A stretch of 47,396 nt of DNA from positions 1 to 47,396 of the forward strand of contig JAYTRE010000305.1 of NCBI GenBank assembly GCA_043746395.1, written 5' to 3'. A program made the translations under genes and the position numbers. The notes below the pieces were generated by a model that ran no database searches, had not been told where the DNA came from, and saw only the letters and a program-made list of their open reading frames with translations. Below, piece after piece: positions 1-47,396 of the stretch. This DNA is from Pseudonocardiales bacterium (GTDB taxonomy: Bacteria; Actinomycetota; Actinomycetes; Mycobacteriales; Jatrophihabitantaceae). Numbering within the stretch: position 1 is the stretch's first letter; every line of letters begins with the position of its first letter.

Positions 1-1
1 C

Positions 2-766
<765 letters not shown>

Positions 767-801
767 CACTTGCACCACGGGTTGGATCTTGCTGCGTAGG
801 A

Positions 802-817
802 CGTGCGCTAGCGCACG
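802..817 (+). terminator. Palindrome/hairpin CGTGCGC-TA-GCGCACG after tuf (terminator or attenuator candidate)
   Basis: Perfect 7+7 inverted repeat read directly, 36 nt after the tuf stop. There is no U-tract, so function is uncertain. Confidence 0.2.
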
Positions 818-911
818 CTGAGCATCGAGATCCACCCGGCACCACCGCTTCTCGCCGTTCCCGGCGGGCGAGCTCGGTCCTGAGGCAGCAAGACAGTGAG
901 GATTTGCCACC

Positions 912-1217
912 ATGGCGGGACAGAAGATCCGCATTCGGCTCAAGGCCTATGACCACGAGGCCATCGACGCCAGTGCTCGCAAGATCGTCGAGACCGTGAC
1001 GCGCACCGGCGCACGGGTCGTCGGTCCGGTGCCGTTGCCGACGGAGAAGAACATCTATTGCGTCATCCGGTCGCCGCACAAGTACAAGGACAGCCGAGAG
1101 CACTTCGAGATGCGCACCCACAAGCGGCTGATCGACATCCTCGACCCGACTCCGAAGACGGTCGACGCGCTCATGCGCATCGACCTGCCCGCCAGCGTCG
1201 ACGTAAACATTCAGTAG
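912..1217 (+). CDS. rpsJ: 30S ribosomal protein S10
   Basis: 101 aa, [15 protein letters not shown]...[23 protein letters not shown]. It is the first gene of the S10 operon. Confidence 0.98.
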
Positions 1218-1239
1218 AAGCAGCGGAGATTGCAGACCA

Positions 1240-1896
1240 ATGGCTAACGAAACTGGTACCGCCCAGCGGGGCCTGCTGGGCGAGAAGCTCGGCATGACCC
1301 AGGTCTTCGACGAGAACAACCGGATTGTTCCGGTGACTGTCGTCAAGGCCGGGCCGTGCGTCGTCACCCAGATCCGGACGCAGGAGAAGGACGGCTACAC
1401 AGCTATCCAGCTCGCTTTCGGCCAGATTGACCCGCGCAAGGTCACCAAGCCGGTGGCCGGGCACTTCAAGGCCGCCGAGGTCACGCCGCGCCGCCATCTG
1501 GTCGAGGTGCGCACCGACTCGATCGAGGACTACACGATCGGACAGGAGATCGGAGTCGACGCCTTCGCCGAAGGCGCGCTCGTCGATGTCACGGGCACCA
1601 CCAAGGGCAAGGGCACCGCCGGCGTCATGAAGCGCCACGGCTTCCACGGCGTGTCGTCCTCGCACGGCTCGCACCGCAACCATCGCAAGCCGGGCTCGAT
1701 CGGCGCCTGCGCCACTCCTGGTCGCGTCTTCAAGGGCATGAAGATGGCCGGCCGGATGGGCTTCGAGACCCAGACGACACAGAGCCTGACCGTCCACAGG
1801 GTCGACGCCGAGCGCGGGCTGCTGCTCATCAAGGGCGCCATCCCCGGCCCGCGTGGCGGCCTCGTGCTCGTCCGCACGGCAGTCAAGGGGGCATGA
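1240..1896 (+). CDS. rplC: 50S ribosomal protein L3
   Basis: 218 aa, [25 protein letters not shown]...[13 protein letters not shown]. Position follows rpsJ. Confidence 0.98.
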
Positions 1897-2711
1897 CCGT
1901 GACACTCTCTCTCACCGTCCAGACGCCAGCGGGCGGCACGGGCAAGGCGGGCACCGTCGAGCTGCCTGCCGAGATCTTCGACGTGCCGACCAATGTGCCG
2001 CTCATCCACCAGGTGGTCGTGGCGCAACTCGCCGCGGCGCGCCAGGGCACGCATTCGACCAAGACGCGGGCAGACGTTCGCGGTGGCGGCAAGAAGCCGC
2101 ACCGTCAGAAGGGCACCGGCCGCGCCCGCCAGGGCTCGACTCGCGCGCCTCAGTTCGTCGGCGGCGGCGTGGTCCACGGCCCGCACCCGCGCGACTACGC
2201 GCAGCGCACCCCGAAGAAGATGAAGGCCGCGGCCCTGCGTGGCGCCCTCTCCGACCGGGCCCGAAACGACCGTCTGTTCGTGGTCTCCTCGCTCGTCTCA
2301 GGCGATGCCCCGTCGACGAAGACGGCCGCCGAGACGCTGGCCAAGGTCAGCAGCGCGAGAAACGTCCTGGTTGTCGCCGAGCGCTCGGACGGTCTCACCT
2401 GGCAAAGCCTGCGCAACGCACAGAACGTGCATCTGCTCGAGCCGGGCCAGCTCAACACCTACGACGTGCTGGTCAGCGATGACATCGTCTTCACCCAGGG
2501 CGCCCTCGAGGCATTCCTCGGTGGTCCGCAGACCGGTAAGTCCGCCAAGGGCGCTGCGAGCAGCACCGAGATCGATGCCGAACCGGTCGTGGAGCTCGTG
2601 AAGCCGGTCAAGAAGGCACCGGCGGCCAAGGCGGAGGCGAAGAAGGACGCGCCCAAGGCTGCGCAGCCCGACAGCGCCGACGACAGCACGGTCGATGAGG
2701 AGCAGAGCTGA
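1893..2711 (+). CDS. rplD: 50S ribosomal protein L4 with Lys/Ala/Pro/Asp-rich C-terminal extension
   Basis: ATGA start/stop overlap with rplC. Core motif is [19 protein letters not shown]. 272 aa with a low-complexity tail [33 protein letters not shown]. Confidence 0.97.
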
Positions 2712-3007
2712 TGTTTGACGACCCCCGCGACGTGCTGCTCGCTCCGGTGATCTCGGAGAAGAGCTACGGCCTGCTGGACGAGAACAAGTACACCTTCGAT
2801 GTCCATCCGCTGGCAAACAAGACCCAGATCAAGATCGCGGTCGAGAAGGTGTTCAGCGTCAAGGTCACCGACGTCAACACCCTCAACCGCCAGGGCAAGC
2901 GCAAGCGGACCAGATCCGGCTTCGGACAGCGCAAAAGCGTCAAGCGCGCCGTCGTGACCCTCCGCGAGGGCGACCGGATCGATGTCTTCGGCCAGATTGG
3001 TAACTAG
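2711..3007 (+). CDS. rplW: 50S ribosomal protein L23
   Basis: 98 aa, [13 protein letters not shown]...[24 protein letters not shown]. Its start overlaps the rplD stop. Confidence 0.97.
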
Positions 3008-3009
3008 CG

Positions 3010-3843
<834 letters not shown>

Positions 3844-3856
3844 GAGGGTTTGACAG

Positions 3857-4138
3857 ATGCCACGCAGCTTGAAGAAGGGCCCGTTCGTCGACGACCATCT
3901 GCTCAAGAAGGTCGACGACCAGAACGACAAGGGCAGCAAGAACGTGATCAAGACCTGGTCGCGTCGTTCGACGATCATCCCCGACATGCTCGGGCACACG
4001 ATCGCCGTGCACGACGGCCGCAAGCATGTTCCGGTGTTCGTCACCGAGGGCATGGTCGGGCACAAGCTCGGCGAGTTCGCACCGACGCGGACCTTCCGGG
4101 GCCACGTCAGGGACGACCGTCGCGCACGGCGCGGCTGA
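3857..4138 (+). CDS. rpsS: 30S ribosomal protein S19
   Basis: 93 aa, [19 protein letters not shown]...[28 protein letters not shown]. Confidence 0.98.
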
Positions 4139-4155
4139 CAGGAACGGACGAGGAC

Positions 4156-4551
4156 ATGGCTACGACTGATACCGACGAGGTACGCACCGCGATCGCGCGA
4201 GCGACCCACGTTCACGTCACGCCGATGAAGGCGCGTCGCGTCATCGACCTGATCCGGGACCTCCCGGCACACCAGGCCCTGACGATGCTGAAGTTCGCAC
4301 CGCAGGCGGCCAGCGAGCCGATCGCCAAGGTGCTGGCCAGCGCGATCGCCAACGCGGAGCACAACTTTTCGCTGGACCCCGAGACGCTCGTCGTCTCGCG
4401 GGCCTACGTCGACGAGGGCCCGACGCTCAAACGGTTCCAGCCGCGTGCGCAGGGGCGGGCCTTCCGCATCCGCAAGCGCACCAGCCACATCACGATCGAG
4501 GTCGAGAGCGTCAACACCTCGGCACGCAAGCAGAAGGGACGTACCCGCTGA
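4156..4551 (+). CDS. rplV: 50S ribosomal protein L22
   Basis: Internal ATG at 4156 of the 3850..4551 ORF. The upstream part of that ORF only overlaps rpsS in another frame. The product is [35 protein letters not shown]...[14 protein letters not shown]. Confidence 0.95.
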
Positions 4552-5624
4552 TGGGTCAGAAGGTCAATCCCAACGGGTTCCGTCTCGGCATCACCACCGA
4601 CTGGAAGAGCCGCTGGTTCGCCGACAAGCAATACGCGGAGTACGTCAAGGAAGACGTGGCGATCCGCCGCCTCATGTCCAAGGGAATGGAACGCGCCGGT
4701 ATCGCCAAGGTCGAGATCGAGCGCACCCGTGATCGCGTTCGCGTCGACATCCACACCGCACGTCCGGGCATCGTCATCGGCCGCCGCGGCGCCGAAGCCG
4801 ACCGGATCCGTGGGGAGCTGGAGAAGCTGACCGGTAAGCAGGTGCAGCTCAACATCCTCGAGGTGAAGAACCCCGAGGGTGACGCGCAGCTGGTGGCCCA
4901 GGGCGTGGCCGAGCAGCTGAGCAACCGGGTGAGCTTCCGCCGCGCGATGCGCAAGAGCATGCAGTCGACGCTGAAGAGCCCGGGCGTCAAGGGAATCCGG
5001 GTCCAGTGCTCGGGTCGTCTCGGTGGCGCCGAGATGAGCCGCTCGGAGTTCTACCGCGAGGGCCGGGTGCCGCTGCACACGCTGCGCGCCAACATCGACT
5101 ACGGGTTCTACGAGGCTCGCACCACTTTCGGCCGCATCGGGGTCAAGGTGTGGATCTACAAGGGCGAGGTGCCCACCGGGTCCCGCGCCGAGCGCGAGGC
5201 AGCAGTCGCCGCCGAGGCGCTGCGCCAGCGGCGGGACCGTCCGGCAGGTGCGGCCCGACCGCGCCGGTCAGGTTCGCAGGGCACCACCGGGGTGAGTACC
5301 GACGCCGGTCGGGCGGCCTCGGGGGAGACCGAGACGCCGGACGTCGAGGCCCTGGTCACCGAGGCCCCGGTCACCGAGGCCCCGGTCACCGAAGCCGCGG
5401 TCACCGAAGCCGCGGTTGTGCAAGCCCCGGTCACCGAAGCCGCGGCGGAGCAGGCAGCCGCCACCGAGCCAGTCAGCGAGGCGCAGCCATCGGCTGAGGC
5501 CGCCGGGTCCGTCCAGTCCTTCTTCGTCACCACTGAGGCAGCGGCTCTGGCGGAGATCGCCGCCGACGCCCCGCCCGCGGTCACGACGACTGAAGAGGTC
5601 ATCAACGAGAGCACGGAGAGCTGA
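4551..5624 (+). CDS. rpsC: 30S ribosomal protein S3 with unusually long (about 150 aa) Ala/Glu/Thr/Val-rich C-terminal extension
   Basis: N-terminal 207 aa are canonical S3 ([13 protein letters not shown]...[14 protein letters not shown]). The ORF then continues to 357 aa with ([10 protein letters not shown]) pentapeptide repeats. Confidence 0.96.
5355..5444 (+). repeat. In-frame 15-nt tandem repeat x6 inside the rpsC tail (GTCACCGAGGCCCCG / GTCACCGAAGCCGCG)
   Basis: Counted base by base. Copies at 5355, 5370, 5385, 5400, 5415 (diverged) and 5430 encode [30 protein letters not shown]. Confidence 0.95.
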
Positions 5625-5627
5625 GTC

Positions 5628-6047
5628 ATGCTCATCCCACGGCGGGTCAAGCACCGCAAGCAGCACCACCCGAGCCGCTCGGGTGCCGCATCCGGGGGCA
5701 CCCGGGTGACGTTCGGCGAGTTCGGCATCCAAGCGCTCGAGCCGGCTTACCTCACCAACCGGCAGATCGAGGCGGCCCGTATCGCCATCAACCGGCGGAT
5801 CCGGCGCGGCGGCAAGGTGTGGATCAACGTCTACCCGGACCGTCCGCTCACCAAGAAGCCGGCTGAGACCCGGATGGGTTCGGGTAAGGGTTCGCCCGAG
5901 TGGTGGATCGCGAACGTCAAGCCCGGGCGCGTGCTCTTCGAGCTGAGCTACCCCAACGAGGTCGTGGCGCGCGAGGCGCTGACCCGGGCAATCCACAAGC
6001 TGCCGATGAAGTGTCGCATCGTCAAGCGCGAGGCAGGTGAGCTGTAA
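5628..6047 (+). CDS. rplP: 50S ribosomal protein L16
   Basis: 139 aa, [15 protein letters not shown]...[14 protein letters not shown]. Confidence 0.98.
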
Positions 6048-6274
6048 TGACCACGAACACCGACGAGATGCGCGAGCTGCACGACGACGAGCTCGAGACG
6101 CGGCTGCGTGAGGCCAAGGAAGAACTGTTCAACCTGCGCTTCCAGATGGCCACTGGACAGCTGGACAACAACCGGCGACTGCGTACCGTCCGCCACGACA
6201 TCGCCCGGATCTACACGATCCTGCGCGAGCGTGAGCTAGGGCTGTCTGTCGCTCCGAGTGAAGGTGTGGCATGA
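6047..6274 (+). CDS. rpmC: 50S ribosomal protein L29
   Basis: 75 aa, [49 protein letters not shown]. Confidence 0.96.
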
Positions 6275-6576
6275 GCGAGGAAACGATTACCCACGATTCG
6301 CCCGAGGCCGGCGGCGACCTCGCCCGGACGACCTACCGCAAGACCCGTGAGGGCCTGGTCGTCAGCGACAAGATGGACAAGACCGTCGTTGTGGCCGTCG
6401 AGGACCGGGTCAAGCACCCGCTGTACGGCAAGGTGCTGCGGCGCACCAACAAGCTCAAGGCGCACGATGAGACCAACCAAGTCGGCATCGGCGACCGTGT
6501 GCTGATCATGGAGACCCGACCGCTGTCAGCGACCAAGCGCTGGCGTGTCGTCGAGGTTCTCGAGCGCGCCAAGTAA
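6271..6576 (+). CDS. rpsQ: 30S ribosomal protein S17
   Basis: 101 aa, [42 protein letters not shown]...[20 protein letters not shown] overlap with rpmC. Confidence 0.97.
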
Positions 6577-6610
6577 CGCCCCTCGTCACCATCGATTCTG
6601 GGAGTTAGCA

Positions 6611-6979
6611 GTGATTCAGCAGGAGTCGCGACTGCGCGTCGCCGACAACACCGGTGCCAAGGAGATCTTGTGCATCCGCGTGATGGGCGGCTCGGGCCGG
6701 CGCTATGCGGGCATCGGCGACATCATCGTCGCGACCGTCAAGGACGCGCTGCCCGGCGCAGGTGTCAAGAAGGGTGACGTCGTGAAGGCCGTCATCGTGC
6801 GGACCGTCAAGGAGCGGCGTCGTCCCGACGGGAGCTACATCCGCTTCGACGAGAATGCCGCTGTGCTGATCAAGGCAGACGGCGAACCGCGCGGCACCCG
6901 CATCTTCGGTCCGGTGGGCCGCGAGCTGCGCGACAAAAAGTTCATGAAGATCATCTCGCTGGCACCGGAGGTGCTCTGA
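6611..6979 (+). CDS. rplN: 50S ribosomal protein L14
   Basis: GTG at 6611 gives [24 protein letters not shown]..., 122 aa, the canonical L14 N-terminus. The longer ORF from 6545 overlaps the rpsQ end. Confidence 0.96.
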
Positions 6980-6980
6980 C

Positions 6981-7298
6981 ATGAAGGTCAAGAAGGGTGA
7001 CGAGGTCGTCGTCATCGCCGGTAAGGATCGCGGCGTCAAGGGCAAGGTCATCGCGGCCGATCCGTTGACGAACAAGGTCGTCGTCGAAGGTGTCAACCGG
7101 GTCAAGAAACACACGCGCGTCAGCACAACCGCCCGCGGCGCCAAGGCAGGCGGCATCGAGCACGTCGAGGCGGCCATCAGCGCGAGCAACGTCATGGTGA
7201 TCGACAGCGAAGGCAAGGCCACCCGCGTCGGATACCGGCGTGACGAGGAGAACGGCAAGAACGTGCGCACGTCGCGCCGTTCGGGGAAGGACCTGTGA
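6981..7298 (+). CDS. rplX: 50S ribosomal protein L24
   Basis: 105 aa, [24 protein letters not shown]...[10 protein letters not shown]. Confidence 0.97.
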
Positions 7299-7858
7299 TG
7301 ACTGCCACTAGCGAGGCGCCGCGGCTCAAGCTGCGCTACCGCGAGGAGATCGCCCCCGCGCTACGGGAGCAGTACTCGTTCGGTAACCCGATGCAGGTGC
7401 CAGGCCTGGTCAAGATCGTCGTGAACATGGGTGTGGGCCAGGCGGCCAAGGACAGCAAGCTCATGGACGGCGCAGTTCGCGACCTCACGCTGATCACCGG
7501 CCAGAAGCCGCTCGTGCAGAAGGCGCGCAAGTCGATCGCGCAGTTCAAGCTGCGTGAGGGCATGCCCATCGGTGCGAAGGTCACCCTCCGCGGTGATCGG
7601 ATGTGGGAGTTCCTCGACCGGCTGCTGTCGCTCGCGCTGCCCCGCATCCGCGACTTTCGTGGCCTGTCCGACCAGCAGTTCGACGGCAACGGCAACTACA
7701 CCTTCGGCCTGAACGAGCAGTCGATGTTCCACGAGATCGACCCCGACTCCATCGACCGGCAGCGCGGGATGGACATCACCGTGGTCACGACGGCCAACAA
7801 CGACGACCAGGGACGCTCGCTGCTGAAGGCGCTCGGCTTCCCGTTCAAGGAGAACTGA
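7295..7858 (+). CDS. rplE: 50S ribosomal protein L5
   Basis: 187 aa, [40 protein letters not shown]...[11 protein letters not shown]. Confidence 0.98.
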
Positions 7859-7863
7859 GCAGT

Positions 7864-8049
7864 ATGGCGAAGACAGCACTAGTCATGAAGGCCGCGGCCA
7901 AGCCGAAGTTCAAGGTGCGCGGATATACCCGCTGTCAGCGGTGCGGGCGTTCGCAGGCGGTGTACAAGAAGTTCGGCCTGTGCCGTATCTGCCTGCGCGA
8001 GATGGCGCACGCGGGCGAGCTGCCGGGTGTCACCAAGTCATCCTGGTAA
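7864..8049 (+). CDS. rpsN: 30S ribosomal protein S14, short zinc-ribbon type Z
   Basis: ATG at 7864 gives 61 aa, [61 protein letters not shown], with CxxC...CxxC. Confidence 0.96.
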
Positions 8050-8169
8050 CCAACCTTCGCCGTAGGCCCTGCGGGGAACCGCGGCGAGAAAGTAGAGCAA
8101 CATGACCCAGCACCACCCGAAGCTCCGCCCGCTGCCCTCGTGTGGCGCGCTCATCGCGGAGGCACGCTC

Positions 8170-8577
8170 ATGACCATGACCGACCCGATCGCAGACATGC
8201 TCACTCGCTTGCGCAACGCGAACTCGGCGTTCCACGACGAGGTGGTGATGCCGCATTCCAAGCTCAAGAGTCACATCGCGGAGATCCTCAAGCAGGAGGG
8301 TTACATCGCGAGCTTCCGCGTCGCTGACGCCCCGGAGGGTCAGGTGGGCCGCGTGCTCACCCTCGACCTGAAATACGGGCCCAACCGGGAGCGCAGCATC
8401 GCCGGGGTGCGCCGGGTGTCCAAGCCTGGCCTGCGGGTATACGCGAAGTCGACGGGCATGCCGCGCGTCCTCGGTGGCCTGGGCATTGCGATTCTGTCGA
8501 CGTCCTCCGGCCTGCTGACCGACCGGCAGGCTGCTAAGCGTGGAGTAGGCGGGGAAGTCCTCGCCTATGTCTGGTAG
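8170..8577 (+). CDS. rpsH: 30S ribosomal protein S8
   Basis: ATG at 8170 gives [20 protein letters not shown]..., 135 aa. A 120-nt spacer separates it from rpsN. Confidence 0.96.
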
Positions 8578-8585
8578 GGAATGAC

Positions 8586-9131
8586 ATGAGCCGAATTGGC
8601 AAGCTGCCGGTGCCCGTACCGACGGGCGTCGAGGTCGCGATCGACGGACAGCAGGTGACGGTGACGGGTCCGAAGGGCACCCTGAGCCACACCGTTGCGG
8701 CGCCGATCACGGTCGCCCGCGACAGCGACAGCGGCACGCTCACCGTGCTGCGTCCCGACGACGAGCGCCTCTCGAAGTCGCTGCACGGCCTGTCGCGCAC
8801 CCTGATCGCCAACATGGTGACGGGCGTGACGGCCGGCTACACGAAAACCCTCGAGATCGTCGGAACCGGTTACCGCGTGACTGCCAAGGGCAGTGATCTG
8901 GAGTTCGCGCTCGGGTTCTCGCATCCGGTGCTGGTCCCCGCTCCCGAGGGCATCTCGTTCCGTGTCGAGGCGCCGACCCGTTTCGCCGTCGATGGCATCG
9001 ACAAGCAGAAGGTAGGCGAGGTGGCCGCCAACATCCGCAAGCTGCGCAAGCCCGACCCGTACAAGGGCAAGGGCGTGCGCTACCAGGGTGAGGTCATCCG
9101 TCGCAAGGCTGGAAAGGCCGGTAAGAAATGA
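8586..9131 (+). CDS. rplF: 50S ribosomal protein L6
   Basis: 181 aa, [35 protein letters not shown]...[14 protein letters not shown]. Confidence 0.98.
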
Positions 9132-9214
9132 TTGAACAGCCTCACGAGGACCTCCGCGCGTGCAACGGAGCGAATCTCAGCGATGAGCGCTCTCGCGAAG
9201 AGCAGGTGAGTTGA

Positions 9215-9604
9215 GTGGGCGCCTCGAGTATCGCCAAGCAGGCACGCCGGTCGGCCGGGGTCGCGGCGACCCGCCGGGTCGCCAAGGCACGCCGGCACTT
9301 CCGGTTGCGCAAGAAGGTCGTCGGCACGGCCGATCGGCCCCGCCTGGTCGTCACCCGCTCGTCGCGGCATCTGTTCGCGCAGGTCGTCGACGATGCGAAG
9401 GGCGTGACGCTGGCATCGGTATCGACGTACAAGCTCGACGACGGCGACAAGACAGCGCGGGCCAAGCAGGTGGGTGCCCAACTCGCTGAAGCGGCCAAGT
9501 CCGCCGGTGTCAGCAAGGTCGTCTTCGACCGCGCTGGCAACACCTACACCGGGCGGATCGCGGCGTTCGCCGACGCGGCCCGCGAAGCCGGATTGGAATT
9601 CTAG
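9215..9604 (+). CDS. rplR: 50S ribosomal protein L18
   Basis: GTG start, 129 aa, [34 protein letters not shown]...[28 protein letters not shown]. Confidence 0.96.
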
Positions 9605-9634
9605 AATGACGAACGCAACTGAGGGGAACGTCTG

Positions 9635-10261
9635 ATGCCCGGACCGCAGCGCGGAGCCCGTACGGGCGGCACGACCGACCGAGGCGGCGAGCGCGGCGAG
9701 CGCCGTGACCGCCGCGACGGTGGCCGGGGGCAGAACGCTCCGGAGAAGAGCGCCCACCTCGAACGAGTAGTGACGATCAACCGCGTCGCCAAGGTAGTTA
9801 AGGGTGGCCGCCGGTTCAGCTTCACGGCGCTGGTCGTCGTCGGTGACGGTGACGGAACGGTCGGCGTCGGCTACGGCAAGGCGAAGGAGGTTCCGGCCGC
9901 CATCGCGAAAGGTGTCGAGGAGGCCAAGAAGAACTTTTTCAAGGTACCGCGGATCCAGCAGACCATCCCGCATCCGGTCCAGGGCGAGAAGGCCGCCGGT
10001 GTCGTCCTGCTCAAGCCGGCCAGCCCGGGTACCGGCGTGATCGCCGGCGGACCGGTGCGTGCCGTGCTCGAGTGCGCCGGCATTCACGACGTCCTGTCGA
10101 AGTCGCTGGGCTCGGACAATCCGATCAACATCGTGCACGCTACGGTGGCCGCGCTGAAGGCGCTCGTCCGGCCCGAGGAGGTCGCGGCTCGCCGCGGTTT
10201 GCCGCTCGAGGACGTCGCACCGGCGGGTCTGCTGCGGGCGCGCGCCGGGCAGGGAGCCTGA
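9635..10261 (+). CDS. rpsE: 30S ribosomal protein S5 with Arg/Gly-rich N-terminal extension
   Basis: 208 aa. Core is [47 protein letters not shown], preceded by [27 protein letters not shown]. Confidence 0.97.
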
Positions 10262-10263
10262 GC

Positions 10264-10446
10264 ATGAGCCGGCTGAAGATAACCCAGACCCGCTCGGGGA
10301 TCGGGAACAAGCGCAACCAGCGTCAGACGCTGCGCACGCTTGGTCTCAAACGCATCCACGATGTGGTCGTCAAGCAAGATCGCCCGGAGATCCGTGGCAT
10401 GGTCGCGACCGTCACGCACCTCGTGTCGGTCGAGGAGGTCGAGTAG
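10264..10446 (+). CDS. rpmD: 50S ribosomal protein L30
   Basis: ATG at 10264, 60 aa, [36 protein letters not shown]. Confidence 0.96.
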
Positions 10447-10448
10447 AC

Positions 10449-10901
10449 ATGAGTAGCGGACCGCTGAAGGTGCACCATCTTCGTCCCGCGCCGGGTTCCC
10501 ACACCAAGAAGACCCGGGTGGGCCGCGGTGAGGGCTCCAAGGGCAAGACCGCCGGTCGGGGCACCAAGGGCACCAAGGCCCGGTATCAGGTGCCGGCCGG
10601 CTTCGAGGGTGGCCAGATGCCGATCCACATGCGGCTGCCGAAGCTCAAGGGCTTTCGCAACGCCTTCCGGGTCGAGTTCCAGGTCGTCAACGTCGCCAAA
10701 CTCGCCGAGCTCTTCCCCACCGGGGGCGCCGTAGGGGTCGACGAGCTTGTCGCCGCCGGCGCCGTCCGCAAGGGCGAGCCGGTCAAGGTCCTCGGCAACG
10801 GCGACCTCGGATCGGTCAAGCTGGACATCACAGCCGACGCCTTCTCCGACACGGCCCGCGACAAGATCGTCGCGGCCGGGGGCTCGGTCACGAAACGATA
10901 A
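10449..10901 (+). CDS. rplO: 50S ribosomal protein L15
   Basis: 150 aa, [36 protein letters not shown]. Confidence 0.97.
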
Positions 10902-10913
10902 GCACCGACGCAC

Positions 10914-10942
10914 GGCGGGACCGGAGCTAACCCGGCCCCGCC
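10914..10942 (+). terminator. GC-rich hairpin after rplO (attenuator/terminator candidate)
   Basis: GGCGGGACCGG-AGCTAAC-CCGGCCCCGCC: 10 paired positions, one mismatch, 7-nt loop. It lies 13 nt after the rplO stop and has no clear U-tract. Confidence 0.3.
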
Positions 10943-11054
10943 GATGCGTTATCCCCGCCGCACGCTGGCTGTTAGCCTGGGTGCGTCTGTTCCGATCCGG
11001 GGCATGAACCTGGCCGGCCACTTGGCCACCTGACGATCCCCAGCAGGAGGATCC

Positions 11055-12377
11055 GTGCTCAGCGCATTCGCATCCGCGTTCCGTACGCCGGACCTGCGCA
11101 AGAAGCTGCTGTTCACTCTCGCGATGATCGCGTTGTACCGCCTCGGCGCCTCGGTGCCGACGCCCAACACGAACACGCACGCGATCAACACCTGCCTCAA
11201 GGCGGCCGAGAACGGCGCAAATGCCAACGTCTATTCGTTGATCAACCTGTTCTCCGGGGGGGCGCTGCTACGGCTGTCCGCATTCGCGCTCGGCATCATG
11301 CCCTACATCACCGCCAGCATCATTATCCAGCTGCTAGTGGTGGTCATTCCGCGCTTCGAACAGCTCAAGCAGGAAGGGCAGTCCGGGCAGCAGAAGCTGA
11401 CCCAGTACAGCCGCTACCTGACAATCGGCCTGGCTATTTTGCAGTCCACCGGTTTCATCGCTCTCGCCCGGTCCGGACAGCTGTTCAGTGGCTCCGACCC
11501 GAGCTGTAACTCGATCCTGTACAAGAGCGACATCTTCACGCTGTCGACGATGGTCATCTGCATGACCGCCGGCACGGCCGTGATTATGTGGCTCGGTGAG
11601 ATGATCACCGATCGGGGGGTCGGCAACGGCATGAGCGTGCTGATGTTCACCTCGATCGCCGCGCGCATCCCCAACGAGGGACAGACGATCCTGCAGAACG
11701 CCGGCGGCTTCGTCTTCACCCTCATCCTGGCGCTGGGCCTGGCGATCATCGTTGCCGTCGTGTTCGTCGAGCAGGCTCAGCGGCGCATCCCGGTGCAGTA
11801 CGCCAAACGCATGGTGGGACGACGGCAGTACGGCGGAACGTCGACCTACCTGCCGCTCAAGGTCAACCAGGCTGGCGTCATCCCGGTCATCTTCGCCTCG
11901 TCCCTGCTCTACGTCCCGCAGTTGATCAGCCAGCTCACCTCCAGCGGCAACGGCACGTCGTCTTTCCAGCGATGGGTGACGAACAACCTCATCAACCAGC
12001 AGTCGTGGATCTACATGGTCGTCTACTTCGGGTTGATCATCTTCTTCACGTACTTCTATGTCGGCATCACCTTCGATCCGGTCGAGCGCGCCGACGACAT
12101 GAAAAAGTACGGCGGGTTCATCCCCGGCATCCGTCCGGGGCGGCCCACCGCGGAGTACCTGCAGTTCGTGCTGTCGCGCATCACCCTGCCCGGCTCGTTG
12201 TATCTGGGCATCATCGCGATCCTGCCGAACTTCTTCTTCTCCATCACAAGCGGCAACAACCAGAACTTCCCCTTCGGCGGTACGGCCGTGTTGATCATGG
12301 TTGGCGTCGGTCTCGACACGGTCAAGCAGATCGAGAGCCAGCTCATGCAGCGCAACTACGAAGGCTTCCTGCGCTAG
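11055..12377 (+). CDS. secY: Preprotein translocase subunit SecY
   Basis: GTG start preceded by AGGAGGA. 440 aa multi-TM protein, LRKKLLFTLAMIALYRLGASVPTP...GIMPYITASIIIQLL...GFIPGIRPGRPT. Confidence 0.98.
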   Translation: MLSAFASAFRTPDLRKKLLFTLAMIALYRLGASVPTPNTNTHAINTCLKAAENGANANVYSLINLFSGGALLRLSAFALGIMPYITASIIIQLLVVVIPRFEQLKQEGQSGQQKLTQYSRYLTIGLAILQSTGFIALARSGQLFSGSDPSCNSILYKSDIFTLSTMVICMTAGTAVIMWLGEMITDRGVGNGMSVLMFTSIAARIPNEGQTILQNAGGFVFTLILALGLAIIVAVVFVEQAQRRIPVQYAKRMVGRRQYGGTSTYLPLKVNQAGVIPVIFASSLLYVPQLISQLTSSGNGTSSFQRWVTNNLINQQSWIYMVVYFGLIIFFTYFYVGITFDPVERADDMKKYGGFIPGIRPGRPTAEYLQFVLSRITLPGSLYLGIIAILPNFFFSITSGNNQNFPFGGTAVLIMVGVGLDTVKQIESQLMQRNYEGFLR

Positions 12378-12424
12378 CGGGCCGTGCGCCACGCTGATCG
12401 CATCGACGAAGGGTTGCCAGCCTC

Positions 12425-13078
12425 GTGAGAGTTGTCCTCGTGGGCCCGCCGGGAGCGGGCAAGGGTACCCAGGCGGAGTTCATCGCCGAGTACTTCGACA
12501 TTCCGAAGATTTCGACGGGTGACATCTTTCGCGCCAACGTGTCGGGGGGCAGCGACCTGGGTCGGGCGGCCAAGAAGTTCATGGACGCCGGCGATCTGGT
12601 GCCCGACGAGGTGACCAACGCGATGATACGTGACCGCCTCGCCCAGCCGGACGCCGTATCGGGGTTCCTGCTTGACGGCTTCCCCCGCACTGTGGGGCAG
12701 GCGGGCGAGCTCGACCGGATCCTCGACGCCATCGGAACATCGCTGAGTGTGGTGCTCGACCTCGACGTCGACCATGACGAGGTCGTCCTGCGGCTGTCTG
12801 GTCGACGGACCTGCAAACAGTGCGGCCACGTATGGCACGTCGAATACGATCCACCGGCGGCCGAGGGTGTCTGCGACAAGTGTGGCGGGCAGCTTTACCA
12901 CCGCGACGACGACTTTCCTGACACGGTGCGGCACCGCCTGGAGGTCTACGCCTCGCAGACGTCGCCGCTGATCAAGTTCTACGACGGCCGTGGGCAACTG
13001 GTGGTCATCGACGCGCTCGGCAATGTCGAGGACGTCACCGAGCGGGCGATCGCGGCGCTGAGCCCGTTCGTCGACTAG
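12425..13078 (+). CDS. adk: Adenylate kinase (long form with Cys4 lid)
   Basis: 217 aa, [21 protein letters not shown]. The lid is CKQCGHVWH...CDKCGG. Confidence 0.97.
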
Positions 13079-13087
13079 GACGAGCAG

Positions 13088-13915
13088 ATGCGTGGAGCTC
13101 CCGAGCGGATTCAGCTCAAGACGCCCGAGCAGATCGGCGTGATGCGTCAGGCTGGGGTGGTCGTCGCCAGCGCCTTGGCTGCGATGCGGGACGCAGCCGC
13201 GCCGGGGGTGTCCACCGGTGACCTCGACGCCGTGGCTCGCGAGGTGCTGCGCGACGCCGGGGCCACCCCGTCGTTCCTGGGCTACCACGGGTATCCGGCC
13301 GTCATCTGCGCGTCGGTCAACGACCGGATCGTGCACGGCATCCCCTCCGCCCAGGAGCGTCTCGCCGAAGGCGATCTCGTCTCGATCGACTTTGGCGCGA
13401 TCGTGGACGGCTGGCACGGTGACTCGGCGATCACTGTGGCGATCGGCGAGGTGTCCGCGGAGGCAGCGGCGCTCTCGGCGGCATGCGAAGCCGCGATGTG
13501 GGACGGGTTGGCCGCGGTCCGTTCAGGTGCCCGGCTGAGCGACGTCTCGCACGCGATCGAGACGTCGGTGCGCTCGGCCGGCGGCTATGGCATCGTGACT
13601 GGCTACGGCGGGCACGGCATCGGTACCGAGATGCACATGGCACCGCACATCCTCAACCACGGACGGGCCGGCAAGGGCCCCCGGCTCCTGCCGGGCATGG
13701 CGCTCGCGATCGAGCCGATGATCACCCTCGGCTCGCGGGCCACCCAGGAACTCGAGGATGGCTGGACGGTCACGACCGTTGACGGGTCCTGGGCCGCGCA
13801 CTGGGAACACACCGTCGCGATTCTCGACGACGGCATCTGGGTGCTCACCGCCGAAGACGGCGGCCGTGCCGAACTGGACAAGCGCGCCGCGCCGCTGTCC
13901 GCGCTGGCGGCCTGA
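13088..13915 (+). CDS. map: Type I methionine aminopeptidase
   Basis: 275 aa, [16 protein letters not shown]...[22 protein letters not shown]...[16 protein letters not shown]...EHTVAI. Confidence 0.96.
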
Positions 13916-13925
13916 GGCAGTCGTT

Positions 13926-13955
13926 TTGGTGTAGCGGTCAGCGCGTGGGTAAACT
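13926..13955 (+). promoter_or_regulatory. Candidate sigma-70-type promoter for infA-rpmJ (TTGGTG-18 nt-TAAACT)
   Basis: Hexamers read by eye in the 155-nt map-infA spacer. Weak evidence only. Confidence 0.2.
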
Positions 13956-14070
13956 AGACCGCTGGTGCCTGCTGCCGTTCTCCCATGTCCGCTGTGGCCG
14001 TGGATCGGAGATCTGGATCCTCTAGGCGGCGCCACGTTTTGTGTCGTAGCAGCAACGAAATGCGGAGGAT

Positions 14071-14292
14071 ATGGCCAAAAAGGACGGGGCCATCGAGGTC
14101 GAAGGCAGGGTCGTCGAGCCGCTGCCCAATGCGATGTTCCGGGTGGAACTGAGCAACGGGCACAAGGTGCTCGCCCACATCAGCGGCAAGATGCGCCAGC
14201 ACTACATCCGCATCCTCCCCGAGGATCGCGTTGTGGTGGAGCTCTCGCCCTACGACCTCACCCGCGGGCGCATCGTCTACCGCTACAAGTAA
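14071..14292 (+). CDS. infA: Translation initiation factor IF-1
   Basis: 73 aa, [73 protein letters not shown]. Confidence 0.98.
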
Positions 14293-14347
14293 TGCGCTGC
14301 TGCCACCTCACTGTCTCCGAATACAGCTACCTAGAAGGGCATGGGCC

Positions 14348-14461
14348 GTGAAGGTCAAGCCGAGCGTCAAGGCGATCTGCGACAAGTGCAAGGTCATCCG
14401 TCGCCACGGTCGCGTCATGGTGATCTGCGAGAACTTGCGTCACAAGCAGCGCCAGGGCTAA
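14348..14461 (+). CDS. rpmJ: 50S ribosomal protein L36 (zinc-ribbon form)
   Basis: GTG at 14348 gives 37 aa, [37 protein letters not shown]. Confidence 0.95.
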
Positions 14462-14604
14462 CAGCGCACCACACCAGCGCACGCCACCCGCCGGAGCAGT
14501 TCCTGCGGTTCACCTCCGGACGAAGGCCGGAGCTCCGCCCAAGGTGGGTGGGGAACGGGTGCGCACAACACCTTCGACGAACAGAAGCCAGGAGAAGCGC
14601 CCGT

Positions 14605-14985
14605 ATGGCACGTCTTGCCGGCGTCGACCTCCCCCGCGAAAAGCGGATGGAGATCGCGCTCACCTACATCTACGGCCTAGGCCGTACCCGAGCCAAGGAA
14701 ACGCTTGTTGCGACCGGCATTAGTCCGGACCTGCGCGCGCGCGACCTCAGCGACGAAGACATCGTGGCGCTGCGCGACTACATCGACGCGCATTTCAAGG
14801 TCGAAGGCGACCTGCGCCGCGAAGTGGCCGCCGACATCCGCCGCAAGATCGAGATCGGCTGTTACGAGGGCATCCGGCACCGCCGGGGGCTGCCCGTGCA
14901 CGGGCAGCGCACCAAGACCAACGCGCGCACTCGCAAGGGTCCGAAGAAGACCATTGCGGGCAAGAAGAAGGCAGGTAAGAAGTGA
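14605..14985 (+). CDS. rpsM: 30S ribosomal protein S13
   Basis: ATG at 14605, 126 aa, [32 protein letters not shown]. Confidence 0.97.
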
Positions 14986-15069
14986 GTGAGCACCGCAGCA
15001 CCGTAGCTGCGCGGAGCGGCGCGAACGTTGCCGGAAGCGCTCGCGCGACGAGCCAGGGGGGCAACTAGC

Positions 15070-15474
15070 ATGCCGGGTCAGGCTCGCAAGGCCGGCGCCA
15101 AGAAGGTACGGCGCAAGGAGAAGAAGAACGTCGCCTTCGGGCAGGCGCACATCAAGAGCACCTTCAACAACACGATCGTGTCGATCACCGACCCGCAGGG
15201 CAACGTGATCAGCTGGGCATCGGCCGGGCACGTCGGCTTCAAGGGCTCGCGCAAGTCCACGCCCTTCGCGGCCCAGATGGCTGCCGAGAGCGCTGCTCGC
15301 AAGGCCCAGGAACACGGCCTGAAAAAGGTCGACGTGTTCGTGAAAGGCCCGGGCTCGGGACGCGAGACCGCGATCCGCTCGCTGCAGGCCACTGGCCTTG
15401 AGGTCGGCACGATTTCTGACGTGACTCCCCAGCCGCACAACGGCTGCCGTCCGCCCAAGCGCCGGAGGGTTTGA
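15070..15474 (+). CDS. rpsK: 30S ribosomal protein S11
   Basis: ATG at 15070, 134 aa, [43 protein letters not shown]. Confidence 0.97.
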
Positions 15475-15479
15475 CAGAC

Positions 15480-16088
15480 ATGGCTCGTTACACCGGACCC
15501 GCGACGCGCATCTCGCGTCGCCTCAACGTCGACCTGGTCGGTGGCGACAGCTCGTTCGAGCGGCGCCCCTACCCGCCCGGCCAGCACGGTCGCTCGCGCA
15601 TCAAGCAGAGCGAGTACCTCCTGCAGCTGCAGGAGAAGCAGAAGGCCAAATACAGCTACGGCGTGCTCGAAAAGCAGTTCCGCCGCTACTACGAGGAAGC
15701 GGTGCGCCGTCACGGCAAGACCGGCGACAACCTGCTGCAGATCCTCGAATCACGCCTGGACAACGTGGTGTATCGGGCGGGCCTGGCCCGCACTCGGCGC
15801 CAGTCGCGGCAACTGGTGAGCCACGGGCATTTCGTGGTCAACGGCCAGAAGGTCGACGTCCCGAGCTTCCGGGTCAGCCAGCACGACATCATCGACGTGC
15901 GGCAAAAGTCCGTGGAGACAACGCCCTTCCTCATCGCCCGCGAGACGCTGGGTGATCGCCCGGTGCCGGCGTGGCTGCAGGTTGTCCCGTCGCGGCTGCG
16001 GGTGCTCGTGCACCAGCTGCCGGAGCGGGCGCAGATCGACATCCCCGTCCAGGAGCAGCTGATCGTCGAGCTGTACTCGAAGAACTAG
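15480..16088 (+). CDS. rpsD: 30S ribosomal protein S4
   Basis: ATG at 15480, 202 aa, MARYTGPATRISRRLNVDL...EYLLQLQEKQKAKYSYGVLEKQFRRYY. Confidence 0.97.
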   Translation: MARYTGPATRISRRLNVDLVGGDSSFERRPYPPGQHGRSRIKQSEYLLQLQEKQKAKYSYGVLEKQFRRYYEEAVRRHGKTGDNLLQILESRLDNVVYRAGLARTRRQSRQLVSHGHFVVNGQKVDVPSFRVSQHDIIDVRQKSVETTPFLIARETLGDRPVPAWLQVVPSRLRVLVHQLPERAQIDIPVQEQLIVELYSKN

Positions 16089-16148
16089 TTCCACCCATGT
16101 CAGCGGACGTCAAATAGCGGGCGTCCACGACCCACAAGGAGCACCACT

Positions 16149-17174
16149 GTGCTGATCTCTCAGCGCCCCTCGCTCAGCGAGGAGCCCATCGCCGACAACC
16201 GGTCGCGGTTCATCATCGAGCCGCTCGAACCCGGCTTCGGCTACACCCTCGGCAACTCGCTGCGGCGCACCTTGCTGTCGTCCATCCCGGGCGCGGCGGT
16301 CACGAGCATCCGCATCGACGGCGTGCTGCACGAGTTCACGACCGTCGAAGGCGTCAAGGAAGACGTCACCGACATCATCCTCAACCTCAAAGAGCTCGTC
16401 GTCAGCTCCGAGAGCGACGAGCCGGTGGTCATGTATCTGCGCAAGCAGGGTCCCGGCGAGGTCACCGCGGCAGACATCGCGCCGCCCACCGGCGTGGTCG
16501 TGCACAACCCCGACCTCAAGATCGCCACGATCAACAAGAAGGGCCGGCTCGAGATCGAGCTGGTCGTCGAGCGGGGCCGCGGGTACGTCACCGCGGTCCA
16601 GAACAAGCAGCCCGGCCAGGAGATCGGCCGCATCCCGGTCGACTCGATCTACTCCCCGGTGCTCAAGGTGACCTACGCGGTCGAGGCGACTCGGGTCGAG
16701 CAGCGCACCGACTTCGACCGCCTCGTGGTGGACATCGAGACCAAGCACTCGCTCACCCCGCGTGATGCGGTGGCCAGCGCGGGCCACACCCTGGTCGAAC
16801 TGTTCGGCCTGTTCCGCGAGCTCAACGAGGAGTCGGAGGGCATCGACGTTGGCCCGTCGGCGGCCGAGGTCGCTGACATTGCCGCGTTCTCGATGCCTGT
16901 CGAGGACCTCGACCTCACGGTGCGGTCCTACAACTGCCTCAAGCGCGAGGGCATCCACACTGTGGGCGAGCTCGTCGGCCGAAGCGAGGCCGACCTGCTG
17001 GACATCCGCAATTTCGGCTCCAAGTCGATCGACGAGGTGAAGATCAAGCTCGCCGGTCTGGGCCTCGCGCTCAAGGACAGCCCGCCCGGATTCGAGTTGC
17101 CCGCCGGCGTCGAGTCTTACGGCGACGACGATTTCGACGGTGACACGGACTTCGCCGAAACCGAGCAACTGTAA
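16149..17174 (+). CDS. rpoA: DNA-directed RNA polymerase subunit alpha
   Basis: GTG start, 341 aa, [43 protein letters not shown]...[23 protein letters not shown]. Confidence 0.98.
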
Positions 17175-17177
17175 GCC

Positions 17178-17210
17178 CGGGCCGCAGGTCATTCGGTGAC
17201 CTGCGGCCCG
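17178..17210 (+). terminator. Strong hairpin between rpoA and rplQ (13-14 bp perfect stem, 5-nt loop)
   Basis: (C)GGGCCGCAGGTCA-TTCGG-TGACCTGCGGCCC(G), read directly. It starts 4 nt after the rpoA stop and has no U-tract. Confidence 0.4.
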
Positions 17211-17261
17211 ACCCGCACGCACCGACCCCACCCGGCCGTTCGCGGCCATGAGGAGCACGAC

Positions 17262-17777
17262 ATGCCTACGCCCACCAAGGGCCCGCGCCTCGGCGGCGGA
17301 CCCGCGCACGAGCGGCTGATGCTCGCGAACCTCGCGACCGCGCTGTTCGAGCACGACCGGATCACGACCACCGAGGCGAAGGCAAAGCGGCTGCGTCCGC
17401 TGGCCGAGCGGCTCATCACCTTCGCCAAGCGGGGAGACCTGCACGCCCGCCGCCAGGCGATGACGGTGATCCGCGACAAGGATGTCGTGCACAAGCTCTT
17501 CGCCGAGATCGGCCCCAAGTTCGCCGAGCGCGCGGGCGGTTACACCCGCATCGTCAAGGTGAACCCCCGCAAGGGCGACAATGCGCCGATGGCTGTGATC
17601 GAGCTCGTCGAGGCGCTGACTAAGGCCCAGGCTGTCGTCAAGGAGGGCGAGCAGGCCCGGGCGACGAAGGTCGCCGCGACGAAGGCCCCGACCGGTCGCA
17701 CCAAGGAGATCGCCGAGGACGCCAAAGCGGACTCGCCGACCGCGGCCGCCGTCGCAACTGCCGAAGAGGACGAGTAA
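17262..17777 (+). CDS. rplQ: 50S ribosomal protein L17 (Ala/Lys/Glu-rich C-terminal tail)
   Basis: ATG at 17262 preceded by GAGGAG. 171 aa, [46 protein letters not shown]. Confidence 0.96.
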
Positions 17778-17783
17778 CCCCGT

Positions 17784-17873
17784 TCGAGTGACGAATCTCG
17801 CCATCGAGTGACGGATCGCGCGGATGAGTGACGTACTTTTTGCCGTCTCTGATCAGGGAGATACGTCACTCGA
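17784..17873. repeat. Phased array of the 10-mer TCGAGTGACG (3 direct copies, 1 degenerate and 1 perfect inverted copy) on a 20-nt grid
   Basis: TCGAGTGACG at 17784 and 17804. atGAGTGACG at 17824. CGTCtCTgat (6/10 match to the inverted motif) at 17844. CGTCACTCGA (exact reverse complement) at 17864. Copies 3 and 5 form a 10-bp inverted repeat GAGTGACGTA/TACGTCACTC. Confidence 0.85.
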
Positions 17874-18693
17874 GGGTGATAAGGCGGATTCGTGGGTGCG
17901 GGTCCGCCTCGACATTTCCTACGACGGGACCGATTTTTCCGGCTGGGCTGCTCAGCCGAACCGGCGCACCGTCCAAGGCGTCCTGGAGCAGTCGCTCGCG
18001 ACCGTGCTGCGGCTGCCGTCGGCCCGGCTGGCGGTAGCGGGCCGCACCGATGCTGGCGTTCATGCCACCGGTCAGGTCGGGCACCTCGACCTCCCGGCTG
18101 CGGCGTGGGAGCAGGCGCGCGAGCGGTTGGTCCGGCAGCTCGCCGGCGTCCTTCCGGCGGATGTGCGGGTGCGTGCCGTGACTGCTGTGCCGGCGGCGTT
18201 CGACGCCCGCTTCTCGGCCTTGTGGCGTCGCTATGTGTACCGGATCTCGACTGCGCCAGCCGGACCCGAACCGTTGCAACGGCACGAGGTGCTTTCCTGG
18301 CGGCGCCCGCTCGACGTCGATGCGATGGCCAGCGCGGCTCGGTCGCTGCTTGGGCTGAACGACTTCGTGGCGTTCTGCCGGAGGCGCGCAGGCGGCACGA
18401 CCGTCCGCAGCCTCGAGGCGTTCGTCATCGAGCGGCGCGGCAGCGAGATCGTCTGCGACATCCGGGCCGACGCGTTCTGCCACTCGATGGTGCGTTCGCT
18501 GGTGGGAGCGCTGCTCGCGGTGGGCGACGGCCGTCAGCCGGTGGAATGGCCGGCCAACCTGCTTCGGCGGACCGCGCGGGCCGACGACGTCACGGTAGCG
18601 CCGGCGCGCGGCCTGACCCTCGTCGAAGTGCGATACCCGCCCGACGCGGCACTCGCCGCCCGGGCCGCCCGGACCCGCGCCCTGCGAGCCTGA
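17824..18693 (+). CDS. truA: tRNA pseudouridine(38-40) synthase TruA (start uncertain: ATG 17824 or in-frame GTG 17896)
   Basis: VRVRLDISYDGTDFSGWAAQPNRRTVQG...AGRTDAGVHATGQV...FCHSMVRSLVG. The conserved core begins at the GTG at 17896. Confidence 0.93.
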   Translation: MSDVLFAVSDQGDTSLEGDKADSWVRVRLDISYDGTDFSGWAAQPNRRTVQGVLEQSLATVLRLPSARLAVAGRTDAGVHATGQVGHLDLPAAAWEQARERLVRQLAGVLPADVRVRAVTAVPAAFDARFSALWRRYVYRISTAPAGPEPLQRHEVLSWRRPLDVDAMASAARSLLGLNDFVAFCRRRAGGTTVRSLEAFVIERRGSEIVCDIRADAFCHSMVRSLVGALLAVGDGRQPVEWPANLLRRTARADDVTVAPARGLTLVEVRYPPDAALAARAARTRALRA

Positions 18694-18702
18694 TGCCGGC
18701 GC

Positions 18703-19488
18703 TCAGCCGAGGACGGCCGCGATCAGGCGATAGCAGCGCTGGGTCATCTGCGCGGCCGATTCGTTCGGATGCTCCAGCCACCACGTGACCAGCGAGTCGA
18801 CGAGTCCCATCCAGACGGCTGTCAGTGCGGATGCGTCGAGGCGGCTGCGCTGGCCGCGAGAGCGCAGGAAACGCTCGGACCCGCTTGCGGCGAGGGCTGC
18901 GGTACGGGCCTGGTAGTGCTCGGCCGCCTCGGCGATCTCGCCGCTCGTGGGCTTACTCGTGTCGTAGAGCAGCTGCCACGCCGACCGTTGCGGTTCGAGG
19001 GCCTCAAAGATCGCCTGCAGGGTGTGCACGCGGGAGGCAACGCTGTCGTCCTCCTGGAGTTGGGCGAGGTTGAGTCGCTCGAGCAGCGAGCCCGCGACGC
19101 GGTGCAGGCAGGCGAGGTACAGCCCGTCCTTCGAGCCGAAGTACTGGTAGATCAGCGGTTTGGAGATACCCGCGCGGGCGGCGATGTCCTGCTGGAGCTG
19201 CTGTCGCTCCGCCTGGTCGACGACGGCGAGACCTTCGCCGGTTACGACGGTCGCGACAGCAGGACAAACCTGCTCATGGGCCTCGGCTCGCTGATCGTGA
19301 ACGGCGCGGCCCGGGTCGGGGCGCTCATCGGCTACGCAGCCCTGTACGCGCTGTCGCCGCTGCGGCTGGACGCGTGCCGCTGGTACACGTGGGTGATCGC
19401 GCTGCTCGTCGTGGATCTCATCTGGTACCTCTACCACCGCGCGTCGCACCGGGTGCGGCTGATGTGGGCCGCGCATCAGGCTCACCAC
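18703..19488 (-). CDS. TetR/AcrR-family regulator, N-terminus eroded or start unresolved (possible pseudogene)
   Basis: HTH helix 2-3 is clear (DIAARAGISKPLIYQYFGSKDGLY) with a C-terminal ligand domain. The homologous part ends near 19230. I found no ATG/GTG/TTG there (the Val codons checked are GTC/GTT/GTA). The only start is 19488, which overlaps the opposing gene. Confidence 0.55.
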   Translation of the reverse strand: MVSLMRGPHQPHPVRRAVVEVPDEIHDEQRDHPRVPAARVQPQRRQRVQGCVADERPDPGRAVHDQRAEAHEQVCPAVATVVTGEGLAVVDQAERQQLQQDIAARAGISKPLIYQYFGSKDGLYLACLHRVAGSLLERLNLAQLQEDDSVASRVHTLQAIFEALEPQRSAWQLLYDTSKPTSGEIAEAAEHYQARTAALAASGSERFLRSRGQRSRLDASALTAVWMGLVDSLVTWWLEHPNESAAQMTQRCYRLIAAVLG

Positions 19489-20001
19489 AACAGCGTGCGC
19501 TTCAACCTCTCGACTGCAGTACGGCAGAAGTGGAACCCATGGTTCGAGCTATTGTTTTGGATTCCCCTGCCGCTGCTGGGCATTCCGCCATGGATGATCT
19601 TCACTTCGTTCTCCATCAACTTGATCTTCCAGTTCTTCGTGCACACCGAGCGCGTCGGCACGCTTGCGGCCCCGATCGAGCTGGTTTTCAACACTCCCTC
19701 GCACCACCGGGTGCACCATGCCAGCGACCGCGACTACCTGGACAAGAACTATGCGGGCATCCTCATCATCTGGGACCGGCTGTTTGGTACCTATGCGCAG
19801 GAGACCCACCGGCCCATCTACGGGTTGACGAAGAACATCGACAGCTACCACCCGTTTCGGCTGCAGTATCACGAGTACGGCGCGCTGATCGGTGATCTGC
19901 GCGGGGCGCACAGCTGGCGCGCTCGGCTGGGCTACCTGTTCGGGCCGCCCGGCTGGACCCCGCAGCCGGCCGAGCGGGCGCGTGTCGCCTTCGAGGTTTA
20001 G
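19276..20001 (+). CDS. Fatty acid hydroxylase / sterol desaturase superfamily membrane protein (N-terminus possibly shortened)
   Basis: Three His boxes: HRASH, HQAHH, HHRVHH. ATG at 19276 gives 241 aa. The longer ORF from 18769 is antisense to the TetR gene. Confidence 0.75.
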   Translation: MGLGSLIVNGAARVGALIGYAALYALSPLRLDACRWYTWVIALLVVDLIWYLYHRASHRVRLMWAAHQAHHNSVRFNLSTAVRQKWNPWFELLFWIPLPLLGIPPWMIFTSFSINLIFQFFVHTERVGTLAAPIELVFNTPSHHRVHHASDRDYLDKNYAGILIIWDRLFGTYAQETHRPIYGLTKNIDSYHPFRLQYHEYGALIGDLRGAHSWRARLGYLFGPPGWTPQPAERARVAFEV

Positions 20002-21125
20002 GGGTACTTGCGGGGGCGGGCGCCGGTGGCCTGCCGGTTGGTCGGCCGGTCGGGTGCCATTGGCGCGGAGGGCCAGCGCCGGGAACCGCTCCACATCGCC
20101 GGCGGGGCGTCCACGGCGTAGGCCAAGGCATACGCGACCGACTCGTAGTTGACCCGCCAGCCGCGAAAGTGCGGCCACGCCTCCTCGGCGCTGACCTCCG
20201 CTGGATAGCCCAGTTCGACGAGCATCGCGACGGCCGCCGCGAACTCCTCGTAGGTCAGCGCCAGCGGCTGGTCGGGATCGGGATCCTCCTGCACCGGCAG
20301 GCCCATCGCGACGCCGATCTGCCGCAGCGCGACGAAACCCATCCGCAGGCAGAGCCTGGCGCGCAGCCGCGGTTCGTGCGTGGGGGCCAACGCCAGGTGC
20401 AGCGCCGCCGCGTCCATGATGGCCAGTAGCGACGTCAGCCAATGCGACAGATGTCGCGGCGAACGCAGGCGGACCAGCGCGAGGTAGGTGGTGTGGGATT
20501 CGGCGACTTCGGCCGCCCAGCGCTCCCAGGTGTCGAAGAGTTCCACGAGAGCCGGGGTGGCGTCGGTGTCACCAATGCCGAAACGGGTCCGGCCCAGGAG
20601 CTCAGGCCCCCAAGCGGGTAACCCCGCCCGGGACATGAGCAGGGACACCTCGGTCTCGCGGCGGTTGAACGCGGCATAGAGCGTGGGCAGGTACCCGATC
20701 TGCAGGGCAACCACGATCAGACCTGTAAAGGCAGCGAGGTAGTCCACGGTCGTGCTCGACGTCCCGGCGGGAGCGGCGTAGCCGAGGGTGAACAGCGACG
20801 AGCCGGCTTCGCTGAACGCGCGAGCCACCTGCCCCGGGATGAACGGCAGCAGCACCAGGCTGTAACCAATGAAGAACAGGATCATCCAGACGACGAGGCG
20901 CACCAGCAGAGCAATCGGTGCTTGCCAGGCCAGGATCGCGTCACGCCGGGTGAAGCTCCCGACGCCCTTGGTGATCAGCCGGAACGCCACGTCAACGCTG
21001 CCATCGGCGACCTTAGAGATCGGCGAGCGGATCGCGCGCGGAACGACGAGCGTGCCGATGACGCTCGTCCACGTCCACAGCAACACGGCCACACCAGCGC
21101 CGAAGGCGAGCCACCGCAGCGTCAT
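19998..21125 (-). CDS. Integral membrane protein, potassium-channel-like pore motif (degenerate TLGYA)
   Basis: 375 aa. N-terminal TM helices with AFSEAGSSLFTLGYAAP between two hydrophobic segments, and a long soluble C-terminal domain. Function unknown. Confidence 0.6.
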   Translation of the reverse strand: MTLRWLAFGAGVAVLLWTWTSVIGTLVVPRAIRSPISKVADGSVDVAFRLITKGVGSFTRRDAILAWQAPIALLVRLVVWMILFFIGYSLVLLPFIPGQVARAFSEAGSSLFTLGYAAPAGTSSTTVDYLAAFTGLIVVALQIGYLPTLYAAFNRRETEVSLLMSRAGLPAWGPELLGRTRFGIGDTDATPALVELFDTWERWAAEVAESHTTYLALVRLRSPRHLSHWLTSLLAIMDAAALHLALAPTHEPRLRARLCLRMGFVALRQIGVAMGLPVQEDPDPDQPLALTYEEFAAAVAMLVELGYPAEVSAEEAWPHFRGWRVNYESVAYALAYAVDAPPAMWSGSRRWPSAPMAPDRPTNRQATGARPRKYP

Positions 21126-21137
21126 CGCGGCGCCGGC

Positions 21138-21728
21138 TCAGCCGATGAACGCGAGGTTGTCGCGCCCGCACCAGTCGAGCACCGCGGGCCACGGACCGTA
21201 GCCGCTGGCTTCGTTGAGGTGCCCGCCGCCCGCGATGATCGTGGTGGGCATCTTGAGGGGGCGCCCGTATGCGGCGGAAATGCCTTCGGGGCAGTACGGG
21301 TCGGCGTCGCCGCCGACGAGCACCGTGCCGTCAGCGGAGTGCCGCACGGTGTCGATGTCCATGGGTGTAGGCAGGAACTGTGCGATCTCGGCCAGCTCCA
21401 GCCGCGGGGACGGCGGCGCGACGAGCGCCACGCGCGCGGCTCGTGGGGACGCGGTCGTTGACGCGACGTGGTGCAACCACAGCAGCGCACCCAGGGAGTG
21501 CGCGAGCACGTCGTAGCCATCGTCGGGCAGGCCGTCGAGGCTCGTGCGCAGCGCAGCGAGCCAGCCGGCGAGGTCGGGACGATCCACGTCGGGCAGCGCA
21601 GGCACCCGCACCTCGCGGCCCGCCTCGCGCAACTGCACCGCGAGCCAGCTCTGCCAGTGCTCGGGCCCGGAGCCCTGCCAGCCCGGGACGACAACCGTCG
21701 GGGCGGTACGGGTGGGGCGGCGCGGCAT
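21138..21728 (-). CDS. YdeN/RBBP9-type alpha/beta serine hydrolase
   Basis: 196 aa, VVVPGWQGSGPEHWQSW..., nucleophile elbow AHSLGA, C-terminal GGGHLN. Confidence 0.75.
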   Translation of the reverse strand: MPRRPTRTAPTVVVPGWQGSGPEHWQSWLAVQLREAGREVRVPALPDVDRPDLAGWLAALRTSLDGLPDDGYDVLAHSLGALLWLHHVASTTASPRAARVALVAPPSPRLELAEIAQFLPTPMDIDTVRHSADGTVLVGGDADPYCPEGISAAYGRPLKMPTTIIAGGGHLNEASGYGPWPAVLDWCGRDNLAFIG

Positions 21729-21763
21729 GCCAGCAGCCTAGGGTGTCCTCCCGGTCACAGGTA

Positions 21764-22423
21764 TCAGCGAATCAGGCCGATGACGATGAGCGCTTGCGCG
21801 AGGTGGTAGGTCACGATGACGGTGAGTGGGCCTCGTGGAAGCGGTCTCACGAAACGTTGCCAGCCCAGCGCCGTGTCCGAGACCAGGAACAGCACGCCGC
21901 CGACAGCGACCGCGATCGACGAGGTACCGATGCCGAGAACGGCCATCGCGCCCAGCGTGGCGGCGTAACTGCCAACGGCCGCAGCCAGTTGCCCGCCTTC
22001 GGCCGCGGCGGCGCGGCGCAGCACGACGGGCAACGTGAAACCGGCGATGCCGAGCACCACCAGCACCCCCGTCACGAGCTGAACCGGGTGCAGGCCGTGG
22101 CGGGTGAAGGCGATGAGGTAACACCCGTGGCCGAGCAGAAAGCTGCCGAGCCCGAGCAGAAAGGCTCGGTCCGGACTGTTGCCGCCGTCCTTGCTGAACA
22201 ACAGGGCGACGTCGCCGGCCAAGCCGAGCCCGAGCGCCGCAACGACCCACGGCTTGGCGGAGCCGAGATCTGCACTGCCGGCAGCGGCGACGAGCAGAGC
22301 GAGGGTCAGCGGCTTGGCGACGAGCTCGAGGCGGTGCCACGAGCGTGCGACTGCAACCCAATCCAGTGCAGCAGCCCACGCCATCAGGGCCAGCAGGGTT
22401 GTCGTCAGGTGCGCGGCCGGCAT
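21764..22423 (-). CDS. YhhN-family (lysoplasmalogenase-like) membrane protein
   Basis: 219 aa polytopic protein. Family-typical LGLAGDVALLF and FLLGLGSFLLGHGCYLIAF motifs. Confidence 0.75.
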   Translation of the reverse strand: MPAAHLTTTLLALMAWAAALDWVAVARSWHRLELVAKPLTLALLVAAAGSADLGSAKPWVVAALGLGLAGDVALLFSKDGGNSPDRAFLLGLGSFLLGHGCYLIAFTRHGLHPVQLVTGVLVVLGIAGFTLPVVLRRAAAAEGGQLAAAVGSYAATLGAMAVLGIGTSSIAVAVGGVLFLVSDTALGWQRFVRPLPRGPLTVIVTYHLAQALIVIGLIR

Positions 22424-22424
22424 A

Positions 22425-23789
22425 TCAGAGGATGGCGCCCGGGTTCAGGATGTGCTCGGGGTCCAGCGCGTCTTTGATCTTTCGGGTCAGGTTCATCACA
22501 TCCGCGCCGAGGTAGGCCGGCAGCCAATCCTTCTTCAGCCGACCCACCCCGTGCTCGCCGGAGATCGTGCCCCCCAGATCGAGGGCGAGATCCATCACCG
22601 CACCGAACGCCGCGTAGGCCCGAGCAGTCGCCCCCGGGTCGTCGGCGTCGTAGACCACGAGCGGGTGGGTGTTGCCGTCACCGGCATGCGCGACGACGGC
22701 GATCGTCACGCGGTTGGCAGCCGCAATCGCCTCGACGCCCCGCACCAGAACCGGCAAGTTGGGCAGGGCCACGCCGACGTCCTCCAACAGCAGGCTGCCC
22801 AGCCGCTGTAAAGCAGGAAACGCCGCGCGCCGGGCCGCCGCGAACGCGTCGCCCTCGTCCGGGTCGGACGTCGTGTACTGTTCGCTGGCACCGTTGGCCT
22901 GACAGGCCGATGCCATCAGGGAGATCTCGTTCGCGGCGGCAGCTCCGGGCGCGTCCGAGCGGGCGATCAGCAGGGCCTCGGCGCTGCGGTCCAGGCCCAT
23001 CGCCACCATGTCCTCGACCGCGTTGATCGACGTGCGATCCATCAGCTCGAGCATCGACGGTCGAAGGCGCCCGGTGATGGCCAGGACCGCGTCGGCGGCC
23101 GACTCGATCGAGCGGAAGGCCGCGACGAGCGTCGACGCCGGCGGGGGTGCCGGCACCAACCGCAGGGTCAGCTCGGTGATCACGCCGAGAATGCCGCCCG
23201 ATCCCACGAACAACTTTGTCAGCGACAGACCTGCCACGTCCTTCAGCCGCGGGCCACCAAGACGCAGCGCGGTGCCGTCGGCCAGCACGACCTCCATCCC
23301 CAACACGTAATCGGTCGTCACGCCGTACTTCACGCAACACAGCCCGCCAGCGTTGGTCGCCGCGTTACCGCCGATGGAGCAGATCTCAAACGACGACGGA
23401 TCCGGCGGATACCAGAGCCCGTGCTCGGCGGCGGCCCGCTTGACCTCCACATTCAGTCGACCGGGCTGGGTGATCGCCACCCGCGAGACCGCGTCGATGT
23501 GGATCTCGCGCATCTGCTCCAGGCACAGCACGATGCCGCCGTCTACTGCGGTCGATCCGCCGGAGAGCCCGGACCCCGCGCCGCGCGGCACCACCGGCAC
23601 CCGGCACGCGGTCGCCCACCGCAGTACCGCCTGGACATCCGCGGTGCAGCTCGCCCGCACGACGGCCCGCGGCCAGCCCGCGGCGGGGTCGCGGGCCCAG
23701 TCCTGCCGATAGGAGGCGACCACGTCGCGATCGGTGAGCACGGCGCCGGCGGGCAACGCCGCGACGAGGTTGGCGAGATCATCGATCAC
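22425..23789 (-). CDS. FAD-linked oxidase (GlcD / D-lactate dehydrogenase family)
   Basis: 454 aa. FAD-binding PCMH-type N-terminal domain (VVPRGAGSGLSGGS) and C-terminal GTISGEHGVGRLKK. Its stop lies 1 nt from the YhhN start. Confidence 0.88.
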   Translation of the reverse strand: MIDDLANLVAALPAGAVLTDRDVVASYRQDWARDPAAGWPRAVVRASCTADVQAVLRWATACRVPVVPRGAGSGLSGGSTAVDGGIVLCLEQMREIHIDAVSRVAITQPGRLNVEVKRAAAEHGLWYPPDPSSFEICSIGGNAATNAGGLCCVKYGVTTDYVLGMEVVLADGTALRLGGPRLKDVAGLSLTKLFVGSGGILGVITELTLRLVPAPPPASTLVAAFRSIESAADAVLAITGRLRPSMLELMDRTSINAVEDMVAMGLDRSAEALLIARSDAPGAAAANEISLMASACQANGASEQYTTSDPDEGDAFAAARRAAFPALQRLGSLLLEDVGVALPNLPVLVRGVEAIAAANRVTIAVVAHAGDGNTHPLVVYDADDPGATARAYAAFGAVMDLALDLGGTISGEHGVGRLKKDWLPAYLGADVMNLTRKIKDALDPEHILNPGAIL

Positions 23790-23844
23790 GAAGGCGATTA
23801 AACCCGGGTGCGGGGACCTCGGCGATACCGGAGACTGACCAGTT

Positions 23845-25458
<1,614 letters not shown>

Positions 25459-25923
25459 GGGTGGCGTGTCGCTGAACTTCAACCTGGTCTTCGTGCCGTT
25501 GTGGGTGCCGTCGATGTACACGACGTCGCCCGGGTTGAGCATGTTGATGGGGGCGCGTGCGCCCAACCGCGGGATCTCGATCATGTTGGGCGAGAGGTAG
25601 GCCACGTCGAGGCCACCTGCGACGGGCACCGTGCCGATGTTGCGGGCAACGGCCTGCGTGCCGCCGGGATGCTCCCAGTGGGCAGACATGACCCAGGTGA
25701 GCGCGGAGCCGGCCAGGGCCACGATCGCGGTCAGGACGCCGAGGAAGGGCACCCAGCCGACATAGCGCGATGCGGGGGAACCCGAACTGGCTCTGTGTCG
25801 GGACATGGGACAGACCTCGTTCTCCGGATCCATTCGTGGCGTCGCTGATGACCAATCCCGCTACCCCGACTAACGAGCGCCCGGCGGCCGAGGTGCGCCG
25901 AGACGCCGCTGCCCCGGCGGAAT

Positions 25924-25953
25924 TTGGCCGGTGTCAACGGCCCCGGGTAGAGT
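25924..25953 (+). promoter_or_regulatory. Candidate promoter for rplM-rpsI-glmM (TTGGCC-18 nt-TAGAGT)
   Basis: Hexamers read by eye about 125 nt upstream of the rplM GTG. The GC-rich leader that follows may be structured. Confidence 0.25.
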
Positions 25954-26078
25954 TTGCCGCTGGTGCGCGGCACACGCCGCGCGCGCAGGCCATGCCTCGG
26001 GGTCACGCCGCATTTCGGCGGGCGGGACCGCGGGGGCGCTGCCCAGGGCGGCGTGAAGACCGAGCAGGAAGTGCCACC

Positions 26079-26519
26079 GTGCCCACCTACGTCCCCAAGC
26101 CCGGCGAGATCGAACGCCGCTGGCATGTCATCGACGCCGACGACATCATCCTCGGCCGGCTCGCCAGCCACGCGGCCCGGCTGTTGCGGGGCAAGCACAA
26201 GCCCCAGTTTGCCAAGCACGTCGACGTCGGTGACTTTGTCGTCGTCGTCAACGCCGCGAAGGTCGCCGTCTCCGGCGCCAAACGCGACGAGTTCCGCTAC
26301 CGCCACTCCGGTTACCCGGGTGGCCTGTCCAAGCGCACTGTCGGTGAGCTGCTCGACACCAGGCCCGAGCGCGTCATCGAACTCGCCGTCAAGGGCATGC
26401 TGCCCAAGACCACACTCGGCCGGGCCCAGTTGAAGAAGCTCAAGGTGTACGCCGGTCCCGAGCACCCGCACGCCGCCCAGAAACCCCAGCCGTTCGAGAT
26501 CAAGCAGGTTGCCCAGTGA
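26079..26519 (+). CDS. rplM: 50S ribosomal protein L13
   Basis: GTG at 26079, 146 aa, [44 protein letters not shown]. Confidence 0.96.
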
Positions 26520-26911
26520 GCAAAGCCCCGAATGCCCCCGTCGTCGGCCGCCGCAAGGAGGCCATCGTCCGCGTCCGTCTCGTTCCGGGCGGCGGTGCCT
26601 TCACGCTCAACGGCCGCACCCTGGAGAACTACTTTCCGAACAAGGTGCACCAGCAGCTGATCCGCGAGCCGTTCGTGACGCTCGAGAAGGACGGCCAGTT
26701 CGATGTCATCGCCTCGCTCACCGGTGGCGGGATCACCGGCCAGGCCGGCGCTCTGCGCCTGGCGATCTCGCGGGCTTTGATCGGGCTCGAACCCGATGAC
26801 CGGCCGGCCCTGAAGAAGGCCGGCTTCCTCACCCGCGACCCGCGGGTGAAGGAGCGCAAGAAGTACGGGCTGAAGAAGGCGCGCAAGGCTCCGCAGTACT
26901 CCAAGCGCTGA
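26516..26911 (+). CDS. rpsI: 30S ribosomal protein S9
   Basis: 131 aa, [24 protein letters not shown]...[19 protein letters not shown]...[28 protein letters not shown] overlap with rplM. Confidence 0.97.
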
Positions 26912-26916
26912 GTGCC

Positions 26917-28248
26917 TTGGCGCTGTTTGGCACCGACGGCGTTCGCGGGTTGGCCAACGCCGACCTGACGCCCGAGCTGGCGCTCGCCGTGGCGAGCGCC
27001 GCCGCGCGGGTGCTCGTCGCCCACGACGCGTCGCACCGTCCATTGGCTGTGGTCGGGCACGATCCTCGGGTCAGCAGCGACATGCTGGAAGCTGCGGTGG
27101 TCGCCGGGCTGGCCGCGGCGGGTGCGGACGTGCTGCGGGTCGGGGTGTTGCCGACGCCGGCCGTCGCGTTTCTGACCGCGGCCTACGGCGCCGACCTCGG
27201 GGTAGTGCTGTCCGCGTCGCACAATCCCATGCCGGACAACGGGATCAAGCTGTTCGCCCGCGGCGGGCACAAGCTGCCCGACGAGATCGAGGCCGAGATC
27301 GAGGCCGCCGTTGCCCATGGCGCGGCCACCCGCCCGACCGGCGCCGCGGTGGGACGGGTCCGCGCGGCCGATGACGCCGCCGAGCGCTACCTCACGCACC
27401 TGCTCTCGGCCGTCCCCACCCGGCTCGACGGCCTGCACATCGTGCTCGACTGTGCCCACGGCGCTGCGGCCCTGGTGGGGCCCGAGGTGTTGCGCCGGGC
27501 CGGTGCCCGGGTCACCGCACTGGGCGTGGAACCGGATGGCGTCAACATCAACGACGGCGTCGGCTCGACCCACCTGGACGGCCTGGCCGCGGCGGTCCCC
27601 GCGGCGGGCGCCGACCTGGGGATCGCGCTCGACGGCGACGCCGACCGTTGCCTGGCCGTGGACGCCAGTGGAGTGTGCGTCGACGGTGACCAGATCCTGG
27701 CGATGTGCGCGCTGTCGCTGCGCGACGCCGGTGCCCTTTCGGCCGATACCGTCGTCGCAACCGTGATGAGCAACCTCGGCTTTCACCGGGCCATGCGGGC
27801 GGCTGACATCGATGTGATCATCACCAGTGTCGGTGACCGCTACGTGCTCGAGGCCTTGCGTGACAAGGGTTTGAGCCTCGGTGGCGAGCAAAGTGGCCAT
27901 GTGGTCTTCACTCAGGCCGCCACCACCGGCGACGGCTTGCTGACCGGCCTGCATGTCGCGGCCCGGGTCGCTAACACCGGGCAGCCGCTGGCCGAGCTCG
28001 CGGCCGTGGTGCAGCGGCTGCCGCAGGTGCTGACCAATGTCGCGGTGCGCGACAAGGGATCCGTCGCGTCCTCGGCGGCGGTCACGGCAGCCGTGGCGCA
28101 GGCCGAGCGGGAGCTCGGGGAGAACGGCCGGATCCTGCTGCGGCCGTCGGGGACCGAGGAGCTGGTCCGGGTGATGGTCGAGGCGCTGACCCAGGACCAG
28201 GCTGACGCCATCGCACAGCGGGTCGCCGCGGTGGTCGCCTCGGCGTGA
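26917..28248 (+). CDS. glmM: Phosphoglucosamine mutase
   Basis: TTG start, 443 aa, [12 protein letters not shown]. Phosphoserine loop is [13 protein letters not shown]; also DGDADRC and GGEQSGH. Confidence 0.96.
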
Positions 28249-28324
28249 GCGTCATGCCGGTGGCGCTGCCTGACAGGGCTCGCTCGCTCGCGAAGCAGCG
28301 GGTTGGCGTGGGGTCGGGCTGTCA

Positions 28325-28341
28325 GGCCGCGTTGCGCGGCC
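28325..28341 (+). terminator. Hairpin GGCCGCG-TTG-CGCGGCC downstream of glmM (terminator candidate)
   Basis: Perfect 7-bp stem with a 3-nt loop, followed by GTTGGG. A second small hairpin (GTCGC...GCGAC) follows. Confidence 0.25.
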
Positions 28342-28458
28342 GTTGGGTCGCGTCAGTCGGGTTGCGACGGGCTCTCTCGTGTCGAGTAGTCCCTTAGCAC
28401 GTGCACACCCGCGCGCTACTGCTCCCCGTTGACTCACCCGAAAATGAATGGTGACGGT

Positions 28459-28812
28459 TCACTTGCCGTCTACCGCGATCACTCGCCGACCGGGCGTCGG
28501 CCGGCCGCGCCCGGCGGGCCAGGTGCCGATCATCGCGTCCAACGCTTGCAGCACGCGACGAATCGTCGCCGCCTGGACGGGCGCGTCGGCGGCCCACTCG
28601 GCGATCGCACAGAACGATCGCGCACCGGCCACGACCGCACACACCGACACCGCGAGGACCGAGACCAGACATTGGCCTACACCGCGACGTGCCCGGGGAT
28701 CAACGACCCGACCCAGCACCGTCAACAAGTCCGCAGCCACGACACCGTCGGCGTCGACATCGGCGAGGTAGTCAACAACAACATCGATCGGCAATGATGA
28801 AGACACGAGCAC
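28459..28812 (-). mobile_element. ISAs1-family (H-repeat-associated) transposase, N-terminal fragment only
   Basis: 117 aa. VVDPRARRGVGQCLVSVLAVSVCAVVAGARSFCAIAEWAAD matches the DDE_Tnp_1-associated N-domain pattern. The ORF stops right after the conserved VIAVDGK, where the DDE catalytic domain should begin. Only about 210 nt remain before glmM. Confidence 0.75.
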
Positions 28813-29020
28813 GGCTCTTCTCGATGATCAGGTGGCGTAGACAACCGCCATGATCACCAGCAGGGCCGTGCCCAGCGCGTAGCCGGGTGTTTTCGCCAAC
28901 GGCGGCTGGCGCTGTTATCGTTTCCTGCTTACGGTCCTGATACCGTATGCGGGTCACGGCTGGCTCATCGAAAGTGCCGATGAGTGCGGGGGAGCAGTTG
29001 TCGATCGGGGGATCACAGAC

Positions 29021-30280
29021 GTGCACGTAGCATTTGGCATTTCGTTTCTGCATAATTTTGGCTTTCTACACAATCTCGGACGTTATCGGCACTTGCTGCC
29101 GATCGGGGTCGCGGGAACCATTTCGTGGTCTGTCTGGCTTTTTCGTGTCGGCCTGTCACGCCTATATCGCCCCACGCCCGTGGGCTTTCGGACGACCGTG
29201 TCGGTCGTCGTGCCTGCCTATCACGAGGATCCCGACATCCTCGACCGTTGTGTGGACTCCTTCCTCGCCGAGCCTGCGGACGAGGTGATCGTGGTGCCGG
29301 ATCTGGCCGACACCGAGGTCATCAGTCGCTTGACGTCCAGACCGGATCCGCGGCTGCGGGTGCTCCCGTTCGACCACCATGGAAAGCGCTCCGCGCTGGC
29401 GGTTGGTATCCGTGCGGCGAGGTCAGAGATCCTCGTGCTCGCCGATTCGGACACGCAGTGGTTACCCGGTTTGCTCGATGCCGTGCAGGCCCCGTTCGAG
29501 GACCCTGTAGTCGGGGGAGTTGGCACCCGCCAGAACGCGTATCTTCCCAAAACGAGCGTCTGGCGCCGCGTCGCCGATTGGATGATCGACATCCGCTACC
29601 TGGACTACGTGCCCTCGCAGAGCCGTGCTGGCGCGGTCGCGTGCCTATCCGGGCGCACCGTAGCCTACCGCCGCTCGGCAGTACTACCGGTGCTGGAGCA
29701 CCTCGAGCATGAGTTCTTCCTCGGGCGCGAGTGCATCTCTGGTGACGACGGCCGCCTGACCTGGCTGATGCTGGGTTTGGGTTACGAGACCGTCTACCAG
29801 AGCACCGCGCGGACGTTGTCGATGTTTCCGGATACCTTTCGTGCATTCCTCAAGCAGCGGGTGCGCTGGAGTCGGAACTCCTACCGGTGCTACCTGACGG
29901 CGGTGTGGAAGGGCTGGCTTTGGCGCCAACCATTCATCTGCCAGCTCAGCGTGCTGCAGATCATGATGACACCGGTGACGATGGGCATCGCCGTGTTCTA
30001 CTTGGTTCGCTGGGTGCAGCACCCGCAGGAATACCTCGCCGCGATCGCGATCGGGTGGGTCGTGCTAGCGCGCATGGTGCGCGGATCGTCGCATTTGGTA
30101 CGTAACCCTGGTGATGTCATCGTGTTGCCGCTCGTCGTGGTGATGATGGTGTTTATCGCGGTGGGCGTGAAGAGTTACGCCCTGCTCACGATGAACAGGC
30201 AGGGCTGGCTCACGCGAGGCGACTCGACGAGCGGTGGTGAAGGGCAGGACTTCGCCTCGCTGTCCATGAGGGATGTCTAG
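29021..30280 (+). CDS. Processive family-2 glycosyltransferase, HasA/NodC/chitin-synthase-like polysaccharide synthase
   Basis: 419 aa with N- and C-terminal TM helices. Motifs: VVVPAYHED, LADSDTQ (DxD, 29444-29452), SGRTVAYRR, GDDGRLT, QRVRW (29855-29869). The 5' end is AT-rich for this genome. Confidence 0.85.
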   Translation: MHVAFGISFLHNFGFLHNLGRYRHLLPIGVAGTISWSVWLFRVGLSRLYRPTPVGFRTTVSVVVPAYHEDPDILDRCVDSFLAEPADEVIVVPDLADTEVISRLTSRPDPRLRVLPFDHHGKRSALAVGIRAARSEILVLADSDTQWLPGLLDAVQAPFEDPVVGGVGTRQNAYLPKTSVWRRVADWMIDIRYLDYVPSQSRAGAVACLSGRTVAYRRSAVLPVLEHLEHEFFLGRECISGDDGRLTWLMLGLGYETVYQSTARTLSMFPDTFRAFLKQRVRWSRNSYRCYLTAVWKGWLWRQPFICQLSVLQIMMTPVTMGIAVFYLVRWVQHPQEYLAAIAIGWVVLARMVRGSSHLVRNPGDVIVLPLVVVMMVFIAVGVKSYALLTMNRQGWLTRGDSTSGGEGQDFASLSMRDV

Positions 30281-32246
30281 GCGATTGATGCGACGCGCGT
30301 CTCGTCGGCGGCGCGGCTACCTCGTCGCTGCCGGGGGGGCGTGCCTGCTGGCTGCTGTCGCGTTGATCCCGGTCCTGCGACCGGCAATAGGCAAGCCGGG
30401 ATGGGTTGCCGGCGTGCAGGTCGGGCTGCCGGTAAGGCTGCAGAGCGCAGTGAAACCATTGCCGGATGTGACGCTTCCGCTTCTCGCGCAACCGCAGGAC
30501 CCCGGTGCCGCGCCGGCTTCCGCACCAGTCTCGGCTGGCATCCACGATGCCGCTCTCGTCGTCGTCGAGGATCGCCGCCTCAGAGCTCTCCTGCATCAGT
30601 CGATCCGGCTGCCGGCGCCCGCGGTCCTCGCGGCCAGGGGCGGACTGCCCACGCTCGTACTGCCGGCCCGGCCCTACCCGTACACCGAGGGTGACCTACG
30701 CGCGGACCACGCGCTGATCTCTGTCGCGGGCCACGCGGGGACAGCCTTACTGGTGGACAACGTGCTCGTCGCTAGCGGCGCCACGCTGCAACTGGGCAGC
30801 AGTGGGAACCTCCAGACACTGCTCATGGATTCCGGGGGTGCGGGCTTCACTTCTATCGTGTCCTGGGGTGGGACGCTTCAGCTGGTGGGGACGTCTCAAG
30901 CTCCGTTCAACGTCATCGGGTGGGACGAGGAGACCCAGGCTGCGGCTCGCGATGTCGGGCATGGTCGGCCCTACATTCGGGCTGTCGGCGGCCAGTTCAC
31001 AATGTCTTATGTACATGAGTCGGCACTGGGTTTCTGGAGCGGGCGCACCGGCGGGATCGCGTGGACGGGCATCAGCCGGGCGAACGCCACCGGAGGGGCG
31101 GATCACTCGTGGTTCATCGGCAACGTCTACGGGGCCTTCGTGTCCCGCGGACAACAGATGGCGTTTCAAGATGATCTTTTTGAGGGAAACGAACTGGACG
31201 GCCTGCGGTTGCACCGTGGCACCATCAGCGTCCAGGTGTCGCACAGTGCCTCAGCCCGCAACGGGTCGAATGGCTTCGTCGTCGACCGCGGGGCGTCGCA
31301 GGACGTGCTCAGCGGCGATGTCGCGGTCAACAACGGCGGTAACGGTTTCCTGATCGACGGCCGAGCCCTGGTCCCGGGCGCGTCACCGTCGGGCGAGAGT
31401 GCCGGAGAATCCAGCGGGAACATCGTCAGCGACAGCGAGGCTACCGGTAACGCCAAGGCTGGTGTCCTGATCGAGGGTGGGCACGATCCGGTCATTGAGC
31501 GGACCATCGTCTGCGCGGCGACGTCCGCGATCGCGCTGCGCTACGCAACCGTTGGTGCCGTGATCACCGGTAATGACGTGCGTTGCGGCGGTCGCATCGC
31601 GCTATCGATCGGACCGGGCGTGACCGGGACAACCGTGGCAGACAACCTGCTTACCAGTGCGCGGATCGGCCTGCTCGTACACAACGCGGCAGGGCTGCGA
31701 CTGCTCGGAAACACCCTGAACCTGATGAGCGTGTTCGGGGTCTCCATCCGGGGCGCGTCACCCGGCATCGTCGGAGACAACAACATCATCTCCGGCCGGG
31801 GCTTCCGGCCGGTCGACCTGCGGGCCGGTGCCAGCGCGCCGGCGTTTACCAACACCGACGTCTCGGGCTGGAAGCACCTGACCCACCTCAACGTGTGGGA
31901 CTACCTCCGGTACCACCCGATCATGCTGCTGTGGGCGTGCATCATCGGCTTTGTGATCCTGGCATCGGTCCTGTCCAAGTTGCGCAGGAGGCGGCGGCGC
32001 GCCCAGCTCTATGCCCATGCGTTCGGACATCAGGCGGCCCTGGCGCACCTGTCCCTGCACCCACTGACGCTGACCACCGCGACGATCGGCGCCGCCCCGA
32101 ACGGGCACGGTTTCGCTCCCGAGCGCGCCGCGACGAGCAGCGTCGGCGTGAACGGTGGCGCCGGCACCGTCCTCGATGGCGGCGGCTCTGAGCCGGGACC
32201 GGCAGATGAGGCACCGCGGTGGCACCGCGCAGACGCGCGCCGGTAG
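30273..32246 (+). CDS. Right-handed parallel beta-helix (PbH1/NosD-like) protein bracketed by N- and C-terminal TM anchors
   Basis: ATG at 30273 overlaps the GT2 stop (ATGTCTAG). 657 aa. The N-terminus is RRRRGYLVAAGGACLLAAVALIPVL. It has serial beta-helix coils (GNELDGLRLHRG, NGSNGFVVDRG, NNGGNGFLIDG, GNAKAGVLIEGG, ...). The C-terminal TM is IMLLWACIIGFVILASVLSKLRRRRRR, followed by a tail of about 85 aa. Confidence 0.8.
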   Translation: MSRRLMRRASRRRRGYLVAAGGACLLAAVALIPVLRPAIGKPGWVAGVQVGLPVRLQSAVKPLPDVTLPLLAQPQDPGAAPASAPVSAGIHDAALVVVEDRRLRALLHQSIRLPAPAVLAARGGLPTLVLPARPYPYTEGDLRADHALISVAGHAGTALLVDNVLVASGATLQLGSSGNLQTLLMDSGGAGFTSIVSWGGTLQLVGTSQAPFNVIGWDEETQAAARDVGHGRPYIRAVGGQFTMSYVHESALGFWSGRTGGIAWTGISRANATGGADHSWFIGNVYGAFVSRGQQMAFQDDLFEGNELDGLRLHRGTISVQVSHSASARNGSNGFVVDRGASQDVLSGDVAVNNGGNGFLIDGRALVPGASPSGESAGESSGNIVSDSEATGNAKAGVLIEGGHDPVIERTIVCAATSAIALRYATVGAVITGNDVRCGGRIALSIGPGVTGTTVADNLLTSARIGLLVHNAAGLRLLGNTLNLMSVFGVSIRGASPGIVGDNNIISGRGFRPVDLRAGASAPAFTNTDVSGWKHLTHLNVWDYLRYHPIMLLWACIIGFVILASVLSKLRRRRRRAQLYAHAFGHQAALAHLSLHPLTLTTATIGAAPNGHGFAPERAATSSVGVNGGAGTVLDGGGSEPGPADEAPRWHRADARR

Positions 32247-33304
32247 CGCTGGTGACAATCGCGTTCGCGCTTGTCACCAGCGGGTGCACGGCGGTCACCG
32301 CACCGCCATCACCGTCTGTGCCCCGTAGCCAGACCGCGTCGGAAGCGCTCCCGAGTTCCACTGTGAGCGCCACGCAGGCCACGCAGGCCACGCCTGGCCA
32401 GGGGTGTCCCTCCGGTGCTGGCACGACGGTGCGGTCCGCCGCGCAGCTGCAGCATGCGCTGGCGGACGCGACTGCCGGGTCACTGATCGAACTCGCACCC
32501 GCAACATATGTCGGGCACTTCGTCGCGCATGGTGCGGGCACGCAAGCGAACCCAATAACGCTATGCGGCCCGCGCTCGGCAATTCTTGACGGAGGGAGCA
32601 TCGTGAGCGGATATGTGCTGCACCTCGATCACGCGCAGTGGTGGCACGTTGTCGGATTCACCGTCCAGGACGGCCAGAAGGGCGTGGTCTTGGACAAATC
32701 CGATCACAACCAGGTCAGCGATCTTCGCGTCACGCATATCGGGGACGAGGGTATTCATCTGCGTGACTTCAGCGATGACAACGTCGTCGACGGCAACGTG
32801 GTCTCCGGTACGGGCAACCTGCGGACAAAGTTCGGCGAAGGCATCTACGTCGGCACTGCGCACAAGAACTGGTGCAGCATCACCGCCTGCCAGGTGGATG
32901 CCAGCGATCGGAACGTGATCCGCAACAACATCATCTCCATGACGACGGCAGAGAATATCGACATCAAGGAGGGCACCTCATCGGGAGTTATCGAGGGTAA
33001 CCAACTTTCTGGGGTGGGCATGGTTTCCAGCGCGGCGAAGGCCTGGGTCAACGTCAAGGGCAACCATTGGACTATCAGCCATAACCACGGCGTCGACAGC
33101 ATCAAGGACGGGTTCCAGGTCCACCAAGTTTATCCAGGGTGGGGCCTGGACAACGTGTTCACCGACAACACCGCGGACGTCGGCGCGGCGGGCTGGGGGT
33201 ACTACGTCCAGCGCAAGTCTCTCGACGCGGTTATCGGATGTTCCAACACCGCAACGGGAGCCGGGGCGGGCGTAGCGAACGTGTCGTGCGCAACCGGGTT
33301 CTGA
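32219..33304 (+). CDS. Beta-helix lipoprotein (pectate-lyase-fold; candidate polysaccharide lyase/hydrolase/epimerase)
   Basis: GTG start overlaps the preceding gene by 28 nt. The signal and lipobox are RRRAPVALVTIAFALVTSGC. Beta-helix coils include GDEGIHLRDFSDDNVVDGNVVSG, GEGIYVGT and ENIDIKEGTSSGVIEGNQLSG. Confidence 0.75.
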   Translation: MAPRRRAPVALVTIAFALVTSGCTAVTAPPSPSVPRSQTASEALPSSTVSATQATQATPGQGCPSGAGTTVRSAAQLQHALADATAGSLIELAPATYVGHFVAHGAGTQANPITLCGPRSAILDGGSIVSGYVLHLDHAQWWHVVGFTVQDGQKGVVLDKSDHNQVSDLRVTHIGDEGIHLRDFSDDNVVDGNVVSGTGNLRTKFGEGIYVGTAHKNWCSITACQVDASDRNVIRNNIISMTTAENIDIKEGTSSGVIEGNQLSGVGMVSSAAKAWVNVKGNHWTISHNHGVDSIKDGFQVHQVYPGWGLDNVFTDNTADVGAAGWGYYVQRKSLDAVIGCSNTATGAGAGVANVSCATGF

Positions 33305-33412
33305 GCCTCTGCGGGTTCTGCGCCTGGTTGACGCGGCGAGCAGCTCACATGCCGCGGAGCAGGTAGCCAGCCAACGGGTCGCCTGCCCGCAATCATCACA
33401 TCGGGGGAAACC

Positions 33413-34762
33413 ATGAACAGCATCACGCATCACGCACCACGTATCACCGTCATCGGTACCGGCTACCTTGGCGCGACCCACGCCGTTTGTATGGCCGACC
33501 TGGGCTACCACGTGCTCGCGGTGGACACCGACGCGAACAAGATCCGCCGGCTCGGCGAAGGTGACACGCCGTTCTTCGAACCGGGCCTGCAGCCGCTGCT
33601 GCGCAAGCAGCTCGAATCCGGCCGGCTCCGGTTCACAACCGACTACGCCGAGGTCGCCGAGTTCGGCGACGTCCACTTCCTGTGCGTCGGCACACCGCAA
33701 GTCTCGGGCGGCACCGCCGCGGACCTTCGCTACGTCCACGAGGCGACCGCCACGCTGTTCCCGCTCCTGGACCGCAGCTGCCTGGTGGTCGGCAAGTCCA
33801 CCGTGCCGACAGGAACCGCGCGCCAACTCGCCGACAAGCTTGTCGAGCTTGCCCCGGCAGGTCGCGATCGCACGGCGCCGCCGCGGCTGGCGTGGAACCC
33901 GGAGTTCCTGCGGGAGGGCTACGCGGTAGCCGACAGTCTGCACCCAGACCGGATCGTCATCGGCGTCGAGCACGAATGGTCCGGCGTGCAGCTCCGGGCG
34001 CTCTACCGGCCCATCATCTCCGAGAGCACCCCGGTTCTGGTGACCGACCTCGCCACGGCCGAACTCGTCAAGGTAGCGGCGAACGCCTTCCTCGCGACAA
34101 AGATCTCCTTCATCAACGCCATGGCCGAGATTTGCGAGGCCGTGGGGGCGGATGTAAACACGCTCAGCGATGCCCTCGGCCACGACGAACGCATCGGGCG
34201 GCGCTTCCTGTCCGCCGGCCTCGGCTTCGGCGGCGGTTGCCTGCCCAAGGATATCCGGGCGTTCCGGGCCCGCGCCGAAGAGCTCGGCATTGGGGAGTCT
34301 CTCAAGCTCCTCGAGCAGGTCGACGCGATCAATTTGCGGTGCCGGGACCGCACTGTCGAGGCGGCGCGCCAGGCCTGCGGCGGGGAATTCACCGGGCGCC
34401 GCGTCGCCGTGCTCGGCTGCGCGTTCAAACCGGACAGTGACGATGTCCGGGATTCCCCGGCGCTGGATGTCGCCCGGCGGATCGAGGCCGCAGGAGCCGA
34501 GCTTCGGGTGCACGACCCGGTGGCCACCGAAAGCGCTGCACGGGCGCACCCGGAACTGACGTACTCGACGAGCATCGTCGACGCGCTGAGAGGCGCTGAT
34601 GTGGTGCTGCACCTCACCGAGTGGGCGGAGTACCGCACACTCGACCCTGTTCAGCTGGCCGGCGTGGTTAACCAGCCGCAACTCGTGGACGCCCGTAACG
34701 CACTCGACGCGGTAGCCTGGCGGTCTGCGGGCTGGCACGTGCGGCAGCTGGGACGGCCGTGA
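33413..34762 (+). CDS. ugd: UDP-glucose 6-dehydrogenase
   Basis: 449 aa. Rossmann motif ITVIGTGYLGATHAVCMADLG and catalytic-Cys motif GLGFGGGCLPKDIRAF. C-terminal UDP-binding domain contains AFKPDSDDVRDSPA. Confidence 0.92.
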   Translation: MNSITHHAPRITVIGTGYLGATHAVCMADLGYHVLAVDTDANKIRRLGEGDTPFFEPGLQPLLRKQLESGRLRFTTDYAEVAEFGDVHFLCVGTPQVSGGTAADLRYVHEATATLFPLLDRSCLVVGKSTVPTGTARQLADKLVELAPAGRDRTAPPRLAWNPEFLREGYAVADSLHPDRIVIGVEHEWSGVQLRALYRPIISESTPVLVTDLATAELVKVAANAFLATKISFINAMAEICEAVGADVNTLSDALGHDERIGRRFLSAGLGFGGGCLPKDIRAFRARAEELGIGESLKLLEQVDAINLRCRDRTVEAARQACGGEFTGRRVAVLGCAFKPDSDDVRDSPALDVARRIEAAGAELRVHDPVATESAARAHPELTYSTSIVDALRGADVVLHLTEWAEYRTLDPVQLAGVVNQPQLVDARNALDAVAWRSAGWHVRQLGRP

Positions 34763-35364
34763 GCTGGGGCCGGCCGCGCCCGCAGGAGCGACCGCAGCGG
34801 ATCGCGATCGCCGCATCGCTGGGCCTGATCGCCTTTCTGAGCGCTGGATGCGGCACGCGGCCCGCAGATCCCTCCGCCCCTTACTTCCCGACGAGTTCCG
34901 CGGCAGGTGCGACCGTCTTGAGCAAGGGGTTGTCCGCGACGGATCCGTTGTCGGGTGCCGGGATCCAGGTGGCCAAGGGCGCCATCTCGCGACCCAACCC
35001 CAAGCTGACACCAGGGCAGATCAGCCAGACCGACACGCACGCGGTCTGCTCCTCACCGTTACGCACCAAGATGAACATCCCGTACCCGGAGCAACAGGCG
35101 GTCTTCGCCCGCTACAGCATCCCCGTGAGCCAGCAACGGCATTATTCGATGGACTACCTGGTGCCGATCGATATCGGAGGCGGAACATCGCTGAGCAACC
35201 TCTGGCCAGCGGCCGTTAAGGGCAACGGCTTCCATGAGAAGGAGCAGATCAATCACCAGCTGCGGGTCCTGGTCTGCCGTGGGACGCTCACCCTCGCCGC
35301 GGCACAGCAGGGCATTATCAGAGATTGGTTCGCAATGTGGACCTCGTACTCGACCGCACGGTGA
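34759..35364 (+). CDS. HNH-nuclease-like lipoprotein with Tyr in place of the DH histidine
   Basis: GTGA overlap with the ugd stop. Lipobox is LIAFLSAGC. The architecture is TPG...VC...(MDYLVPIDIGGGTSLSNLWP)...EKEQINHQLRVLVCRG...AQQGIIRDW. This matches the secreted actinobacterial HNH family, which normally reads DH-L-LGG...NLWP. Confidence 0.6.
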   Translation: MSWGRPRPQERPQRIAIAASLGLIAFLSAGCGTRPADPSAPYFPTSSAAGATVLSKGLSATDPLSGAGIQVAKGAISRPNPKLTPGQISQTDTHAVCSSPLRTKMNIPYPEQQAVFARYSIPVSQQRHYSMDYLVPIDIGGGTSLSNLWPAAVKGNGFHEKEQINHQLRVLVCRGTLTLAAAQQGIIRDWFAMWTSYSTAR

Positions 35365-35365
35365 T

Positions 35366-35683
35366 TCAGAACCGCTGATTCGCACGGCGGCGGCCGTCAA
35401 GGTCGGCTCGCCGGTTGCAGCGCAGGGCGTACGCCGCGAGCCGTTCCAGCTCATGCGCAAAGGTCAGGGCGAGTTCCGGTGTCAGGTACACGTCCTCAGA
35501 GTCGCCGCGTGCCTCGATGTGAATGAACTGCCGACCCAGGTCGGACAGGTCCGCGACGAGTCGGGCGGAGGCGGTGTAGGGGGAGTCGAGTTGGCGACCA
35601 CCCGACTGGGTCAGCCCAGCGGGCCTGACCCAGCTCGTCACCGCGGACACCGAGTCGCCGCTGATATCCGCGCCGCCGCCCAT
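35366..35683 (-). CDS. Hypothetical 105-aa protein, tightly coupled downstream of the lyase gene
   Basis: Its ATG lies 3 nt after the lyase stop on the same strand. I recognised no family. It is acidic and helical-looking (DVYLTPELALTFAHELERLAAYA). Confidence 0.4.
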   Translation of the reverse strand: MGGGADISGDSVSAVTSWVRPAGLTQSGGRQLDSPYTASARLVADLSDLGRQFIHIEARGDSEDVYLTPELALTFAHELERLAAYALRCNRRADLDGRRRANQRF

Positions 35684-35686
35684 CGC

Positions 35687-36850
35687 TCAGCTGACCCGGA
35701 AGCCGGTGAAGTCCATATGCTGGTCGACCGGCGACGCCCACGAGGGGCCGTGACCGCCGAAAAACGTCGAGAAGAACAGCCCGTTGATCGGGACGCCGGC
35801 AGTCGTGATGGCCAGACCCGTCTGGTCAATCACGGTGGAACCGTCATAGGCGAGGCTGATCCATCCATCGCTGTGGCCCGGGCTATTCAGGTGCACGTGC
35901 TCGGTCACGGTGTGCCACCGCCCATCGGCTTTCCACACGAAGTTGCCACGCCCCCACGAGTCTCCGTAGCCAGACGAGGTAGAGATGTAACCATAAATTT
36001 CACCACGGCCACCGCTTCGCCACATGAGGCGCGCCGACCATCCTGCCGAATTGTGCCGGCCGCCCGAGAAGGGCTCAGTCCCACCGTAAAGACCGGGCAT
36101 CTTGCCGCCCCGCACGAACTGGAAGCCGACGGGAATCCGGACCTCGTAGGTCAGGGTGGCATCAGTCCTCGGCCCGGACGCGAAGGGAGCGCACACTTGG
36201 GCGCCGCCGTATGGCGCGCCCGCAGACGGCGCTGAGGAGCCGCGCGGGTAGCTCACCGACACGAAGCCAGCGTTTACCGAGACGTTCTGGTTCTTGAAGG
36301 TACAGAAGGTGTGCGCGGAGAACGACGTCCCGAGCAACGTCCGGATCCATGCGGAGTTCATCGTCGCAGTGTTTCCGCCGGGTGGCGTCGGCGATCTCGG
36401 TGACTTCCGTGGCGGCGGGCTGGAAGTGTGCCTTTTCGCGCGCCGTTCGAGCAGATCCTTCCGCCGTTCGAGCAGATCCTTCCGCCGTTCGAGCAGATCC
36501 TTCCGCCGTTCCAGCAGGTCGCGCTGCTGGTCTTGCACAGCGCGCTGCCGATCGCGCAGGGAGCGCAACTGGTTGCGCAGGGCGCGCCGCTGCTGGTCGC
36601 GCAGGACACGCTGCAGATCGCGAGCGCGCCGGTCAGAGTGGGCAAACTTGTGCGAAGCAACCGCCGCGGAAGCCGGCGGCGTGGCACCGCTGAAGGTTGT
36701 GACCAGCACCGCCAGCACAATCGCGAAGCGCACCGCGGGTCGCTTCGGGGCCCTAGGGTCGCACAGTCGCGAATCCCCCATGGTTCGGCGAGAATGTAGC
36801 CACTTCTGACAGCGCATGGCGATCGATCTCCGGCTCGTGGTCGCATCCAC
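35687..36850 (-). CDS. Secreted PL14-like polysaccharide lyase with N-terminal Arg/Gln/Leu-rich coiled-coil repeat region
   Basis: The signal peptide is KRPAVRFAIVLAVLVTTFSGATPPASAAVAS; the start may be Met24 at 36781. A coiled-coil segment follows (RDLQRVLRDQQRRALRNQLRSLRDRQRAVQDQQRDLLERRKDLLERRKDLLERRKDLLERR). The C-terminal jelly-roll domain carries GGKMPGLYGG...SARLMWRSGGRGEIYGYI. Confidence 0.7.
   Translation of the reverse strand: MDATTSRRSIAMRCQKWLHSRRTMGDSRLCDPRAPKRPAVRFAIVLAVLVTTFSGATPPASAAVASHKFAHSDRRARDLQRVLRDQQRRALRNQLRSLRDRQRAVQDQQRDLLERRKDLLERRKDLLERRKDLLERRAKRHTSSPPPRKSPRSPTPPGGNTATMNSAWIRTLLGTSFSAHTFCTFKNQNVSVNAGFVSVSYPRGSSAPSAGAPYGGAQVCAPFASGPRTDATLTYEVRIPVGFQFVRGGKMPGLYGGTEPFSGGRHNSAGWSARLMWRSGGRGEIYGYISTSSGYGDSWGRGNFVWKADGRWHTVTEHVHLNSPGHSDGWISLAYDGSTVIDQTGLAITTAGVPINGLFFSTFFGGHGPSWASPVDQHMDFTGFRVS
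36442..36504. repeat. Perfect 21-nt tandem repeat x3 (GCCGTTCGAGCAGATCCTTCC) plus a degenerate 4th copy, in-frame in the lyase gene
   Basis: Counted base by base: copies at 36442-36462, 36463-36483 and 36484-36504. They encode the heptad (RRKDLLE)n on the minus strand. Confidence 0.95.
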
Positions 36851-36980
36851 TCTGCGACTTCACCACCCTTCATCGGCCCTGGATCTGGAAAGCTGAGGAA
36901 TTTCGTGCGCGCAGTTCGCCAGCCCCCGTCTCCCTGGTCTGCTTGCCACGATGCAGGCGCGGGTGGGTGCCCGACGGCAT

Positions 36981-37014
36981 ACGTGCTGCGACTGGCTACG
37001 TGCTGCGACTGGCT
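36981..37014. repeat. 17-nt tandem duplication ACGTGCTGCGACTGGCT x2 (plus partial third ACGTGTTGCC)
   Basis: Copies at 36981-36997 and 36998-37014, read directly. The length is not a multiple of 3. Its reverse complement contains TAG, and two minus-strand ORFs terminate inside it. Confidence 0.9.
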
Positions 37015-37708
37015 ACGTGTTGCCAGCCCACCGAGTTCCGCCGCCGCAGGTAGCAGCCGCGCACCGGCCACGGTCGCGAAGACGGTCGTTGCGGAACGTC
37101 AGGCCATCGACTTGCCACGCGTAGCAGCCTGGGGACTGACCCAGGTCCCTCCAGTGGGCTCCCCACAGCCGTCGACGCCGTTCTGCGGCCCGGCTGCCAC
37201 CATGAGCGGGCCGGTCGTGGGACCTCACCCAGCCCGACCGGGCCTGCGCCGTCCAGACGCTGGATGCGGATGACAAACGGACCCTGATAGGCGGGAACAC
37301 TGAACCAGAGGGTCTTGAACCCGAGGCATGGAGGCGCGGAGGAGTGGGTGAGGAGATCGGCGATTCGGTGCATCAGATCGCCTGGCGCCGCGATGCTTGA
37401 TCGTACCGGTCCCTGTCCCAGTGCGACGCGCTGAATGCACTGGTCCGTATCGGCTGACCGGACGAAGTGGGACACGCCTCACCCGGCCGCAGCACCGGAA
37501 GGTGAAGCGGGCGCTCGAGACCGGCGGGCAGCGATCCGCCCGTCGTCGCGCCGGTCGAGGTTGCTGACGTTGATGCTGCGGAGCTACCTGGTGTCCTCGT
37601 CGCGGGTGCGGACGCCCGCTGCTTCGGTGATCCGGCGGTGCAGCCCGCCCCCACAAGCCGGGTGAGGACCGTGATCAGGCCGAGAGGTACAGCATGACCT
37701 CGGACCAT
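36996..37708 (-). pseudogene. Frameshifted lipoprotein gene (at least two frame changes)
   Basis: A GGAGG lies 7 nt before the ATG at 37708. The lipobox is LTRLVGAGC. Protein-like sequence moves from frame A (...PGEACPTSSGQPIRTSAF) to frame B (VALGQGPVR...GFKTLWFSVPAYQGPFVIRIQRLDGAGPVGLGE). It then moves to frame C (HWRDLGQSPGCYAWQVDGLTF), and the ORFs end in the 17-nt duplication. Confidence 0.45.
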
Positions 37709-37769
37709 TGGTGCACCTCCCTTCGGCCGAGGGGGCGCAAAGTTTCGATAGCGGCGTGAAACTAGAGCG

Positions 37770-39335
37770 TCAGCGACGCAGCAGATCCGAAGCCTTCTCG
37801 GCGATCATCACCGTGGGTGCGTGGGTGTGGCCACGGATGATCTGCGGCATCACCGAGGCATCGACGACGCGCAGGCCGGCAACGCCACGCACCCGCAGCT
37901 GCTCGTCCACCACCGATGCCTCGTCGGTGCCCATCCGGCAGGTGCCGGTGGGGTGGTAGAGCGTCTCGGCGTTGGCCCGGATGTATTCGGCCAGGTCGGC
38001 TTCGCCCGTCGCCGGCATCATTTGCTCCGTCACCAGGCCACGCAGCGCGCTCGTCGCGAACATCCGCTGGGCCTGCTCGACCCCGGCGACCAGCCGCCGT
38101 AGGTCTGCGGGCTCGTGCAGGTAGCCGGCGTCGATCACCGGCGCCACCGACGCATCCGGCGAACGGGCGGTGATCGTGCCCGTGCTGTCCGGCTGCAGCA
38201 GCACCACTCCGATCGTGATCCCGTGCCCGGGCGGCTCGACCTCGCCGTGCTTGATGAACGGCCCCGGGGCGAAGATGTACTCGAGATCCGGGTGCTCCAG
38301 GCCCGGGTCGGAGCGCCCGAAAGCGACCCCCTCCCCAACGTTGGACGTGAGCATGCCGCGCCGCCGGGTGAGGAACTTCAGCAGCTGCACCGGCTTGTCG
38401 GCGTCCACGAGGGTGACTGCATCCCGGGTAAACATGATCACAGGAACGGAGAGGTGATCCTGCAGCCGCTTGCCAACCCCGGTGTTGGCGACCTGGGTCT
38501 GAATCCCGGCACTGCGCAACATCTCGGGATCGCCGATCCCGGAGAGCTGCAGCAGGTGCGGTGAGTGCACAGCACCCGCGCTGAGGATCACCTCGCGCCG
38601 GGCGGCCAGGGTGAGCCGACTGCCGTTGGCCAGCCGCACGTCAACTCCCGTCGCTCGCCCGTCGTCGAGCACGATCCGGTGAGTCATCGCGTTCACGTGC
38701 AGCGTCAGGTTCGCGCGCTTGAGTGCCGGGCGCAGGTAGCCGTCGGCGGCACTCCAGCGCCGGCCCCTGCGCTGGGTCACCGGCGTGGGAGCGTATCCGT
38801 CGATGTCGGGATCGTTGAGCTCCCCAAGCCGGGTCAGACCCTCCTGCCCGCAGGCCTCGAAGAAGGCCGCCCGCAGCGGGTTCGGGTCGCGCAACTCCTC
38901 GATGTATAGCGGGCCGCCAACGCCATAGACGTTCCCGGCATTGCTGCCGATCCGGTTTTCGGAACGCCGGAAGTAGGGCAGCACGTCGGCGAACGACCAA
39001 CCGGGAACCGCCTCGCCCCAGCCGTCGTAGTCCGCCCGGGCCCCGCGCACCCACATCTGCGCGTTGAGTGAGGAAGACCCGCCCAGCGTCTTGCCGCGCG
39101 GCCAGAACAGTTCGCGCGCCTTCAGCTCGGGCTGCGCGGTCGTCGACAGATCCCAGTCGTACTTGGTGTGGAACAGCTTCGGGAACGCCGCCGGGAGCTT
39201 GATCTCCAACTTGCGATCGCGCGGTCCCGCCTCGACAAGCGCGACCGTGACTCCCGGATCGGAACTGAGCCGATTGGCCAGCACGCAGCCGGCCGAGCCG
39301 GCCCCGACGATCACATAGTCGAATACATCCGTCAT
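37770..39335 (-). CDS. GMC-family FAD oxidoreductase (choline/alcohol/sugar dehydrogenase-like)
   Basis: 521 aa, FDYVIVGAGSAGCVLANRLS, GKTLGGSSSLNAQMW, C-terminal YHPTGTCRMG and active-site His region. Confidence 0.9.
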   Translation of the reverse strand: MTDVFDYVIVGAGSAGCVLANRLSSDPGVTVALVEAGPRDRKLEIKLPAAFPKLFHTKYDWDLSTTAQPELKARELFWPRGKTLGGSSSLNAQMWVRGARADYDGWGEAVPGWSFADVLPYFRRSENRIGSNAGNVYGVGGPLYIEELRDPNPLRAAFFEACGQEGLTRLGELNDPDIDGYAPTPVTQRRGRRWSAADGYLRPALKRANLTLHVNAMTHRIVLDDGRATGVDVRLANGSRLTLAARREVILSAGAVHSPHLLQLSGIGDPEMLRSAGIQTQVANTGVGKRLQDHLSVPVIMFTRDAVTLVDADKPVQLLKFLTRRRGMLTSNVGEGVAFGRSDPGLEHPDLEYIFAPGPFIKHGEVEPPGHGITIGVVLLQPDSTGTITARSPDASVAPVIDAGYLHEPADLRRLVAGVEQAQRMFATSALRGLVTEQMMPATGEADLAEYIRANAETLYHPTGTCRMGTDEASVVDEQLRVRGVAGLRVVDASVMPQIIRGHTHAPTVMIAEKASDLLRR

Positions 39336-39538
39336 GGTGACCTCCGGTACCGCGCAGAGCCGGACCGTACCCCGCGCGAGCGCACCGCCGGTAGCTCAGG
39401 CGGGCGATCGTCTCGCGGACGTCCGTCGTCTGGATGTCGAGCCCGCCGAGACGGGTGTCACGCTCGGCACGTGGGCCTGTGAGAGGTGTTAGCCGAGCTG
39501 GGTTCGCCCAGCCGGCACCGCGACAATGGTCGGTAGTC

Positions 39539-40288
39539 ATGACATCGTCTCGCAGCCCGAAACCCCGTCCTGAGCACGACCCTGCCCACCGGGTGCGCCT
39601 GCAACTGTCGGCCACCCAACTGATCGCCAGCGCACTGGCCGCCGTGACCGCCACGATCGCGGCGTCCTACCTCGGCGTCAGCGGCACCGTGATTGGCGCA
39701 GCCATCGCCAGTGTCGTGACCGTGACCGGCAACGCCGTGTACAGCCACTCCATCCACCGCACCGGCCAACGAGTGCGCACCGCCGTGCCGATCGGCGCCC
39801 GGCGGGCCGCAGCCGCCGGCCCGCGACCCGGCAGCCCGGGCCCCGCTGCGGGCCCCGCCAGCCCGCCGGGAGTTCAGTCGCCCGCCCCCCGACGGCCCGG
39901 GCCACCCGGCTGGTACCGCCTCGCCCTGGCCACCGCAGCGGTCTTCGTGGCGCTGCTCGCCCTGGTCACCACTGTCGAACTCGCCGCCGGACGGCCGTTG
40001 AGCGATGTCCTGCGAGGACGTCAGGCCCAGGGCACCACCCTGCTCGGGAACCCGGGCCCGCACCCGGTGATCCCAGTGCCGACGGTGACCCGGACGGTCG
40101 TGCCGAAGGTCGTGGTCACCACGCCCACGGTCATCGAGACCGCCCCGGCCGTCACCGCCACGGCCACGCCCACCGCTACGGCCACGCCGACGGTCGGCCC
40201 GTCCGTGTCGCCGACCAGCTCGGCGTCGCCGTCAGCGGCGCCCACCGGATCCGCCTCACCCACTCCGTCGGCAACGCCGACGCCCTGA
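39539..40288 (+). CDS. Hypothetical membrane protein with Pro/Thr/Ala/Ser-rich C-terminal region
   Basis: ATG at 39539, 249 aa. Two hydrophobic helices (LIASALAAVTATIAASYLGVSG..., LALATAAVFVALLALVTTV) are followed by ATATPTATATPTVGPSVSPTSSASPSAAPTGSASPTPSATPTP. Confidence 0.55.
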   Translation: MTSSRSPKPRPEHDPAHRVRLQLSATQLIASALAAVTATIAASYLGVSGTVIGAAIASVVTVTGNAVYSHSIHRTGQRVRTAVPIGARRAAAAGPRPGSPGPAAGPASPPGVQSPAPRRPGPPGWYRLALATAAVFVALLALVTTVELAAGRPLSDVLRGRQAQGTTLLGNPGPHPVIPVPTVTRTVVPKVVVTTPTVIETAPAVTATATPTATATPTVGPSVSPTSSASPSAAPTGSASPTPSATPTP

Positions 40289-40333
40289 CGTAACCCCCAG
40301 GGCGCGGCGGCCCGTCCCGGTACCCTGATCGCC

Positions 40334-42178
40334 ATGTGCGGAATCGTCGGATACGTCGGAGGCCGCGATGCCCTCGACGTGGTGGTCGAGGGTTTGCGCC
40401 GGCTCGAATACCGCGGCTACGACTCGGCCGGCGTCGCGATCCTCGACGGCGGCGAGCTGCAGATCGCCAAGCGAGCCGGCCGGATCGAGAACCTGGACAA
40501 GGAACTGGCCACCCGCACCATCACCGGCACCGCCGGCATGGGGCACACCCGCTGGGCCACCCACGGGGCGCCGACCGACCGCAATGCGCACCCGCACGCC
40601 AGCGCCTCCGGCCGGGTCGCCGTCGTGCACAACGGGATCATCGAGAACTTTGCGGCGCTGCGCGCCGAGCTCGAAGGCGCGGGCGTGGAGTTCGTCAGCG
40701 AGACCGACACCGAGACGGTGGCGCACCTGGTCGCCGCCGAGCTGGCGGCTGATGGCACTTCGCTGGCCGATGCGGTGCGCGCCGTGTGCCGCCGCCTGCA
40801 GGGCGCGTTCACGCTGGTCCTGCTCGACGCCGACCAGCCTGACGTCCTGGTCGCCGCGCGGCGCAGCTCACCACTAGTCGTCGGCGTGGGCGACGGGGAG
40901 ATGTTCGTGGGCAGCGACGTAGCCGCGTTCATCGAGTTCACCCGGGACGCGATCGAGCTGGGCCAGGACCAGGTCGTCGAGATCCGGCGGGACAGCTACA
41001 CGATCACCGGTTTCGACGGCTCGCCCGTCGCCGGCCGGCCGTTCCGCATCGACTGGGACCTCGCTGCCGCCGAGAAGGGCGGCTACGAGTACTTCATGCT
41101 AAAGGAGATCGAGGAACAGCCCGCCGCGGTTGCAGACACGCTGCTCGGGCACTTCGTCGACGGCGAGGTGCGCCTGGACGAAGAGCGCCTGGACCGCCAG
41201 GAACTGCGCGATGTCGACAAGGTCTTCGTCGTGGCCTGCGGTTCGGCCTACCACGCCGGCCTCATCGCCAAGCAGGCCATCGAACACTGGACCCGGATCC
41301 CGGTAGAGGTGGAGATTGCCTCGGAGTTCCGCTATCGCGATCCGGTGCTCGACCGGCAGACGCTCGTCGTCGCGATCAGCCAATCCGGGGAGACTGCCGA
41401 CACGCTGGAGGCCGTGCGCCACGCGCGCCAGCAGCAGGCCCGAGTACTGGCGATCTGCAACACGAACGGCGCGCAGATCCCGCGCGAATCCGACGCCGTG
41501 CTCTACACGCACGCCGGCCCGGAGATCGGCGTGGCTGCCACCAAGACCTTCCTGGCCCAGGTGGCGGCCGCGGAGCTGGTCGGGCTCGCGCTCGCCCAGG
41601 CCCGCGGCACCAAGTACCGCGACGAGATCGTGCGCGAGTACGAGGCCATGGTGGCGATGCCCTCGCAGATCGAGGCAGCGCTGCTCGTCGCGGACCAGGT
41701 AGGCGCGCTGGCTCGCGAGATCGCGTCCGCCAGAGCAGTGCTGTTCGTGGGGCGGCACGTCGGATACCCCGTCGCGCTGGAGGGCGCGCTCAAGCTCAAG
41801 GAGCTGGCCTACATGCACGCCGAGGGCTTTCCTGCCGGCGAGCTGAAGCACGGGCCAATCGCGCTCATCGAGGAGGGCATGCCGGTCGTCGTTGTGATGC
41901 CGTCGCCGACAGGGCGCCCCGTCCTGCACCAGAAAATGCTCAGCAACATCGCCGAGGTCAGGGCCCGCGGTGCGCGCACGATTGTCGTCGCCGAGGTGGG
42001 CGATGCGGCGGCGCGCGAACACGCCACCGACCTCATCGAAGTGCCCGCCGTGCCTACCCTGCTGGCCCCGTTCGTCACCACGGTGCCGCTGCAGATCCTC
42101 GCCGCGGAGATCGCTCGCGCCCGCGGCTTCGACATCGACAAACCCCGCAACCTCGCGAAGTCCGTCACCGTCGAGTAG
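40334..42178 (+). CDS. glmS: Glutamine--fructose-6-phosphate aminotransferase
   Basis: 614 aa, MCGIVGYVG (Cys2 nucleophile), two SIS domains, C-terminal KPRNLAKSVTVE. Confidence 0.98.
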   Translation: MCGIVGYVGGRDALDVVVEGLRRLEYRGYDSAGVAILDGGELQIAKRAGRIENLDKELATRTITGTAGMGHTRWATHGAPTDRNAHPHASASGRVAVVHNGIIENFAALRAELEGAGVEFVSETDTETVAHLVAAELAADGTSLADAVRAVCRRLQGAFTLVLLDADQPDVLVAARRSSPLVVGVGDGEMFVGSDVAAFIEFTRDAIELGQDQVVEIRRDSYTITGFDGSPVAGRPFRIDWDLAAAEKGGYEYFMLKEIEEQPAAVADTLLGHFVDGEVRLDEERLDRQELRDVDKVFVVACGSAYHAGLIAKQAIEHWTRIPVEVEIASEFRYRDPVLDRQTLVVAISQSGETADTLEAVRHARQQQARVLAICNTNGAQIPRESDAVLYTHAGPEIGVAATKTFLAQVAAAELVGLALAQARGTKYRDEIVREYEAMVAMPSQIEAALLVADQVGALAREIASARAVLFVGRHVGYPVALEGALKLKELAYMHAEGFPAGELKHGPIALIEEGMPVVVVMPSPTGRPVLHQKMLSNIAEVRARGARTIVVAEVGDAAAREHATDLIEVPAVPTLLAPFVTTVPLQILAAEIARARGFDIDKPRNLAKSVTVE

Positions 42179-42238
42179 CCGCATCCCACGCGGCGCGAGG
42201 GGCGCGGCGGCGCGGCCCGGTGGGTAGGCTCACGGGCT

Positions 42239-43264
42239 GTGACCGACGCCGCTGCCCCCACCTCGGTCGACCTGCTGATCGTCGGTGCCGGACCGGTGGG
42301 CCTGTTCGGTGCCTACTACGCCGGGGTGCGGACCCTGTCCACGGCGATCCTCGACTCCCTCGAGGAGCCAGGCGGCCAGATCACGGCGATGTACCCGGAG
42401 AAGGCGATCTTCGACGTCGCCGGCTTCCCTGCGATTCGTGGCCGAGAACTCGTCGAGCAACTCGTCGCCCAGGCCGCGCCACACCATCCGCAGTACCTGC
42501 TCGGGCACCAGGCGGTCGGCCTCGAGCGTGGCGACGGCGACCCCAGCCCGTTTGCCGTCACGACCTCGGCGGGCCTGCGCATCGAGTGCCGCGCCATAGT
42601 GATCACAGGCGGCATCGGCACCTTCACCCCGCGCCCGCTGCCCACCGGCGGCGAGTACCTCGGCCGCGGGCTGGTGCACTTCGTCCCCGACCCGTCGAAG
42701 TACGAGGGTCAGCACGTGGTGGTCGTCGGCGGTGGGGACTCCGCCCTGGACTGGGCGCTGATGCTTGAGCCGATCGCGAAGTCGGTGACGATCATCCATC
42801 GCCGCGCACAGTTCCGCGCCCACCCGCACTCCGTCGAGCTGTTGAAGGCCTCGACGGTCACGATGCTGACCGACGCGCAGGTGTGCGGTGTGCGCGGCGA
42901 TCCGGCGGTCAGCGAGGTGGACGTCGACGTGGCCGGCGCAGTGCGCACGCTGCCCTGCGAGAAGCTCGTCGCCGCGCTCGGCTTCACCGCGAACCTCGGA
43001 CCGCTGCTCGAGTGGGGGATCGAGATCAGCAAGCGCAGCATCGTGGTGGACTCGATGGGACGCACGACGGTGGCCGGCGTCTATGCCGCCGGCGACATCG
43101 TCGACTACCAAGGCAAGGTCAAGCTCATCGCCACGGGCTTCGGCGAGGTGGCGACCGCGGTGAACAACGCGGCGGCCTACCTGAACCCCGACGTCTCCGC
43201 CTTCCCCGGGCATCTGTCCGACTACGCGCCCGCGCCCGGTGCGGGCGCCTCGCCGACCGCGTGA
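42239..43264 (+). CDS. Thioredoxin-reductase-like ferredoxin--NADP(+) reductase (YumC type)
   Basis: GTG start, 341 aa. FAD motif is [18 protein letters not shown] and the NADPH motif is [14 protein letters not shown]; also YAAGDIV. Confidence 0.85.
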
Positions 43265-43274
43265 CCAGCACCGC

Positions 43275-43646
43275 ATGATCGTCGGGGTCGGGATCGACGT
43301 GGTGCCGATCGCCCGCTTCGCCGAAGCCCTCCAGCGCACGCCGTCGCTGGCCGAGCGCCTGTTCACCCCGGCGGAGCGGCTCACCGAGTCCGGCGCGCCG
43401 CGTTCGGCGGAGTCGCTCGCCGCGCGCTTTGCCGCCAAGGAAGCGCTGGCCAAGGCCCTCGGTGCCGGCGGCGGCATGCGGTGGACCGACGCCGAGGTGC
43501 ACACCGACCGCACCGGACGCCCTTCGCTGTCCGTCTCGGGCACCGTCGCCGCCCGCGCCGCCCGCCTCGGGGTCCGGCACTGGCACGTCTCGCTTTCCCA
43601 CGACGGCGGGGTCGCCGCCGCGACCGTCATTGCCGAAGGAGACTGA
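43275..43646 (+). CDS. acpS: Holo-[acyl-carrier-protein] synthase
   Basis: ATG at 43275, 123 aa, [15 protein letters not shown]...[16 protein letters not shown]...SLSHDGG. Confidence 0.93.
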
Positions 43647-43648
43647 GC

Positions 43649-45091
43649 GTGCAGGGGGTCTACTCGGTCGCGCAGGTGCGGGCCGCGGAGGCGGCGCTCA
43701 TGGCGCGCCAACCCGACGGGCAGCTCATGCAACAGGCCGCCCAGGCGCTATCCGGACACTGCGCGCAACTGCTCGGCCGCTCGTACGGGGCACGCGTGGT
43801 GCTGCTCGTCGGCGCCGGCAACAACGGCGGTGACGCCCTGTTCGCCGGCGCCGAGCTTGCCCGGCGGGGCGCGCAGGTCACCGCGCTGCTGCTCGACCCC
43901 CAGCGCGCCCACGCCGCCGCCCTGGCGGCATTTCGCCGAAGCGGTGGCTGCATCGGCAGCGCGGTTGCGGCCTCGGTCTCCGGCGCCGACCTGATCGTCG
44001 ACGGCATCGTCGGCATCGGCGGGCGTGCCGGCCTGCACGGCAGGGCCGCCGAGCTCGCGGAGCTGGCCGGGCTTGCCGCTGCGACCGGTGCTGCCGTGAC
44101 GGTGGCCGTCGACATCCCGTCCGGCGTGGATGCCGACACCGGGGCGGCCGGCGCGAGCGCGATCCGCGCCGACGTCACGGTCACCTTCGGCGCCCTCAAG
44201 CCCGGTGTCGTGGTGGGTGCCGGTGCCGACCTGGCCGGTGAGGTGCGGCTCGTCGACCTCGGCTTGGGCGCCCACCTGCCGCCGGCGCGTACCAGCGTGC
44301 TCGAAGCCACCGATGTCGCCTCGCTGCTCCCCCAACCCGACGCCAGCGACGACAAGTACACCCGCGGCCTCGTCGGCGTGGTCGCCGGTTCCCCGGAGTA
44401 TCCCGGAGCTGGCGTGCTGGCCACCGGCGCCGCCCTGCACGGCGGTGCCGGGATGGTGCGCTACCTCGGCCTCGCTCCGGACCCGGTGTGCGCGCGGTAC
44501 CCGGAGGTGGTTGCCCACGCCGACACCCGCCCGCACGACGTCCGGGTGCAGGCCTGGGTGATCGGCCCCGGCCTGGGCACCGACGGCGCGGCGACTAGCC
44601 TGCTGGCCGACGTGCTGCGCAGCGACGTGCCAGTAGTCGTCGACGCCGACGCGATCACGCTGGTGGCGCGCTCACCCGGGCTGCTGCGCGGCCGCACGGC
44701 GCCGACCGTCCTCACCCCCCATGACCGGGAGTTCGCGCGGATCGCCGGCGAGCCCGGCAGCGATCGGCTCGCCGCGGTGCGGGCGGCGGCCGCCGAGCTC
44801 GGTGTGACCATCCTTCTCAAGGGCAACGCGACCGTGATCGCCGACGTCGACGGCTCGGCGTTCGTCAACCCGACCGGCACCCCATGGCTTGCCACGGCGG
44901 GCAGCGGCGACGTGCTGAGCGGGCTGCTCGGCTCGCTTCTCGCCAGCGGCCTGGCCGCACCGCTCGCCGCAGCTACCGCCAGCTACGTGCACGGCGTCGC
45001 CGGGCAACGCGCTGCCGCGGCGGGACCACCCACCGCCCAGGACGTCCTGGGTGCCCTGCGCGCGAGCTGGCACGCGATCACTGTCGGCTGA
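43649..45091 (+). CDS. nnr: Bifunctional NAD(P)H-hydrate repair enzyme (epimerase / ADP-dependent dehydratase)
   Basis: GTG at 43649, 480 aa. The YjeF_N part contains VGAGNNGGDALFAG. The C-terminal kinase-like part contains KYTRGLVGVVAGS...GSGDVLSG. Confidence 0.9.
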   Translation: MQGVYSVAQVRAAEAALMARQPDGQLMQQAAQALSGHCAQLLGRSYGARVVLLVGAGNNGGDALFAGAELARRGAQVTALLLDPQRAHAAALAAFRRSGGCIGSAVAASVSGADLIVDGIVGIGGRAGLHGRAAELAELAGLAAATGAAVTVAVDIPSGVDADTGAAGASAIRADVTVTFGALKPGVVVGAGADLAGEVRLVDLGLGAHLPPARTSVLEATDVASLLPQPDASDDKYTRGLVGVVAGSPEYPGAGVLATGAALHGGAGMVRYLGLAPDPVCARYPEVVAHADTRPHDVRVQAWVIGPGLGTDGAATSLLADVLRSDVPVVVDADAITLVARSPGLLRGRTAPTVLTPHDREFARIAGEPGSDRLAAVRAAAAELGVTILLKGNATVIADVDGSAFVNPTGTPWLATAGSGDVLSGLLGSLLASGLAAPLAAATASYVHGVAGQRAAAAGPPTAQDVLGALRASWHAITVG

Positions 45092-45140
45092 GCGCGCCGT
45101 GGTTCTCGGGGCGATCGGCGGGGTTTGAGAGACTGGCGAC

Positions 45141-46265
45141 GTGCCGCGCACCGAAGCTGTCGTCGATCTCGCCGCGATCCGCCACAACGTGGCGACGCTG
45201 AAGGCGAGCACTCCCGCTGAGGTGATGGCGGTGGTGAAGGCCGACGGGTACGGCCACGGGCTGCTGCCCTCGGCCCGGGCCGCCGTGGCAGGGGGAGCCA
45301 CGTGGCTAGGTACCGCGATCGTCGACGAGGCGCTGACGCTGCGCGCGGCGGGCATCGCGGCGCCGCTGCTGGCGTGGCTGTGGACGCCCGGGGAGCAGGA
45401 CGCGGTCCGCTCCGCGCTCGGTGCCGACGTCGACCTGTCGGTGTCCTCCGGATGGCAGCTCGACGCCGTGGCGCGCGCTGCCCGCGAGCTCGGCATCCCT
45501 GCGCGCATCCATCTCAAGATCGACACCGGGTTGGCGCGCAACGGCAGCTACGGCGACGACTGGCCCGAACTGGTCGCCGCCGCGGCGCGGCTGCAGTCCT
45601 CCGGCGAGGTCCAGGTCATCGGGATCTGGAGCCACTTTGTCTACGCCGACGAGCCGGGCCACCCGACCACGGGCCGCCAGGTGGCCGCGTTCCGGCACGG
45701 GTTGGACGTCGCGCAGCGGGCCGGGCTCGAGCCGCAGGTTCGGCACCTGGCCAACTCCGCGGCCACCGTCACGCTGCCCGAGGCGCACTTCGACCTGGTG
45801 CGGCCCGGGGTGGCCGTCTACGGCCTGTCGCCCGTGCCCGCGCGCGGCGACTTCGGGTTGGTCCCGGCGATGACGGTCCGGGCCGACGTGGCGCTGGTCA
45901 AGCGCGTCCCGGCCGGGCAGGGCGTCTCCTACGGCCACGCCTACACGACCGCGCGGGAGACGACGCTGGCGCTGGTGCCGCTCGGGTATGCCGACGGGGT
46001 ACCGCGGGCGGCGACGAACGTGGGCCCGGTGTCGATCCGCGGCACCCGGTTCACGATCAGTGGCCGCGTGTGCATGGATCAGTTCGTGGTCGACGTCGGC
46101 GACCTGCCGGTCGTGGCCGGCGACACCGTGGTGCTGTTCGGGTCGGGCCGCGACGGCGAGCCGCTCGCTCAGGACTGGGCCGAGGCCACCGCCACGATCC
46201 ACTACGAGATCATCACCCGGCTCGGGCCGCGGGTGACACGCAGCTACTCGGACGGCCCGGCATGA
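45141..46265 (+). CDS. alr: Alanine racemase
   Basis: 374 aa. PLP-lysine motif AVVKADGYGHG; also HLKIDTGLARNG, VSYGH and RVCMDQFVVD. Confidence 0.96.
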   Translation: MPRTEAVVDLAAIRHNVATLKASTPAEVMAVVKADGYGHGLLPSARAAVAGGATWLGTAIVDEALTLRAAGIAAPLLAWLWTPGEQDAVRSALGADVDLSVSSGWQLDAVARAARELGIPARIHLKIDTGLARNGSYGDDWPELVAAAARLQSSGEVQVIGIWSHFVYADEPGHPTTGRQVAAFRHGLDVAQRAGLEPQVRHLANSAATVTLPEAHFDLVRPGVAVYGLSPVPARGDFGLVPAMTVRADVALVKRVPAGQGVSYGHAYTTARETTLALVPLGYADGVPRAATNVGPVSIRGTRFTISGRVCMDQFVVDVGDLPVVAGDTVVLFGSGRDGEPLAQDWAEATATIHYEIITRLGPRVTRSYSDGPA

Positions 46266-46290
46266 TCGCGGCCCAGCCTGGCGTCAGGCC

Positions 46291-46836
46291 GTGTCGAGCG
46301 TGAGCGGTCCGCGGCTGGGCCCCGGCCGCCCGGCCGGGCCGGGCATCCCGTTGACGGCCGAGCAGCGCACGGCCCTGTCCGGGCCGGTCGTCGTGCTGCC
46401 GACCGCCGCGGACACCCGGGCGTTCGGGGCCCGCCTCGCCGCCGTCCTGCGGCCGGGTGACCTGATCATCCTCACCGGACCGTTGGGCGCCGGGAAGACC
46501 GCGCTGGTGCAGGGCATCGGCGCCGGGCTTGGGGTGCAGGGTCAGGTGGTGTCGCCGACGTTCGTGATCGCCCGCGTGCACCCCGGCGCGGTGCCGCTCG
46601 TGCACGTCGACGCCTACCGGCTGGCGTCGGTGGCCGAGGTCGACGATCTGGACCTCGACGTGGACACCGAGGCCGTCGTCACCGCGGTCGAGTGGGGTGC
46701 GGGTGTCGCAGAGCAGCTCGCCGACACGCGCCTGGAGATCGCCATCGCGCGCGTCCCCGACTCGGAGGAGCGCACGGCCCGGCTCCTGCCGCACGGCGGG
46801 GACTGGGCGACGCGGATCGCGCCGCTGGGCGCATAG
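46291..46836 (+). CDS. tsaE: tRNA t6A37 biosynthesis ATPase TsaE
   Basis: 181 aa. P-loop LTGPLGAGKTALVQGI; also SPTFVI, HVDAYRL, and a conserved position after alr. Confidence 0.9.
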   Translation: MSSVSGPRLGPGRPAGPGIPLTAEQRTALSGPVVVLPTAADTRAFGARLAAVLRPGDLIILTGPLGAGKTALVQGIGAGLGVQGQVVSPTFVIARVHPGAVPLVHVDAYRLASVAEVDDLDLDVDTEAVVTAVEWGAGVAEQLADTRLEIAIARVPDSEERTARLLPHGGDWATRIAPLGA

Positions 46837-46848
46837 GCTGCCGCAACC

Positions 46849-47396
46849 GTGCTCGTCCTCGCCATCGACACCTCATCGGCCGCCGTGATCGCGGCCGTCG
46901 TCGACGTGTCGGCTGACGACGTGATCGTGCGGGCCGAGCGCACCACCGTCAGCCCACGCGGACACGGCGAGCTGCTCACGCCCTCCATCTCCGCCTGCCT
47001 GGCTGAGGTGGGGCAGGCCCCTGCCGCGCTGTCCGCCGTGGTCGCCGGCGTGGGACCCGGGCCGTTCACGGGACTGCGCGTCGGGCTCGTCACCGCGGCG
47101 GTGCTGGCCGACGCCCTCTCCATCCCGGCCTACGGCGTCTGCTCGCTCGACGCGATCGCCCCGTCGGCGCGGGCCGGCGGCGAGCTCCTCGTCGTCACCG
47201 ACGCCCGTCGCAAGGAGGTCTACTGGGCCCGCTACGACCCCGCACGCAGTCGGGTCGACGGACCGCACGTGTCACGCCCGGACCAAGTGCCGACGGCCGG
47301 GGTCCGCGGCATGGCCGGGGCGGGCGCGCGGCAGTACCAGGCGGACCTCGGTCTGCCCCTGCTCGGCGGCGACTACCCCGGCGCCGCTGACCTGGT
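46849..47396 (+). CDS. tsaB: tRNA t6A37 biosynthesis protein TsaB (3' end outside window)
   Basis: GTG at 46849 opens a frame that runs to the window end: VLVLAIDTSSAAVIAAVV...GVGPGPFTGLRVGLVTAAVLADALSIPAYGV...DARRKEVYWARY. It is absent from the ORF track because no stop is reached. Confidence 0.88.
   Translation, partial: MLVLAIDTSSAAVIAAVVDVSADDVIVRAERTTVSPRGHGELLTPSISACLAEVGQAPAALSAVVAGVGPGPFTGLRVGLVTAAVLADALSIPAYGVCSLDAIAPSARAGGELLVVTDARRKEVYWARYDPARSRVDGPHVSRPDQVPTAGVRGMAGAGARQYQADLGLPLLGGDYPGAADL

Follow-up and report, generated by a model that had tools for sequence, protein, structure and literature searches.

A probable horizontally acquired cassette for an extracellular polyuronate between glmM and glmS in an actinobacterial genome

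Introduction

The 12-kb interval between glmM and glmS in the window (the whole stretch of 47,396 nucleotides that was analysed), which comes from an uncultured soil actinobacterium, raises the question of which of its genes form a system and which polymer that system would make. An earlier note took the entire interval for an island that could encode a uronic-acid polymer, possibly hexosamine-containing and glycosaminoglycan-like, with extracytoplasmic beta-helix proteins and turnover by a lyase. We consider it likely that the island is a horizontally acquired cassette for a synthase-dependent extracellular polyuronate made from UDP-GlcA by an alginate-like logic, with beta-1,4-glucuronan as the likeliest backbone. 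The uronic-acid part of the earlier proposal is borne out by the family assignments of the GT2 synthase, the UDP-glucose 6-dehydrogenase (UGDH), the beta-helix proteins BH1 and BH2 and the PL14 lyase; the hexosamine part is not.

The literature searched held no description of such a system, in keeping with the view that this gene combination is not a described exopolysaccharide system, and no biosynthetic genes for a glucuronic-acid-rich polymer of this type; a 2023 paper stated the genes for glucuronan biosynthesis to be unknown. The cassette offers candidate biosynthetic genes for polyglucuronate. The actinobacterial CslA/GlxA and MatAB (PNAG) systems are likewise synthase-dependent GT2 systems of Actinomycetota, but they use other GT2 clades, make neutral or amino-sugar polymers, and have no UGDH, lyases or AlgG-like protein.

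Material compared

Gene identities in the window rest on Pfam, NCBIfam and PDB searches. The comparison set comprised 104 related loci (79 non-redundant) from Dormibacterota, Actinomycetota and soil and peat metagenomes; among the 79, 65 were testable for the GT2-BH1 pair, 35 included 5 kb downstream and 26 were fully covered. The BH1 family, clustered at 50% identity, has 316 representatives with E<=1e-30.

Layout and boundaries of the island

The searches confirmed the general layout of the interval (Table 1), in which an insertion-sequence stub is followed by a plus-strand operon with the PL14 gene converging on it. The stub matches PF13808 (E=1.2e-10, 41.7 bits, cut-off 32.3), and because only about 210 nucleotides, with no DDE domain in them, are left before the glmM stop at 28248, it is a truncated ISAs1-type remnant, dead as first described. 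The left junction of the island lies here and is also AT-richer (GC 0.61-0.65 at 28400-29400 versus 0.70-0.73 in the flanks), and GC3 deviates similarly, at 0.77-0.84 in island genes versus 0.82-0.93 in flanking genes. The operon is tightly coupled, with overlaps of 8 nt (GT2/BH1), 28 nt (BH1/BH2) and 4 nt (UGDH/lipo201) calculated from the coordinates; these overlaps and the lipoprotein and transmembrane signals are predicted to place BH1, BH2, lipo201 and the PL14 protein outside the membrane.

Table 1. Features of the glmM-glmS interval and its flanking genes
Feature	Position	Strand	Basis or remark
glmM	26917-28248	+	flanking gene
Truncated ISAs1-type transposase stub	28459..28812	-	PF13808 DDE_Tnp_1_assoc N-terminal domain only
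GT2 synthase, 419 aa	29021..30280	+	Pfam, PDB
BH1 beta-helix protein, 657 aa	30273..32246	+	Pfam Beta_helix/NosD
BH2 beta-helix lipoprotein, 361 aa, lipobox TSGC	32219..33304	+	PL31 match
UDP-glucose 6-dehydrogenase (UGDH)	33413..34762	+	three UDPG_MGDP_dh domains
lipo201 lipoprotein, 201 aa, lipobox SAGC	34759..35364	+	lipobox; no family match
105-aa ORF directly downstream of PL14, status uncertain	35366..35683	-	GC3
PL14 lyase, secreted or anchored	35687..36850	-	PF21294 at 1.4e-51
Spacer without recognisable gene	36851..37769		no codon periodicity
GMC oxidoreductase, cytoplasmic, choline-dehydrogenase-like	37770..39335	-	GMC_oxred_N and GMC_oxred_C
orf284, 284-aa membrane protein, Pro/Thr-rich tail	39434..40288	+	no family match
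glmS	40334-42178	+	flanking gene

On the right, the island ends earlier than had been supposed. The GMC oxidoreductase (NF002550, 510 bits, cut-off 605), once counted as a member of the system, has a GC3 of 0.87 that matches core genes; neither it nor orf284, which has no family match, occurs in any of the 104 related loci. Both are probably resident genes outside the polysaccharide system, and since they look resident, the acquired island takes up only part of the 12 kb, from about 28.3 to 37.7 kb. The spacer, formerly read as a decayed lipoprotein gene, has codon periodicity in no frame, ORFs with no Pfam match and no homologues in related loci, and is probably the right-hand junction. The small ORF said to be coupled to the lyase gene does have a coding-like GC3 (0.81); it has no Pfam match and no credible homologue among the related loci. 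As part of our preferred reading, the cassette between these limits would be horizontally acquired and mobile.

A widespread and modular cassette

The cassette is modular and widespread: other soil bacteria carry it at some 80 distinct sites. GT2 lies immediately upstream of BH1 in all 65 testable loci. Where 5 kb downstream could be inspected, BH2 was found in 30 of 35 loci, an adjacent UGDH in 22, lipo201 in 17 (always closing the operon) and at least one PL31-like or PL14 lyase in 33; such a lyase is present in every fully covered locus (26/26). Loci that lack BH2 have two PL14 genes in place, from which it follows that the PL31 and PL14 families substitute for each other. UGDH is absent within 10 kb in 11 of the 26 fully covered loci, where its gene may lie in another part of the genome. 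The enzyme occurs as two lineages, both TuaD-like and about 38% identical to each other, at two operon positions, which suggests that the supply of UDP-GlcA was recruited more than once.

The synthase and its precursor

GT2 has a Glyco_tranf_2_3 domain (Pfam, 5.7e-31) and hydrophobic segments at 309-329 and 359-391. Its top PDB matches are hyaluronan synthases (8SMM, 5e-18; 7SP7, 5e-13), with which the DSD, GDD, QxxRW and W-x-T-R motifs line up, and the NodC model gives 132 bits (cut-off 550), so that its description as HasA/NodC-like stands. We place it in a distinct clade within the HAS/NodC/chitin-synthase group, with SGR, GDDGRLTW, KQRxRWSRNSYR and WLTR as family invariants, and predict that it polymerises UDP-GlcA processively and translocates the product. 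The identification of UGDH is likewise upheld (TIGR03026, 419 bits, cut-off 190; TuaD, 372 bits); its best PDB match is the UDP-glucose dehydrogenase 4A7P (7.5e-100, versus 1.4e-55 for AlgD), and by this homology it supplies UDP-GlcA.

Class I has operons (hasA-hasB-hasC; Streptococcus, Bacillus pXO1) also combine a single GT2 carrying DxD, GDD, QxxRW and W-x-T-R with a UDP-glucose dehydrogenase. Because of this hasA-hasB-like pairing, the class I hyaluronan synthases among its best solved relatives, the JGI name 'hyaluronan synthase' for many of its homologues and the position between glmM and glmS in this window, GT2 might be a true hyaluronan synthase, or one for another GlcA/GlcNAc glycosaminoglycan-like polymer, and the cassette might make a hyaluronan-like capsule. 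We regard this as unlikely. GT2 is only about 28% identical to Bacillus HasA, the same as to NodC, and its family motifs diverge (SGR versus SGP, and GDDGRLTW versus GDDRxLTN, in HAS); the cassette has no hasC or glmU-type gene, and its obligatory beta-helix partner and lyases have no counterpart in has operons. The flanking genes represent housekeeping synteny beside ribosomal-protein and rplM-rpsI genes: neither glmM nor glmS adjoins the cassette in any of the 104 related loci, and no GlcNAc-pathway gene recurs with it there. The only glmM matches near related loci (L076 and L078) are paralogue-level, at 25% identity, and lie on the other strand at a distance of about 2.5 kb. The partner lyases, discussed below, belong to families whose activities in the literature searched cover glucuronan and alginate but not hyaluronan.

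Single GT2 synthases paired with a UGDH do make alternating Glc-GlcA polymers, and the sequence of GT2 does not separate a one-sugar from a two-sugar synthase, which counts against our preferred reading. A dual-specificity synthase could accordingly make a mixed neutral/acidic heteropolymer, for example one like pneumococcal type 3 cellubiuronic acid (Cps3S with Cps3D), the more so as UGDH is the sole precursor gene in the cassette and abundant UDP-Glc could be the second sugar. Such a product seems improbable, since beta-elimination needs a 4-linked uronate and the GlcA of cellubiuronic acid is 3-linked, leaving the obligatory lyases unexplained; PL31 and PL14 are moreover known for homopolyuronates, and a continuous polyuronate would also suit an AlgG-like groove.

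Two lyases that point to a polyuronate

BH2, noted earlier as a beta-helix lipoprotein, can be specified further: phmmer matches it to PsAly (PL31, PDB 6KFN) across the whole catalytic beta-helix (E=5e-41), and it keeps equivalents of the catalytic Tyr184 and Lys221 (GEGIYVGT, NIDIKEG). We assign it to the PL31 family as a candidate endo-glucuronan lyase. Unlike characterised PL31 enzymes (PsAly; the Saccharophagus degradans and Streptomyces hygroscopicus endo-beta-1,4-glucuronan lyases), which were studied as free degradative enzymes, it is a lipoprotein within a biosynthetic operon.

The lyase on the opposite strand is PL14-like, as had been proposed, and secreted or anchored. It consists of a signal or anchor segment, a heptad-repeat coiled coil, a Pro-rich linker and a full-length PL14 beta-jelly-roll domain; its gene has a 21-nt tandem repeat at 36441-36517. 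PDB matches are 5GMT (5e-25) and Chlorella-virus vAL-1 (3A0N, 4e-7), and the alignment keeps the K, S, R, Y and Y positions of Aplysia AkAly30, which we take to be catalytic. It differs from these PL14 enzymes in being bacterial, in its N-terminal anchor and coiled coil, and in lying beside a synthase operon; the PL14 genes next to GT2-BH1 in loci of Dormibacterota share 56-59% identity with its domain.

Taken with UGDH, the specificities known for PL31 and PL14 enzymes indicate that the backbone is probably a beta-1,4-linked polyglucuronate (glucuronan), possibly epimerised. The enzymes on which PL31 was established are endo-beta-1,4-glucuronan lyases (PMC6442616), and endo-glucuronan lyase activity is on record in PL14 subfamilies 1 and 5 (PMC11890756). 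The substrate does not follow from lyase family alone: alginate lyases also occur in PL31 and PL14, both families holding glucuronan and alginate activities in the literature searched, with hyaluronan activity not among them (PMC6442616, PMC11890756).

Two polyuronate lyases with export signals could also belong to a locus for the catabolism of foreign glucuronan or alginate, fungal or algal in origin, and glucuronan lyases encoded by soil actinobacteria have indeed been characterised (PMC6442616). We think this very improbable: the core that does not vary pairs a membrane GT2 synthase with UGDH, the synthase stays constant where the lyases vary between loci, and the cassette has no transporter, oligo-uronate lyase or KdgF/KduI/KdgK-type catabolic genes.

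BH1, the partner of the synthase

The earlier account of BH1 as a beta-helix protein bracketed by transmembrane segments agrees with its AF2 model (pLDDT 83), in which helices at 4-35 and 549-579 enclose a right-handed beta-helix at about 117-535. In the predicted plan, one TM helix at the N-terminus leads into the extracytoplasmic beta-helix; a second, C-terminal TM helix comes next, then a tail that is disordered and rich in Arg. AlgG provides the top four Foldseek matches in PDB (1e-12 to 4e-11), followed by AlgE4 and AlgE6, and is the top PDB match of a profile search (E=0.005), in whose alignment NELDGLRLHR corresponds to NIVYGIDPHD and FVVSRG to IIISRE. The alignment pairs His319 with H314 and Arg345 with R339, and both positions are at least 90% conserved in the BH1 family. 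From sequence and model we infer that BH1, which always accompanies the synthase, is an AlgG-like subunit that binds or modifies polyuronate.

Activity as an epimerase is far from assured, because BH1 has RLHR where AlgG has DPHD, and D309 where characterised mannuronan epimerases (AlgE4-type) have Tyr. These replacements, the spread of beta-helix folds among lyases, hydrolases and epimerases, and the family-wide conservation of a juxtamembrane motif and both TM helices, which suggests structural partnership with the synthase, make it a serious possibility, if somewhat short of an even one, that BH1 is no epimerase. It might then add a third depolymerase to the cassette or, as a membrane-anchored partner with no catalytic role, guide or anchor the chain in a way comparable to BcsB for cellulose synthase, and the polymer would be unmodified glucuronan. 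Set against this are the retained His and Arg, the ranking of AlgG and AlgE epimerases above all lyases in both fold and profile searches, and the dedicated lyase that every fully covered locus has besides BH1.

Alginate biosynthesis in Pseudomonas and Azotobacter (AlgD, Alg8/Alg44, AlgG, AlgL and others) offers close parallels to our preferred polyuronate reading: it too combines a nucleotide-sugar 6-dehydrogenase and a GT2 synthase in the membrane with a beta-helix protein (here AlgG-like in fold, with the catalytic His and Arg) and a polyuronate lyase encoded in the operon. It differs in its precursor (GDP-ManA, here UDP-GlcA), its synthase (Alg8, here of the HAS/NodC clade) and its lyase (PL5, here PL31 and PL14); BH1 has two TM helices as its anchor, and the cassette has no Alg44/PilZ, AlgK/AlgE outer-membrane export or AlgI/J/F/X acetylation genes. 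The host bacteria are predicted to have no outer membrane. PLSDB plasmids, including Sinorhizobium meliloti replicons, carry no BH1 counterpart, and for this reason the cassette is probably not the rhizobial glucuronan pathway.

Proposed pathway

By homology, UGDH would convert UDP-glucose to UDP-GlcA, from which GT2 would polymerise a chain and thread it through its own membrane channel, as class I HAS structures suggest. BH1, held beside the synthase by a TM helix at each end, would take the emerging polyanion into its AlgG-like groove and modify or guide it, most likely by polymer-level C5-epimerisation of GlcA to L-IdoA, with cleavage or a scaffold role as alternatives. BH2 and the PL14 lyase, whose families are clear, would cut the chain by beta-elimination for release, sizing or recycling, much as AlgL acts on alginate.

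The last operon product, lipo201, is translationally coupled to UGDH and had been called an HNH-like lipoprotein. Its lipobox agrees with the second term. As to the first, it has no Pfam or NCBIfam match, and its AF2 model (pLDDT 68) retrieves in Foldseek only HNH domains at E of about 0.3, with Tyr in place of the canonical His; a degenerate HNH-like fold is possible. Only 10 homologues were found, and they share the lipobox Cys31 and the motifs DPSAPYFP and DYLVP..GG..NLWP.

Layout and borders of the island

We consider it likely that the island between glmM and glmS encodes a polyuronate exopolysaccharide system that is built on glucuronic acid (GlcA) and follows an alginate-like logic. The window is an entire 47,396-bp MAG contig from an uncultured actinomycete. 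Its left 26 kb carries ribosomal-protein, rpoA and rplM-rpsI genes and leads up to glmM. Between glmM and glmS lie the genes that the earlier note had named there, with the exception of a "decayed lipoprotein". The stretch so described has no codon periodicity and no Pfam match, and tblastx and tblastn comparisons with related loci gave nothing beyond low-complexity noise; the 105-aa ORF also lacks a Pfam match and returned only such noise in these comparisons. Successive genes of the plus-strand operon overlap by 8 nt (GT2-BH1), 28 nt (BH1-BH2) and 4 nt (UGDH-lipo201).

Features of the glmM-glmS interval (forward-strand coordinates)
Feature	Coordinates	Strand	Remark
glmM	26917-28248		left flank of island
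ISAs1-type transposase ORF, 117 aa	28459-28812	minus	DDE_Tnp_1_assoc domain only
GT2 (glycosyltransferase 2 synthase)	29021-30280	plus	operon
BH1 (membrane-anchored beta-helix protein)	30273-32246	plus	operon
BH2 (beta-helix lipoprotein)	32219-33304	plus	operon
UGDH (UDP-glucose 6-dehydrogenase)	33413-34762	plus	operon
lipo201 (201-aa lipoprotein)	34759-35364	plus	operon end
PL14 lyase	35687-36850	minus	PF21294, 1.4e-51
105-aa ORF		minus	beside PL14 lyase
Stretch without coding signal, 0.9 kb	36851-37769		between 105-aa ORF/PL14 and GMC gene
GMC oxidoreductase	37770-39335	minus	
orf284 (membrane protein)	39434-40288		no family assignment; just 5' of glmS
glmS	40334-42178		right flank

The transposase ORF belongs to the ISAs1 family by its N-terminal domain, lacks the DDE catalytic domain and stops after 117 aa; it is a remnant and no functional insertion sequence. 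GC content falls at the left edge of the island, where the earlier note had seen an AT-richer junction, and the cassette genes have a GC3 of 0.77-0.84, whereas that of flanking genes is 0.82-0.93 and the GMC gene is flank-like at 0.87; the GC drop and the GC3 contrast therefore point to an acquired island at about 28.3-37.7 kb. A search for island-flanking repeats or att sites gave only short chance repeats, and promoter and terminator scans produced counts not above those of shuffled controls.

Some smaller features of this region may be recorded. At 32247-32282, starting one base past the BH1 stop and inside the first BH2 codons, a 2-nt loop separates the 17-nt arms of a near-perfect inverted repeat, which may form an RNA hairpin at the BH1/BH2 junction. 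The product of orf284 has a Pro/Thr/Ala-rich C-terminal tail, encoded in part by an 18-nt repeat at 40153-40188, and is missing from all related cassette loci. In the left flank, the longest ORF for ribosomal protein L13 (25770-26519) has 249 aa with the L13 domain confined to residues 116-233; its true start is probably internal, the alternative being an unusual N-terminal extension.

The conserved unit in related loci

A genome scan seeded with GT2 yielded 21 loci (in Dormibacterota, Geodermatophilus, Modestobacter, Kineosporiaceae and Streptosporangiaceae), two GT2 homologues led to three more, and a metagenome scan seeded with BH1 added 80, mostly on soil or peat contigs; 79 non-redundant loci were left once near-identical copies had been merged. 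Modestobacter marinus and Geodermatophilus sp. CPCC 205761 (L013-L015) are carriers that have been cultured. GT2 lies directly 5' of BH1 in all 65 loci with enough sequence. Where 5 kb of downstream sequence was available (35 loci), BH2 is present in 30, PL14 in five, at least one lyase in 33, UGDH in 22 and a small lipoprotein in 17; a lyase occurs in each of the 26 loci covered on both sides, and loci without BH2 have two PL14 genes adjoining UGDH-GT2-BH1. From these counts, we take the functional unit to be GT2, BH1 and one or more polyuronate lyases, to which UGDH and the lipoprotein are often added. That the locus, lyases included, serves catabolism is excluded, since the synthase is invariant and genes for uptake and for downstream catabolism are absent.

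That the cassette lies between glmM and glmS is due to chance in where the island inserted. Neither gene adjoins the cassette in any of the 104 related loci; none of them has glmS, the GMC gene, orf284 or the IS stub with it, and glmM is represented only by paralogue-level matches of 25% identity on the opposite strand at two loci (L076 and L078). Synteny thus rejects a functional link to glmM and glmS, the two UDP-GlcNAc precursor genes of the earlier note. We also rejected plasmid carriage and a tie to rhizobial glucuronan producers, because the plasmid database PLSDB holds no BH1 match; GT2 matches there are of NodC or HasA level only. The cassette differs from a Pseudomonas-type alginate operon in that no domains of Alg44 (PilZ), of AlgK/AlgE export or of AlgI/J/F/X acetylation were found in the island ORFs or the neighbours of related loci.

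Two lyase families

BH2, a lipoprotein of 361 aa, matches the PL31 lyase PsAly (PDB 6KFN) with E=5e-41 and 144 bits over residues 72-325, which span the whole catalytic domain. The Tyr of its GEGIYVGT segment and the Lys of NIDIKEG align with Y150 and K187 of the 6KFN chain and hence, with an offset of 34 residues, with PsAly Tyr184 and Lys221, which have been reported as catalytic (PMC11890756). Both by homology and by this Tyr and Lys, BH2 belongs to PL31, a family whose founding members, from Saccharophagus degradans and Streptomyces hygroscopicus, are endo-beta-1,4-glucuronan lyases (PMC6442616).

The "PL14-like lyase" of the earlier note was borne out: the gene product scores 175.7 bits against Pfam PF21294 (gathering cut-off 27), and its domain matches AkAly30 (5GMT, 5e-25) and also vAL-1. 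Five residues taken as the active site of AkAly30 (Lys, Ser, Arg, Tyr and Tyr) all align in the PL14 domain of the window with one consistent numbering offset. Within this gene, a 21-nt tandem repeat at 36441-36517 (3.7 copies, 98% identical, with a degenerate continuation to 36629) encodes (ERRKDLL)n heptads; these are predicted to form a coiled coil between membrane anchor and lyase domain, which may be a length-variable stalk.

UGDH and the terminal lipoprotein

UGDH has the three-domain build of an NDP-sugar dehydrogenase. It scores 419 bits against TIGR03026 (cut-off 190) and 372 bits against the TuaD model versus 169 against that for UDP-ManNAc dehydrogenase, the TuaD equivalog cut-off of 700 not being reached. 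Among PDB entries, it matches UDP-glucose dehydrogenase 4A7P at 7.5e-100 versus AlgD at 1.4e-55, and a GDP-mannose dehydrogenase, leading to true alginate, was rejected because UDP-glucose dehydrogenases score far higher. When the position of UGDH was compared between loci (L002, L003, L022-L024, L026, L028, L030 and L051 versus L008, L009, L011, L031 and others), two lineages emerged, both TuaD-like: one lies 5' of GT2 and shares about 38% identity with the window UGDH, the other follows BH2 and shares about 60%. UGDH thus seems to have been recruited independently in two lineages and positions.

Pfam, NCBIfam and PDB profile searches with lipo201 were without match, and Foldseek on its mediocre AlphaFold2 model (pLDDT 68) gave only sub-threshold HNH matches. 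Its family is very small (10 clusters found, with homologues P0307-P0315), has strictly conserved DPSAPYFP and DYLVP..GG..NLWP segments, and includes a nearest relative in a Pseudonocardiaceae MAG. It resembles an HNH motif, as the label "HNH-like" of the earlier note had it, with Tyr at the position of the catalytic His.

GT2, a distinct member of the HAS/NodC group

The sole significant solved relatives of GT2 (419 aa) are class I hyaluronan synthases (HAS), namely 8SMM (5e-18) and the Chlorella-virus enzyme 7SP7 (5e-13). In alignment with both, DSD, GDD, QRVRW (QxxRW) and the C-terminal WLTR (W-x-T-R) all correspond and hydrophobic segments are present, so that GT2 has the catalytic core motifs and membrane helices of a HAS. 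It lacks orthologue-level similarity and the HAS motif versions SGP and GDDRxLTN: identity is about 28% both to Bacillus HasA and to rhizobial NodC, the NodC equivalog TIGR04242 (NCBIfam) gives 131.9 bits against a cut-off of 550, and the invariants of the GT2 family are SGR, GDDGRLTW, KQRxRWSRNSYR and WLTR. Since it is equally far from HasA and NodC and has invariant motifs of its own, GT2 is, as judged from sequence comparison, an orthologue of neither and a strongly constrained, separate clade within the HAS/NodC group. More than 2,600 homologues were found, those at about 70% identity coming from sources labelled Dormibacterota, Chloroflexi, Acidimicrobiales and other Actinomycetota.

A hyaluronan-like polymer, of the hexosamine-containing, glycosaminoglycan-like kind raised as possible in the earlier note, is weakened as a reading by the equal distance of GT2 from NodC and HasA, by motifs altered relative to HAS and by lyases of families PL31 and PL14; nor is any hexosamine gene conserved with the cassette, which further weakens it.

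BH1, an AlgG-like beta-helix protein

A single-sequence PDB search with BH1 (657 aa) gave no useful match. Its AlphaFold2 model, computed from an alignment of 43 family members (pLDDT 83), has a long right-handed beta-helix between two transmembrane (TM) helices, one N-terminal and one C-terminal, and ends in a disordered tail. Foldseek on this model ranked four entries of the alginate C5-epimerase AlgG at the top (1e-12 to 4e-11) and AlgE4/AlgE6 epimerase modules at ranks 6 to 8, and AlgG is also the top PDB match of the family profile (E=0.005); in fold and profile, BH1 is thus a right-handed beta-helix most like epimerase structures. The profile alignment pairs NELDGLRLHR of BH1 with NIVYGIDPHD of AlgG, and FVVSRG with IIISRE, so that H314 and R339 of BH1, both at least 90% conserved among the 43 members, align with AlgG His319 and Arg345 (numbering verified against the D317A mutant entry 4NK8). 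Wolfram et al. in 2014 are said to have found His319 to be catalytic and Arg345 to neutralise the carboxylate.

The AlgG/AlgE epimerase motif itself, DPHD or YG(F/I)DPH(D/E), is absent: BH1 reads D-G-L-R-L-H-R, where His alone is kept, both Asp have become Arg and Tyr has become Asp, and this state is invariant in the family alignment. BH1 is AlgG-like in fold and partly in active site, and fails the motif that defines the epimerase family. For the beta-helix pair, which the earlier note had read as possible epimerases, lyases or hydrolases, lyase stands for BH2, and BH1 is AlgG-like. We regard it as rather doubtful that BH1 is an epimerase; one argument for a non-lyase role is that a dedicated lyase is already present in each of the fully covered loci. 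BH1 and BH2 were rejected as paralogues (BLASTP 22% identity over 167 aa, E=0.006).

Proposed mechanism and its implications

Homology shows a putative supply of UDP-GlcA by UGDH, a predicted HAS-type membrane synthase in GT2, and two lyases, predicted to be exported, whose families have beta-1,4-polyuronates as substrates. We propose that the synthase would polymerise and export a GlcA-rich chain, that BH1, tethered at both ends beside it, would bind the chain in an AlgG-like groove and modify or guide it, and that the lyases would set the polymer free, adjust its length or recycle it, a role like that of AlgL in the alginate system. The most economical assumption for the backbone is beta-1,4-glucuronan; for a homopolymeric glucuronan backbone we see a chance slightly short of even. 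A Glc-GlcA heteropolymer is possible and fits the obligatory lyases poorly. The most far-reaching form of the polyuronate reading, which we think improbable, would make GT2 the first bacterial beta-1,4-glucuronan synthase to be identified and BH1 its partner, a new glucuronan C5-epimerase that is tethered to the membrane, acts at the polymer level and has an AlgG fold with an RLHR variant site. The pair would produce a copolymer of GlcA and L-IdoA, an alginate analogue based on UDP-sugars, and the system would be widespread in soil Actinomycetota and Dormibacterota and, by source labels, in Chloroflexota.

The general kind of system, synthase-dependent exopolysaccharide machinery, is known; the part list is new, consisting of a GT2 of the HAS clade, an AlgG-like protein that is bracketed by TM helices and has an RLHR site, and lyases of PL31 or PL14. 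The earlier note had not recognised the gene combination, and full-text literature searches, in which subscription journals were incompletely covered so that an earlier description is possible, likewise found no description of the gene set and no named glucuronan synthase. According to a 2023 paper, it is not known which genes and loci are responsible for glucuronan biosynthesis (PMC10180729), and the cassette is a concrete, testable candidate for such a locus. If the assignment is true, it would provide a five-gene route to an industrially interesting polymer, could account for the many glucuronan lyases of soil bacteria and fungi, and would give abundant, poorly known soil phyla such as Dormibacterota a polyuronate matrix system. 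Should BH1 be an epimerase, the polymer-level uronate epimerases known from bacteria would rise to no more than three kinds, as a 2015 review lists AlgG/AlgE and a heparosan-type enzyme only (PMC4432689), and BH1 would be a possible enzymatic source of iduronate-containing polymers. The interest of the system lies in its wide spread and direct testability.

Variants among related loci

Lyase genes are duplicated in some loci: two tandem PL14 genes occur in Dormibacterota-type loci (L022, 5387-7797; L023, 5809-8073), and a Kineosporiaceae MAG (L021, 2987-5061) has BH2 (PL31-like) twice in tandem. The long PL14 of L022 is extended at its N-terminus by a domain of about 250 aa. A distant GT2 relative of 32% identity lies on plasmid pTCL of Curtobacterium sp. 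TC1 (L105, 6938-11509), in a module of GT2, a GH26-like glycosyl hydrolase and UGDH, in that order; the module seems to represent another HAS-like/UGDH system of actinobacteria, with a hydrolase in place of the lyases.
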